Origin: an uncultured Alphaproteobacteria bacterium
Lineage (GTDB): Bacteria > Pseudomonadota > Alphaproteobacteria > Rhizobiales > Afifellaceae
Assembly (NCBI GenBank): GCA_963720705.1
Contig: CAVRGJ010000003.1
Coordinates: 33,488-97,487 of the forward strand
Reading direction: 5' to 3'
DNA: 64,000 nucleotides
The notes under the pieces were generated by a model. It was given only the letters and a program-made list of their open reading frames with translations. It had not been told where the DNA came from and made no database searches. The position numbers and the translations under genes are program-made. Of the stretch, positions 1 through 64,000 are shown one piece after another (the first letter of the stretch is position 1; each line of letters opens with the position of its first letter).

Positions 1-693
1 CGCCAGGCTGATCTGGCTGATCGGGTCGGGCGGGGTCAGAATCGCCGCAACGATGAAGGCGATGACGATCGCCCATTTGCGCTTTCCCTTCAGCGTCTCC
101 GTCGTGATGATCCCGGCGCGCGCAAGCAGCGTCATCAACACTGGCAGCTGGAACACCAGGCCGAACGCAAAGATCAGCGTCATGATCAGCCCGAGATATT
201 CGTTGACCTTGGGCAGAAGCTCGATCGACGCCCGCCCCGGCCCGCCGTGCTGCTCCATCGACAGGAAGAAGCGCATGGCAAGCGGCATCACCGCGAAATA
301 GACGAGCATCGCGCCGAGCGCGAAGAGGATCGGCGTCGCGATCAGGAACGGCAGGAAGGCGCGGCGCTCGTTCTTGTAGAGGCCGGGGGCGACGAACTTG
401 TAGATCTGATTGGCGATGATCGGGAATGCCAGAAACAGCGCGCCGAATAGGGCGAGCTTCATCTGCGTGAAGAAGTACTCCTGTGGCGCCGTGTAGATGA
501 GCTTGATCTCCCGCAGCGGCCCCGCAGCGCGCTCGTAGGGGATCACCAGGATGTTGAAGATGCGGCTTGCGAAGAAGAAGCAGATGATGAAGGCGATGAA
601 GATCGCGATCATCGCGCGCATCAGCCGCTTCCTGAGCTCGATCAGATGCTCGATGAGCGGCGCCTTCGATGCCTCGATGTCGTCCTCGCTCAT
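1..693 (-). CDS. tatC: Sec-independent (Tat) translocase subunit TatC, C-terminal end cut by window edge
   Basis: Reverse translation from ATG at 693..691 gives MSEDDIEASKAPLIEHLIELRKRL... followed by multi-pass hydrophobic segments. ATGA overlap with the tatB stop. Frame is open to position 1. Confidence 0.85.
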   Translation of the reverse strand, partial: MSEDDIEASKAPLIEHLIELRKRLMRAMIAIFIAFIICFFFASRIFNILVIPYERAAGPLREIKLIYTAPQEYFFTQMKLALFGALFLAFPIIANQIYKFVAPGLYKNERRAFLPFLIATPILFALGAMLVYFAVMPLAMRFFLSMEQHGGPGRASIELLPKVNEYLGLIMTLIFAFGLVFQLPVLMTLLARAGIITTETLKGKRKWAIVIAFIVAAILTPPDPISQISLA

Positions 694-1103
694 GCCGCGT
701 CGCTCCCGTGCGCGGGCGTCGGCGCGCCGGTCTTCACCGGCTCGGCTGCGTGCGGATGCTCGCCGGTCGGCTCCGGCTCGGGCGACGGCGCGGGAACCGG
801 CGCGGACGAAGACGCGACAACCGGCTTCTCCGCCGCGCGCATCGTCGCGTCGAGATCCTTCTTGACGTCGCTCAGAGGCTTCGCCGCCTCGGTGATCTGC
901 TTCTTCGCGTCCTCAAGACCGGCTTCGCGCTCCGCCTCGCGCAGCGCTTCGTCGAATTGGCGCTTGAAGTCGTTCGCGGTGCGCCGCACCTGGCCCATCG
1001 TCTTGCCGAAGGTCCGCAGCATGCGCGGCAGGTCCTTCGGACCGACCACGATGATCGCGACCGCCGCGATGACGAGGATCTCGCTCCAACCGACGTCGAA
1101 CAT
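690..1103 (-). CDS. tatB: Tat translocase subunit TatB
   Basis: 137 aa ORF. MFDVGWSEILVIAAVAIIVVGPKDLP N-terminal TM plus amphipathic helix typical of TatA/B. Sits between tatA and tatC. Confidence 0.9.
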   Translation of the reverse strand: MFDVGWSEILVIAAVAIIVVGPKDLPRMLRTFGKTMGQVRRTANDFKRQFDEALREAEREAGLEDAKKQITEAAKPLSDVKKDLDATMRAAEKPVVASSSAPVPAPSPEPEPTGEHPHAAEPVKTGAPTPAHGSDAA

Positions 1104-1127
1104 CGTTTAGGCCTGGCGCGTCGGCGC

Positions 1128-1352
1128 TCAGCTCACTTTGCTCTTCTTCTCGGCGGGCTCCGACGCCATCGGCTGCGCCGGATCGTGGTCGATCGTGTGC
1201 GGCTTCGCATCGTCGTCCTCGGCCATGCCCTTCTTGAAGGATTTGATGCCCTTCGCCACGTCGCCCATCAGATCGGAAATCTTGCCGCGCCCGAAAAGCA
1301 CCATGACGAGCAGGAGCACGATGATCCAATGCCAAATCGATAAACTACCCAT
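1128..1352 (-). CDS. tatA: Tat translocase subunit TatA
   Basis: [42 protein letters not shown] is a classic TatA signature. The ATG at 1352 with an upstream GGAG is preferred over the TTG at 1364 used in the ORF track. Confidence 0.9.
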
Positions 1353-1441
1353 ATCGGTCTCCAAAACCCCCGCTTGTCGCCTGTTACGCCGGCTGCGGCC
1401 GGACTATTGCAAATCGGCCCCTCGCCTTCAATCGCAAGGCT

Positions 1442-2546
1442 TTAGCCGCTTTCCGGGAAAATAAGCACGTCACGTTCATCGAAGCTTACGCTGACATCCG
1501 CTCCTGGCGCGAGCCCGTCGCCGGCGCGCGCCTTGGCGAGGAGATAGGTCTCAAGCCCCTCCACCGCCACTTCGAATAGCTCCACCTCGCCGAGGAAATA
1601 GCGCGTGCGGATGCGCCCTGGCGTGCCCTTTGCGCTGTCGCCGGCCCGCGTCAGAAGGACGCCGCGCGGCCTGACGGCGACTACGACGGACGCGCCTTCC
1701 GAATGCCCGCCGCAGCGAAATTCGGCGATCTGCGTCACCACGCGCCCGGAAGCGACCGCGCCAGGAAGCTCGTTCAGCGCGCTGAAGAAGCGCGCCGCAA
1801 AGAGGCTTTGCGGACGGTCGTAGAGGTCCTCGGCCAAGCCCTCCTGCACGATCTTGCCGCCGCGCATCAGCACGATCCGATCGGCCATGCGCATCGCCTC
1901 TTCCGGGTCGTGCGTGACGATGACCGCGGTCGCGCCCGCCTCGCGCAGCACCGAAAGCGTGTCGGCGCGCACGCTGTCTCTGAGCCGGCTGTCGAGGCCG
2001 GAGAACGGCTCGTCCATGAGGAGCACGCCCGGCCGCGGCACGATGGCGCGCGCAAGCGCCACGCGCTGCTGCTCGCCGCCGGAGATTTCGTGCGGATAGG
2101 AATCGGCGAGATGAAGCAGCCCGACACGGTCGAGCGCCGCCCGCGCTTCGTCGGCACGCGCCCGCCGGTCGAGCGCGGTCAGCCCGAACATCACGTTCTT
2201 CAACACGGTCAGGTGCGGGAAGAGCGCGTAGTCCTGAAACATGAGCCCGACGGAGCGCTTCTCCGGCGGCACGAAAACCGTCGGCGACGCGACCTCGCGG
2301 CCGTCGAGGAGCACGCGGCCCGAGGTCGGCGCGTCGACGCCGGCGGCGATCGCGAAGGAGTGTCGTCTTGCCGCAACCCGACTGGCCCAGCAGCGCCACG
2401 ACCTCGCCCGGCGTGACATCAAGGTCGACGTCGTCGAGCGCCGTCACGCGTCCGAAGCGCCGCGTCACCTTCTCGAGCGTGAGCCTTGAGGCAATCGTCG
2501 CGGCGGCGCGGCGGCGTTGCCGCTCGGCCGGAAGAAGGGAAACCAT
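1442..2546 (-). pseudogene. Orphan ABC transporter ATP-binding protein (FbpC/PotA-like with C-terminal TOBE-like part), frame disrupted near 2351-2354
   Basis: Walker A ([14 protein letters not shown]) is in the frame of ORF 1551..2546. The rest ([18 protein letters not shown]-loop [35 protein letters not shown]) is in the frame of ORF 1442..2422. No permease or binding-protein gene is adjacent. Confidence 0.75.
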
Positions 2547-2588
2547 GCGCCGGGCTTATGGGCCGCCCGGGGAAATGCGGCAAGCCAC

Positions 2589-3344
2589 CTAGTCGTCGCG
2601 GTCGTCGGGCTCGGTTAACTCGGCAGCGCCCTCATCCGGCTCGGCTTCTGCCTCGTCGTCAGGCTCCGTTGCGCCGTATTCGTCGAAATCCGGCTCAAGC
2701 GGATCTTCGTCCGGAGCGAGTTCCGGGTTGTCGTTCGGGGCCGGCAGGTCGTCGCCGGGCATGGCGAGCGACTCGATCAGCCCGGCCGCCTTCAAATCCG
2801 CGAGGCCGGGAAGATCGCCGATCGATTCAAGTCCGAAATGGTCGAGGAACCCGGGCGTCGTGCCGAACGTCACAGGGCGGCCCGGCGTGCGCCGGCGGCC
2901 GCGCAGTCTGATCCAGCCCGCCTCAAGCAGCACGTCGAGCGTGCCGCGCGACACCGCGACACCGCGCACGTCCTCGATCTCGGCGCGCGTCACCGGCTGA
3001 TGATAGGCGATGATGGCAAGCGTCTCGACTGCAGCGCGCGAAAGCTTCTTCTCTTGCACCACGTCACGCCGCAGGACGAACGCAAGATCCTGCGCCGTGC
3101 GAAAGGCCCAGCGGTCGTCGGTGCGGCGGAGATTGACCCCCCGCCCTGCATATGCCGCCTGCAATTCGTGCAGCAGCGCGTCGAGATCGACGCCGTCCGG
3201 CATGCGCAATTCGATCTCCGCGCGCGACAACGGCTCGGCGGCGGCGAAGAGGATCGCCTCCAGCATTCTGAGATGCAGACGCTGATCCTCCGGCGCGAGG
3301 CTGCGCACGTTGGTCGCGTCCCAGGCGGCGGCCGCCTCAGCCAT
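2589..3344 (-). CDS. scpB: Segregation and condensation protein B
   Basis: LEAILFAAAEPLSRAEIE... and ETLAIIAYHQPVTRAEIEDVRGV motifs, acidic C-terminal tail. ATG at 3344 overlaps the scpA stop by 8 nt. Confidence 0.85.
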   Translation of the reverse strand: MAEAAAAWDATNVRSLAPEDQRLHLRMLEAILFAAAEPLSRAEIELRMPDGVDLDALLHELQAAYAGRGVNLRRTDDRWAFRTAQDLAFVLRRDVVQEKKLSRAAVETLAIIAYHQPVTRAEIEDVRGVAVSRGTLDVLLEAGWIRLRGRRRTPGRPVTFGTTPGFLDHFGLESIGDLPGLADLKAAGLIESLAMPGDDLPAPNDNPELAPDEDPLEPDFDEYGATEPDDEAEAEPDEGAAELTEPDDRDD

Positions 3345-4170
3345 TCGCCGCCTCCTGCATCGGCATTGCATCTTCCTTCGCGCGCCTGCGGACGTAGAGC
3401 GGGGCGAAGGGCGCGTTCTGTTTCAACTCCACTTCTCCCTCGCGTACCAGCTCAAGGCTCGCCGAGAACGTGCTCGCGCGCGCCGTCGCGCGCAGCTCCG
3501 GCTTGGCGAGATATTCGACCAGGTAGGAATCGAGCAGCTCCCATTGCGGCGTTGCGCCGATCATGCGCATCAGCCGCTCGCGCGCATCCTGCAAGGTGAA
3601 CACAAGGCGCTCGGGAAGCGTGACGCGGCCGGCGACGCTGCGCAGCCTGAGCGTCGCGTAAGCGGAGAGCAGTTCGTAGAGCCGCGCGTCCCACGCGATG
3701 CGCATGTTGACCGACAGTGGCTCCGGCGCTCCGCGCGCGAAAACGTCAATACCGAGCCGCGCCGAGCTCATCAGGCGACGGCCCGCCTCACGGATCGCCT
3801 CAAGGTGCCTGAGCCGGCGCGCGAGCGCCGCGGCAAGCTCCTCCCCGCTCGGCTCTTCGTCTTCTTCCGCGGGCGGAAGCAGGAGGCGTGATTTCAGGTA
3901 TGCAAGCCACGCCGCCATGACGAGATAGTCGGCGGCGATCTCAAGGCGCAGCCGTCGCGCGGCCTCGATGAACTTGAGATACTGCTCGGCGAGCGCCAGG
4001 ATCGAGATCTTGGCAAGGTCCACCTTCTGATCGCGCGCAAGCTGCAGCAGGAGGTCGAGTGGTCCTTCGAAGCCGGCAACGTCGACGACGAGACGCTCGT
4101 CGTCGCCGAGCCGACGCTCCTCGAACTCGAAAGCGCTCGCATCGGCTGTTTCGACCGCAAGCCCGTTCAT
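3337..4170 (-). CDS. scpA: Segregation and condensation protein A (kleisin)
   Basis: 277 aa. VDVAGFEGPLDLLLQLARDQKVDLAKISILALAEQYL is the typical ScpA N-terminus. Operonic with scpB. Confidence 0.85.
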   Translation of the reverse strand: MNGLAVETADASAFEFEERRLGDDERLVVDVAGFEGPLDLLLQLARDQKVDLAKISILALAEQYLKFIEAARRLRLEIAADYLVMAAWLAYLKSRLLLPPAEEDEEPSGEELAAALARRLRHLEAIREAGRRLMSSARLGIDVFARGAPEPLSVNMRIAWDARLYELLSAYATLRLRSVAGRVTLPERLVFTLQDARERLMRMIGATPQWELLDSYLVEYLAKPELRATARASTFSASLELVREGEVELKQNAPFAPLYVRRRAKEDAMPMQEAANG

Positions 4171-5189
4171 GCAAGAGCCTGATCGAGCAGGAACTGGAAG
4201 CGGCTTTCAAGCGCCTGCCGTTCCGCTGCCTCGGGCTGGCGGCGGACGGCAAGCGCGGCTTCGCAGCGCCGCAGGGCTTCGTCCGCAAGCTCCGGCACGC
4301 CCTCCGCGATCGCCTTCATCTCTTCCATCTGGCCGTTGCAGTGGAGAACGAGGTCGCAGCCCGCGGCGATCGCCCGCTCCGCACGGCTGCGCGGCTCGCC
4401 GGAAAGCGCGCCCATCGAAATGTCGTCCGTCATCAACGCCCCGTCAAAGCCGATTCGCCCGCGGATGATGTTACCAATGACGTTGCTGGAAAAGGTTGCC
4501 GGGGCGCCGTCATCAACGTCTAAAAACACGACATGCGCGGTCATGCCGAGCGGCGAGCGCTTGGCGAGCAACCGAAAGGGCGTGAAATCCTGCGCTTCGA
4601 GCTCCGCCATCGTGGCATCGACCTGGGGCATGTCGCGATGACTGTCGACGGTCGCCCGCCCGTGCCCGGGCATGTGTTTGACGACGGGGAGCACGCCGCT
4701 TGCGAGGAGCCCGTCGATCTGCGCTCCGCCGAGGGTCGCGACCGCGTCGACGGTTCCGCCAAGTGCACGGTCGCTGATTGCGGGCGTACCGCCTTCCACG
4801 GGAATGTCGAGCACCGGCATGCAGTTCACGCTAATGCCGAGCGCGATCAGGTCGAGACCGATGAGCTTCGCGCCGAGGAATGCGGCTTCGACGCCTGAAA
4901 GCGGATTGCGACGATAAAGCCGGCCATAGACGGGGCCGGCCGGATAGGCGCGAAGATGCGGCTGCCCGATGCGCTGCACGCGCCCGCCCTCCTGGTCGAT
5001 CAGCACAGGCGCGTCCTCGCGCTGCAACGCCTCGCGCACCGCCGCGCAGAGCACGCCGATCTGGTGCGGGTTCTCCACGTTCCTGGCAAAAAGAATGACG
5101 CCCCACGGTCGCGCCTCGCGCAGGAAGGCCGCCTCGTCTTCCGAAAGCACCGTCCCGGAAAGACCGCAAATAAACGCGCGCGAAGCCAC
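4167..5189 (-). CDS. nagZ: Beta-N-acetylhexosaminidase (GH3, peptidoglycan recycling)
   Basis: 340 aa. KHMPGHGRATVDSHRDMP catalytic region and ALMTDDISMGAL motif of NagZ. Confidence 0.85.
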   Translation of the reverse strand: MASRAFICGLSGTVLSEDEAAFLREARPWGVILFARNVENPHQIGVLCAAVREALQREDAPVLIDQEGGRVQRIGQPHLRAYPAGPVYGRLYRRNPLSGVEAAFLGAKLIGLDLIALGISVNCMPVLDIPVEGGTPAISDRALGGTVDAVATLGGAQIDGLLASGVLPVVKHMPGHGRATVDSHRDMPQVDATMAELEAQDFTPFRLLAKRSPLGMTAHVVFLDVDDGAPATFSSNVIGNIIRGRIGFDGALMTDDISMGALSGEPRSRAERAIAAGCDLVLHCNGQMEEMKAIAEGVPELADEALRRCEAALAVRRQPEAAERQALESRFQFLLDQALA

Positions 5190-5207
5190 GCTATGCCTGG
5201 GGCGATC

Positions 5208-7475
5208 TTATTGTGTGACGAAGCAGTTGCCGCCCGCCGTCTTCAGCGACTCGCAAACATTGATCGCGTCGTCGCGCGATGCCCATGGACCGACACGGAC
5301 ACGGTAATAAATCCCCTTCGTCCCCAGGTCGGCTTCCTGAATGACCGGATTCAGATTTCCGAGGACGGAAGGGTAGTGCTTCTGCAGATCGGCATAGGCC
5401 GACTGCGCCTGGTCCATGCTCCGCTGCGAGCTGACCTGTACGAGGTAGCCGTCGCCGACAGCCGCCGGCGCCGCCGCGGTGGCATCCGCGCTGGCAAGAA
5501 GATTAACCGGCGCGCTTGATGGCGGTGAGGCGCGCGGGGGCTTCGCCGGGGCGGCGGCAACGTCGGTCGAATCCTCGATCGCCGGACGCGGTGTCATTGC
5601 GTCTTCCACCGCAGGCGGCAGCGACGCCTCCGAACTCGCAGGCGCAGCGGTGCTGCCCGAGCTCGCAGATGCATCCGCCGCCGGCGCCTCAGGTTCCGCG
5701 GCCGCCGTCTCTTGTGCCGCCGGGGCCTGTTCGGTCGTTGCGGGTTCGCCTTCGGCCGGGCTGTTTGCGACGATCGAGCCATCCGGGCGGACCGTGAAGG
5801 TCGGAACGCGGCGCGGTCCGATCTCGTCCGTCGATCCGGTCGAGGCGGAGGAGCCCGTCGTGGAAGGTTCTTCGCCAACCGGACGAACGACTGCGTCGTC
5901 TCCCCCAGACTGCGCCTGCGGCAGTACTATCCGCGCGACCTCGCGCGGCTCCTCGGCGTTGTCGACGACCTGCTCGTTGCTTGTGCTCGCGGGCGCGTTG
6001 CCGGCGACGCGATTGTAGACAGCGTCTCCGGTCGTGTCGCTTTCCGTCGACGCCTGATCTGCCGGCGGCGTGACTTTCACCGGTCCTTCGTCGGCTGCGA
6101 TCACAGGCGGCGGCGCGGCCGGTCCTGTCTCCGTCGAACGCAGGAAGAGCGCGCCTGCCCCGCCTATCAGCACAACGACGATCACGCCTGCGATCGTGAC
6201 GAGTGCGGTCCGCGCTCCCTTGCTACGCTGAGCGGCCTGAGCGCGGGCCGCGGCGGCGCGGCGGCTGGCGCCGGCTGCGACCGCTGCCGCGACCTTCGGC
6301 TCGTCGGTGCTCGCGGTGTCGCCGCTCTGCCATTGTCTGCCGTACGAGGAGTCTTCGAAGTCCGATTCCAGAGCTTGCGCCAGCCTCGCGTTGATGGCCG
6401 CGCGCCCCTCTTCGTCCTCGTCGCGATCCTGATCTTCCTGGTCCTGCGCCACAGGCCCCTCTTCAAATTCCGGGAATGCGTCCGCGATGCGCCGACGCCG
6501 GGCCGCCTCGCCCGCAGAGCGAGCGGCGGCGGCCTCGCGCACCGGCTCCGCCTCAACGAACGGGTCGTGTGCTCTGCTGCTCCTTCCGGAAGGCGCGAAG
6601 AGATCGGCGTCCGACTCCTCATCGCCAAAGCCCGGCAGGCTTTCGATGCGCCGGATGGGAGGCTCGTCGGCCTGAAGATGTTCACGCTGGGCGGCGGGTG
6701 ACGGCGTGCGGTTGTTCTCGGGCACCGGCCGTTCCCAATCCGCGCTTGCCGGCCCGCGGAAGCGGTAGTCAGCGCGCAGCGGCGGCGCCGGCAACGTGTC
6801 CGGCTCCTCCCAAGTGCCTTCGGTGGAACTCGGCACCTCTTCCTCGTCATCGTCGAGCGGACGCAAGAGCGACACGCGCGGGCTCTGCCACCTATCTTTG
6901 GGCCGTGCCTCCGGCACCGGCTCTTCGTCGAGGGCAGCAAAACGCTCCTCTTCGATGCCGGCGTCGTCGCCCGCCTGCGGCTCTCGCTCTTCCGCTGCCG
7001 GCGGCTCGAATGCCGATTCGAAGTCCGCAGTCGTCGCGGCAAGACGCTCCGCCTGCCGGCGCTCGAACTGGCCAAGCTGCTCTTCGATCGAGCGCAAAAG
7101 ATCGTCGGGGTCGTGCTCTGCCTCGACTCGCGCACGTGGTTGAGGCGGCGGAGCGGATGCACGCGGGCTCGTCGCGGGTGCCGGCGGCTGGCGCGGGCTG
7201 GCAGGCCGCGGCGGCGTTACGGGCTGTGCCTCGCGGCCGCCGAGCGAGTTTTCCAACTCCTGAAGAAGCTCGGCTTCCAAACCGTCGGCGTAGCTGCTGC
7301 GCTGGGTCGCTTCGTTCCGGTTCATCTTGGGCTTCTCTGTCTTGGGCGTGGCAAATCCGCCGTCCTCGCTGACGATGCGCGCGAGTTCGATCAGCGGATC
7401 TTCTTCCGCTTCAAAATTGCCGTGGTCGGGTACCGCGCCTGGAGCCCGGCTCGACCTTGGATCGCTACCAGCCAT
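5208..7475 (-). CDS. SPOR domain-containing protein with long acidic/Pro-rich disordered region and one TM segment
   Basis: 755 aa. The C-terminal ~80 aa (GYLVQVSSQRSMDQAQSAYADL...YYRVRVGPWASRDDAINVCESLK) match the SPOR fold pattern. Central TM is ALVTIAGVIVVVLIGGAGALFL. Confidence 0.8.
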   Translation of the reverse strand: MAGSDPRSSRAPGAVPDHGNFEAEEDPLIELARIVSEDGGFATPKTEKPKMNRNEATQRSSYADGLEAELLQELENSLGGREAQPVTPPRPASPRQPPAPATSPRASAPPPQPRARVEAEHDPDDLLRSIEEQLGQFERRQAERLAATTADFESAFEPPAAEEREPQAGDDAGIEEERFAALDEEPVPEARPKDRWQSPRVSLLRPLDDDEEEVPSSTEGTWEEPDTLPAPPLRADYRFRGPASADWERPVPENNRTPSPAAQREHLQADEPPIRRIESLPGFGDEESDADLFAPSGRSSRAHDPFVEAEPVREAAAARSAGEAARRRRIADAFPEFEEGPVAQDQEDQDRDEDEEGRAAINARLAQALESDFEDSSYGRQWQSGDTASTDEPKVAAAVAAGASRRAAAARAQAAQRSKGARTALVTIAGVIVVVLIGGAGALFLRSTETGPAAPPPVIAADEGPVKVTPPADQASTESDTTGDAVYNRVAGNAPASTSNEQVVDNAEEPREVARIVLPQAQSGGDDAVVRPVGEEPSTTGSSASTGSTDEIGPRRVPTFTVRPDGSIVANSPAEGEPATTEQAPAAQETAAAEPEAPAADASASSGSTAAPASSEASLPPAVEDAMTPRPAIEDSTDVAAAPAKPPRASPPSSAPVNLLASADATAAAPAAVGDGYLVQVSSQRSMDQAQSAYADLQKHYPSVLGNLNPVIQEADLGTKGIYYRVRVGPWASRDDAINVCESLKTAGGNCFVTQ

Positions 7476-7525
7476 ACAATAAACCTCAACCTAGCTTACC
7501 GTGGGTTCGCCGAGGTTTCACCCCA

Positions 7526-9289
7526 TTAATGCATCTCCTCCGGCGCCTCAACTCCGAGGACCTGCAACCCAAAACTGAGCACCAATCCGACCGCCGTAAC
7601 GAGACCCATTCGGGCGCGGCTCAGCGCAACGTCATCCGGTCGAATAAAGCGCAATTGCGGCAGTTCCTTGCCCCTATTCCAATGCGTGTGGAAGACGCTG
7701 GCGAGGTCGTGGAGGTAGAACGCGACCCGATGCGGTTCGTGGCTACGGGCTGCAATCTCAAGGGTACGGGGCCAATCCGCCATCACGCGAACGAGGCTCC
7801 GTTCGCCTTCATCCGCCAGGAGTTGGAAGTCGCCGGCGGCAAGTGAGTCGGCGTCAAGCGCCGTTCCGGGCAGCTCTCCAACGGCCTGCCGCCGGACGGA
7901 AGCGGTCCGCGCGTGGGCGTATTGCACGTAGAAGACCGGATTGTCCTTCGACTGCTGCTGAACGGCTGAAAAATCGAAGTCGAGCGGCGCGTCGGCCTTG
8001 CGGAAGAGCATCATGAAGCGGACGGAGCCCGCCCCCACTTCCTCGACGACCTCGCGCAGCGTGACGAGGTCGCCGGAGCGTTTCGACATGACGACCGGCT
8101 CCCCGGCGCGGAACAGCTTCACGAGCTGGCAGAAGAGGATTTCAAGGGCGGCCTCGCCGTCGCTCATCGCCGTCACGGCCGCCTTCATGCGCTTCGGGTA
8201 GCCGCCGTGATCTGCGCCGAGCACGTCGATCATCTTACGGAACCCGCGCAGGTACTTGTCGTAGTGGTAGGCGATGTCGGACGCGAAGTAGGTGTAGCTC
8301 CCGTCCGATTTCAGGAGCGGGCGGTCGACATCGTCGCCAAAATCGGTGGATCGGAAGAGCGTCTGCTCGCGGTCCTCCCAATCTTCGGGAAGCTGACCCT
8401 TCGGCGGCGGCAGCTTGCCGCGATAGATCAAATCCTTCTCGGCGAGCGCGGCGATCGCCTCGGCGACGCGGTCGGTGCTGCCGCCTTTCAGCGACCGCTC
8501 GGAGAAGAAGACATCGTGGTGGACGCCGAGGAGATCGAGATCGGATTGGATCATCGCCATCATGGCTTCGACCGCACGTTCGCGCACGACCGGCAGCCAT
8601 TCCGCCGTCTGCAATTGCAGGAGTCCGTTTCCGAACTCTTCCTTCAGCGCCGCCCCGACCGGCTTCAGGTAGTCGCCCGGGTAAAGCCCGCTCGGGATAT
8701 CGCCGATCGTTTCACCGAGCGCCTCGCGGTAGCGGAGATACACGGAGCGGGCGAGTGCGTCGACCTGGGCGCCCGCGTCGTTGATGTAATATTCGCGCGT
8801 CACGGCATGGCCGGTCGCCGCGAGCAGATTGGCAAGCGCGTCGCCGACCACCGCGCCGCGGCAATGGCCGACATGCATCGGGCCGGTCGGGTTGGCGGAA
8901 ACGTATTCGACGTTCACCTTGGTGCCGCGGCCTAAGTCGGAGCGGCCATATGCGCTGCCGGCTTGCAGGATCGCGGCGACCTCTGCCGCCCAGAAGGCAT
9001 CGGTCAGGCGCAGATTGACGAAGCCTGGTCCCGCCACCTGGACCGACGCGACGTCGGGATCTGCTTCGAGCCTCGCGGCGAGCCTAAGCGCAAGTTCGCG
9101 CGGCTTTGCCGAGAGCGGCTTCGCAAGCACCATGGCTGCGTTTGTCGCGACGTCGCCATGCGTCGGATCGCGCGGGGGCTCGGCCGAGATGCGCTGCAAC
9201 GCGTCGCCGGCGGCCTCGATTCCCGCTGCGCCGATGACGCTTTCGACGGCGGCCCTGATCCGCTGCTCGAACACACTGAAGAGGTTCAT
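7526..9289 (-). CDS. argS: Arginine--tRNA ligase
   Basis: 587 aa. HIGH-type motif [18 protein letters not shown] (KMSKS-like), canonical length. Confidence 0.95.
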
Positions 9290-9350
9290 GGAGATTCCCG
9301 CGGCGGCGACCCGCGTCCGGGAGCAATGCCGCTTCTATCCGGCCCGCGCC

Positions 9351-10580
9351 CTAGCCGAGATCGGGCGTGTCGTCAAACAGACGCTGGTGCTCGGCAACCG
9401 CGTAGCGGTCGGTCATTCCCGCGATGTAGTCGGCGACGCGCCGCGCCACGGCGAGCGTATCGTGGCGCTCAAGCCCCTCGCCCCAGTCGTCCGGCATCCG
9501 CACCGGATCGGCGAACAGCGCCTCGAAGAGGTCTGCGACAAGCGCTTCGGCGAGCCGGACCGGCCGCATGACCGCCTCGTTGCGGTAGACGTTTTCGGTC
9601 AGGAAGCGCTTCAGCGCTGGCTCCGCGCGCACCAGTTCCCGCGAGAAGCCGACGAGCGGCTTCCCAACACGCCGCACCGCTTCGGCGCTGTCGACCCCCG
9701 CCTCCTCGATGCGCCGGCTCGTCTCGACCAGGACGTCGAGGATCATCGCGGTGATTGTCCGCCGCACCAGCTCGTGCACCACCCGCGCGGGATCGAGACC
9801 CGGAAACGCCGCGTTGATTTCTGCGAGGATCGGCGCCGTCAGCGGCTGGTCTTCAAGGTCGGACAGGTGGATAAGCCCGGCTCGGAGCCCGTCCTCTATG
9901 TCGTGGCAGTCGTAGGCGATGTCGTCGGCGAGCGCCGCGACCTGCGCCTCAAGGCCCGCGAAGAGGTGAAGCTCAAGATCCTGCCGCTCCTGGAACGCGC
10001 GGATCGCGTAAGGGAGCTTGGCGCCGGCGTAGACCCCGGCCGGCCTGCCGGCTGAATCGAGGATCGGGCCGTTGTGCTTCACCAGCCCCTCGTGCGTCTC
10101 GAAGGTGAGATTCAGCCCGTCGAAGAGCGCGTAGCGATGCTCAAGCTCGCTGACAACACGCAGGCTCTGCGCGTTGTGATCGAAGCCTTCATAGGCCGAA
10201 AGCGCCTCGTCGAGGGCGCGCTCTCCAGCATGGCCGAAGGGCGGATGACCGAGATCATGGGCGAGCGCCAGTGCCTCCGCCAAGTCTTCGTCGAGCCCGA
10301 GCGGGCGGGCGATCGAGCGGGCGATCTGCGCGACCTCGAGCGTGTGGATGAGCCGCGTGCGGAAATGGTCGCCCTCGTGCTGGATGAAGACCTGCGTCTT
10401 GTGCTTGAGCCGCCGGAAGGCGTTTGAATGGATGATGCGGTCGCGGTCGCGCTGGAAGGGCGAGCGGAGCGGGTCCTCGGGCTCCGCGTGGATGCGGCCG
10501 CGCGAGGCGGCGGGGTCGGTGGCGTAAGGGGCGCGCCGCCGCTCGCCGTGGCGAAGGAGCTTGCGCGGCAGCTCGACCAT
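9351..10580 (-). CDS. dGTP triphosphohydrolase-like HD-domain protein
   Basis: 409 aa. [26 protein letters not shown] and [13 protein letters not shown]...[13 protein letters not shown] motifs. Confidence 0.85.
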
Positions 10581-10701
10581 CCGCCTCCCCTCGCCCCGGA
10601 AAATGCCCGAGAACCGCCGGCCGCGCCGGCCTTCAACGCGATTGACTACCGGTCCCGGCGTTCTTAGCTACAATGGAGATCGGAGCAAGAGCGGAAGAAT
10701 C

Positions 10702-11037
10702 ATGGACAAGCAGAGCGTCACGCTTTCCGACAGCGCCGTTCGCCGGATCGCCAAGATTCTGGCCGCCGAGCCGGCCGGCACGGCGCTTCGCGTCAGCGTC
10801 GAGGGCGGCGGCTGTTCGGGCTTTCAGTACCGCTACGACCTGGTCCAAGAGCCACCGGCGGCGGACGATGTCGTTCTTGCCCGCGACGGCGCCAAGGTGC
10901 TGATCGACGCAGTCTCGCTCGACTACATGGGCGGCTCGGAGATCGACTTCGTCGACGATCTGATCGGCCAGTCCTTTCAGATCAAGAACCCGCTCGCCGT
11001 CGCCGCTTGCGGCTGCGGCACGAGCTTCTCGGTCTAA
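10702..11037 (+). CDS. erpA: Iron-sulfur cluster insertion protein (HesB/IscA/ErpA family)
   Basis: 111 aa from the ATG at 10702. GGGCSGFQY and the C-terminal CGCGTSF cysteine motif. The upstream extension in the ORF track (from 10561) looks non-coding. Confidence 0.85.
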   Translation: MDKQSVTLSDSAVRRIAKILAAEPAGTALRVSVEGGGCSGFQYRYDLVQEPPAADDVVLARDGAKVLIDAVSLDYMGGSEIDFVDDLIGQSFQIKNPLAVAACGCGTSFSV

Positions 11038-11050
11038 CCCGAACGAACCC

Positions 11051-11150
11051 TAGCTCTGTTGGTCATGGCCGGGCTTGACCCGGGCATCCATTCCGTTGCC
11101 GTTGAATATGCCGCTTCGGTTGCGGCATGGATTGCCGGATCAAGTCCGGC
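11051..11150. repeat. REP/MITE-like inverted-repeat element, family A copy 1
   Basis: The arms ggtcatggccgggcttgacccgggcatccattccgt and acggaatggattgccggatcaagtccggccatgac-type are near reverse complements. A second copy lies at 52321..52420. Intergenic between erpA and xthA. Confidence 0.7.
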
Positions 11151-11183
11151 CATGACGACCGGAAAAGCTGGGACCGCCTTTTC

Positions 11184-11969
11184 ATGCGCATCGCCACCTG
11201 GAACATCAACGGCGTCAAGGCGCGGATCGACAACCTTCTCACGTGGCTGAAGGAGACTGTGCCCGACGTCGTCTGCCTGCAGGAAATCAAATCCGTCGAC
11301 GAGGCCTTTCCGGCCGACGTGCTTGCCGACGCCGGCTATAATTGTGCCGTCCACGGCCAGAAGGGCTTCAACGGCGTAGCACTTCTCGCAAAACATCCGA
11401 TCGAGGACGTGAAGCGCGGGCTCCCCGGCGGCGACGGCGACGAGCAGGCGCGCTTCATCGTCGGGCTCGTCGCGCCGAAGGATGCGGCAGCGGTGCGGGT
11501 CGCTTCCGCCTACATGCCGAACGGCAACCCGATCGGAACGGAGAAATTCGCCTACAAGCTGGCTTGGCTGAAGCGCCTGGAGGATTGGACCCGGGCAGCG
11601 CTTGCGAACGAAGAGTCGCTCGTCCTTGGCGGCGACTACAACATCATCCCCGAGCCGCTCGACGCGAAGAACCCCGAGGCGTGGACCGGCGACGCGCTGT
11701 TCCAGCCCGAATCGCGCGCCGCCTTCCGCCGGCTTCTGTCGCGCGGGTTGACCGACGCCGTGCGCGCCGTCGACGACCGCGGCGGCATCTACACGTTCTG
11801 GGACTACCAGGCGGGCGCCTGGCAGAAGAACAACGGCATCCGCATCGACCATCTCCTGCTCTCGCCGGAGGCTGCGGACCGGATGGTCGAGGCCGGCATC
11901 GACCGGTACGTGCGTGCCTGGGAAAAGCCATCGGACCACGTGCCGGTCTGGGTGGAACTCCGGCGATAG
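11184..11969 (+). CDS. xthA: Exodeoxyribonuclease III
   Basis: MRIATWNINGVKARIDNLLTWLKE...VCLQEIK and the C-terminal SDHVPVWVEL motif. The start at 11184 is chosen because the 11127 extension is a translation of the REP element. Confidence 0.9.
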   Translation: MRIATWNINGVKARIDNLLTWLKETVPDVVCLQEIKSVDEAFPADVLADAGYNCAVHGQKGFNGVALLAKHPIEDVKRGLPGGDGDEQARFIVGLVAPKDAAAVRVASAYMPNGNPIGTEKFAYKLAWLKRLEDWTRAALANEESLVLGGDYNIIPEPLDAKNPEAWTGDALFQPESRAAFRRLLSRGLTDAVRAVDDRGGIYTFWDYQAGAWQKNNGIRIDHLLLSPEAADRMVEAGIDRYVRAWEKPSDHVPVWVELRR

Positions 11970-12022
11970 CAATTCCGCGATCGGTGCATGACTTGGCCGG
12001 CGTAGTTTGTTACGCTTCCAAG

Positions 12023-12310
12023 ATGAGGATGTTCCTCGCCGCGCTTGCGTCGCTGATGGTTTTTGGCGGCGCCGACGCCTGGGCAGGCGCAAATTGCACC
12101 TGCCGCGGGCCCGGTGTCGAGGCGACGCTCGGCGAGACGGTCTGCCTCAAGACTCCCTCCGGGTTTCGTCTCGCGCGCTGCGAGATGGTGCTGAACAACA
12201 CCTCCTGGAAGTTCCTGCCGGATGCCTGTCCGCAGGCGTCGCGCGCCGTGCCGAGCCACTCGGCTCTCGCGATGTCGATCGCGCCGGACGAATCCGATCC
12301 GCTCCGCTGA
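12023..12310 (+). CDS. Small secreted Cys-containing hypothetical protein
   Basis: 95 aa. Signal-peptide-like MRMFLAALASLMVFGGADAWA, then 5 Cys. No family recognised. Confidence 0.45.
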   Translation: MRMFLAALASLMVFGGADAWAGANCTCRGPGVEATLGETVCLKTPSGFRLARCEMVLNNTSWKFLPDACPQASRAVPSHSALAMSIAPDESDPLR

Positions 12311-12337
12311 GCGGAACTCTGCAGGAGTTTGCCGAAG

Positions 12338-13147
12338 CTACTGAAGCGGCGCCGTCGTTGTCGCCTGCGCCTGCGCGCCGCCTGTGCGGTTCGCCACCCA
12401 GGCCTGCGCGAGCGCCATCGCTTCCCGCCGCTCGTCTTCGCTGGCGGTCGAGAAAGCCTGTTCGTGGCGGGCCTGGATAACCGGATCGCCCGGGCTCGAT
12501 AGCCGTGCGATCGTCAGCCACATCAATCCCTCGACCGGGCGGCGATCCATGCCGATGCCCTCATAGAGCATGTGCCCGAACTCCGCCTGCGCGCCGACGT
12601 GACCCTTGCGTGCTGCGAGCTTGAACCAGCGCGCTGCCTGGCGCGTGTCCATTTCGCCGCCTTGGCCCTGCAGGAACATGTTGGCGAGCGAGAACTGCGC
12701 GTCGGAATCGCCGAAATAGGAGGCGGCGTAGGCGAAGAAGCGGCGTGCGCGGCTCGGGTCGGCGACGACCTGACCCGGTACGCCACTCTGATAGTAGGTG
12801 CCAAGGGTCACGAAGGCGTCGGCGACGAACGGCGCGTCCGGCCCGTTCGGATTCTCGTCTCCGTATTCGGTCGCGACCTGCGCAAAAAACTGCATCGCCT
12901 TACGGTCGTCCTCCGCGACGAGATCGCCGGTCTGGTACATGCGCCCGAGCTTCCAGAGCGCACCCGGATGCCCGTTCTCCGCAGCAAAGTTCAACGCCTC
13001 AAGCGCAGTTGCCGCGTCGCCCGCTTTGTAGGCCTCGTAGCCGGAGCGGAACGCCTCAGCGGGCGTGAGCTTCGGATCAAGCGCATGCGCGGCGCTGGCT
13101 CCGAGCCCCGTCAAAAGAACGACAATGCTGAATCTAGAGATCCGCAT
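12338..13147 (-). CDS. Sel1-repeat (TPR-like) periplasmic protein
   Basis: 269 aa. Signal peptide [22 protein letters not shown]. Repeated A..W...AA..GH..A...LG.MY..G patterns typical of Sel1 repeats. Confidence 0.8.
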
Positions 13148-14858
13148 AAGTCACCGTCTCGGCGGCACCACCTGGATGGGTGACCGCCCCGTCTTTCGCT
13201 GAACCGACGATCTGTGCGTATTTCCACAGCGCACCGGACCGGTAGTCTGTTTCGCGCGGCTTCCATTTCTTCTTCCGCGCTTCGAGTTCCGTGTCGGAGA
13301 GCTTGACGTCGAGGCGCCCGCTCTCAGCGTCGATCTCGATGATGTCGCCGTCCCGAAGCAGGCCGATCGGCCCGCCGAGCGCCGCCTCCGGGCTGACATG
13401 GCCGATGCAGAACCCGCGCGTGCCACCTGAGAAGCGTCCGTCGGTGATGAGCGCGACCTTCTCGCCCATCCCCTGCCCGTAAAGTGCGGCCGTGGTTGAG
13501 AGCATCTCGCGCATGCCCGGGCCGCCGCGCGGCCCTTCGTAGCGGATGACGAGAACGTCGCCTTCCTTGTACTTACGCTCACTCACAGCAGCGAAACATT
13601 CCTCTTCGCTGTCAAAACAGCGCGCGGGCCCCGAAAAACGGACGTTCTTCATCCCCGCCACCTTCACGATGGCACCTTCGGCGGCGAGGTTGCCTCTGAG
13701 TCCCACGACGCCGCCTGTCGGCGATATCGGCTTGTCGGCAGGACGCACCACGTCCTGGTCGGGGTTCCACTTCACCTGAGCGAGGTTTTCGGCAATTGTG
13801 CGGCCAGTTACGGTTAAGCAATCGCCATTGAGAAAACCGTTATCAAGCAGTGTCTTCATCAATAGAGGAATGCCGCCGGCCTCGAACAAGTCCTTAGCGA
13901 CGTATTTACCGCTCGGCTTCAAAGACGCGATGTAAGGCGTCTTCCTGAAAATCTCCGCGACCTCGAACAAATCGAACTCGATGCCGCATTCGTGCGCGAT
14001 CGCCGGAAGGTGCAAAGCGGCATTGGTAGAGCCGCCCGAGGCGGCAACGACGGTTGCCGCATTCTCCAGCGCCTGGCGGGTGACGATATCGCGCGGGCGA
14101 ATGTTGCGAGCGATGAGCTCCATCACCTTCTCGCCGGCGGCCATGCAGAAGCGGTCCCGTATCTCGTATGGCGCCGGGGCGCCGGCCGAATACGGCAGCG
14201 CGAGACCAATCGCCTCGGACACCGTCGCCATCGTATTGGCGGTGAACTGCCCGCCGCAGGCTCCGGCCGAGGGACAGGCAACCTGCTCGAGCGTTTCAAG
14301 GTCCTCGTCCGACATCTTGCCGACGGAATGAAGGCCAACGGCTTCGAATACGTCGACCACCGTCACGTCCCTGCCCTTGAAGGTGCCGGGCAGGATGGAG
14401 CCGCCATAAAGGAAGACCGAGGGAACGTTCAGGCGGCACATCGCCATCATCATGCCGGGCAGCGACTTGTCGCAGCCGGCAAGGCCGACCAGCGCATCGT
14501 AGCAGTGGCCGCGCATGGTCAGCTCGACGGAGTCGGCGATCACCTCGCGCGACACCAGCGACGACTTCATGCCCTGGTGGCCCATGGCGATGCCGTCTGT
14601 GACGGTGATGGTAGTGAACTCGCGCGGCGTCCCGTCGGCGGCCGCCACACCCTGCTTGACCGCCTGCGCCTGGCGCATCAGCGAAATGTTGCAGGGCGCC
14701 GCCTCGTTCCAGCAGGTGGCCACACCGACAAAGGGTTGATGGATCTGGTGGGGCGAAAGCCCCATGGCATAGTAGTACGAGCGATGCGGCGCGCGGTTCG
14801 GGCCCTCCGTCACGTGACGGCTGGGCAGCTTCATCTTGTCAAACGTTCTCGCGTCCAT
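13134..14858 (-). CDS. ilvD: Dihydroxy-acid dehydratase
   Basis: 574 aa. [25 protein letters not shown] and GHVSPEAA motifs. Confidence 0.95.
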
Positions 14859-15172
14859 CTACGCCTGCTCTCGCCGCGCCCCCGTCCGGCCAGCTACGCT
14901 GCCTTCGGCCCGCCATCGATACCGCTCTGCGGCGGGCCCTTCGCTAACGCCGAAATCTGGCGCCGAACCCTTGAGAAACAATAAGATTGATCGTGGCGCA
15001 AAGGGGGCGCCGCGCCGATCGACGCGGTTTTGCAACAGCTGTGGCAGTTCGGTGACACGCGATGAATTGGCCGTCGACCGCCCGTCAGTCGGATTCACAC
15101 CGGCGGTTAATTCTGCCCCCATACGAATCCGGCCTAGGCTAAAGTCGCCTACCGATCCGAGAGTGACGTCAC

Positions 15173-17044
15173 ATGACGCCCTTTTCGCGCTTTCGATCCC
15201 GGTGTTTTGCATCGTCGTGGCTGCTCGGGCCGGCCATTGTTTGCGCTCTCGCGCTAACGGCAGCCCAGGCCGCGCCAGCCGCCGATGCAAAGATCGACGA
15301 GACCTACCTCTCGCTCCTTGCCCACCCGGACCTTTCCAACCCGCGATCCACTCTCGTGACGCTGCAGGAAAGCGTGCAGCAGGCCTACGCTGTCCTGACC
15401 AAGGCCTATCATGAGCACCGTAGCAGTCCCGGATTCACCACCAGTGCCGAAGTAAAGCAGCAGGTGGCGACCGCGCAGCTTCTGCTCAACCGAGCGATGG
15501 CAACCCTCGATCTGAGCCAACAGCCGGCGGTCAACCGAGAGGAAGTGGGCACCGAGACTGTCCTGCTGCTCAAGGAGATACTCGACCGAATTCCAGCGAT
15601 GCCGGCCGACGGCATTCCAGGCCCGGAAGATGTCGCGGCCCACGACGGCGGGGCGCCGCTTCAAGCATGGTCCTTGCCTTACGGGGATATCCAGATCGTG
15701 CGCGTGAGCGACGGCCCGGAAGCCGGCAACTATCTGTTTTCGGCTGCCACGGTCGCGCACGTGCCGGAGTTCTACAACCTCATCAAGGGTTTCGCCGAGC
15801 GCCCCGACGCCCAGGCGGACTTCTTCGAGTTTTATACGCTGACACCCGGCCATCTGTTGCCGCCGAAATGGTACCTCTGGATCGAGGATATGCCCAACTG
15901 GACGCGGCACGCGTTTGCGGGCCAGGCGGTGTGGCAATGGGTAGGCCTATTCCTCGTCGCAACAGTGCTCGCCGCCATCTACTGGGCGGTCTGGCGCCTC
16001 CCGCACCGGCGCATCGCATCAGCCGCGCCGCTCAAACGCGCCGGATATCGCCTGTCGATGACGATCGTGATCGTTCTTGCGACGTTGTTTGCCCAATGGC
16101 TTGCAGTCGAGCAGCTGAACATCACCGGCTGGCCATACATCGCTGTCAACACGACCCTCTACGCGATCGCCTATGTGGCGACGGCATTGGTAACCTATTT
16201 CGCACTGGTTGCACTCGCAGAGCTGATCATCGCATCGCCGCGTATCGATTCAGCGAGCGTCGACGCGAGCCTGCTGCGGATCACCGCGCGCGTCGTCGGC
16301 ATAGCTGCGACTGTGTGCATCGCTATGTACGGGGCGACGGAGGTCGGCATTTCCCTCTACGGCGTTCTCGCCGGGCTTGGTGTCGGTGGCTTGGCGCTCG
16401 GCCTGGCCGCGCGCCCGACACTTGAGAACCTGATCGGCGGCCTGACGCTGTACGCCGACCGGCCGGTGCGCGTCGGCGACTTCTGCCAGTTCAACAACAC
16501 GATTGGCACGGTCGAGGAGATCGGACTGCGCTCGACCCGCGTGCGTGCGCCGGACCGTACGCTCATCACGATACCGAATGCCGATTTTTCCAACATGCAG
16601 CTCGTGAACTTCACGCGGCGCGACCAGATAATGTTGGCGACCACGCTCGGGCTCCGGTACGAGACGACACGCGAACAGATGCGCGAGGTTATCCGACGTA
16701 TTCAGGAGCTGCTTCTCGATCACCCCGAGATAGACCGGGACAAAGTGCGCGTCCGCTTTCGAGAGTTCGGCGAATATGCGCTTGGCGTCGAGTTTCGTGC
16801 GTTCGTCAATACAACCAATTTCGCCCGCTTCCTGGAGATTCAGGAGGAGCTGTTTCTCGCGGTCATGGGAATCGTCGAGGAGTGCGGAACGGCGATGGCC
16901 TTCCCGTCGAACACGACCTACCACGTGACCGACGGAGGGCTGATGCCGAAGCCGCTGCGGGATGTCATTCGTCCCGACACGAGTGGCGATGCGGAGCGCG
17001 ATAGCGGCGCGGGCACCGATAGCCCTCCCGGCTCCGCGGCCTGA
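15173..17044 (+). CDS. Mechanosensitive ion channel (MscS family) with long N-terminal periplasmic domain
   Basis: 623 aa. Signal peptide, several TM segments, then LIGGLTLYADRPVRVGDFCQF...GTVEEIGLRSTRVRAPDRTLITIPN, the MscS beta-domain signature. Confidence 0.85.
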   Translation: MTPFSRFRSRCFASSWLLGPAIVCALALTAAQAAPAADAKIDETYLSLLAHPDLSNPRSTLVTLQESVQQAYAVLTKAYHEHRSSPGFTTSAEVKQQVATAQLLLNRAMATLDLSQQPAVNREEVGTETVLLLKEILDRIPAMPADGIPGPEDVAAHDGGAPLQAWSLPYGDIQIVRVSDGPEAGNYLFSAATVAHVPEFYNLIKGFAERPDAQADFFEFYTLTPGHLLPPKWYLWIEDMPNWTRHAFAGQAVWQWVGLFLVATVLAAIYWAVWRLPHRRIASAAPLKRAGYRLSMTIVIVLATLFAQWLAVEQLNITGWPYIAVNTTLYAIAYVATALVTYFALVALAELIIASPRIDSASVDASLLRITARVVGIAATVCIAMYGATEVGISLYGVLAGLGVGGLALGLAARPTLENLIGGLTLYADRPVRVGDFCQFNNTIGTVEEIGLRSTRVRAPDRTLITIPNADFSNMQLVNFTRRDQIMLATTLGLRYETTREQMREVIRRIQELLLDHPEIDRDKVRVRFREFGEYALGVEFRAFVNTTNFARFLEIQEELFLAVMGIVEECGTAMAFPSNTTYHVTDGGLMPKPLRDVIRPDTSGDAERDSGAGTDSPPGSAA

Positions 17045-17068
17045 CGCGGCCGGTTCCGCCGCCGGAAG

Positions 17069-19771
<2,703 letters not shown>

Positions 19772-19894
19772 GGCGGTCCCGGCTGTGGCGGCGGTGTTAA
19801 ACTGACGCCGCTTCAGACTGTCAACCGCTCATAAGGGCCGAGCGCGCTGCGCAAGGCGGCCCGCCGAAGCTGCCTAATCCTTGGGCGAAAAGGC

Positions 19895-20503
19895 TCAGCG
19901 CCGGCCGCGCGACACCCGCTCGATCTCCTCCTGAACCTTGCGTTCGACGATCGAAGGCAGGTTGTCGTCGAGCCATTGCTTCAGCATCGGCTGCAGCATC
20001 TCGGCGACAACGTCCTCGAGCGTGCGCGTGTGGTTATGAGCGAGGAGCGTATTGGCGAGCGCCCCGAAAGCGCCCGAGATCGCTTCACCCAATTCCTGCG
20101 AGAGAAGCGGGTCCTCCTCGTCTTCCACCGGGGTGTGGGCCGCAATCACCGGCGCGCGCAACCGCCGCGGCGCGGGCTCCGGCTCGCTCATCTCCGTGTC
20201 GTGTTCTGAAGCGCGACGCATAAACTCTCCGTAGTTCGGTTCGGGCTCGATCTCGCGTTCGGCCGCCGGTTCGTCTTCAGCCGCCTCTGCGGTCGACTGA
20301 TAGTCCTCGATGGCTGCCGGCGGCTCGGGCTCGACCCGCCCATGCTCGTGCCCGGCCTCTTCCGCGCGCGTTGCACGCGCCGGCTCCGCAATCACGCCGT
20401 CGATCTTAGGAGCCGCCGACCCGCCATCCTCCGAGATGATCTGGCGGATCGACGCAAGTATCTCCTCCATCGACGGCTCATGCACCGTGTTTGGATTCGC
20501 CAT
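19895..20503 (-). CDS. PopZ-like pole-organizing protein (DUF2497)
   Basis: 202 aa. N-terminal EPSMEEILASIRQIISEDG, acidic/Pro-rich middle, C-terminal LEDVVAEMLQPMLKQWLDDNLPSIVERKVQEEIERV, as in Caulobacter/Agrobacterium PopZ. Confidence 0.7.
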   Translation of the reverse strand: MANPNTVHEPSMEEILASIRQIISEDGGSAAPKIDGVIAEPARATRAEEAGHEHGRVEPEPPAAIEDYQSTAEAAEDEPAAEREIEPEPNYGEFMRRASEHDTEMSEPEPAPRRLRAPVIAAHTPVEDEEDPLLSQELGEAISGAFGALANTLLAHNHTRTLEDVVAEMLQPMLKQWLDDNLPSIVERKVQEEIERVSRGRR

Positions 20504-20650
20504 TCTCTCCCCCGGTCATGCCCGCCCCAACTCACGGCCCGAAATCGGCGACACATTAGACGCAGACACTGAGACTCACGCTAGGGAAACATCGCGGGGC
20601 GACGAGAGCGGAAAACGCTTGAATTGCCCCGCCGCAGCCAGCCCGACAGG

Positions 20651-22018
20651 TCAGCGCCCGTCGGGAGTCCGCACGCCGATCAACTTGCTGCGCACCGAGC
20701 GGTAGTGCTCCGTCGGGTCATAGACCGGCGTGGGCAAGCCGAGCTGCTCGGCGCTAAGCCGGCCCATCGCTGAAAGAAGCGCGAAGGACGCCACCACACG
20801 GTCGCGATGCGCGACGATTTCCGTCTCGCGCGTGTTCAGCAACTCCTGCTGGGCATCGAGAACGTCGAGCGTGGTGCGCTGGCCGACCTTCTGCTCCTCC
20901 TGTACGCCGGAGAGCGCAATCTCGGCTGCATCAATTCCCTCGTTGGCCGCCGCAATGGCGCCGACCGCCGCTTCAACCTGCGCCCATGCGGTGACCACTG
21001 CCGCGCGCACCTGGTCACGCGCGACGTCGATCTCGATCTTGCGCAGCCCGTATTGCTCCTTCGATTGCCGCACCCTTCCGTAAGCGGCGCCGCCTGCGTA
21101 GATCGGTATCGAGACCGAGGCTGAGACGGACGCCGAGTTCGGATCGAAGCTGCCGTTATAGCTTTCGTTGTGCTGAACTGTCCCCTGGAGGCTGACCTCA
21201 GGCAAAAGCTCGCCTTCTGCTTGCTTCACCGCGAAGGCTTGCGCATCCGCCTGGTGAATCGCTGCCAGGATCAGGGGATGCGCGTCCTCGCCGACATCCA
21301 CCGCCGCCGGGAGGGTGGCCGGCACAAGGCGGCCGTAGGGGAAGCCGTCCGCCAGACCCTGCGGATCGTGACCAATGACTTGCCGGTAGGTTGCCTTGCT
21401 GCTCGCAAGATTGGCCTGAGCGAGGCTCACCGCGGCGCGCGCGGAGGCAAGTCTGGCACGCGCCTGCGCAACGTCGGTGCGCGTGTTCTCCCCGACGTTG
21501 AACCGCTCGTTCGCGGCGCGCACCTGCTCTTCGAGGAAGAGAACGTTGCGGCGGCGGATGTCGAGAATGGCGGTATCGCGCAACACGTCCATATAGGCCT
21601 GCGCCGCGTCGAAGAGGATATTTTGAACCGTATTGCGCAGCACTTCGCGGCTCGCCAGCACGCCGACCTCGGCCTGCTTGACGCCGTTGCGAACGCGGAA
21701 CCCGGAGAAGATGTTCTGCGTGACCTGGAGCCCGACCGTGGTGGAGCCCGTCGTCTTGTCGCCGGTCCCAATCACTTGATCCGTCCGGCTTCCCGTCGTG
21801 GTGCTGAACAGGGAGATGACCGGCGTATATCCGCCGCGCGCGATCGGCACGTTCTCGTCGTCGGAGCGCGTCTGCGCCCGCGCCGAATTGATCTCGGGAT
21901 TCGAGGCGTACGCAGAAGCAAGCGCGCTCGTAATCGACTCCGCGGAAGCCCCCGAGGCCATCGCGAAGGTCAAAACCCCAAGGACCGTCGCCAAGACGGC
22001 ATACTTGCGACGGAGCAC
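20651..22018 (-). CDS. tolC: TolC-family outer membrane efflux/type I secretion protein
   Basis: 455 aa. Signal peptide and two repeated halves with coiled-coil-like heptads, typical TolC length. Confidence 0.85.
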   Translation of the reverse strand: MLRRKYAVLATVLGVLTFAMASGASAESITSALASAYASNPEINSARAQTRSDDENVPIARGGYTPVISLFSTTTGSRTDQVIGTGDKTTGSTTVGLQVTQNIFSGFRVRNGVKQAEVGVLASREVLRNTVQNILFDAAQAYMDVLRDTAILDIRRRNVLFLEEQVRAANERFNVGENTRTDVAQARARLASARAAVSLAQANLASSKATYRQVIGHDPQGLADGFPYGRLVPATLPAAVDVGEDAHPLILAAIHQADAQAFAVKQAEGELLPEVSLQGTVQHNESYNGSFDPNSASVSASVSIPIYAGGAAYGRVRQSKEQYGLRKIEIDVARDQVRAAVVTAWAQVEAAVGAIAAANEGIDAAEIALSGVQEEQKVGQRTTLDVLDAQQELLNTRETEIVAHRDRVVASFALLSAMGRLSAEQLGLPTPVYDPTEHYRSVRSKLIGVRTPDGR

Positions 22019-22193
22019 GTATCCCCTCAGTTCACGCGTTGAAGGCCGCAGGCCCGACAGAACTAGGACGTCGATAACCGGACGATTCTAGCAGTTCGCT
22101 CCCAGTATGACCGGTGCCGCCGCCGGTCATCAACAGAATTGGACCGTTGCAGCGACGAATAGCCGCCGATCGTGTCGCGAAGGCGACGTTTCC

Positions 22194-22877
22194 TCAGAAA
22201 ACAAAGGCGCGCGGGCGCTCAAATCCGGGGAGAAGCGTTGCCCAGGCGTCGAAGCGAGGCCATTTCGTAGCCTCCGCGCCAACTCGCTCGTAAAGCATCG
22301 CGCGACTCAGCCGGTCGTCGCGCTCGATCGTCGCCAGAATGCCCCCTGGCTTCAGCTGTTCGACGAGAGCGTCTGGCATCGTCTCGACCGCGCCGTCGAC
22401 AAGGATCGCATCGTAGGGCGCGCCGGGGGGATAGCCCGCGGTCAGTTTTGCCTCGACCACTTCGACGTGGATTGCGCCCGCGGCCTTCAGCTTCTCGCGC
22501 GCCAGCGCCGCGAGCGCCTTGTCCTCCTCCACCGCGACAACGGAGCCGGCGAGATGCGACAGGATCGCGGCCGAATAGCCGGTGCCGCACCCGACCACCA
22601 TCACCTTCGCGTCTGGACCGAGCGGCAAAGCATTGACGAGCCGCGCCAGGCGGACCGGTTCCATCATGCGCCGTGACGGTGCAGCCTCCGCCATAGCGAG
22701 CTCGCGATCCGCGTACGCGAAAGCTGCTTCGGCGGGCGCGGCGAACGCCTCGCGCGGCACCGCCAGAAACGCCCGGATCACATTGTGATCGGTGACCTGG
22801 TTCGGCCGCAGCTGGTTGTCCACCATGCGCTGCCTAAGCACGGCAAAATCGGTCATGCCCGCGATCCGAAAATCCAA
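22194..22877 (-). CDS. pcm: Protein-L-isoaspartate O-methyltransferase
   Basis: 227 aa. SAM-binding VMVVGCGTGYSAAILSHL. An alternative start MTDFAVLRQ lies at 22856. Confidence 0.85.
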   Translation of the reverse strand: MDFRIAGMTDFAVLRQRMVDNQLRPNQVTDHNVIRAFLAVPREAFAAPAEAAFAYADRELAMAEAAPSRRMMEPVRLARLVNALPLGPDAKVMVVGCGTGYSAAILSHLAGSVVAVEEDKALAALAREKLKAAGAIHVEVVEAKLTAGYPPGAPYDAILVDGAVETMPDALVEQLKPGGILATIERDDRLSRAMLYERVGAEATKWPRFDAWATLLPGFERPRAFVF

Positions 22878-22882
22878 AAAGC

Positions 22883-22956
22883 TGGAGGCCTCGCCCGGAA
22901 TCGAACCGGGGTGCGCGGATTTGCAGTCCGCTGCGTCACCACTCCGCCACGAGGCC
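22883..22956 (-). tRNA. tRNA-Cys (GCA)
   Basis: Reverse complement ggcctcgtggcggagtggtgacgcagcggactGCAaatccgc...ggttcgattccgggcgaggcctcca folds as a cloverleaf: 7-bp acceptor stem, TPsiC loop ttcgatt, encoded CCA. Confidence 0.9.
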
Positions 22957-23114
22957 GGTCGCGGCTGCGTTACCAGAGGGATAGGGGCGCCACAAGAGCA
23001 CCGGACGCGCCGCCCCGTGCGCTTGATCGGCGGATCGGCTATGAGCCCGCCGATGGCTCACACAATGTGTCGCCGCAGCGGTTGCCGCCAGATCTTTGAC
23101 GCGCGCGGGTCGCC

Positions 23115-24101
23115 GTGAGCGGGCTCACCATCAGGTTTGGCATTCTCGCAGTCGCGCTTGTGACTGACCGGCTGCTCGGCGATCCGCCCGGGCTCTGGCG
23201 CCGCCTTCCGCACCCGGTCGTACTGGTGGGGCGCGCAGTGGAGGCGCTCGATCGGCGGCTGAACGACGACGACGCGCCGTATGCCAGGCGTCGCCGCAAC
23301 GGCGCGTTCGCGCTTCTCCTCCTGGTCGCCGGGGCGGCAATCATCGGATGGCTCGCCGGACGACTGCTGCATGCCATGCCGCTGCAGTTGGTGATCGAGG
23401 CCGTTGTCGTCGCGGTGCTCCTCGCCCACGAGAGCCTTGTCGACCATGTGGCGGCGGTTGAGCGGGCATTGGCGAAGGACGGGCTGGAAAGCGGCCGCCG
23501 CGCTGTCGCGGAGATCGTCGGTCGCGACGTCAGTGTCCTCGACGAAGCCGGCGTCGCGCGTGCCGCGATCGAGTCCGCCGCCGAGAACTTTTCCGACGGC
23601 GTGATCGCGCCGGCATTCTGGTTCATGCTCCTCGGCCTGCCCGGCCTTTTCGTCTTCAAGCTCGTGAACACCGCCAATTCCATGATCGGACACCGCACGC
23701 CGCGCCACGAAGCCTTCGGCTGGGCGGCGGCGCGCCTGGACGATGTTTTGAGTTTCGTGCCGGCACGCATCTCAGCGCTTCTGATCGCCGTCGCGGCGTT
23801 TCCGTCCCGGAGCGCCGTCCGCAACGCGGTCAGCGCGGCGCTAGCAGACGCGCCCAAGCACAAATCGCCGAACGCCGGCTGGCCGGAGGCGGCGCTCGCC
23901 GGCGCGCTCGGCTTGGCGCTCGGCGGCCCGCGCCGCTACGGAGAGATTGCGGTCGAAGGCGCTTGGTTGAACCCTGGCGGCCGCAGGGATGCGAGTCCTG
24001 ACGACATCGGCGCCTCGGTCCGCATGATCAATACCGCCTGGGCCATCGCCGCCGCGATAGCTGCGTTCTCGGCGCTCACGCTGATCGCGATCGGGCGATA
24101 G
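23115..24101 (+). CDS. cobD: Adenosylcobinamide-phosphate synthase (CobD/CbiB)
   Basis: 328 aa polytopic membrane protein. [28 protein letters not shown] and [14 protein letters not shown] motifs of CbiB. GTG start. Confidence 0.85.
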
Positions 24102-25536
24102 CGAGAACGGCGTCGAGATCGAGATGCTTTTCGAGATGCGCGGCGAGGCCGTCGAGCGCAGCTTCAACGCCGGCCTCGAAGCGTGCGGTGGAGCGCCCGC
24201 CGAGCCTCTCAAGATAGACGCGGCGAAAGTCGTCGCTGGCGAAGAGCCCGTGCACGTAGGTGCCGGCCACCAGCCCGTCGGGCGAGGTGGCGCCGTCCGC
24301 TCGGGCGCCAATCTCGAGGAACGGCCGCGCACAGTCCGGCCCCTCGCTTCGGCCGAGATGAATCTCGTAGCCTGAAAGGGTTGTGCCGCTTTGCCGGTGC
24401 CGCGCGGAGACTTCTGCCGTGGTCTTGTCGCCGCCGAGCACCGTGTCGACGGCAAGCAGCCCGAGCCCCGCAACCGAGCCGGCCAGGCCCTCGACCCCAT
24501 CGGGGTCCGAGATCGAGCGGCCAAGCATCTGGTAGCCGCCGCAAAGTCCGAGCACGGCGCCGCCACGCCGATGGTGGGCGAGAATGTCGATGTCCCATCC
24601 GGCGCGGCGCAGCGCGGCCAGATCCGCCATCGTCGCTTTCGATCCCGGTATCAGGACCAGGTCGCAATCGCCTGGAATCGCTTGCCCCGGCTCGATCACT
24701 TCGACCGTCACATCAGGTTCCGCATTAAGCGGGTCGAGGTCGTCGAAGTTGGCGATGCGCGGGAGCCGCGGCACGGCGATCTTGATCCGCGCCGCCGGCC
24801 GTTTGCCGGCTGATGACAGGCCGAGCACGTCCTCAGCCGGCAGCCGTGCGGCGTCGGCGAAATGCGGCACGACGCCGAGCGGCGTCCAGCCCGTCCGCTT
24901 CTCGATTTCCGAAAGACCCTCTTCGAAAAGCAGAGGATCGCCACGGAACTTGTTGATAATGAACGCTTTAATCTGAGCTCGTTCCGCCGGTTCGAGCACC
25001 GCGTGCGTCCCGACCATCGCCGCGATCACGCCGCCGCGGTCGATGTCGCCAACGAGCGCGACCGGCACCTTGGCCGCGAGCGCGAACCCCATGTTGGCGA
25101 TGTCGCCGTGGCGGAGATTGATCTCCGCCGGCGAGCCGGCGCCTTCGACGAGCACCAGATCTGCTGCTTGTGCAACCGTCTCAAAACTCTCCAGAACCTT
25201 CGGCAAGAGCTCGGCTTTTCGGCTGCCGTATTCGCGCGCGGAGAGTGTCGCCCAGCGCTTCCCCTGAACGATCACCTGCGCGCCGCGATCCGTCTCCGGC
25301 TTCAAGAGCACCGGGTTCATGTGCACGGACGGCGCCACGCGCGCGGCCCGCGCCTGCAGCATCTGCGCGCGGCCGATCTCGCCGCCCTCGGCAACGCCGG
25401 CGTTGTTCGACATGTTCTGCGGCTTGAACGGCGCGACCTTCAGCCCGCGGTTCGCGAAGGCGCGGCAGAGCCCGGCGACGATCAACGACTTGCCGACATT
25501 TGAGCCGGTGCCCTGGATCATGATGGCGGGCGTCAA
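24076..25536 (-). CDS. cobQ: Cobyric acid synthase
   Basis: 486 aa. [24 protein letters not shown]-terminus and C-terminal GATase motif [10 protein letters not shown]. The 3' end overlaps the cobD 3' end by 26 nt (convergent). Confidence 0.9.
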
Positions 25537-25570
25537 TGCCGCCCCCTACCGGCCGAGCATGGTTGTCGGC

Positions 25571-26194
25571 TCAGAACTCGATCCCCTTCTGCGCCTTCAC
25601 GCCGGAGCGGAACGGATGCTTCACCTGCTCCATCTCGGTGACGAGGTCGGCCGCCTCGATCAGCGCGTCCTTGGCATTCCGCCCGGTGACGACGACGTGC
25701 TTCATCGGCGGGCGCGCGGCGAGCGCCGCGACCACCTCGTCCGTGTCGAGGTAGTCGTAGCGGAGCACGATGTTGAGCTCGTCGAGCACGACCATCTGGT
25801 GCTCGTCGTCCATGAGGAACACCTTCGCCTTCTCCCAGGCGGCCTCTGCCGCGGCGATGTCGCGGGCGCGGTCCTGCGTCTCCCAGGTGAAGCCCTCGCC
25901 CATCGTCGCGATCGTCACCTCGTCGCCGAATTTCTCCAGCGCCGCGCGCTCTCCGGTCTGCCACTTGCCCTTTACGAACTGCACGATCGCGACCTTCATG
26001 CCGTTGCCGAGCGCACGGAAGACGAGCCCGAAGGCGGCGGTCGACTTCCCCTTGCCCTTGCCGGTGTGAACGATCAGCAAGCCCTTCTCGATCGTTTTCG
26101 TCGCGATGATCTTGTCGCGCGCTTCCTTCTTGCGGCGCATCTTCTCCGCATGCTTGGCGTTGATCTCCGCTTCGCTCATGCCTTCGGTTTTCAT
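25571..26194 (-). CDS. cobO: Cob(I)yrinic acid a,c-diamide adenosyltransferase
   Basis: 207 aa. KGLLIVHTGKGKGKSTAAFG P-loop and LVVLDELN motif. Confidence 0.9.
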   Translation of the reverse strand: MKTEGMSEAEINAKHAEKMRRKKEARDKIIATKTIEKGLLIVHTGKGKGKSTAAFGLVFRALGNGMKVAIVQFVKGKWQTGERAALEKFGDEVTIATMGEGFTWETQDRARDIAAAEAAWEKAKVFLMDDEHQMVVLDELNIVLRYDYLDTDEVVAALAARPPMKHVVVTGRNAKDALIEAADLVTEMEQVKHPFRSGVKAQKGIEF

Positions 26195-26226
26195 GAGATC
26201 ATCCCGTCTACGCTCGCATCAGGAGC

Positions 26227-26324
26227 GTCATTCTCGGGCGCAGCGAAGCGAAGACCCGAGAACCTAGACCGATGGACTGCGGCCTGGGTCCTCGGGTCGG
26301 TGCTGTGCACCGCCCGAGGATGAC
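26227..26324. repeat. REP-like inverted-repeat element, family B
   Basis: gtcattctcgggcgcagcgaagcgaagacccgagaacc (26227-26264) and gggtcctcgggtcggtgctgtgcaccgcccgaggatgac (26286-26324) are near reverse complements. Each arm is itself a hairpin (ctcggg...cccgag). Intergenic between cobN and cobO. Confidence 0.6.
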
Positions 26325-26345
26325 AAAGAGCGTGTGTAGTGTGCT

Positions 26346-29300
26346 TCATGCCGCTATCCTCCCCGCCAAGCGTTGCAGCTCTTCGTAAGCGCTGTTCCTC
26401 CGCGGCGCCCAGAGCCCGCGATCGATCGCTTCGCAGAAGCGTGCCGCAATCTCCTTCAGCGCCGGCGCATTGTTCTCCGCGATGAAGCCGCGCACGGCCG
26501 CGTCCTCGATATAGGCGCTGTGAAGCTGCTCGAAATGATGATGCTTCACGGCATTCGTCGTCGCCGCGAAAGCGAAGAGATAGTCGACGGTCGCAGCGAT
26601 CTCGAAGGCGCCCTTGTAGCCGTGGCGCATGACGCCGGCGATCCATTTCGGGTTCGCCGCGCGGCCGCGCACGACGCGCGCGATCTCCTCGTCGAGCGCG
26701 CGGATGACCGGTCGCTCAGGCCGCGAGTGGTCGTTATGGAAGATGCGCGGCGCTTCGCCTTTAAGCGTCTCCACCGACGCCGCGAGCCCGCCCTCGAACT
26801 GGTAATAGTCGTCGGAATCGAGGAGATCGTGCTCGCGGTTGTCCTGGTTCTGCACCACGGCGTCGGTGGCCTTGAGCCGCGTTTCGAGAAGCGCGCGCGC
26901 CCCCTTTCCCTCCGCGCCGCCGCCATACGCGTAGGCCGACCATTCCAGGAAGGCCGCGGCGAGGTCCTTTCGCTCCGACCATATTCCCTCGTCGATCAGC
27001 GTCTGCAGCCCCGCGCCGTAGGCGCCCGGCTTCGAGCCGAAGACGCGGAACGACGCCGCGCTTAGCGCCTCCGCTTCCGACATGCCCGCTCGGCGAAGCG
27101 CTGCCGCGTCTGCGCCGATGCGCGCGGCGATGGGATTGGCGTCTGCCGGTTCGTCGCGTTCCGCGACCGCCTGCACCGCTTCGTGGAAGAGCGCGATCTG
27201 CGTCGGGAACGCATCGCGGAAGAAGCCGGAGATTCTGAGGCGTCACGTCGATGCGCGGGCGCTTCAGCTCCGATAGGGCCACGACCTCGACGCCGGTCAC
27301 GCGCCGCGAGGCGCCTTCCCAAACCGGGCGCGCCCCGATCAGCGCGAGCGCCTGCGCGATGTCGTCGCCGCCGGTGCGCATGTTCGACGTGCCCCAGACC
27401 GTGAGCGCAATCGCCCGCGGCCATTCGCCCTCGTCCTGGAAATAGCGCTCGGCGAGAAGGTCGGCGGAGCGACGCCCGAGATCGAAGGCGGCCGGTGTCG
27501 GCACGGCGCGCACATCGACGGAATAGAAGTTGCGCCCGGTCGGCAGACAGTCGGTCCGCCCGCGCGTCGGCGCACCGGATGGGCCCGGCGCAACGAATTT
27601 TCCGGAGAGCGCGTTGAGCACGGCCGCGATCTCGCGCGTGCCGGAGCCGTCGAGCGCCGGCGCTATGGTGCTCGCAATCTGGTCGAGCACCGCAGTCGCC
27701 GTCTCTAACCTCCCCCTTGAGGGGGAGGTTAGGGTGCCTCGCTCTTCGACCAGCTTCAGCGCCAATCCTTCCAGTCTTTCCACCGTGTCTCCAACAGTGC
27801 GCCAGGGAGCGCCGCGGCCGTCTCTTTCCCCGCTCCCCAGCCGCCCGCCGCAAGGGGGGAGGGAGTCAGGCCGTGGCCCCTCCCACCGTTCGGCGTAGTC
27901 ACAGGCCAGCGGATCGAAGCCCAATTCCAGATCCGCCGCGAGCGCGCGCAGCAGCGACGCGTCCCCGGCGCGTCCATTTCCGCGCGGCACGCGGGACAGC
28001 GCCACGAGCGTCTCCGCGCGCCGCCTACCCGCCGGCCCCTCGCCGAGCACATGCAGCCCGTCGCGGATCTGCAATTCCTTCAAGTCGCAGATATGCGCGT
28101 CGAGCTTCGAGAGCGCGGCGCCATCACTGATCTTGAAGTCGAGCCCGAGGTCTTTGTCGAAGCCATGCCGCTCGGCGAGGTCCGCGATATCGGCGGCGAC
28201 GCGTTTGGCGCGACGCGGATCGCTCGCCTCGGCTGCCGCGTATTCGTCGATCAGCGCTTCGAGCGCCGCCGCCGGGCCGTAGCTTTCGGCGCGAGCCATC
28301 GCCGGCATCAGATGGTCAACAACGACAGCGGCCGACCGTCGTTTCGCCTGCGCACCCTCGCCCGGATCGTTGACGATGAAGGGATAGATCACCGGCAGCG
28401 CGCCAAGTGTGGCCTCCGGGTAGCAGCTCTCCGAAAGCGCCAGCGCCTTACCCGGCAGCCATTCGAGATTGCCATGCTTGCCCATGTGGACCAGCGCGTC
28501 CGCGCCGAACTCTTCTCGGAGCCAAAAGTAGAACGCGAAATACGAATGCGGCGGGACGAGATCGGGATCGTGATAGCTGGTCTTCGGATCGATGTTGTAG
28601 CCGCGCGCCGGCTGGATTCCGATCACAACATTGCCGAAGCGATGCGCGGGAAGGATGAAGGCGTCGCCTTCGACGAACGGATCGGTGGACGGCGCGCTCC
28701 AGCGAGACGTGACGGCGTTACGGACGGTTTTCGGAAGACCGGCGAAGTGACGGTCGTAGTCGTCGAGCAACAGGCTGACGGCATTGCTCCTGCGGTCTGC
28801 GCGGCCTTGTTGGTTCCGCGCATTCGTCGGTCCTTCGAGCAGCAACGCCATCAGCTCCGCGCCCGTCTCCGGCGCGCCGTCGGCGTTGTATCCGGCATCG
28901 CGCATTGCCTTCAGCACGTTCGCGGTCGAGGCCGGCGCGTCGAGGCCGACGCCATTCGCAATCCTCCCGTCCTTGTTCGGATAGTTGGAGAGCACGATGA
29001 CTATGCGCTTCTGAGCGTTCGGTTTGATGTGCAGCTTCGCCCACCGCGCGGCGAGATCGGCTACGAAAGCGATGCGGTCCGGCTTCGGCTTGTAGCGGAC
29101 CGGCCGGCACTCGGTGAGCAGATCGAGCTCGCCCGCCTCCTTGAATGAGACGGCGCGGGAGATGATCCGCCCGTCCACCTCCGGCAGCACGACGTTCATG
29201 GTGAGGTCAGTCGGCGCGAGCCCGCGCGTCGACGCAGCCCAGGCGTCTTCCGAAATTCCGGCGAAGGTGACCTGGATCACGGGCCGCTCGCCGCCGTCGA

Positions 29301-30114
29301 GAACGGTGCCTTCGAATTCAGCGCCCGGCTGCGATAGCGCGAACGACGTGGCGTTCAGGACGAGCGCCGGTTCATGCTCTGCGAATGCCGCGGCGACGAA
29401 AGCCGCATCTTCCTTCGCCTTCAGGCTCGATACGAAGATCGGCAGCGGATTCAGCCCGCGCTCGCGAAGCGCCTTGCGTAGAGCGTCGACGGGCTCCGTC
29501 TGCCCCGCCTGCATCAGCGCGCGATAGAAGACGATCGCGGCCGTTGGAGATTGGTCGTCGGCGCTAAGGCTCTGCCCATAAGTCCCTGCGCTCGGCAGCG
29601 CCCTCGCCTCTTTCGGCTCTCCGCTCTCACCGATCAGCCACGCACAATATCGAAGGGCATTGCCGAGATTCTCCGCGCCGCCCTCGACGAGGTACGCCCA
29701 GAGCCTCTTCGCCTCTGCCTCTTCGATCGTGCCGTGCGCGGCGAGCGATGAGTCCCAGGTCGCGTCGCCCGGGACGACAATGAGCGTCGTACGGCGCGCC
29801 CGACAAATTCGCATAGCTTCGTCGAGGCCGTACCGCCAGTATGACGCACCGCCGAGCATGCGCACCACCACGAGCTTCGCGTGCTGAAGAACAGCTTCGC
29901 CGTAGAGGTCGACCGAATAGGGATGCGACAGCGCCATCCAGTTGGCGAGGCGCACGCTCGGAAAGTGATCGCCAACTGCTCGCCGCGCCGCCGCCAGTCC
30001 GGATATCTCCGTGTCGGCAGCGGAGAGTATCGTGATATCGCCGGGCGACTGCCCGAGATCGACAGGCTCCGCCTCGCCGGTGATCGTCCGCGGCTGGCCC
30101 TTCAGGAGGTGCAT
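26346..30114 (-). pseudogene. cobN: Cobaltochelatase subunit CobN, interrupted by a +1 frame disruption at about 27240
   Basis: The N-terminal ~960 aa in ORF 26761..30114 is CobN-like up to RPRIDVT. The expected continuation LRISGFFRDAFPTQIALFHEAVQAV...HHHFEQL is in the frame of ORF 26346..27176. Total length 3769 nt = 3n+1. The extra base lies in gacgCCtcag. Confidence 0.9.
27706..27731. repeat. Perfect 11-bp-stem palindrome embedded in-frame in cobN
   Basis: taacctccccc-ttga-gggggaggtta, translated within CobN as ...TLTSPSRGRLE.... A second GGGAGGG/CCCTCCC-type palindromic block lies at about 27828-27885. Confidence 0.6.
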
Positions 30115-30129
30115 GGCCGCTCCATCAGC

Positions 30130-31165
30130 TCAGGCGCCAAGCGCCTTCTCGACGGCCGCGCGATCGAGCCCCTTCAGCCCGATCACCACCAGTCCCGGCT
30201 CACGCGATGAATCGACGAACCAGGTTTCGACGCGCGGTCCCACCGCCTGCACCGCGAGCGGCGCGTCGCGACCTTCGATGACGACGACGCCCTTGATGCG
30301 CAAGACGCCGTCGATCGCCATCGCGCTTTTTCACGCACGCCTCGACGCTCGCTCGGTCGGCAGCGACGACGTCGAGCACGAAGCTGTCGAAATCGTCATG
30401 ATCATGCTCTTCGCCCTCGAGCTCATGGTGGCTCTTGCGATTGTGGCTGTCCGTTTCGGCAGCGGCGGACTGCCCGAGCAGCACGTCGACGGGAATACGG
30501 CCGTGCGCTACCGGAATCGTGCGCGCCGCAGGGCGCCGGTCCTCCGCGATCGCAGCCTCCACCTTCGCAAGACCCGCCGCGTCGACGAGATCGGCCTTCG
30601 ATATAACGATGAGATCCGCGCAGCGGAGCTGGTCCTCGAACAGCTCCTCAACCGGGTCGTCATGCTCGAGCGACAGATCCTTGGCGCGCTGCTCGGCTAG
30701 CTTCGCTTCGTCCGACGCGACGCGTCCTTCCGCCACCGCCGCAGCGTCGATCACGGTCACGACGCCGTCGACGGTGACGCGGTTCCTGACGCTCGGCCAG
30801 GCGAAGGCCTTCACCAGCGGCTGCGGCAGCGCCAAGCCTGATGTCTCGATGACGATGTGGTCGGGCGGCGCGTCGCGCCCGAGGATCGCCTCCATCGCCG
30901 GAAGGAAATCGTCGGCGACCGTGCAGCAGATGCAGCCGTTCGCAAGCTCGATGATTTCGTCGGCGCGGCAGGCATCGCTGCCGCAATCGGCGAGAAGCCC
31001 GCCGTCGAAGCCGACATCGCCGAACTCGTTGACGATAAGTGCGATCCGCCGCCCGCCGGGATTTTGCAGGAGGTGTCGGATCAGCGTCGTCTTGCCGGCG
31101 CCGAGGAAGCCGGTGACGATCGTCGCGGGGATGCGGCCCAGGGTCTCCTTGGCAGCGGCGCTCAT
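30130..31165 (-). pseudogene. cobW: Cobalamin biosynthesis GTPase CobW (COG0523), frame disrupted at 30322-30333
   Basis: GFLGAGKTTL P-loop, GCICCT metal motif and His-rich HELEGEEHDHDD are in ORF 30200..31165. The conserved C-terminus MAIDGVLRIKGVVV...VVIG is in ORF 30130..30321, another frame. The junction is confined to gtgAAAAAgcgcg. Confidence 0.85.
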
Positions 31166-31686
31166 ACTTGCGTTCCTTTCAGAACCAGCGGCAGGCCCGC
31201 CGCCATGAACACGACAAGGTCGGCGGCGCCGGCAAAGGCTTGGTTCAGACGCCCCTGCGCATCGCGGAAGCGACGGCCGAGCGCGTTGTCGGGGACGAGC
31301 CCGAGCCCGACCTCGTTTGAGACAAGGACACGAAGGCCCGCAGCTCGCTTCGCGGCATCGACGAGCCGAAGCGTGCGCGCGTCAACATCGGCACCGGCGA
31401 GCACGAGATTGGAGAGCCAAAGCGTCAGACAATCTACGAGCACCGCCCTCCCCTCGCCCGTTTCGCGCTCCAAAGCCTCTTCGAGCCGATCGGGCGCCTC
31501 GATCGTGCGCCACGCCGGATCGCGACGCGCACGATGGCCTTCGATGCGCGCCGCCATCTCTTCGTCGCCTTTCGTGGCGGTCGCGATATAGACGGTTGGC
31601 AATCCGCTCGCCGCCACGATCCGCTCCGCGTAGGTGCTCTTTCCCGAACGCGCACCGCCGAGAACCAGCACGAGGCTGTTCTTCAT
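31162..31686 (-). CDS. cobU: Adenosylcobinamide kinase / adenosylcobinamide-phosphate guanylyltransferase
   Basis: 174 aa. LVLGGARSGKSTYAE P-loop and LVDCLTLWLSN motif. ATGA overlap with the cobW start. Confidence 0.85.
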   Translation of the reverse strand: MKNSLVLVLGGARSGKSTYAERIVAASGLPTVYIATATKGDEEMAARIEGHRARRDPAWRTIEAPDRLEEALERETGEGRAVLVDCLTLWLSNLVLAGADVDARTLRLVDAAKRAAGLRVLVSNEVGLGLVPDNALGRRFRDAQGRLNQAFAGAADLVVFMAAGLPLVLKGTQV

Positions 31687-31692
31687 TCGGCA

Positions 31693-32421
31693 CTATCCGG
31701 AGCGCGAGAACCGCTCGTAGAAGCCCCCAGACGCGTAGCCGAGCACTGCCCAGAAGATCGCGGTCACGGCAAGCGAAGTCGCAGCGAAGTGGCCGGCGAG
31801 TTCGGCGGGCGCGGTCGAGACGTAGGCGGATGGTTGCGGCGCGCCGACGATATGCGGCAGCGCGATCAGCGCGACGCCGCCGATCTGCACCCACAGTGTC
31901 TTCGAGAGGATCAGCCCGGCGATGCCGACCGCAGTCGATGCGACGGCAAAGAACCACCAGGCCTGCCGCACACCGAGAGCCGCCACGCCGCTTCCCGGAA
32001 TTTCCGGCGGCAGGCCGAGCGCCGGAGCAAGCGAAACGGATATGAAACCGGCGATGCCGAAGGCCAATCCGGTGCGCGCGTTGATGCTGACGCCGGCAAG
32101 CGACATGGCGCCAAGCAGTGCCAGGCCGAAGCCAACACCGAGCACCATCGTCGCCAGCGACGTGAAGAAGGTGCGCTCGAGGCCGTCGGCCGGCTGCCAG
32201 CCTCCGTCTTCGTGCGCGACCGCGGAGTCCGGGGCGGCGGATTCCGTCGCCGCGCTTTGATCATGCGTGGTCGTAGCCATGCCGTGGTCATGCGCGGCAC
32301 CGCCTTCGTATTTCTCCGCTTCGATGATGATCGGGGTCGTCGTCACGTACTGGATGACGGCCGTCAGAACGCCTGCCGCGACGCCCGCCGCGGCGGCGCT
32401 CAAGATCAGAGTCTTGAGCAT
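31693..32421 (-). CDS. cbtA: Cobalt transporter subunit CbtA-like membrane protein
   Basis: 242 aa. N-terminal TM, His-rich loop (GGAAHDHGMATTTHD), 4 further TMs, C-terminal PHIVGAPQP. Sits between cbtB and cobU behind a B12 riboswitch. Confidence 0.75.
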   Translation of the reverse strand: MLKTLILSAAAAGVAAGVLTAVIQYVTTTPIIIEAEKYEGGAAHDHGMATTTHDQSAATESAAPDSAVAHEDGGWQPADGLERTFFTSLATMVLGVGFGLALLGAMSLAGVSINARTGLAFGIAGFISVSLAPALGLPPEIPGSGVAALGVRQAWWFFAVASTAVGIAGLILSKTLWVQIGGVALIALPHIVGAPQPSAYVSTAPAELAGHFAATSLAVTAIFWAVLGYASGGFYERFSRSG

Positions 32422-32428
32422 GGCTGCC

Positions 32429-32602
32429 TCAGTGGCAGGGAAGGCCGAAAGCGTGCCTTGTGTCGTGCGTGGCGTTGTGGAGCGCCATCGGATGCGAGAA
32501 GCCGGCGCCGTAGACGACGAGGATTCCGAAGGCGAGCGCGATAACGGCCGGCCACTTGGAGAACTGGCTGGTCGCGACGACGGTGTTGGCTTGCGTATTC
32601 AT
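32429..32602 (-). CDS. cbtB: Cobalt transporter subunit CbtB-like small membrane protein
   Basis: 57 aa from the ATG at 32602. One TM (WPAVIALAFGILVVYGAGF) and a His-rich tail HPMALHNATHDTRHAFGLPCH. The longer ORF-track version runs into the riboswitch. Confidence 0.75.
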   Translation of the reverse strand: MNTQANTVVATSQFSKWPAVIALAFGILVVYGAGFSHPMALHNATHDTRHAFGLPCH

Positions 32603-32639
32603 CAAGAGACCTCCGTGCCGTCCCTCCGACGGCGGGTTC

Positions 32640-32845
32640 GCAGCGTTCCGGCTCAGGCTGGTCTCCTGGCTCGCGGGTCGTCGCCCAACCCCCGCGCCTT
32701 CCCGTTTCCGGTGGCAGATGCGGATGGGCTCGCCGCTCACAGTTGCGGGGGCAGCTGCGGTATTGGAAGCCCGGCTTGGGTCCTTCCTCACCGCATTCCC
32801 ATTTCATCCCCAAGCGCGTTTTCGCGCCGGCGGGGAACCAGAGCG
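32640..32845 (-). promoter_or_regulatory. Cobalamin (B12) riboswitch upstream of cbtB-cbtA-cobU-cobW-cobN
   Basis: The minus-strand RNA contains ggttcc...aatgggaatgcggtgaggaa...ccgcagctgcccccgcaactgtgagcgg... and the B12 box gagccaggagaccagcc, matching the conserved core of the cobalamin riboswitch. Confidence 0.8.
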
Positions 32846-32919
32846 AATCCATTATGGAGAAAGGCGGCGCGCGCGCAAGCGCCTTCGCCGAACGTTCCGC
32901 GTTCGCGGGTTCGACGCCG

Positions 32920-33237
32920 TCAGGCTTTGGGAGCCCGCGCCGCTCCGTTGCCGTTGCCATTGCCGTTAGCGCGCACACCGAGTCTTGCCGCCGTCGTGGG
33001 ATAGCGGCGGCTGAACCAGACGGCGAAGCGCCGGCGCCAGCGGCGGACGCGCGGGATATCGACGGAGAGGATCAGGAGGCCGGCCGGGATCATCCAGAAG
33101 CCGAGCACCGGGAGAAAGCCGAACGTGCCGAACACCACCAGGACGGAGCCGATCGATATCCGAAGCAGGCGCGAGCGCGGCAACGGCATGCGGTAGCTGC
33201 CGAAACGGACAGAGCCGCCGGAATTGGTGTCTGCCAT
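32920..33237 (-). CDS. Small two-TM membrane protein (PGPGW-like), C-terminal (GN)n tail
   Basis: 105 aa. FGFLPVLGFWMIPAGLLILS hydrophobic hairpin. The tail RANGNGNGNGA is encoded by a hexanucleotide repeat. Confidence 0.5.
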   Translation of the reverse strand: MADTNSGGSVRFGSYRMPLPRSRLLRISIGSVLVVFGTFGFLPVLGFWMIPAGLLILSVDIPRVRRWRRRFAVWFSRRYPTTAARLGVRANGNGNGNGAARAPKA

Positions 33238-33449
33238 GTCGCGTCGCTTCTTTCCGTCCCGGCCAACCGCTTTGTGGCGGCCGCGCCCTGCCCCGGCCTG
33301 GGCCGGTTCCTAAGGCCTGAGTATCACGTTCTAAAGATGGCGCCGCCCGCGGCGTACGGCGAGCCCGGTCCCGGGATCACGAGAGTACCAAACGTATGGC
33401 CCGACCCGCCTTGCGTTGGCAAGCCGGTCTCGCCTATATGCGGCCCTAA

Positions 33450-33525
33450 TCCCCGGTAGCTCAGTCGGTAGAGCAAGCGGCTGTTAACCGCTGGGTCGCT
33501 GGTTCGAGTCCGGCCCGGGGAGCCA
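33450..33525 (+). tRNA. tRNA-Asn (GTT)
   Basis: tccccggtagctcagtcggtagagcaagcggctGTTaaccgctgggtcgctggttcgagtccggcccggggagcca. 7-bp acceptor stem, canonical D and T arms, encoded CCA. Confidence 0.9.
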
Positions 33526-33903
33526 ATTCTTCAACGGGTTGGCTTCGCTGGCCGCGCGAGCACTGCGCGATATCGACTACCTCTCCGCTTTTGATCCCGT
33601 CGCCGAGCTCGATTTGCGCCGGCATTTTGGCGATGCCGGCAAACGCAGCGTGAACTTCCAAGCCAATCCGCCTCACACGCGGCACCCTTGTGGGGCCGAT
33701 TTACAACAGCCGGCCCCTATTTGCATGCAAGCGGGAGGAATCGGGCCGCAGTTGAGGATTGGTCGCCCTGCACGACTTTACATTCGCGGACGGCCTCCGC
33801 ATTCTTGCCGGAGCAGCAAAATTTTCTTGAATTCAGAACAACTTGAGCGGCTCCTTAAGAAGGCCGCACAACCTGAAAACAGGTGTGTCGGGGGCGCTGT
33901 CGA

Positions 33904-35313
33904 ATGTATCGCTGGAGCTGGCGCACAGCTCTCTATGCCATTGCTGCGGCTGCCATTTTCTTGGCGGTCGGCGCCCGCGCGCAAGAGCTAAAAGATCAGG
34001 GTAGCCCGTCTTCGACCTCGGACTCTGCGGCGCCGCCGACCGGTGCCGAGCTCGAACAGCTCCAGGCGCGACGGAAGGCCCTCTTCCAGCAGATGCTGGC
34101 TGACCCGACCAACCTCGACGTCGCCTTCGAATATGCGGGCCTTTCCGCCCGCGTCGGCGATGTAGAGGCGTCAATCGCGACCCTGGAGCGGATGCTGATC
34201 TTCGCGCCCGGTCTGCCCCGCTTACAGCTCGAGCTTGGCGTGCTCTATTTCCGGCTCGGCGCCTACGAGACGGCACGATCGTATTTCGAGCAGGCGCTCA
34301 GCGCACCGGACGTGCCTGCGGTCGTGAAGACGCGCGTCGACCCTTATCTCAACGCCATCAACGAGCAGACGAAAGGCTATACGTTCCACGGCGCGATCCT
34401 GACCGGCGTCCGTTATCAGACGAATGCCAACGCGGGGCCGACCGGCACGGTCCGGCTCAACGTGGGAGGCGCCGAACTCCCCTTCACCCTCGATGAAACC
34501 GCCACCGGCACGCCGGACTACAACACCTTCATGAGCGGGAGCTTCAATCTCTCGGTCGACCTGCAGAACCAGGGTGATCGGTTCGACGTGAACCTGGTGA
34601 CCTACGGGGCCTTCTATAGGAAGCGCGACGACATCAACACGATGCTGGCCGAGATAAAGTTCGGACCGGTCTACGATCTTACGCGCTTCGGCATGCCGAA
34701 GAGCGCGTTTAGGATTTACGGCATCGCGAGCGGCCTCGTGCTTGGGCAGGACCCGTATCTCGGGGCCGCCGGCGCCGGCGCGAGATTCATGACGATGCTC
34801 ATGCCGCACACGCGGGTTGTCCTCCAGGAAGAAGCGCGGCGCGAGGAGTATCTGAACTCCGATCTCCGCCCGACTTCGTCGCTGCGCTCCGGGCATCGTT
34901 TGTCGGGCGACGGTCGGATCGAGCAGCAATTGGGCGATCGGTTTTCGGTGTTCGCCGGAGTCGAGGGCGAGCGGCGGATGACCGAGCGCGACTATCTCGA
35001 CGTGTGGGAATGGGGCGGCTCGGCCGGCTGGGTGATGGCGCTCGATCCCGCCAACTCAAGCAACGCGGAGAGATGGACGCTGGGCGTAGCCGGAGGCTAT
35101 TTGCGCCGCAACTACGACGCGCCCGACACCACGATCAACCCGAACAATGCGGAATGGGACAAGGAAAAGTACATCGTCGGGACCCTCAACGTCCCGATCA
35201 ACGATGGCTGGGGGCTGCAGGCCCAAAGCGGCTATCGCAGCGTCGATTCCAACTACGACACGCGCGTCTTCAAGAACATCCACGGCTCGCTCGCCCTGTC
35301 GAAGAGGTTTTAG
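33904..35313 (+). CDS. Outer-membrane protein with N-terminal TPR region and C-terminal beta-barrel, Slam/DUF560-like (surface lipoprotein assembly modulator family candidate)
   Basis: ~469 aa. Signal peptide (ALYAIAAAAIFLAVGARA). TPR-like helices (DPTNLDVAFEYAGLSARVGDVEASIATLERMLIFAPGLPRLQLELGVLYFRLGAYETARSYFEQAL). Then ~330 aa of alternating-hydrophobic strands ending in ...SLALSKRF, the terminal aromatic typical of OMP barrels. The family call is an inference from architecture and size. Confidence 0.6.
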   Translation: MYRWSWRTALYAIAAAAIFLAVGARAQELKDQGSPSSTSDSAAPPTGAELEQLQARRKALFQQMLADPTNLDVAFEYAGLSARVGDVEASIATLERMLIFAPGLPRLQLELGVLYFRLGAYETARSYFEQALSAPDVPAVVKTRVDPYLNAINEQTKGYTFHGAILTGVRYQTNANAGPTGTVRLNVGGAELPFTLDETATGTPDYNTFMSGSFNLSVDLQNQGDRFDVNLVTYGAFYRKRDDINTMLAEIKFGPVYDLTRFGMPKSAFRIYGIASGLVLGQDPYLGAAGAGARFMTMLMPHTRVVLQEEARREEYLNSDLRPTSSLRSGHRLSGDGRIEQQLGDRFSVFAGVEGERRMTERDYLDVWEWGGSAGWVMALDPANSSNAERWTLGVAGGYLRRNYDAPDTTINPNNAEWDKEKYIVGTLNVPINDGWGLQAQSGYRSVDSNYDTRVFKNIHGSLALSKRF

Positions 35314-36087
35314 GTGAACACGGCGCGGCATCGAGGCCTTTGGGTCGCAGTTGTTTGCCTTGCAACGGTCTGCCTTGCGACATCGTGGATCTTGGCGTCG
35401 GCCGCGAGCGCGTTCGACGGGCCGGCGACGGAACTTGCGCAGGCGGCAGGTCAAGAACCGAAGACCATCACCTTCCCCGAAAACGAAGTGCACGGGAAGA
35501 CGGTCGCAACCGACGCGACCGGCCTCGTGCAGCTCCTCTTTCCCGACGGCACGGCCTTGACGCTCGGCGCGAATTCCGAGGTCACCGTGGACTCCTTTGT
35601 CTTTGACCCCGCGAAGGCCAGCGCCACGATCGCCGCGACGTTGAATCGCGGCGCATTCCGTTTCATCGGCGGGCGCACGTCGAAGACGCGCGACGGCGTG
35701 GCGCTGACGACGCCCTTCGGAATTGTCGGCGTCGAATCAGCGGGCGTGGAACTCTGGCTCGGAGCGGAGAACGCACCGGCGCATTTCGATATGCTCTATG
35801 GCGGCTCGATGACGCTGAAGCGAGGCTCCGCCACGCTCGCGCGCGTCCACTCGAACGGCTACTCGATCGTGCCGACGCCCGACGGGGCGAGCGCTACAGT
35901 GCGAAAGACGCCCGGCGAATGGCATAGCGAGATGCGAGAGCGGCTGTCCCACGAACGCGCGGGCGCAGCCGGAACGGCTGCCCTGCGGTCGGAGCCCGAC
36001 GCGCCGATTTCGACCGCCTGGTTGCACAAGAATTGGGCGCTTTGCGGCCTCGACGGGGCGCCCTCAACTGCTATCTTAACGAGTTAG
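35314..36087 (+). CDS. Secreted FecR-domain protein (short paralog of the N-terminus of the downstream giant protein)
   Basis: 257 aa. GTG start immediately after the upstream stop (tagGTG). Signal peptide. The core LVQLLFPDGTALTLGANSEVTVDSFVFDP...AATLNRGAFRFIGGRTSK matches the FecR fold pattern and aligns with 36114+ (LVNILLVDGTSFTVGANSDLTIDSFVYDP...ATLAKGALRFIGGRTSK). Confidence 0.75.
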   Translation: MNTARHRGLWVAVVCLATVCLATSWILASAASAFDGPATELAQAAGQEPKTITFPENEVHGKTVATDATGLVQLLFPDGTALTLGANSEVTVDSFVFDPAKASATIAATLNRGAFRFIGGRTSKTRDGVALTTPFGIVGVESAGVELWLGAENAPAHFDMLYGGSMTLKRGSATLARVHSNGYSIVPTPDGASATVRKTPGEWHSEMRERLSHERAGAAGTAALRSEPDAPISTAWLHKNWALCGLDGAPSTAILTS

Positions 36088-36113
36088 ACACCAAGGGCCG
36101 CGGGGGAAATGCA

Positions 36114-39100
36114 GTGAACCAACGCATTGCACTTCTTTGTACGGCGTGCCTGCTCGCGCTGCCCGTCACGGGTGTGCGCGCCGAGGTACAAGTGGGCGTC
36201 GCGGCTGCCGTGAACCAAGCGGCTGAAGGCGAAGCCCCCGGCGCAGGGAAGCGCACCCTCACGCTTGGCGACACAGTCATTCACGACGAGCACATCGCGA
36301 CCGGGCCGGATGGCCTGGTCAATATTCTCCTCGTCGACGGCACGTCGTTCACCGTCGGCGCCAATTCCGACCTGACCATCGACAGCTTCGTCTACGACCC
36401 GAACGCCGGAACCGCGAAGGTCGTTGCGACGTTGGCGAAGGGTGCCCTCAGGTTCATCGGCGGACGCACCTCGAAGACTGGCGGCGCCACCATCAACACG
36501 CCCGTCGGGACGGTCGGTATCCGCGGCGGCGTGGGTGACTTCAGCATCGGCGAGGGCGATGGTAGCGGAGGCGTTCCGCAAAACCTCGTCAACTGCGTCT
36601 TCGGCAGCTGCAGCGTCACCGATTCTAACGGCACCGTCACGAACTTCGACCAGGGCCAGTCTGTGTATCCGGACGGCAGCGGCGGCTACACGGTCGTCCC
36701 GACAACTCCGGCAATGGCCGCCGCCGGCACGAGCCAAGTCGGCAGCGCCGCCGGGAAGACCGGCGGAGCCAGCCAGCAGAAGACGCAGCAGATCAACAGC
36801 ACGGTCAACAAAGGCACCGGCGTTACGAACTCGGGCAGCCCGCCGCCCAACAATCCGCCGACCGATCTCACGACCGGCTCACCCGGCACAACCAACAACG
36901 TCGTGCAGGACGCCAATCCGACAATAATCATCCCGAAGCCGATCGTGCCTAATCCCCTCTCCCTTCGGGTTCTGACCTCGCCCGAGGTCTACGAGACGAG
37001 CTGGACGTCGATTCCTTCCGATGAAGAGGACGACCGCCGCCCCGCCGAACTCGGGCTGGTCGGTGGCGACGCCGCGGGCCGCGACCAGAATGTCACCCTG
37101 ACATTCGCGGCCCAGCCAAACCATACTGGTTTGTTTGCGGGGTCCGGTGACCTCGCGGAGGCCCCGGTCACCGGCGCCGTCGTGCTGCCCGCTCATCTGG
37201 CGTCAGGGTTCCATTCGTTCTCGACCAGCGCGGACGCCGTGGCGCCGTTCTCGCCCTTAGGAGCACCGTCAGGCGCCTACTACTTGAACACGGACGGACA
37301 GCACGACATCAACTTTGCCTTCTTCGAGCTCTTCTACAACGACGGCGAGGGCGCCGCGCCCTTCTACGCGATCGGCGGCAAACCGACCGATTTTCAGATG
37401 GTTTTTACCGGCGAAAGCGTTCGCCGCTACACGTTCACAGAGGATCCCATCCAGGGCGTCCCGGTGCCGTTCTTCCGGTCTGGCCTGATCGACGATTTCT
37501 CCGGCGCCGCGATCAGCGACATCTATGTCGTTAAATCTCCCGATCTCACTAGCGAGGATCCGCAGCACGTTCGGCTGCTGCAGGCGTGGCTGCAGATCAG
37601 CGGCACCGGCACGGACCAGCAGAGCGCGATCGGCGTCACCGCAGGCGATTTCGAGTCAGGAGACGACGGCGGCTACCAGTTAGGCACCGGCCGGCGCGGC
37701 AGCTACCGCTCCGACGCAACCGACACAGCGACGCTCTTCTATGGGCCCCTGAAATCGCTCGAAGGTCCCGACGGCGGCACCTCGGTTTTCGGCGATAACG
37801 GCGAGAACTTCGTGCTGACCTCCGACGTCACCGGGAACGACCCCTTCGGCGACAATTCCATCAACGACGGCGCGAATTTCAGCACCGTCCACGTCGCCAA
37901 TCTGGTCAACGAGACAGCACAGAGCCCTACGCAATCGGATCACACACTCTTCGGATTCACGTCCGGCATGGTGGAAGAGACGCGGGCGGAGCACAACGGC
38001 GTGACCGTCAGCTCGATGTTCAGCGGGCTTCCGGACCTCAACGACGAAGGCGGTCCGGTGGCAGGGTTCCGTATCCAGTTTCACGCCGACGGCAACAATC
38101 TCGGCGGCGACCTCACGGTCGAGGACCAGTTCGACACGTCAGCGCAGCAATCGCTGCACCTCTCCTTCGGCGACGGCTACGATCACCAGCCGGGCGATCC
38201 GGGCGGCTCGTCCGTCTACCTCGACGACACCCTCTTCGCCGCGGATACGCAGGGCCCCGACGAGGACGGCCTTTTCCCAGCGCTCTTATGCGACGAAGGA
38301 CAACGACAGCACGCTCGTCTATTTGGACCGGCGAGTTTCCCGTCACCTTCATCGTGTCGAGCGGCGCCGTGGACCTCGGCCCGAATCCTGCCTTCATGGG
38401 CGGCACGGAAATTTGCACGTGCAGCTTCCTCGAATGGGGCTGGTGGGGCGCCCAGCCGCGGCTCGCACTCGAAGTCAGCCCGGACCAGGAATTCCTAACC
38501 CAGTCGATCCACCTCGGCACATGGGTGGCGGGCGACATCGTCGACAGCTACATTTCGACCTCCCCCTCACTGGCGACGCGACATATACCGGCTTTGCCAT
38601 CGGCACCGTTCTCACCGTCGACCCAAACGACGGCTGGATGGGACCCGCGTGACCCGATCCTCTCGCAATATATTGCCGGCGGCGGCGTCAGCCTCACATG
38701 GCACTTCGGCGAGCGCACCGGCGAGATCGCCTTTGACTTCGACGGCAAGACCTTCGGCGGCATCGTCAGCGATCCGGGTTCCTCCGGCGCGCTTTTCGCG
38801 GGCGACCTCTCCGGCGATCAGCTCTCTGGCAGCGTCAACGGCGCTTTCGTCAGCAGCTCGACGACGACCGATGCCGGCTTCATCGGCGATTTCGGCATCT
38901 ATGGCGAGAACTACTCGGCTACCGGCATCATTGTCGGTGAGAAGAACCTGTCGGCCGACCCGACCGAACTCAACGCAATCTCTTTCCCCATGCGCGTACT
39001 GACGTCGGGCGGCGATTACACGCCCTATGGGAGTAGTCAAACCACGGTCGCCAATTCGACCAGCGCCGGGCTGGTGGGCAACGGTTCGCTTGGCGGCGAG

Positions 39101-41904
39101 GACGGCAAGGACGACACCGTCCAGGCGACTCTCGGCACCCTTTCGCTTGATTCCCCTGGCGTGATCTCGGCGGACGCCACCTTCAACTTTGGCGGGACGG
39201 AATTCACGCTTCCGTTCGAACTGACCAACACTTCTTCCTCGCAGGCGATCAACGAGACCTTCGTCGGAGAAGAGACGACGACGACCGTAACCGGCACGGC
39301 TTATTTCGGTCCGGGCGAGTTTGCGGCGTATCTGACTAGCTACGACGATGGGGACGGCGCGAAATTGGCCTACGCCGTGAGCGGTATCCCCACGACGATT
39401 CTCCCGCAGGGCGGAACCGGTGTTTTCGAAGGCGGCGGCGTGCGCGCTTACGCGCTGAGCGAAGATCCGGTCCAGCAAATTCCTGTGCCGTTCATGCGGG
39501 ATATCTCGGCCTTTAGTTACGACGACGCTGGTGAGGGAGGCCCTGCGAACTATGTCTCGACGCCGCTCTACGTCGTGAACGAGCATGCGGGTGGCGAGAC
39601 CAACTTCGCTCCGCATGTCCTGCAGACATGGCTTACGATCGAGGGAAGCGGCGCAGAACAAGTGAGCGGCATCGGCGTCGAAGTCGCGACGATTTACGAC
39701 GATCCGGGCGACGGCATCGGCTTCGGAATAAACGCCGGGCGCCGCGGCAGTTTCCGTGCCAATGCCGAATACGGTTCGTCGACGCTGGGTGGCGCCTATT
39801 CCACGCTCGGCGGCCCCAACGACGGCGCCAACCAGTTCTTCGGGCCGAACGCCGAGAACTTCCTGGTCGGCACCGGCGGCTTCTCGAATGGAGACACCGC
39901 GCCAAACGTGCCGGGGGTCATTGGCGACTACTCGTTGGACTCCAATGCGGACGCGGGCGTTGAGTACGGAACGGTGCACGTCGCCACGCTGGAAGACACT
40001 CCGACGGGTGTCGGCGAGGACCGTACCGAACGGTTGGGGCTCACGGGCTTTACCGCGGGTCTTGTGGACGTTGCCTACCAGGGCGGCTGCTCCGCCCCCA
40101 ACGAGGGTTGCAGTTCCTGGGATCTCACGCAGGCGCTCGCGAAGGGTGGGCCGCAGGACCATCAGGGCATCGCCTTGAATCTCGACCCGAGCAACGACCG
40201 CTTGGGCGGCACTCTGGTCATCAACGGCGTGACGCCGGAGGGAAGCGGCTCGCTGACGCTCGAGTTCGGCAAGAGCCCTGGCCAGGATGGACGGCGAAGG
40301 CAAGTCCACCTTCGTCGACGACAACATCTACGCAGCGCGTGAATCCGCGTTCCCGGCCCACACCACGGCGGTTGTCGACGGGAATACGATTTATCAGCGT
40401 GTCGACGACCAGGCCAATACCTACGTCGTCTCCTCGGGCGCCGTGGCGCTTTACGATCCCGCCTTCATGGGCGGCGCGGCGTTCTGCCAGCAGTGCGACT
40501 TCATCGAGTGGGGCTGGTGGGGCACCACCGTCAGGTTTGCTGATCCCACGAACCCGAACGACAGCATCTTCATGGCGACGCATCTCGGCACGTGGGTCGC
40601 GGGCGACATCACGCCCGGGTACAACGTGCTGCCCGAGCTCGGCGAGGCTACCTATTCCGGCCATGCAGTCGGCACCGTCGTCGCCAGCATCGGCGAAGGC
40701 ACCACGGTGCAGTACGTCGCCGGCGGCGATTTCGACCTCACCTGGGATTTCGGCAGCCGCACCGGCCTGTTGGCCATCAACAACTTCGACGGTCGCGATT
40801 TCGGCGGCGCGGTAGCCGACAACGGCGCCGACTTCGCGGGCTTTAGCGGTGACCTCTTCGGTTCGGGGCTGACCGGCTCTGCCGAAGGCGCTTTCGTCAA
40901 CAACGGCGACACCCTCGGCGCCGGCGTGATCGGCAATTTCGGCGTCGCCAGCGAGTTCTTACTCGGCGACCGGCATCTTCCTCGGCGCGAACGTGCCCCT
41001 GCCCGCCTCGGTCGGCCAGAGCCTCACGTCACTGACCGGCTTTGCCGCCGGCTTCGTCGATGCAGAAGTGGACGGCTCGCCGAGCCCGGTCTCACCGATC
41101 GCGATGCAGGGCAGCATCGATCTAAACTTCACGGCCGGGGCGCCTGGCACCGTGAGCGGCTCGGTTTTGGTCGCCAATGGGGATACCGCGCTCTCCGCAG
41201 ACTTCGGCGGCTCTGGTTCGTCTGTCTATGTTGACGACGATATCTTCGCGGCCGTGGCGGGCGACGAATCGGATGCAGCGGTGACGCTTGAGGAGACTGT
41301 GCACCAGGAGTCGGGAAAGCCCTCGACCTACGTTGTCTCGGCGAACGCGGTCTCACACCCGAACGTTTCCGCTCCCGACGCCAACTGCACGGACTGCAGT
41401 TTCATGAAGTGGGGCTGGTGGGGTACGGAGGTCAAAGGAAACACCGGCGGTTCCGAACCGCAAGACGTCCGCGCGTCCGCCCACCTCGGCACGTGGGTCG
41501 CCGGCAATATGCCCGACCCGTCCGACCTGCCGACGACGGGCAGCGCAGAATACGACGGCGGCGCGATCGGCACGGTGAACAATGCGGGCGCCCAATACGC
41601 GGCCTCCGGCGATATGCACATGGACTGGAACTTCGGCACCCAGACGGGAGACTGGAACGTATCGAACTTCGACGGGAAGACCTTCGGCGCGAGCGACGTC
41701 ACCAGTCTCGCCGAGACGTCGACGTTCTCTGGAGCGGTCGACACGGGCGATGCCACGGGAACCATGAGCGGCGCATTCGCGTCGAACGGCGCCGACGCGA
41801 GCGCGGCGCCTGCCGGTGTCATGGGCAGCTTCGGCGTGACCGACGGTGGGGACTGGTCTGCGACCGGCACCTTTATGGGCGAAGTTGCTTCTCCCGAAAA
41901 CTGA
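36114..41904 (+). pseudogene. Giant (~1,900 aa if repaired) secreted FecR-domain protein with three modules ending in TbpB/fHbp/hemophilin-like small beta-barrels; reading frame broken at >=6 positions
   Basis: The coherent protein sequence passes through ORFs 36033..38498, 38323..38652, 38288..40342, 40287..41234 and 40993..41904. GTG start at 36114 after ggggga, signal peptide ALLCTACLLALPVTGVRA. Each module ends with C-x2-C-x-F-x2-WGWWG, HLGTWVAG, A-x-Y-x-G-x-A-x-G-T-V, W-x-FG-x-x-TG, FDG-x-x-FG, and G-x-x-G-x-F...G-x-FG...ATG-x-F. Frame switches at about 38286, 38329, 38557, 38650, 40289 and 40959. Confidence 0.6.
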
Positions 41905-42052
41905 GCCGGTTCGATCTCGACAGCCGGTCCGCCCTCGCGTCCGTAAACGCGCCCTTAACTCTCAAAGCGAATTTGCGCGGACTTTAATCCTTTCGACGCC
42001 GCGCGCGCACTAAATCTCCCCCCAAAGCGACAACGAGTTCGGGGAAGCTATC

Positions 42053-43378
42053 GTGCGGCGTCTGTTCGATTTTTGGCGCGACCAACGCGGCAACACGGCA
42101 CTGATCTTCGGCCTGGCCATCGTGCCGCTTCTGGCGCTCGGTGGCGGAGCGGTCGACTTCGCGCAGCGTGAAAGAGTTCACGGCGAGATGCAAAGCGCGT
42201 CCGACACGGCCGCGCTTGCCGCCGCCCGGATCGTCCAAGACGGCCTCATGAAGCGCGAGAGCGATTGGAGCGCGCTGCAGGCCGAGGCGGTGTCGACCGC
42301 GACCAAGTTCATCACGGCGGCGTTGACTGATCTCACCGGCGACGCGCCGAGCATCGACATTCAGGTGACGCAAACCGCCGTCACCATCACCACGCACTAC
42401 GACATGAAGACCGCGTTCCTCGGCGTCATCGGCCTGAACACGCTCCCGGCGTCGACCTTTGCCGAGGTGGACATGCCCGACCCGATCCTGGTGGAGATCA
42501 CGCTCGTCCTCGACTACTCGCTGTCGATGAACCAGAACAGCAAATACACGCGCATGACGACCGCGGCGCGCGACTTCATTGCCAAGGTCGCGGCTAACCG
42601 TGCCGACCGCACGAAGATCGGCATCATCCCCTTCTCCGAGTTCGTCTACGCCGATGTGGCCGACACCGACGTGCGTGCGCCCGATACCAGCGGCGGACAT
42701 CCCTGGGACGGCGGCTCGACGTGGGACGGAAGCTCAAGCTGGAGCGGCGGCTCGTCGACGTCGACCGGCACCGCAACAGCGAAGTGCCTCCTGAATCGTG
42801 ACTACCCGTACTCGGTGACCAACGAGACGCCGGTCGGCGCGACCGCGAGCAAATGGGAGCAAGCGGACCCCACCAGCTCTCGCTGCAAAGCCTATGAGGA
42901 CGGCGGGCTCAAGGCGCGCGACCTGACCGACGACTTCACCGGGTTGAGCAATGCGCTCTCCGGCATGCACCCGGTCGGCTGGACCAACATCTCGCTTGCC
43001 ACCGAGATGGGCTACCACATGCTTTCGCCGAACGAGCCGTTCGAAACCGCGCGCGACTTCTCCGATCCCTACGTGCGCAAGATACTGGTCTTGCTGACCG
43101 ACGGCGTACAGACGATCGAGGCGATGGGTCCGACCGGCGAGGTTTCGATCGACGGCGCCAACCACACCACTGCGGAGCTTTGCGAGAACGTCAAGGCGGA
43201 CGACATCTCCCTCTACACGATCGCCTATGACGTCGATGACACGTCGGTTTACGATCTGCTTTCCGCCTGCGCCTCCGGACCGGGCGCCTATTTCGAGGTG
43301 CACGATTCGTCCGGCATCGGCGCGGTCTTCGACGCGATCTATGACCAGATCGCGGAGTCGGCGTGGTTGAGCCGCTGA
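42053..43378 (+). CDS. TadE/TadG-like N-terminal domain protein with von Willebrand factor A domain
   Basis: 441 aa. N-terminal RDQRGNTALIFGLAIVPLLALGGGAVDF (TadE/TadG-like pseudopilin-type segment). MIDAS-like VLDYSLSM and later LLTDGV, typical of vWA. Confidence 0.7.
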   Translation: MRRLFDFWRDQRGNTALIFGLAIVPLLALGGGAVDFAQRERVHGEMQSASDTAALAAARIVQDGLMKRESDWSALQAEAVSTATKFITAALTDLTGDAPSIDIQVTQTAVTITTHYDMKTAFLGVIGLNTLPASTFAEVDMPDPILVEITLVLDYSLSMNQNSKYTRMTTAARDFIAKVAANRADRTKIGIIPFSEFVYADVADTDVRAPDTSGGHPWDGGSTWDGSSSWSGGSSTSTGTATAKCLLNRDYPYSVTNETPVGATASKWEQADPTSSRCKAYEDGGLKARDLTDDFTGLSNALSGMHPVGWTNISLATEMGYHMLSPNEPFETARDFSDPYVRKILVLLTDGVQTIEAMGPTGEVSIDGANHTTAELCENVKADDISLYTIAYDVDDTSVYDLLSACASGPGAYFEVHDSSGIGAVFDAIYDQIAESAWLSR

Positions 43379-43387
43379 CGCGTCGGG

Positions 43388-45751
43388 TTAGCCTAGATCG
43401 GCGTAGCGAAGCCTGAGCGCATTGGTGATGACGCTGACGGAAGAAAGCGCCATCGCCGCCGCCGCCACGACCGGCGAAAGCAGAAGCCCGAACACCGGAT
43501 AGAGCACGCCCGCGGCGATCGGCACGCCGGCGGAATTGTAGACGAAGGCGAAGACGAGGTTCTGCCGGATGTTGCGCATCGTCGCCTCCGACAGCCGCCG
43601 CGCCTTCAGGATCCCGGCGAGGTCACCCTTCACCAGCGTCACCGACGCGGCCTCGATCGCGATATCGGTGCCTGTCCCCATCGCGATTCCGATGTCGGCC
43701 GCGGCAAGCGCCGGCGCGTCGTTGACGCCGTCGCCGGCCATCGCGACGACGTGTCCCTCGCCGCGGATGCGCCGTACGACCTCGCTCTTGCGCTCCGGCA
43801 GAACTTCCGCCTCGACCTCGTCAATTCTGAGCCGCCGCGCAATCGCTTCGGCGGTCGTGCGGTTGTCGCCGGTCAGCATGACGACCCGCACGCCCTGGCG
43901 TTTCAAGGCCGCGATCACCTCCGCGCTCCCCGGCTTGATGGGATCGGCAATGCCGATGGCGCCAACCACCCTGCGGTCGACGGCAACGAAGATCGCCGTT
44001 GCGCCGTCCTTGCGGAGCGCTTCGGCTTCCGCCTCGCGCGGACCCGCGTCGATGCCGTTCTCGCCAAGGTAGGCGGCGTTGCCGATATGGACAGATCTTC
44101 CCTCGACCCGGGCGACGGCTCCCTTCCCCGTCGGCGAGTCAAACTCGGTCGCCGGGCGGAGGTCGATCCCGCGCTTCTCCGCTGCTTCGACGATCGCGCG
44201 GGCGAGCGGGTGCTCGCTGAGCCGCTCCACGCTCGCGGCGAAGCTCAAAACCTCGTTCTCGTCGACGCCCGCGACGGGAAGGATATCCGTGACCGTCGGC
44301 CGGCCCTCGGTCAGCGTGCCGGTCTTGTCGACGATCAGCGTGTCGACGCGCTCCATGCGCTCAAGCGCTTCAGCGTCGCGGATCAAGACGCCGGAGCGTG
44401 CACCATGGCCGACCCCGACCATGATCGACATCGGAGTCGCCAGGCCGAGCGCGCAGGGACAGGCGATGATGAGGACGGCAACCGCCGCCACGAGCCCGTA
44501 GGCGAGGCGCGGCGCCGGCCCGAACGCCGCCCATGACGCAAAGGCGATGATCGCGACGGCGATGACCGTCGGCACGAAAAAGGCCGACACCTGGTCTGCG
44601 AGACGCTGGATCGGTGCGCGGCTCCTCTGTGCGTCGGCGACGAGCTGGACGATGCGCTGAAGCAGTGTGTCGCTTCCGACCTTCTCGGCGCGCATGACGA
44701 CGCTGCCGGTCTGGTTAATCGTACCGCCAAGAATCTTGGCGCCGGCGGCCTTGGTGACCGGCATCGACTCGCCCGTCACCATGGATTCGTCGACGGCGCT
44801 CGCTCCCTCCACGACAATGCCGTCGACCGGCACGCTCTCACCTGGCCTGACGCGCAGTCGGTCGCCGACCACGACCTCGGCAAGCGGCACCTCCTCCTCC
44901 CCGCCGCCGGTCAGAAGCCGCCGCGCGGTCTTCGGGGCGAGATCGAGGAGCGCGCGGATTGCGCCGCTTGTCGTGTCGCGGGCACGAAGCTCAAGCACCT
45001 GGCCGAGCAGCACCAGAACCGTGATCATCGCCGCCGCTTCGAAGTAGACGGCGACCGTCCCGTGCGTTCCGCGGAATGCCGGCGGGAAAAGCCCGGGCGC
45101 GAAGGTCGCGACGACGCTGTAGAGCCAGGCGACGCCCGTTCCCATCGCGATCAGGGTGAACATGTTGAGATTGCGTGTGACGAGCGAGCGCCATCCGCGC
45201 GCAAAAAACGGCGCGCCGGCCCAAAGCACCACCGGCGTCGCAAAGGCGAGCTCGATCCAGTTGGAGAGCCTTGGCGCGATAATATGACTGAAATCGAAGA
45301 AATGGCCGCCCATTTCGAGCGCCACGACGGGGATCGCGAGCGCCAGCCCGATCCAGAGCCGGCGCTTCATGTCGATCAGCTCAAGGTTCGGACCGCTCTC
45401 AGTCGTTGCCGTCGCGGGCTCAAGCGCCATGCCGCAGATCGGACAGGCACCCGGCCCGACCTGGCGGATCTCGGGGTGCATCGGGCAGGTGTAGATCACG
45501 CCATCAGGCGCCGGCGTAGGCTTGGTTTCAGCCGGCGCGAGATAGCGCTCCGGGTCGGCGAGGAACTTCTCGCGACAGCCGCCGCAGCAGAAGACATACT
45601 TCGCGCCCCGATGCTCGGCCGAATGCCGGGCGGTGCGCGGGTCGACCTGCATGCCGCAAACGGGATCTTTCGCTTTCGCCGCACGCGCGTGGGTCTCGTG
45701 CGTGTGTTCCATCGCTTCCATCGCCGCTTTCGTTGTTCTTGCCTCAGGCAT
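43388..45751 (-). CDS. copA: Copper-translocating P1B-type ATPase
   Basis: 787 aa. N-terminal DPVCGMQV...CCGGCREKF (TRASH/YHS-like) and YTCPMHPE...CPICGM metal-binding motifs. TM CPC motif ([13 protein letters not shown]), [15 protein letters not shown]. The true start may be downstream of 45751 (see finding). Confidence 0.9.
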
Positions 45752-45757
45752 GTGGAG

Positions 45758-45780
45758 GTTCCAGCTACTGGAACGTCAAG
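45758..45780 (-). promoter_or_regulatory. Putative MerR/CueR-type operator inside the copA promoter
   Basis: The minus strand reads cTTGACGTTCCAGTAGCTGGAACctccacATG. The perfect dyad GTTCCAG-TAG-CTGGAAC abuts a TTGACG -35 box, the same layout as E. coli PcopA (TTGACCTTCC...GGAAGG with a 19-bp spacer). Confidence 0.45.
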
Positions 45781-45893
45781 AGCAGCTAACCCTATTGCGG
45801 GGCATCGCTCTTCGCCGCGCTTTCGCTCCAATCCGGTCATCAAAGCGGCCAGTCCGGATGTTTCTTGCGGCTTGGGCGGAAGGAGGATCGACG

Positions 45894-46061
45894 ATGAACG
45901 AGACCGTCCTTGCCCTGATGAGCGCGCTGGCGATCTATGGGTTGTCTTCGCTGGCTCTGTCGCGGCCCTACACAGACGCGCGCGACGATCCTTCCGACGT
46001 GCAGTCTGAGGAGATCGCGGACGTGACTCCGGCGCCACGGCCCGACGACTCGGCCGGCTGA
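45894..46061 (+). CDS. Small hypothetical protein (one hydrophobic segment, acidic tail)
   Basis: 55 aa (MNETVLALMSALAIYGLSSLALS...). Strong RBS ggaaGGAGGatcgacgATG. No family recognised. Confidence 0.35.
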   Translation: MNETVLALMSALAIYGLSSLALSRPYTDARDDPSDVQSEEIADVTPAPRPDDSAG

Positions 46062-46067
46062 GCAAAT

Positions 46068-46634
46068 TCACACGCGCCTGACCCTGACCTCGTCGTCCTC
46101 GAAGCTCGACGTAGCGAGCGCGGCGTTTTCGAGAGCCGTGCGAAGCTGAATCTGCGCTTCGCGTATCTGTTGCATGTGGACGACGGCCGGCTCGGCCTCG
46201 CTAGGCGTGCGCGCGCGCAGGAACCCAAGCCCGAGGATCGAGAGCGCGCCGAGCGTGACGAGAACGCCGGCCAGGAAGATCGACCAGTCGACCAGCGGCA
46301 TGGCGCTGTGCAGAGGCAGGCCGGCGAATCGGAAGGCTGCCGCGGCGAGGCCGGCGACCGGCATCGCGCCGACGATCGCGGCGGCGACCGCCCCGGCGCG
46401 CCAGGTCTGCTCCTGGAACCGCTCCTCGCGCGCGAAGATGAGCACCATGACCGACACGAAGGCGACCGTGCCGCAGAATGCAAGGAGTGCGCCCGTCGCC
46501 CGCTCGCCAGAGTTGGCGATGACGAGAAGCGCGCCGCCACCCCCTCCGATAACCAGGAAGCTGACGACGCTCGTTAAGAACGCCAGGGCGGTGATTGCCT
46601 TTTTCAACCACGCCTCCTCGGTTGTATCCCGCAC
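46068..46634 (-). CDS. Hypothetical integral membrane protein (4 predicted TM segments)
   Basis: 188 aa, hydrophobic segments separated by short loops, C-terminal amphipathic tail. No motif recognised. Confidence 0.55.
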   Translation of the reverse strand: MRDTTEEAWLKKAITALAFLTSVVSFLVIGGGGGALLVIANSGERATGALLAFCGTVAFVSVMVLIFAREERFQEQTWRAGAVAAAIVGAMPVAGLAAAAFRFAGLPLHSAMPLVDWSIFLAGVLVTLGALSILGLGFLRARTPSEAEPAVVHMQQIREAQIQLRTALENAALATSSFEDDEVRVRRV

Positions 46635-46794
46635 CTTTCCGCCGCGGCCGTATTAGAGCAATGCACGAAGCCGTTGGGTAGCCATCTGTGCCCTAAACGG
46701 CTAGAAATGAAAGTAAGGGTGCCGCATCGATACGGAGGCGGCCACACCACGCGCGGGCGACGACCCGCCCGAAGTATAAGACGGAGGAAAGCTG

Positions 46795-48156
46795 ATGAAA
46801 CTGTCTCATGCCTTGCTGGCATCGGCGTTTGGATTGGCGCTTGCCGCCGGTTCCGCCGCCGCTGCGGATCTAAAATTCCCAATCGACAGCGATCCGCGGT
46901 TCAATTGGCAAAGCTACCACGATTTTGCCGACAAATATGATCTGACCGGCCAGGACTTCACGATCTTCACACCCTGGGTCGCAGCCGACGGCGCGCTGGT
47001 CGAGAGCATGCTCGCCTATTTTGCCGCGGCGACCGGCGCGAACGTCCAGCACACCGGTTCCGATTCGTTCGAGCAGCAGGTCGTCATCGACACGCAGGCC
47101 GGTAGCCCCGCCAACATCTCGGTCTTCCCACAGCCGGGCCTTGCGGCCGACATCGCCTCGAAGGGCTATCTCTCGCCGCTCGACGACGCCACCAAGCAGT
47201 GGCTCATCGACAATTACGGCGCCGGCCAGTCATGGGTGGACCTCTCCACCTACAAGGACAAGGACGGCAACCCGCAGCTCTTCGCCTTCCCCTACAAGGC
47301 GGACCTGAAGAGCCTCGTCTGGTACGTGCCGGAGAACTTCGCCGACGCGGGCTACAAGGTCCCGCAGACGATGGAGGAACTGAAGGCGCTGACCCAGCAA
47401 ATCGTCGACGATGGCGGCACGCCTTGGTGCATCGGCATCGGCTCGCAGGCCGCGACCGGCTGGCCGGCGACCGACTGGGTCGAGGATTTCATGCTCAGGA
47501 CCCAGCCGCCCGACGTCTACGACAAGTGGGTCACGAACGAGATTCCCTTTGACGACCCGCGCGTTGTCGGGGCGATCGAGGAGTTCGGCTGGTTCGCCAA
47601 GAACGACAAGTTCGTCGACGGCGGGGCTGCGGCCGTCGCGGCGACCGACTTCCGCGACAGCCCGAAGGGCCTCTTCAGCTCGCCGCCCAAGTGCTACATG
47701 CACCGGCAGGCGTCGTTCATCCCCTCCTTCTTCCCAGAAGGAACGAAGCTCGGCCAGGACGCGAACTTCTTCTACTTCCCGGCCTATGCCGGCAAAGATC
47801 TTGGCAAGCCGGTTCTCGGCGGCGGCACGCTCTTCGCCATCACCAAGGACTCGCCCGCGGCGCGCGCCTTCATCGAGTGGCTGAAGACACCGATCGCGCA
47901 TGAAGTGTGGATGGCGCAGTCGGGCTTCCTGACCCCGTTCAAGGGCGTCAATCTCGACGCCTACGCAAACGACACGCTGCGCGGCGAAGGCAAGATCCTG
48001 TCCGAGGCGACGACCTTCCGCTTCGACGGATCGGACCTGATGCCAGGCAAGATCGGCGCCGGCTCGTTCTGGACCGGCATGGTCGACTATGTCGGCGGCA
48101 AGGACGCGAAGACCGTCGCGCATGAGATCCAGGAATCCTGGGACGCGCTGAAGTAG
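46795..48156 (+). CDS. Carbohydrate ABC transporter substrate-binding protein (CUT1; size and order resemble AglE-type alpha-glucoside systems)
   Basis: 453 aa. Signal peptide MKLSHALLASAFGLALAAGSAAA. First gene of an SBP-permease-permease-ATPase operon. Confidence 0.85.
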   Translation: MKLSHALLASAFGLALAAGSAAAADLKFPIDSDPRFNWQSYHDFADKYDLTGQDFTIFTPWVAADGALVESMLAYFAAATGANVQHTGSDSFEQQVVIDTQAGSPANISVFPQPGLAADIASKGYLSPLDDATKQWLIDNYGAGQSWVDLSTYKDKDGNPQLFAFPYKADLKSLVWYVPENFADAGYKVPQTMEELKALTQQIVDDGGTPWCIGIGSQAATGWPATDWVEDFMLRTQPPDVYDKWVTNEIPFDDPRVVGAIEEFGWFAKNDKFVDGGAAAVAATDFRDSPKGLFSSPPKCYMHRQASFIPSFFPEGTKLGQDANFFYFPAYAGKDLGKPVLGGGTLFAITKDSPAARAFIEWLKTPIAHEVWMAQSGFLTPFKGVNLDAYANDTLRGEGKILSEATTFRFDGSDLMPGKIGAGSFWTGMVDYVGGKDAKTVAHEIQESWDALK

Positions 48157-48293
48157 CCGCGCGACAACCAAGACTTGACCCGGGCCGCTTGGCCCGGGTC
48201 ATATGACAAACCGGCGACAGAGTCGGGCAAGAATTCGCGGCGGGGGCTACGGCGGTTTGCCGGCCCACCGGCTGCAAGGGAGGGGGAAACGCG

Positions 48294-49301
48294 ATGCAGC
48301 AGCTTCTGCTGGCGCTGTTCACCATCATCGTCGGTGTCGGAGGAGCGATCCTCTACTTCTACGCCGTCAACTGGATCCTCGATATTATCCTGCCGCCGCG
48401 CGGTCCCGCCGCAGTGGCCGCCCGCAACCAGCAGATCGCCGCCACGATCCGGCCGTGGCTGTTCCTCGGGCCGGCGCTCCTGTTTCTCTGCCTCTACCTC
48501 GTCTACCCGGTCATCGACTCCGTGCGGCTCAGCCTCTATGACCGCGCGGGCCAGAACTTCGTCGGTGTCTCCAACTACGTCTGGGCGTTCGGCGACACGC
48601 AGTTCCGGGAATCGATCTTCAACAACATTCTCTGGCTGATCGTGGTGCCGGCCGCATGCACGATCTTCGGCCTTGTCATCGCCTTCCTCACCGACCGCAT
48701 CTGGTGGGGCAACATCGCCAAGAGCCTGATCTTCATGCCGATGGCGATCTCGTTCGTCGGCGCCAGCGTGATCTGGAAGTTCATCTACGACTACCGCAGC
48801 GAAGGCTCGAACCAGATCGGCCTGATGAACGCCATCGTGCAGGCGCTCGGCGGCACGCCGGAAGCCTGGATATCGCTTCCCTTCTGGAACAACTTCTTCC
48901 TGATGGCGATCCTGATCTGGATTCAGACCGGCTTCGCCATGGTCATCCTCTCCGCGGCGCTGCGCGGCGTCCCTGAGGAGACCATCGAGGCGGCGATCAT
49001 CGACGGCGCCAAGGGCTACCACATCTTCTTCTACATCATGGTCCCGCAGATCTGGGGCACCATCGCGGTCGTGTGGACGACCATCACCATCATCGTCCTC
49101 AAGGTCTTCGACATCGTGCTCGCCATGACCAACGGCCAGTGGAACACCGAGGTGCTGGCCAACTTGATGTTCGACTGGATGTTCCGTGGCGGCGGCGATT
49201 TCGGGCGCGGCGCCACGATCGCCGTCATCATCATGGTCGCGGTCGTGCCGATCATGGTGTGGAATATCCGCCGCCAGGCCGCCGAGATGAAGGGACGCTG
49301 A
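48294..49301 (+). CDS. Carbohydrate ABC transporter permease (MalF/AglF-like)
   Basis: 335 aa, 6 TM. EAA-like loop AALRGVPEETIEAAIIDGA. Confidence 0.85.
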   Translation: MQQLLLALFTIIVGVGGAILYFYAVNWILDIILPPRGPAAVAARNQQIAATIRPWLFLGPALLFLCLYLVYPVIDSVRLSLYDRAGQNFVGVSNYVWAFGDTQFRESIFNNILWLIVVPAACTIFGLVIAFLTDRIWWGNIAKSLIFMPMAISFVGASVIWKFIYDYRSEGSNQIGLMNAIVQALGGTPEAWISLPFWNNFFLMAILIWIQTGFAMVILSAALRGVPEETIEAAIIDGAKGYHIFFYIMVPQIWGTIAVVWTTITIIVLKVFDIVLAMTNGQWNTEVLANLMFDWMFRGGGDFGRGATIAVIIMVAVVPIMVWNIRRQAAEMKGR

Positions 49302-49302
49302 G

Positions 49303-50445
49303 ATGGCCGCACGCAGCAAATCGAGCGGCTGGCTCGTTCATCTCGCGGTTCTCTTCCTCTGCGTTCTGTGGGTCCTTCCAACCTTCGGGCTTCTCGTCAG
49401 CTCGCTCCGCCAGAAAGACCTCCTGACGGTCTCAGGCTGGTGGAGCGCGCTCACCACGACGGAGCGCAACGAGGTCGGCCGCGCCGCGCCGATCGAGACG
49501 CAGAGCGAGCGTGACGGCAAATACGTCCTCTCCGGAAACATCCTCGAAGAACAGGGCGGCGGCCGGGTCACCGCCTTCGGCGCGCGCATCCAGAACCCGC
49601 AGGAATTCGCGCCCGGCGCGACTGCAGACCTGCCGACGGGCGGAACGCTAACGATCGACGCTGACGGCAACTACGAGCTCGTCTCGCCAACTCCATTTGA
49701 GGGGCGGAGTCCGCGCATCTTCTATACGGCTGCCCTTCCGCCGAAGTTCACGCTGTCAAACTACTACGAGGTGCTGACCTCCGAGGGGCTTGGCCAGTCC
49801 TTCCTGAACTCGCTCACCGTGACGGTGCCGGCGACGATCATCCCGATCCTGATCGCCGCCTACGCAGCCTATGCACTCGCCTGGATGAAATTCCCCGGGC
49901 GCCCGCTTATCCTCGCAACCATCGTCGGGCTCCTCGTCGTGCCGCTTCAGATGTCGCTGATCCCGCTTCTGAAGCTCTATAACGACGTCGGCGCGTTCTT
50001 CGGCATGCCGGCGAAGACCTATCTCGGCATCTGGCTCGCGCATACGGGCTTCGGTCTGCCGCTCGCGATCTATCTGCTTCGGAACTACATCGCCGGCCTT
50101 CCGACCGAGGTCATGGAATCGGCACGCATTGACGGCGCCACCGATTTCGAGATTTTCGTGCGCATCGTGCTGCCGCTCTCCGTCCCCGCGCTCGCGTCCT
50201 TTGCCATCTTCCAGTTCCTCTGGGTTTGGAATGACCTGCTCGTGGCGATCGTCTTCCTCGGGCAGCAAAGCTCGCAACTCGTGCTCACCGGAAAGCTTCG
50301 CGCACTACTCGGCTCGCGCGGGGACAATTGGGAAATTCTGACGGCCTCGGCGTTCATCTCGATCATCGTGCCGCTGATGGTGTTCTTCGCGTTGCAGCGC
50401 TACCTGGTGCGCGGGCTGCTCGCCGGCTCGGTGAAGGGCGGATGA
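49303..50445 (+). CDS. Carbohydrate ABC transporter permease (MalG/AglG-like, with a long periplasmic loop after TM1)
   Basis: 380 aa. EAA loop IAGLPTEVMESARIDGA. Start is 1 nt after the upstream stop. Confidence 0.85.
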   Translation: MAARSKSSGWLVHLAVLFLCVLWVLPTFGLLVSSLRQKDLLTVSGWWSALTTTERNEVGRAAPIETQSERDGKYVLSGNILEEQGGGRVTAFGARIQNPQEFAPGATADLPTGGTLTIDADGNYELVSPTPFEGRSPRIFYTAALPPKFTLSNYYEVLTSEGLGQSFLNSLTVTVPATIIPILIAAYAAYALAWMKFPGRPLILATIVGLLVVPLQMSLIPLLKLYNDVGAFFGMPAKTYLGIWLAHTGFGLPLAIYLLRNYIAGLPTEVMESARIDGATDFEIFVRIVLPLSVPALASFAIFQFLWVWNDLLVAIVFLGQQSSQLVLTGKLRALLGSRGDNWEILTASAFISIIVPLMVFFALQRYLVRGLLAGSVKGG

Positions 50446-50486
50446 TGCGGCCGGCGGGTCGAGGCAGGACTTAAAGGGGAAGGCAG

Positions 50487-51581
50487 ATGGCCGAGATTCG
50501 GTTGCGCGACGTCAAGAAGTCCTTCGGCGCGGTCGACGTCATCAAGGGCGTCGATCTGGACATCAAGAAGGGCGAGTTCGTCGTATTCGTCGGACCTTCC
50601 GGGTGCGGCAAGTCCACGCTTCTGCGCCTGATCTCCGGGCTTGAGGATATCACCTCCGGCACGCTCGAATTCGACGGCGAGGTGGTGAACGACCTGCCGC
50701 CGTCGACCCGCGGCATCGCCATGGTGTTTCAGTCCTACGCGCTCTATCCGCACATGACCGTCTACAACAACATGGCGTTCGGAATGAAGCTCGCCAAGGC
50801 GAGCAAAGCCGATATCGACAAGAGCGTGCGCTCCGCCGCCGATATCCTGCAGCTGACCCCTCTCCTCGACCGCCTGCCGAAGCAGCTTTCCGGCGGCCAG
50901 CGCCAGCGCGTCGCGATCGGCCGCGCCATCGTCAGGAATCCGCGGGTCTTCCTGTTCGACGAGCCGCTCTCCAACCTCGACGCGGCGCTTCGCGTCGCGA
51001 CCCGCATCGAGATCGCCAAGCTGCACGAGTCGATGTCGGACGTAACGATGATTTACGTGACGCACGACCAGGTGGAGGCGATGACGCTCGCCGACCGCAT
51101 CGTCGTCCTGAGCGCGGGCCTGATTGAGCAAGTCGGATCGCCGATGCAGCTCTATCACACGCCCGCCAACCTCTTCGTTGCCCGCTTCATCGGCTCGCCG
51201 GCCATGAACGTATCGCCCTGCGTGGTGGAAAGTGCCGGCGCCACTTCTCGGGTGAAGACCGAGACGGGTGGATCGGTGAAGGTGCCCGTGAACATTCCGG
51301 CGAGCGCGGTCGGGAGGAAATGTACGCTTGGTGTGCGGCCGGAAGATCTCCGAGTGGCGACCGACGCCAACCCGATCTTCCGTGGCAAGCTCCTGCTGGT
51401 CGAAAATCTCGGCGAGGTCGCGCTGCTCTACGTCGATTGCGGCAACCCGCAAGACCCGATCATCGCCAAGCTCGACGGCACGGTGCAAATGGATCGCGGC
51501 ACGACGGTCGGCCTCACCGCCGATACGAACGCCCTCCACTGCTTCGATGAGAAGGGGCTCGCCTTCCCACGCACGGACTGA
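50487..51581 (+). CDS. Sugar ABC transporter ATP-binding protein (MalK/UgpC/AglK-like)
   Basis: 364 aa. GPSGCGKST, LSGGQRQRVAIGRA, LFDEPLSNLDA, C-terminal TOBE-like domain. Confidence 0.9.
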   Translation: MAEIRLRDVKKSFGAVDVIKGVDLDIKKGEFVVFVGPSGCGKSTLLRLISGLEDITSGTLEFDGEVVNDLPPSTRGIAMVFQSYALYPHMTVYNNMAFGMKLAKASKADIDKSVRSAADILQLTPLLDRLPKQLSGGQRQRVAIGRAIVRNPRVFLFDEPLSNLDAALRVATRIEIAKLHESMSDVTMIYVTHDQVEAMTLADRIVVLSAGLIEQVGSPMQLYHTPANLFVARFIGSPAMNVSPCVVESAGATSRVKTETGGSVKVPVNIPASAVGRKCTLGVRPEDLRVATDANPIFRGKLLLVENLGEVALLYVDCGNPQDPIIAKLDGTVQMDRGTTVGLTADTNALHCFDEKGLAFPRTD

Positions 51582-51621
51582 GCATCGACCTTCTCCTACG
51601 AGGTGAAGGTCACGGCGCGCC

Positions 51622-52290
51622 CTATTCCAGAACAACCGCGAGCGCGAAGCCGTCGTGCCCTTTGACGCCCACGGTCTGGATCGCCGTCGCGCTGACGCGC
51701 TTTTCGCGGGCCATGACCTCCAGAAAATGCTGCACGCCTTTCACGTTCGGGTCGGTGCTCTTGCGGTCGGTGATCTCGCCCCAGCGCACGACGTTGTCGG
51801 CGACGATGACGCTTCCCTTGCGCGAGAGCTTCAGCGCCCATTCGAAATAGGCCGGGTTGTTCGGCTTGTCGGCGTCGAGAAAGACGAAGTCGAACGGCCC
51901 GGCGCGCTCCTTTGCGAGCTTCGGAAGCGTGTCGAGTGCCGCCCCGACGCGCACCTCGACCTTTTCGGCAAGACCGGCGTTCGCAAGATTCTTGCGCGCG
52001 ACTTCGGCGTGTTTCATGTCAGCCTCGAGCGTGAAGAGCTTGCCGTCCTTAGGAAGCGCACGGGCGAGCCAGATCGTGGAATAGCCGCCGAGCGTCCCGA
52101 CCTCCAGAATGCGCCGCGCTCCGGCCATTTTAGCAAGCAGCATCAACAGCTTGCCCTGGCTGGGCGAGACCTCGATCGCGGGCAATCCGGCCTTTTCGCT
52201 CGCCGCGAGCGCGGCATTAAGCGCGGGGTCGGGATTCACAAAGAGGTCGGCGATGAAGGTGTCGACCTCGCTCCATTTCTTGTCGGTCAC
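51622..52290 (-). CDS. Class I SAM-dependent O-methyltransferase (family 3, caffeoyl-CoA OMT-like)
   Basis: ILEVGTLGGYSTIWLA SAM motif and FDFVFLDADKPNN. The GTG at 52290 is preferred because the longer ORF (to 52353) translates the REP element. Confidence 0.8.
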   Translation of the reverse strand: MTDKKWSEVDTFIADLFVNPDPALNAALAASEKAGLPAIEVSPSQGKLLMLLAKMAGARRILEVGTLGGYSTIWLARALPKDGKLFTLEADMKHAEVARKNLANAGLAEKVEVRVGAALDTLPKLAKERAGPFDFVFLDADKPNNPAYFEWALKLSRKGSVIVADNVVRWGEITDRKSTDPNVKGVQHFLEVMAREKRVSATAIQTVGVKGHDGFALAVVLE

Positions 52291-52320
52291 GCGAGCCCTT
52301 CGCCGTTGCACACGACTATT

Positions 52321-52420
52321 GTTGTCATTGCCGAGCTTGACCCGGCAGCCCATTCCGTTGCGCTGCCACTTGCTCGATAGTCACGGAATGGATGCCCGGA
52401 TCAAGTCCGGGCATGACGAC
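52321..52420. repeat. REP/MITE-like inverted-repeat element, family A copy 2
   Basis: gtcattgccgagcttgacccggcagcccattccgt ... acggaatggatgcccggatcaagtccgggcatgac. Same arm consensus and same ~100-bp architecture as 11051..11150. Intergenic. Confidence 0.7.
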
Positions 52421-52458
52421 AGTTGGGGTACCGACGCGCTCAGTGCGCGAGGGCTCTC

Positions 52459-53769
<1,311 letters not shown>

Positions 53770-53866
53770 CTAGGCGAAGTCGCCGCAGAGCGAAAGGAGC
53801 GCGAAGGTTTTTTTGCCGCATGGCACGCTGCGGACCGGAATTCGGCCAGTCCGCAGCCGCCGTTCC

Positions 53867-54130
53867 TCAGGCACTGTGCCGGATGCGGGTGGCCATCAGG
53901 TTCCCCATGTGGTCTTGGTAGTACACCTTCACCTTCTCACCGGACTTGAACGCGTGCAGCTTCCAGCTCGTCGGGAGCTGGAAGACCTTCCCGTCGTCCA
54001 GGGCGAGCTGGTGAGCTTTCAGGTCGATCGACTTGATCGCCGACGTGTCAGTCGTCGCCGTGGCGGCGAACGCGCCTCCGGTCATGATACCGAGAGCAAG
54101 AACGGATGCGCAAATAGGCCATATCTTCAT
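53867..54130 (-). CDS. Small secreted DUF1344-like protein
   Basis: 87 aa. Signal peptide, then IKSIDLKAHQLALDDGKVFQLPTSWKLHAFKSGEKVKVYY. Paralog of 54286..54537. Confidence 0.65.
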   Translation of the reverse strand: MKIWPICASVLALGIMTGGAFAATATTDTSAIKSIDLKAHQLALDDGKVFQLPTSWKLHAFKSGEKVKVYYQDHMGNLMATRIRHSA

Positions 54131-54285
54131 GGTGATGTCCTCAAATCATCGCCGGCGGCCCGGGCGCCTTGTCCCGGCTTCACGCCAGCATCAAGACTTC
54201 TAAGGCACGCCTCGGCGTCCTAACCGAAGCGCTGAGAACCGTTGGGCCGAGCCGCGGGGACGGCCTGGCCCAACGGTCCGCCGGT

Positions 54286-54537
54286 TCAGCTAGCGTGCGC
54301 CACCGCGCTCGCTTCCATCTTGCCGTTCTTCATCTCGTAGGTGACCGTGACCTTGTCACCGACCTTGAATCCGGTCGGCTTCCAGGCCGCGGGCAATTCG
54401 AAAACCTTGCCGTCGGCAAGCGACAGCTGGTGCTTGGCGGCGTCGATCACCTTGATCGCGCCGGTGTCGGCTGCGGCGAACGCCGCGGTGGAGATCATGG
54501 AAGCGGCAACAGCCGCGATCACGAGGGATTTGCGCAT
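54286..54537 (-). CDS. Small secreted DUF1344-like protein (tandem paralog)
   Basis: 83 aa. Signal peptide, then IKVIDAAKHQLSLADGKVFELPAAWKPTGFKVGDKVTVTY. Confidence 0.65.
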   Translation of the reverse strand: MRKSLVIAAVAASMISTAAFAAADTGAIKVIDAAKHQLSLADGKVFELPAAWKPTGFKVGDKVTVTYEMKNGKMEASAVAHAS

Positions 54538-54780
54538 TGTGCGCTCCTCTTTGCCCTTCGCTGGCGACCAGGGCCCTTTGTCCTGGCCTGAATGACCAGC
54601 GGGCGGACGCTACTTCCGGTTACTTGTGGACAGCAAATGAACAAAAGATAATGTTCTTCACATCTAGTCAAATCGCAAAAGTATTCTTTTGCCAGGTATT
54701 TGCCATGATTTCAACACAGCTTGGACGGATCGGTGGCGGTTCTTAGCCAGCGCATCTCTTTGCTGCTGAATCGCATAAAA

Positions 54781-54806
54781 GGAACCATCTCGACCGCACC
54801 CTCGTT
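54781..54806 (+). promoter_or_regulatory. Putative EcfG-type (general stress response sigma factor) promoter
   Basis: GGAAC (54781-85), a 17-nt spacer, CGTT (54803-06). Lies ~77 nt upstream of the DUF892 start. Matches the alphaproteobacterial GGAAC-N16/17-CGTT consensus. Confidence 0.45.
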
Positions 54807-54882
54807 TCGAGAGGCAACCGCGTCTGATCATGACATCTGCGCGCGAGACGTTTCACCTTAGCTTCGAGGAGCATCGCAAGCC

Positions 54883-55386
54883 ATGGGCATTTTCTCCAAG
54901 GATATCAAGACGTTCGACGACCTGTTCGTGCATCAGCTGCAGGACATCTACTACGCGGAGAAGCAGCTCGTGAAAGCGTTGCCCAAGATGGCGGAGAAAG
55001 CGACCAGCCCGCAGCTCAAGCAGGCATTCAAAAACCACCTCGAAGAGACCAAGGGCCACGTCGCCCGTGTCGAGCAGGTCTTCAGAATGCACGGCGCAGA
55101 CGCCAAGGCCGTGGACTGCCCGGCGATCGACGGGATCATCAAGGAGGCGAACGAGATTGCCGGCGACGTCGCCGACAAGGAGGTTCTCGACGCCGCCTTG
55201 ATCGCCGCGGCGCAGGCCGCCGAACACTACGAGATCACCCGCTACGGAACGCTCGTCGCATGGGCGAAGCAGATCGGCCGCGAGGACTGCGCCAACGTTC
55301 TGACGCAGACTCTCAACGAGGAATATGCGGCCGACGACAAGCTCACACAGCTTGCCGAGAGCTTCATCAACCGCAGGGCCGCGTAA
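54883..55386 (+). CDS. Ferritin-like DUF892 (YciE/YciF family) stress protein
   Basis: 167 aa. LFVHQLQDIYYAEKQLVKALPKM and AAQAAEHYEITRYGTL motifs. Confidence 0.8.
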   Translation: MGIFSKDIKTFDDLFVHQLQDIYYAEKQLVKALPKMAEKATSPQLKQAFKNHLEETKGHVARVEQVFRMHGADAKAVDCPAIDGIIKEANEIAGDVADKEVLDAALIAAAQAAEHYEITRYGTLVAWAKQIGREDCANVLTQTLNEEYAADDKLTQLAESFINRRAA

Positions 55387-55434
55387 GCACCACCGTTCTT
55401 GAGGGAGGCGCGCGGGTCCGCCCGCGCGCTTTCT

Positions 55435-56265
55435 TTATGCCTTCGCCAAGTGATCGAACGCCATGAGGCGATCGATAAGCGCTTCCATTTCCTTGAGCGG
55501 CACCATGTTGGGGCCGTCGGAGGGCGCGTTGTCCGGATCCTGATGCGTCTCGATGAAGACGGCCGCGACGCCGACCGCGACCGCTGCGCGCGCAAGCACC
55601 GGCACCATCGTCCGGTCGCCGCCCGTCGATGTCCCCTGCCCGCCGGGCTGCTGAACTGAGTGCGTCGCGTCGAAGACGATCGGCGCGCCGAGCGCAGCCA
55701 TGATCGGCAGCGCGCGCATGTCGGAGACGAGCGTATTGTAGCCGAAAGAGACGCCGCGCTCGGTCAGAAGCACGTTGGGATTTCCGCTCTCCACGATCTT
55801 GGCGAGGACCTGCCTCATGTCCCAGGGCGCGAGGAATTGACCCTTCTTCACGTTGACGACGCGTCCGGTCTTTGCAGCTGCGATGAGAAGGTCCGTCTGC
55901 CGGCAGAGAAACGCGGGGATCTGCAAGACATCCACTACCGTCGCGACTTCGGCGCACTGGGCCGGCTCGTGCACGTCGGTCAAGACCGGGAGACCGAGTT
56001 CGTCGCGAAGATCGGCGAAGACCGAAAGCGCCGATTCAAGACCCACGCCGCGTTTGCCAGATAGGCTGGTGCGGTTCGCCTTGTCGAAGCTGGTCTTGTA
56101 GACGAGCCCGATCCTATGGGCTTCGCAGATTTCTTTGAGCGCGCCCGCCATGTCGAACGCGTGGCCGCGGCTTTCCATCTGACACGGACCGGCGATCAGT
56201 GCGAGCGGCAGAGAATTTCCAAACCGGACGTCGCCGACCTGAACAACGGCGTTCGGCTCAGCCAT
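55435..56265 (-). CDS. kdsA: 3-deoxy-8-phosphooctulonate synthase
   Basis: 276 aa from the ATG at 56265 (MAEPNAVVQVGDVRFGN...LIAGPCQMES...KANRTS...DATHSVQ). The upstream ORF extension overlaps the preceding gene. Confidence 0.9.
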   Translation of the reverse strand: MAEPNAVVQVGDVRFGNSLPLALIAGPCQMESRGHAFDMAGALKEICEAHRIGLVYKTSFDKANRTSLSGKRGVGLESALSVFADLRDELGLPVLTDVHEPAQCAEVATVVDVLQIPAFLCRQTDLLIAAAKTGRVVNVKKGQFLAPWDMRQVLAKIVESGNPNVLLTERGVSFGYNTLVSDMRALPIMAALGAPIVFDATHSVQQPGGQGTSTGGDRTMVPVLARAAVAVGVAAVFIETHQDPDNAPSDGPNMVPLKEMEALIDRLMAFDHLAKA

Positions 56266-57133
56266 CTTCGGTTCTCCTGAAGGCGACGACCGCGTTGAGC
56301 CCCGGCGCCGGCGGCACGACCACTCTCCCCTCGCCCCGCTTTGCGGCGCGGCCTGCATACCTCGCGGCGCGCTCAAGGTCCAAGACCTTGAGTTCAAAGG
56401 CGGCGAAGCGCATGCCGCGCCGCGGGTTCGGCGGGTCGATCTCGTAACGCGCTCGGAAGCCGGCGGGTGTCAGGATGAAAAAAGTCTCGCCGTCGACCTC
56501 CGCCTCGATGCCGAACGAGGTGGTGCGGAGCTCGCGCTGCCCGGTGGCCCCTTCCAGGAGGATATGGAAGTCAGCCGGATTCTCCGCGACCGCCGACACA
56601 GCCGATACCCCAAGCGCTCCGTTCGGATGATCGACGAAGGCGGGTTGGAAAAGCACGCCCTTGGCGAGATGTTGGGAGGTAAAGAAACTCGCGTCGCCTG
56701 CAGCCGGAAACTCGACGCTCGCTAGCGCAAACCCGATCTCGCGCTCCGTGCCGTCCGGCAGTTTCGCGATCCGCGAGAATCGGTGCACGGGGCCGCCGCC
56801 AAGCCCAGCGCCTTCGAACGCCGCGTGATCGGCCTCCGCGTCATCGCTTTGAAGCGCGACCATAGCGAAGCCCTCGCCCTGCCTTTCGGTGAAGCGCTTC
56901 ATCCGCGTCACGAATGTGACGTGCTCGGCGGCCGCCATATCGGCCGCCATGCGGTCGACGATCGTGATCGGCTCCAGGAAAGTATGGTTCTGGAAGAAGA
57001 CGCAACAATTGCCTGTGCCGAACGGATGCTGGGCATCGGGCGCGACGACGAAACCGAGCCCGGTCAGCCGAGAGCGGGCGAGCGTGAGGGTGGTAACCGG
57101 CAGGACCAGATGGTCGATCAAGCGCATAGCCAT
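56258..57133 (-). CDS. VOC (glyoxalase-like) family protein, two-domain
   Basis: 291 aa. IDHLVLPVTTLTLARSRLTGLGFVVAP...FGTGNCCVFF is a glyoxalase-like domain pattern. 8-nt overlap with the kdsA start. Confidence 0.7.
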   Translation of the reverse strand: MAMRLIDHLVLPVTTLTLARSRLTGLGFVVAPDAQHPFGTGNCCVFFQNHTFLEPITIVDRMAADMAAAEHVTFVTRMKRFTERQGEGFAMVALQSDDAEADHAAFEGAGLGGGPVHRFSRIAKLPDGTEREIGFALASVEFPAAGDASFFTSQHLAKGVLFQPAFVDHPNGALGVSAVSAVAENPADFHILLEGATGQRELRTTSFGIEAEVDGETFFILTPAGFRARYEIDPPNPRRGMRFAAFELKVLDLERAARYAGRAAKRGEGRVVVPPAPGLNAVVAFRRTEDG

Positions 57134-57341
57134 CCGCTAGGCGATCGGAAGGGGCGTGACCAGCCCTGTCCCACGCCGCCGGCCTGTAAGGGCACGCGGG
57201 TCGAATTTCGCCGCCTCCTCAAGGACATAAGTATACAGACCGCGCTTTCGAGCCAACAAATTGGACAAATTCGACGGAATGTGGCATAAAGACGATCCAT
57301 ATACGTCACTTTCAGTCTTCTGCCGAAATCCGGGGAGTGCC

Positions 57342-58085
57342 ATGCGCAATTTCGCCGGCGCCTATATTCTGTTGGGCGTTTCAGGAACTGTTGCTCAGGC
57401 GGCGGAATCGCCTGAATTTCCTGAGGACACGGTACCTGTTGTTTATGAAAACGATTACCTCCTGAAGACTAAAGAAGCTGATTACTGGACCTTGGCGGAG
57501 TTTTACTCTCCGCAATCGACGAATTGCGGCTGCTCGGCGGCTTCCGCCGCGATGGCGCTGAACACCCTGCGCAACCGCGTCGCGCCCGACGCGCCTCCGA
57601 TGAGCGAGCGCGATCTCGTTGCGGCGGTGAACGACCCGGCCTGGATGGAGCGGACGGCGGAGGATGGTGGCGGCGTCACCATGGCCGACCTCGAACATTT
57701 CCTCCGCATCGGCCTTGACCGCTTGGATATCGGCGGCGCCGTTCGTGGGCTTGCGCCGGATCCCGAAGACCCCGCCACCATCGAAGCACTGCGCGAGGCA
57801 CTGGTGCTCAACGAGGCCTCGCCTGGAAGCGTCATGCTCGCCTACTACAATCAGGCTGTCGTGACCGGCGACCCGGATGGCGGTCTGCACGTCTCGCCGA
57901 TCGGCGCCTTTAACGCGGAGGACGATCGCGTGCTCCTGATGGACGTTGACCAGGAATTCTGGCTGCCCTACTGGACCTCCACTGAGACCCTTTTTGAGGC
58001 TCTCGTGACGCCCGACCCGCGTGAGGACGGCGCGCTCGCCAATGAAACCGGAGGCTGTCTCCTGATCTCCGCCGCGGCTGGATAG
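57342..58085 (+). CDS. Secreted phytochelatin-synthase-like (papain-fold, C-H-D) protein, copy 1
   Basis: Signal peptide MRNFAGAYILLGVSGTVAQA. YWTLAEFYSPQSTNCGCSAASAAMALNTL (catalytic Cys region) and LHVSPIGAFNAEDDRVLLMDVDQEFWLPYW (His/Asp region) parallel the PCS N-domain motifs. Confidence 0.7.
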   Translation: MRNFAGAYILLGVSGTVAQAAESPEFPEDTVPVVYENDYLLKTKEADYWTLAEFYSPQSTNCGCSAASAAMALNTLRNRVAPDAPPMSERDLVAAVNDPAWMERTAEDGGGVTMADLEHFLRIGLDRLDIGGAVRGLAPDPEDPATIEALREALVLNEASPGSVMLAYYNQAVVTGDPDGGLHVSPIGAFNAEDDRVLLMDVDQEFWLPYWTSTETLFEALVTPDPREDGALANETGGCLLISAAAG

Positions 58086-58181
58086 CAGCTGGCGCCGGTC
58101 CCTGCCCATCCTCTCTGGACGGACAATCCGCTTCTGAAGGATGATGCGCGCCAGCGCGGGTGCGCGCCGTGGAGCGGTTGG

Positions 58182-58922
58182 ATGAGCAGGATTCTGGCGC
58201 TGGTTTTCATTCTCGTTGTCTCGGCGGCGCATGCCGAGGAGGTGACGAAGCCGAAATTTGGGCCGGAAGCCGTGCCCATCCTGAAGGACTCGGCCTATCT
58301 GCGCGAAGCGCCGGCGCCCGACTATTGGACCTTCTCTGCCTTCTACGTCCCGCAGCAGACGTCGAGCGACTGCTCGGCGGCGGCCGTAACGATGGCCGTC
58401 AACGCGCTCCGCGGGCTCCCGCCGGACGCCGACGATGAGGTTGTCACCGAGGACTCGCTGCTTGAAGAGGTCGGCGATGCGAAGTGGAAAAACCAGGTCG
58501 TCGACGAGGGTCCAGGCGTCACCTTCGACGATCTTCGCCGGGTGCTCCGCGAAAGCCTCGATAGTGCCGACCTGAAGGACGCGACGATCGATGCGGTGCA
58601 GCCTGCCGCGGCGGATTCCGGATCGCTCGATGGCCTGCGAAAGGCACTCGCTGCCAATGAAGCGTCCGCCGACAACGTGATGCTCGTTTATTTCAACCAG
58701 GGCGTCATTACCGGCGACTGGGACGGGCCGCACATTTCGCCGATCGGCGCCTACGATGCGACCCGCGACCGCGTGCTCGTCATGGACGTCGACCGTGACT
58801 GGTATGTGCCCTACTGGACGTCGACAGCGACGCTGCTTTCCGCGCTGGTGAAACCCGCGCCGGCGGACCAAGGCGTCCTCGCCGGAGCAACGGGCGGCTA
58901 CATCCTCGCGGCGAAGAAGTAG
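58182..58922 (+). CDS. Secreted phytochelatin-synthase-like protein, copy 2 (tandem paralog)
   Basis: Signal peptide MSRILALVFILVVSAAHA. YWTFSAFYVPQQTSSDCSAAAVTMAVNAL and PHISPIGAYDATRDRVLVMDVDRDWYVPYW. Confidence 0.7.
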   Translation: MSRILALVFILVVSAAHAEEVTKPKFGPEAVPILKDSAYLREAPAPDYWTFSAFYVPQQTSSDCSAAAVTMAVNALRGLPPDADDEVVTEDSLLEEVGDAKWKNQVVDEGPGVTFDDLRRVLRESLDSADLKDATIDAVQPAAADSGSLDGLRKALAANEASADNVMLVYFNQGVITGDWDGPHISPIGAYDATRDRVLVMDVDRDWYVPYWTSTATLLSALVKPAPADQGVLAGATGGYILAAKK

Positions 58923-58936
58923 CGGCTGCGCCCGCG

Positions 58937-59533
58937 ATGCTCGATCACCTGAAGGCGAACAACCGCGCCTGGGCCGCGCGGAGGCTTGCCGGCGACGCCG
59001 ACTTCTTCAGACGGTTGGTCCGTCAGCAGGCGCCCGAATATCTTTGGATCGGCTGCTCCGACAGCCGCGTGCCCGCGAACGAGATCGTGGACCTCGATCC
59101 GGGCGAGCTTTTTGTGCATCGCAACGTTGCCAATCTCGCGCCGCCGCAGGACGCCAACTACCTTTCCGTCCTGCAATTCGCGGTCGATGTCTTGAAGGTG
59201 AAGCACATTCTGGTCGTCGGGCACTATGGCTGCGGCGGCGTGGCCGCTGCGGTCGACGGAAAACGGCGCGGCCTCGTCGATCATTGGCTGCATCCGATCC
59301 GCGAGGTGTTGCGTCAGCACCACGCCGAACTCGAGGCGATCGAGGACAGCCATGCCCGCCTCGACCGGCTGTGCGAGCTCAATGTCATGCGCCAGGTGGA
59401 GAACGTCGCCTCCGACGTATTCGTCACGGACGCCTGGGCGCGCGGACAGGCGCTCAGTGTCCACGGCTGGGTCTATTCGCTTTCCGACGGGCTCGTGAAG
59501 GATCTCGACGTGACGATGAGCGGGCCGGGATAG
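58937..59533 (+). CDS. can: Beta-class carbonic anhydrase
   Basis: 198 aa. LWIGCSDSRVP, FVHRNVANL, VVGHYGCGGV zinc-ligand motifs. Confidence 0.9.
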   Translation: MLDHLKANNRAWAARRLAGDADFFRRLVRQQAPEYLWIGCSDSRVPANEIVDLDPGELFVHRNVANLAPPQDANYLSVLQFAVDVLKVKHILVVGHYGCGGVAAAVDGKRRGLVDHWLHPIREVLRQHHAELEAIEDSHARLDRLCELNVMRQVENVASDVFVTDAWARGQALSVHGWVYSLSDGLVKDLDVTMSGPG

Positions 59534-59552
59534 TTGTAGGCTGCGTCCAGCC

Positions 59553-61220
<1,668 letters not shown>

Positions 61221-61270
61221 TCAAAAAGCGCGCGAAGGCGACCGATCCGATAACCGCCGCGGAAATCCCC

Positions 61271-64000
61271 CTAGGCCGGCACTTTCGGTCTGGCGGCGGC
61301 CGCGCTCGCCTCCCTCCCGCGCGCGACGACCCGCCGCGCCAGCCGGCGGGCGAACGCGGAGAGCTCCTCCATGTAGAGGTAAATCACCGGCGTGATGAAA
61401 AGCGTCAGCGCCTGCGAAACGATCAGCCCTCCGACCACCGCGACGCCGAGCGGTTGACGCAGCTCCGAGCCGGCGCCAAGGCCAAAGGCGATCGGCATCG
61501 CCCCGGTGATCGCCGCAAGCGTCGTCATCATGATCGGACGGAAGCGGATCAGGCAGGCTTCGCGAATCGCCTCGCGCGGGCTTGCCCCGGCGCGCTGTCT
61601 GACCAGAGCGAAGTCGATCATCATGATGGCATTCTTCTTGACGATGCCGATCAGCATCAGGATGCCGATGATAGCGACCACGCTGACGTCAAAGCCGAAG
61701 ATGCGAAGCGTCACGAGCGCTCCTGCCGCCGCCGCGGGCAGGCCGGTCAGGATCGTCAGCGGATGGATGAAGCTCTCGTAGAGAATCCCGAGCACGACAT
61801 AGATCGTCACGACGGCAGCGAGAAGCAGGAGCCCCTGGTTCGCCACCGCATCCTGGAAGACCTGCGCGGTGCCGGCGAAGCTCGTGGTGATCGTCGGCGG
61901 CAATGCCAACTCCCGCTTGATCGCGTCGATCCGGTCGGTCGCCTGGCCAAGCGCGACGCCCTGCGGAAGGTTGAAGGAGATCGTCACCGCCGGCAGCTGA
62001 CCGACCTGGTTGACGGAAAGAAGCGCGGCCACCCGTTCGACCCGGGCGAACGCCGCGATCGGGATCATCTTCCCTGTCTCGGAACGTATCTTGAGGTCCG
62101 CGAGCTTGTCGGCGGTCCATCCCGCGCTCGGGTCGAACTCGACGATCACTTCATAGCTGTCGCCGGTCTTGAAGATGGTCGATGCCTGGTTTGTCCCGAA
62201 CCCGTCATAGAGATAGTCGCGCAGCTGTTCGCCGGTGACGCCGAGCAGCCGCGCCTTGTCGGCGTCGACGACGAGTCGCGCCTGCGGAGCGTTGTCCTGA
62301 ACGTCCGTCGTCACGTCAGCGAAATGGCTGTCGCCAGTCATGGCGGTTTCAAACCGGCGCGCCCAATCCAAGAGCTCGCCGCGATCTATACCTTGCAGCA
62401 CGAATTGATATTGGCTGGCGGATGAGACGCCTCCGATCCTTAGATTCTGCACCGGCACCACGAAACTCGAGATGCCGGGCACCTGACCGAGCGACCTGCG
62501 CAGGTCACTCAGGATCGCGGCGAGCGGCGGACGTTTTGGCGTCAACTCGACGAACATGCGGCCGGTATTCGAAGTCGCGGAACCGAAGTTGCCGCCGACC
62601 ACCGACCCGACATGCGCCACGTACGGCTTGGCGCCGAGCACGGCCGCCACCTTTTCCTGGAGCGTTCTCATGTCAGCGAACGAGATGTCTTGGCGCGCCT
62701 GCGTCTGCACCGAGAGTTGGCCGATATCCTCCTCAGGCAGGAAGCCTTTCGGCGACGTTGCAAAGAGATAGACCGTAGCGGCGACCGTGCCGACAAAGAG
62801 CAGAAAAACGAGCGGGCGCGCGCGCAGGCAAAAATCGAGGGCCGCGCGGTAGCCGCGAAGCATTCGCCCCTCCGGCCGCCGACTTGTTTCGCCCTCGTCG
62901 CTCCTTCCCGCCGCCTCGCGGCGATGCCTGCCCGGCAAACGCGCGCAGAGCATCGGCGTCACCGTCAGCGACACCAGCGCAGAGGTGACGATCGCGATCG
63001 TCACGACGACCGCAAATTCGTTGAAGATACGGCCGATGACGCCACCCATCAGGAGGATCGGCAGGAAGACGGCGACGAGCGAAACCGTGATGGAGACGAT
63101 CGTGAAGCCGACTTCGCGGCTTCCGACCAAGGCCGCCTCGAAGGAGGGCATGCCCGCCTCGATGTGGCGGACGATGTTCTCCAGCATCACGATGGCGTCG
63201 TCGACGACAAGCCCGACCGCAAGCGTCAGCCCGAGGAGGGAGATGTTGTCGATCGAAAATCCGAGCGCGTACATCCCGGCGAACGTACCGAAGATCGACA
63301 GCGGAACGGCAAGCGTCGGAATGGCGGTCGCCGCGACGCGCCGCAAGAACAGGAAGATGACGAGCACGACCAGCCCGACGGTCAGTGCAAGCGTCAACTC
63401 CACGTCGTGCACGGCGAGCGTGATAGGCCCGGCGCGGTCGTTGAGGACGTTGATGCTTCCCGACGCGCCGAGATCGGCCGCGAACTTCGGAAGCATCGCC
63501 CTGACCTTGTCCACGACCTCGACAGTATTCGCGTCGGGCTGCCGGAACACCGCGAGAACGAGCGACGGCGCACCGTCGTATTGGCTCTCCGTCTGCGTAT
63601 TGGCGACAGAGTCGATGACGTGCGCGATGTCCTCGAGCCGCACCGGCTTCCCGTTCGGCGAGGCGATCACGATCTGGCGCATCTCGTCCGCGGTCGTCAT
63701 CTGCGTGTTCGTCTCGATCGCGAGATTCTGGTCGGTTCCCTCGACCGTTCCTGCCGGCGCGATCGAATTCGCCGAGCCGATTGCGGAGGTCACCTGGTCG
63801 ATCCCGATTCCAAGGCCGGCGAGCGCCGTTGGGTTGACCTCGGCCCGCACGGCGAACTTCTTTGCGCCGAAGACCTGTACCTCGCCGACGCCTTCGAGCG
63901 TCGACAAGGCCGGCGAGATCACCTGTTCTGCGAAATCGTCGAGCTCCGGCAACGCCATAGACCCGCTCTGGAGCGCGATCAGCAGGATCGGCGCGTCGGC
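61271..64000 (-). CDS. RND efflux transporter permease (AcrB/MdtB/MdtC-like), N-terminus beyond window edge
   Basis: The frame is open from 61271 to the window end (910 codons). Large periplasmic loops alternate with TM bundles (VDDAIVMLENI, LPAAAAGALVTLRIFG...). The M at 63958 in the ORF track is internal. Confidence 0.9.
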   Translation of the reverse strand, partial: ADAPILLIALQSGSMALPELDDFAEQVISPALSTLEGVGEVQVFGAKKFAVRAEVNPTALAGLGIGIDQVTSAIGSANSIAPAGTVEGTDQNLAIETNTQMTTADEMRQIVIASPNGKPVRLEDIAHVIDSVANTQTESQYDGAPSLVLAVFRQPDANTVEVVDKVRAMLPKFAADLGASGSINVLNDRAGPITLAVHDVELTLALTVGLVVLVIFLFLRRVAATAIPTLAVPLSIFGTFAGMYALGFSIDNISLLGLTLAVGLVVDDAIVMLENIVRHIEAGMPSFEAALVGSREVGFTIVSITVSLVAVFLPILLMGGVIGRIFNEFAVVVTIAIVTSALVSLTVTPMLCARLPGRHRREAAGRSDEGETSRRPEGRMLRGYRAALDFCLRARPLVFLLFVGTVAATVYLFATSPKGFLPEEDIGQLSVQTQARQDISFADMRTLQEKVAAVLGAKPYVAHVGSVVGGNFGSATSNTGRMFVELTPKRPPLAAILSDLRRSLGQVPGISSFVVPVQNLRIGGVSSASQYQFVLQGIDRGELLDWARRFETAMTGDSHFADVTTDVQDNAPQARLVVDADKARLLGVTGEQLRDYLYDGFGTNQASTIFKTGDSYEVIVEFDPSAGWTADKLADLKIRSETGKMIPIAAFARVERVAALLSVNQVGQLPAVTISFNLPQGVALGQATDRIDAIKRELALPPTITTSFAGTAQVFQDAVANQGLLLLAAVVTIYVVLGILYESFIHPLTILTGLPAAAAGALVTLRIFGFDVSVVAIIGILMLIGIVKKNAIMMIDFALVRQRAGASPREAIREACLIRFRPIMMTTLAAITGAMPIAFGLGAGSELRQPLGVAVVGGLIVSQALTLFITPVIYLYMEELSAFARRLARRVVARGREASAAAARPKVPA

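Follow-up and report, generated by a model that had tools for sequence, protein, structure and literature searches.

Organization of the locus

Three co-oriented, tightly packed genes lie on the + strand 3′ of a tRNA-Asn gene in the window, the whole 64-kb stretch of DNA that was analysed, and encode an outer membrane protein (OMP), a small FecR-domain protein and a giant FecR-headed protein, just as the initial annotation of this DNA had placed them. The genes and their neighbours are as follows:

33450..33525, + strand: tRNA-Asn (GTT), called by ARAGORN; marks the 5′ limit of the locus and is given for context
33904..35313, + strand: gene 1, OMP of 469 aa, ORF from the ATG at 33904 and its translation; divergent member of the DUF560/Slam (type 11 secretion) family
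35314..36087, + strand: gene 2, secreted FecR-domain protein of 257 aa without a barrel, from its ORF; Pfam FecR 33.4 bits (cut-off 24)
36114..41904, + strand: gene 3, FecR-headed multi-module cargo, GTG start at 36114, from ORF fragments; about 5.8 kb, 1928 aa once repaired
42053..43378, + strand: TadE/G-like and VWA protein of 441 aa, 3′ of the giant gene; Pfam Tad 42.5 bits, VWA 30.7 bits

No TonB-dependent receptor or ECF sigma factor gene was called within 10 kb on either side of the locus, in agreement with the initial annotation, no iron or haem genes were found near it, and no CHASE2 protein or cyclase is encoded within the window. The Tad/VWA gene is kept only in the closest relatives (homologs in L001, L005, L007 and L008 only) and its membership of the system is uncertain. 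The hosts of the related systems are soil and water Hyphomicrobiales.

The outer membrane protein

The product of gene 1 is identical to database protein P0001. It had been described as an OMP of about 469 aa with a signal peptide, a TPR region and a C-terminal barrel, and the ORF, a TPR_9 match (35.7 bits) and the AlphaFold2 model (pLDDT 86) all agree with this description; the N-terminus is signal-peptide-like, helices at residues 47–156 (about 110 aa of TPR) are followed by about 14 long strands, and the protein ends in KRF. Neither a plug domain nor a TonB box was found in it.

The proposed membership of the Slam family is supported, although the window protein itself scores only 14 bits against PF04575 (SlipAM/DUF560), below the cut-off of 22. 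SlipAM is matched by 14 of 33 OMP relatives (best E 1.4e-6), and some family members are named DUF560 or surface lipoprotein assembly modifier in their source records, while other barrel families gave no consistent match among the 33 members, the BcsC and PgaA models giving none at all. Moreover, when the OMP family profile was compared by hhalign with a bona fide PF04575 member, which itself passes that model at 28.4 bits, the two aligned at 97.6% probability (E 4e-12) over 217 columns reaching into the barrel. The fold matches in the PDB were generic (BcsC, CymA, OmpG and FadL), with no Slam structure among the matches in either structure search. Judged by sequence, the OMP is a divergent relative of DUF560/Slam.

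The small FecR protein and the giant cargo

The GTG start of gene 2 directly abuts the OMP stop codon (AAG AGG TTT TAG GTG, with the junction at TAG/GTG), as had been noticed before. The expected paralogy between gene 2 and the N-terminus of the giant gene was recovered as well, at 35% identity between their FecR domains, against about 50% between the FecR domain of the giant gene and those of distant cargos. The small gene is confined to the clade of the window (L001–L011 only) and is, by these comparisons, seen as a divergent, clade-specific extra FecR copy. The giant gene is laid out as follows:

36183..36743, + strand: FecR-like N-terminal cargo domain, HMM match (Pfam FecR 32 bits); proposed periplasmic plug or partner domain
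36744..36953, + strand: low-complexity linker (Pro, Thr, Asn, Gly) from the FecR head to module 1, repaired residues ~200–280
36954..37928, + strand: module 1 "np" domain, about 325 aa, fold not assigned; self-alignment and HMM
37923..38956, + strand: module 1 handle and 8-strand barrel, HMM matches; contains frameshifts 38281 and 38328 and the scrambled stretch 38551–38640
38981..40015, + strand: module 2 "np" domain, HMM match
40016..40961, + strand: module 2 handle and barrel, HMM matches, NCBIfam slam_lipo 20 bits; contains frameshifts 40285 and ~40957
41005..41901, + strand: terminal half module, handle and C-terminal 8-strand barrel, presumed targeting domain; NCBIfam slam_lipo 36.9 bits, E 4e-9; AlphaFold2 and Foldseek

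The three modules with Slam-cargo barrels that had been proposed are present as three handle-barrel units, yet the modules are unequal, two being full (about 665 aa each) and one a half module. The module 1 "np" domain has no match in Pfam. The signal peptide reads as type I and no lipobox is seen, as was first reported. Over 60 cargos the linker is composed of 59% PTSGNQA residues, with 11% Pro, and the modules between the FecR head and the barrel show little conservation and grow or shrink from strain to strain.

The C-terminal module was predicted with confidence (AlphaFold2, pLDDT 85, pTM 0.85) and has the TbpB-type fold that had been suggested for it: in Foldseek against the PDB, ranks 1–25 are TbpB, followed by fHbp, LbpB, HpuA, NHBA (TM 0.69) and hemophilin, so that the best matches are almost all Slam cargo. 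The barrel profile also matches fHbp (E 4.5e-6) and NHBA by sequence, and slam_lipo and FHBP_C match 27 and 19 of 48 cargo members, respectively, although the matches of the barrel domain to TbpB_B_D, FHBP_C and slam_lipo are all below the curated cut-offs. In 59 loci the barrel lies at most 12 residues from the C-terminus.

Frameshifts in the giant gene

The frame of about 5.8 kb first described does extend from 36114 to 41904, but it is not open in this assembly, being split over four ORFs (36033–38498, 38288–40342, 40287–41234 and 40993–41904) by at least four frame-disrupting indels. These were located by tblastn with the intact L003 homolog and by mapping against L001, a contig of 98.9% identity. 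Relative to L001 the window carries 1-base insertions at 38281, 38328 and 40285, while a compensating pair of indels at ~38551–38640 scrambles the A-x-Y-x-G motif of barrel 1, where L001 reads ...ATYTGFAIGTV...

It might be argued that the organism carries the giant gene as a pseudogene in decay, leaving only the OMP and the small FecR gene functional. The number of indels is in line with this, the frameshift at ~40957 is common to both near-identical assemblies and could be real, and giant genes are fragmented in several related long-read MAGs too. At most sites, however, the indels differ between the two assemblies, L001 being free of those at 38281, 38328 and 40285 and having its own at 36569 and 37655. 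Removal of four single bases restores a protein of 1928 aa with no in-frame stop codon, and L003/L006 have an intact homolog whose frame runs on for more than 3000 codons. Furthermore, cobN is split and cobW shortened in the window, both being intact in L001. Since the nearly identical contig has different indels and cobN is also broken here, the frameshifts are probably long-read assembly errors, and we hold decay of the gene to be very unlikely.

Linkage in related genomes

In all 80 genome loci, the OMP stop codon is followed within 300 nt by the start of a FecR-domain ORF on the same strand, an arrangement far beyond chance, and the same gene order is found in the RefSeq annotation of Shinella and Paracoccus plasmids. 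The FecR gene after the OMP ends in a barrel in 62 of 66 cases. Four related loci (L021, L024, L028 and L053) pair the same OMP with a short barrel-less FecR protein; given these and gene 2 here, the OMP may do more than move barrels, or something other than that. Thus the checks on OMP family, cargo fold and genomic linkage did not speak against the Slam-like reading of the locus, which is supported.

Directly 3′ of the cargo, 36 of 55 related loci carry a gene with CHASE2 and adenylate cyclase domains. This FecR-CHASE2 pairing recurs in unrelated lineages and such gene pairs have been published (PMC5498481, PMC9239204, PMC5192318). On S. meliloti pSymB a FecR-TPR fusion protein is encoded directly upstream of a CHASE2 cyclase, and tblastn with the Rhizobium (L047) cargo found no homolog on that replicon. 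The clade of the window is a derived form, with the extra barrel-less FecR gene, three barrel units and no cyclase in 64 kb.

Discussion

The locus shares with type 11 (Slam, DUF560, PF04575) systems one OMP that joins periplasmic TPR repeats to a barrel of about 14 strands, next to its cargo gene, and the cargo resembles TbpB, LbpB, fHbp, HpuA, NHBA and hemophilin/HphA in being Sec-exported and in ending in a handle and 8-strand barrel that match solved structures. In contrast to these, neither the OMP nor the barrel reaches the curated family thresholds, a FecR domain opens the cargo, which lacks a lipobox, and in place of a nearby TonB-dependent receptor, iron or haem gene there is, in most relatives, a CHASE2 adenylate cyclase. 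Slam examples come from Neisseria, Haemophilus, Acinetobacter and Xenorhabdus, whereas the hosts here are not animal-associated. Multi-barrel cargo and an alphaproteobacterial setting, both initially counted as parts of an undescribed combination, had already been published by Grossman et al. 2025 (PMC12282271), who predicted multi-TbpBBD "Sphingomonas" and "Psychrobacter" surface-protein cargo types. As in our cargo, these have several handle-barrel pairs per protein and proline/threonine-rich disordered N-terminal stretches; unlike it, they are mostly lipoproteins from cluster 1 OMP neighbourhoods with no FecR head described, and that study names FecR solely among co-occurring regulators, next to sigma-70 domains.

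A new point is the resemblance, at the sequence level, of the FecR head to the retention module of LapA/MpIBP, the type 1 secreted RTX adhesins. The cargo FecR profile matches PDB 5IX9 (MpIBP retention module; E 1.4e-6), below the family cut-off and over only about 70 residues, and NCBIfam retention_LapA (NF033682) has sub-threshold matches to 32 of 38 members. Both have an N-terminal stretch of about 70 residues of similar pattern followed by a flexible linker, and here as there the protein would leave with its C-terminus first and, once plugged, be too big to be lost by diffusion. They differ in route, which here would be Sec and an outer membrane translocon, and retention is here only proposed; genes for LapG, LapD or type 1 secretion do not adjoin the locus.

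We consider it on balance probable that the locus is a divergent variant of type 11 secretion that displays a lipid-free cargo plugged by its FecR head, with coupling to a cyclase in the relatives. The OMP would be the outer membrane translocon for the cognate cargo encoded directly downstream, which would be exported by Sec through its type I signal peptide. By homology to known Slam-cargo pairs, the TPR-barrel OMP is expected to recognise the C-terminal TbpB-like handle-barrel unit and to move the barrel-containing modules to the cell surface. In place of the lipid anchor of known cargo, every family member starts with a well-conserved FecR-type domain and a Pro/Gly/Thr-rich linker. If the head folds in the periplasm it could not pass the pore, and the linker would span it as the retention module of LapA/MpIBP does in type 1 adhesins, the protein being held in the translocon. 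The lipid-free cargo is thus probably displayed at the surface and held by a periplasmic FecR plug.

Alternatively, a soluble protein could be secreted here by the ordinary type 11 route, with the whole cargo, FecR head and all, released to the medium like a hemophore, the FecR head acting as a ligand-binding effector domain and the cyclase of the relatives being a regulator or a coincidence. There are well-established examples of soluble Slam cargo without a lipid (hemophilin/HphA; PMC8560813, PMC12282271), the signal peptide without a lipobox suits such a protein, and the fold and linkage evidence applies to it equally. Yet no other part of the cargo is as conserved as the FecR domain, with a mean column identity of 47% against 25% for the barrel module (and 52% for the OMP), a pattern more in keeping with an internal partner that is conserved than with an external ligand that varies. 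This, the likeness of the head to a periplasmic retention module, the barrel-less FecR proteins that adjoin the same OMP and the repeated pairing with CHASE2 lead us to regard soluble release as unlikely.

The CHASE2 genes invite a different comparison. [quoted passage not shown] The S. meliloti FecR gene adjoins the cob operon, as in the window, and the S. meliloti proteins match through the FecR domain only (31% identity). None of these systems is tied in those papers to DUF560/Slam or TbpB-like barrels, and the window differs from them in having no cyclase. It could be supposed that the locus encodes a FecA/FecR-like trans-envelope signalling chain rather than secretion, in which the OMP is a receptor, the FecR proteins are periplasmic transducers that bind its TPR domain and relay the signal to a CHASE2 sensor, and the barrels stay in the periplasm. 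The frequency of the cyclase, the barrel-less FecR proteins of the four loci and of gene 2, the pSymB fusion and similar pairings in S. meliloti and Campylobacterota clusters (PMC7529298, PMC9239204) all accord with such a chain. With FecA-FecR-FecI ferric citrate signalling the locus shares the Pfam FecR domain (PF04773), matched above threshold. Unlike there, however, the FecR proteins have no transmembrane or cytoplasmic anti-sigma part, the OMP shows no plug domain or TonB box, and no ECF sigma gene or TonB-dependent transducer lies nearby. In addition, nearly all cargos (62 of 66) have at their end the kind of barrel by which Slam substrates are defined, homology links the OMP to DUF560 translocons, and the intervening modules are variable in sequence and number, as expected of surface-exposed parts. 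We find a signalling chain without secretion quite unlikely.

Under type 11 display with a FecR plug, in the relatives with a cyclase (about two thirds of the loci) the CHASE2 sensor domain would probably find its partner in the periplasmic FecR head, and this contact may couple ligand binding by the surface lobes to cAMP synthesis. Because a CHASE2 adenylate cyclase lies right after the cargo in most relatives, which is the second new point, the likely role of the family shifts towards signalling; it hints at communication from the surface to the cytoplasm, a role not yet described for a type 11 secretion system.

Organization of the locus

The locus is composed of three co-oriented genes situated behind a tRNA-Asn gene at 33904-41904, an arrangement that the initial annotation had proposed and that the coordinates confirm. 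Gene 1 encodes the outer membrane protein (OMP), gene 2 a small barrel-less FecR protein and gene 3 a giant FecR-headed cargo protein. The GTG start of gene 2 abuts the TAG stop of gene 1, exactly as the tagGTG junction had been read before.

Features of the locus (window coordinates)
33450-33525: tRNA-Asn, upstream of the three co-oriented genes
33904-35313: gene 1, OMP of 469 aa, identical to the database protein P0001 and ending in ...KRF
35314-36087: gene 2, FecR protein of 257 aa with a signal peptide (Pfam FecR, 33.4 bits)
36114 (GTG) to 41904: gene 3, FecR-headed cargo, 26 nt after gene 2
42053-43378: TadE/G-like and VWA protein, directly downstream of the giant gene

A cobalamin operon lies upstream of the tRNA and the OMP gene on the opposite strand, while the genes 3′ of gene 3 encode the TadE/G-VWA protein, a HAD hydrolase and a copper ATPase. 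The TadE/G-VWA gene is conserved after the giant cargo gene only in the closest relatives (loci L001, L005, L007 and L008). For the type 11 OMPs of marine cluster 3, co-occurrence with DUF1194/vWA proteins has been reported (PMC12282271); in view of this, the TadE/G-VWA neighbour of the cargo may be no coincidence. The claim that the locus has neither a TonB-dependent receptor nor an ECF sigma factor nearby was also upheld, as no such gene was called within 10 kb. Promoter and terminator scans of the locus stayed at chance level, and no further OMP, FecR or barrel copies were found elsewhere within the 64-kb window.

Family of the outer membrane protein

The OMP had been assigned to the Slam (DUF560) family from its architecture and size. 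On its own, the window protein reaches only 14.0 bits (E 0.038) on PF04575 (SlipAM), below the gathering cut-off of 22, yet 14 of 33 aligned close relatives match SlipAM at E<=0.01, with a best value of 1.4e-6, and no other barrel family is matched consistently among these 33. More than 1000 homologs were retrieved, several of them named in their source records as DUF560 or surface lipoprotein assembly modifier, and an exhaustive profile search delimits a subfamily of ~800 clusters (50% identity level, E under 1e-30). When the OMP family profile was compared by hhalign with an Alloyangia “surface lipoprotein assembly modifier” (97.6%, E 4.2e-12, 217 columns), the alignment spanned the last TPR to the first half of the barrel and left the second half unaligned. 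This Alloyangia plasmid reference protein itself passes PF04575 (28.4 bits) and adjoins a TbpB-like gene.

The architecture is consistent with this assignment, with a signal-peptide-like N-terminus, a TPR match (TPR_9, 35.7 bits) and an AlphaFold2 model (pLDDT 86) showing TPR helices at residues 47-156 and ~14 long strands at 159-468. Foldseek returned generic barrels at low TM-scores (BcsC, CymA, OmpG, FadL), the best target-normalised scores being those of the 14-strand barrels OmpG, CymA and FadL, and the OMP profile, when run against solved structures, retrieved designed TPR proteins only. Because no Slam structure was among the matches of either search, the fold comparison cannot decide the family membership of the OMP. 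Taking the relatives, the profile alignment and the architecture together, we conclude that the OMP belongs to the DUF560 superfamily as a divergent member falling below the curated threshold.

Other assignments were tried and rejected. A BcsC/PgaA polysaccharide porin, which the initial annotation had named among the families to test against, has a larger barrel; none of the 33 relatives match those Pfam models and no polysaccharide genes adjoin the locus. Two-partner secretion or an autotransporter was discarded likewise, with no POTRA domain present and Autotransporter matches in only 2 of the 33 relatives. The longer OMP relatives (P0207, P0229, P0234, P0249, P0258 and P0269) lack a FecR domain and hence are not FecR-OMP fusions.

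Reading frame of the giant gene

Gene 3 is broken into four overlapping ORFs in three frames, which raises the possibility that it is a pseudogene. Using tblastn with an intact homolog, the shifts were located at ~38264-38339, 40282-40293 and 40949-41002. Over 21 kb (23900-45300), the window is 98.9% identical to L001 (ENA contig_31103), the public contig bearing P0001, with 201 mismatches and 27 gap openings that are scattered and also fall within the cob genes. Compared with L001, the window carries additional bases at 38281, 38328 and 40285 and a compensating deletion/insertion pair at ~38551-38640 that garbles the A-T-Y-x-G-x-A-x-G motif of the first barrel. L001 has indels of its own at 36569 and 37655, and its cobN is intact with 1256 aa, while that of the window falls into two pieces (26346-27176 and 26761-30114). 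Removal of four bases restores a gene 3 product of 1928 aa with no internal stop. Since two near-identical assemblies differ in indels, conserved cobalamin genes included, the comparison points to long-read assembly error rather than to gene decay. The shift at ~40957 is common to both assemblies and could be real.

Any reading frame elsewhere in the window likewise calls for caution. Giant cargo genes are broken up in most of the related “MFD” MAGs, which we take as long-read assemblies (L005, L007, L008, L009 and L011), and intact at >3000 codons in L003/L006; the number of cargo modules differs widely among close relatives.

Architecture and fold of the cargo

Features of the repaired cargo protein
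residues 1-23: signal peptide, no lipobox
residues ~45-190: FecR domain
residues ~200-280: Pro/Thr/Asn/Gly-rich linker
residues 281-945: module 1
residues 955-1625: module 2
residues 1626-1928: terminal half module
residues 132-143 of the last module (~41386-41421): C-x-x-C motif, with equivalent sites in modules 1 and 2

A full module consists of a ~330-aa domain without family match, followed by a ~110-aa handle and a ~200-aa barrel. Three modules had been described for this protein; three handle-barrel units are indeed present, but as two full modules and one half rather than three equal ones.

The last 303 residues were modelled by AlphaFold2 on an alignment of 17 rows, this small number being due to the word-indexed protein search with the barrel module, which yielded only 7 and then 14 proteins. 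The model of this terminal handle-barrel unit has a pLDDT of 85 and a pTM of 0.85. TbpB accounts for all the top 25 PDB matches in Foldseek, followed within the top 50 by fHbp, LbpB, HpuA, NHBA (target TM 0.69, rmsd 3.6 A), HphA and hemophilin, so that nearly all the matches are known Slam cargo. A profile of 48 module sequences searched against the PDB retrieved fHbp (E 4.5e-6) and NHBA (E 5e-4). The TbpB-type barrel fold suspected earlier for the cargo modules is thus supported, with the last of them modelled. Assignment to a cargo class by curated sequence models is not supported: the window cargo scores 36.9 bits on slam_lipo (NF041636, cut-off 80) and 17.5 bits on FHBP_C (PF08794, cut-off 28.1), and the search with TbpB_B_D (PF01298), which the initial annotation had proposed, gave no match in the window cargo pieces. 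Across the cargo family, matches below threshold were observed in 27/48 members for slam_lipo, 19/48 for FHBP_C and 4/48 for TbpB_B_D.

Right before every barrel, a C-x-x-C-x-F-x-x-W-G-x-W motif is invariant in all 48 aligned family members. It could be a disulfide or metal site, and we found no mention of it in reports on known Slam cargo.

The cargo has no obvious lipobox, as noticed before; reading the N-terminus MNQRIALLCTACLLALPVTGVRA|EVQ, no L-[AS]-[GA]-C motif is found. This absence does not exclude membership among type 11 cargo, because soluble cargo subclasses are known, and a soluble cargo that is fully released is one rival explanation for such a protein. In the reading that we favour, the anchoring of the cargo must differ from that of known cargo, as there is no lipid.

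Linkage in other genomes

Scanning species-representative genomes gave 80 loci in Hyphomicrobiales and relatives, spanning Rhizobium, Mesorhizobium, Aureimonas, Jiella, Devosia, Stappia, Roseibium, Hoeflea and Pleomorphomonas. In every one (80/80), a FecR ORF starts within 300 nt past the OMP stop on the same strand, and it ends in a barrel in 62 of the 66 loci with enough downstream sequence, in line with the genomic linkage on which the earlier proposal depended. In 59 loci, no more than 12 residues separate the barrel from the cargo C-terminus. The usual cargo is a single gene of 820-1000 aa composed of FecR, linker, middle domain, handle and barrel, and the extra small FecR gene together with multi-module giants (up to >3800 aa) is restricted to the clade of the window. 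Six Stappia loci (L045, L050, L054, L055, L061 and L075) have a second FecR ORF, located ~4.2 kb ahead of the OMP in the same orientation, and are without a downstream cyclase.

A CHASE2 cyclase as frequent neighbour

When the ORFs of all 80 loci were clustered, a third conserved gene emerged. It directly follows the cargo and encodes, in one example, a CHASE2 domain (189 bits) and a class III cyclase (Guanylate_cyc, 83 bits). This CHASE2 cyclase is located right behind the cargo in 36 of the 55 loci whose downstream sequence extends for at least 6 kb, and the plasmids Shinella p1 and Paracoccus pAMI5 have the same three-gene order as annotated in RefSeq. None was detected in the 64-kb window by tblastn.

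[quoted passage not shown] None of these three papers makes a tie to DUF560 or TbpB-like barrels. Our literature search found no paper that joins DUF560 with FecR, or CHASE2 with type 11/Slam terms; Grossman et al. 2025 (PMC12282271) mention FecR solely among the co-occurring regulators listed in a supplement.

On S. meliloti pSymB, the gene directly upstream of one CHASE2 cyclase (L089, 4340-8825) encodes a secreted FecR domain (60 bits) fused to a long TPR region and not a barrel cargo, a fusion suggesting that the two domains cooperate in the periplasm. A homologous relation between the cargo and NsrA of S. meliloti was considered and rejected, as tblastn of a Rhizobium cargo against the plasmids gave no pSymB match; the likeness to NsrA would be a functional analogy only.

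The window locus adjoins a cobO-cobN-cobW-cobU cluster (24000-33400), and in another S. meliloti sequence (L087, CP090106.1) a 295-aa FecR gene is situated between a CHASE2 cyclase and cobU-cobW-cobN-cobO. Judging by its adjacency to the CHASE2 cyclase, presumably cyaD1, and by the published description, this gene is probably SMc02177, and the arrangement may be what is left of an ancestral locus shared with the window. In Shinella p1 (L085) and an Ensifer plasmid (L088), the cassette, or a reduced version with TPR, FecR and CHASE2 cyclase, adjoins NHLP-type bacteriocin export genes (C39 peptidase ABC transporters), with Nif11-like precursor peptides and cyclic-nucleotide-binding proteins also among the neighbours.

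The FecR head and a possible mode of action

Both FecR proteins score above the gathering cut-off of 24 on PF04773 (33.4 bits for gene 2 and 32.0 bits for gene 3), and the FecR domains called initially are thereby established. Only a signal peptide precedes FecR in both, with no transmembrane or cytoplasmic anti-sigma part, and since no sigma-70 or TonB-receptor gene lies within 10 kb they fall outside the FecIRA anti-sigma type. A FecA-like signalling chain operating without export is a rival explanation. It is favoured by the pSymB FecR-TPR fusion upstream of a CHASE2 cyclase and by barrel-less FecR variants beside the OMP; in L021, L024, L028 and L053, the OMP is followed by a short barrel-less FecR (~270-290 aa) and then by the CHASE2 cyclase. 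A role of the OMP purely as barrel translocon does not explain such loci.

Within the cargo, conservation is highest in the FecR head, where the mean column identity is 47% compared to 25% for the barrel module and 52% for the OMP. The profile of the head matches the N-terminal retention module of the MpIBP adhesin (PDB 5IX9) over 70 residues at E 1.4e-6. On NCBIfam retention_LapA (NF033682), the score is 27.8 bits vs a cut-off of 50, and 32 of 38 family members match this model below threshold. The head is followed by a low complexity linker (59% PTSGNQA). The LapA module was reported to plug the outer-membrane pore with a flexible stretch threading through it (bioRxiv 10.1101/198937), and the N-terminal retention module and threaded stretch of LapA/MpIBP may have their counterparts in the FecR head and linker of the cargo. 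However, LapA and MpIBP belong to a type 1 secretion context, whereas no type 1 secretion genes adjoin this locus. The resemblance is one of possible working and not of membership in the LapA type.

The OMP and the cargo are homologous and alike in fold to a known translocon-cargo pair, and their genes are strictly linked. By analogy with that pair, Sec would take the cargo across the inner membrane, and the OMP would move its barrel units to the surface. The conservation of the FecR head, its resemblance to 5IX9 and retention_LapA and the low-complexity linker are why we regard the head, by analogy, as a putative plug that would stay in the periplasm; where the CHASE2 cyclase is present, the head might act as its partner. 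Perhaps, and we put this forward as a tentative reading that is rather doubtful, the cargo is an outside-in sensor anchored by its own secretion system, with TbpB-like lobes on the surface, a linker spanning the pore and a periplasmic FecR plug serving as direct CHASE2 input, such that ligand binding or pulling at the surface would lead to cAMP (elsewhere kinase) signalling.

Significance for type 11 secretion

Work on type 11 secretion has centred almost entirely on bacteria associated with animals, in which the cargo is a lipoprotein or hemophore linked to metal uptake. The system itself, its alphaproteobacterial members and cargo with several barrels have already been published (PMC8406197, PMC12282271), and these elements of the combination that had been called undescribed are not new; nine of the ten type 11 sequence clusters are without known cargo (PMC8406197). 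What is new is the class of FecR-headed, lipid-free cargo, the strict way in which it is paired with a large, divergent subfamily of OMPs, the likeness of the FecR head to a retention module and the frequent CHASE2 cyclase neighbour. Cargo can now be predicted for a large OMP subfamily of soil and water alphaproteobacteria, and it differs in kind, being lipid-free, FecR-headed and often multi-module. The LapA likeness of the head suggests how a lipid-free cargo could be held at the surface.

To our knowledge, no ligands are known for the CHASE2 sensor domain, and Sinorhizobium limits root infection by a cAMP pathway. The CHASE2 neighbour links type 11 secretion to both. If only the ordinary reading is true, the locus adds one more cargo type to a known system. 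If the outside-in sensor reading were true, type 11 secretion would have a signalling role, and the long-missing input of CHASE2 would be supplied, including that of the rhizobial CyaD/CyaK infection-control pathway.
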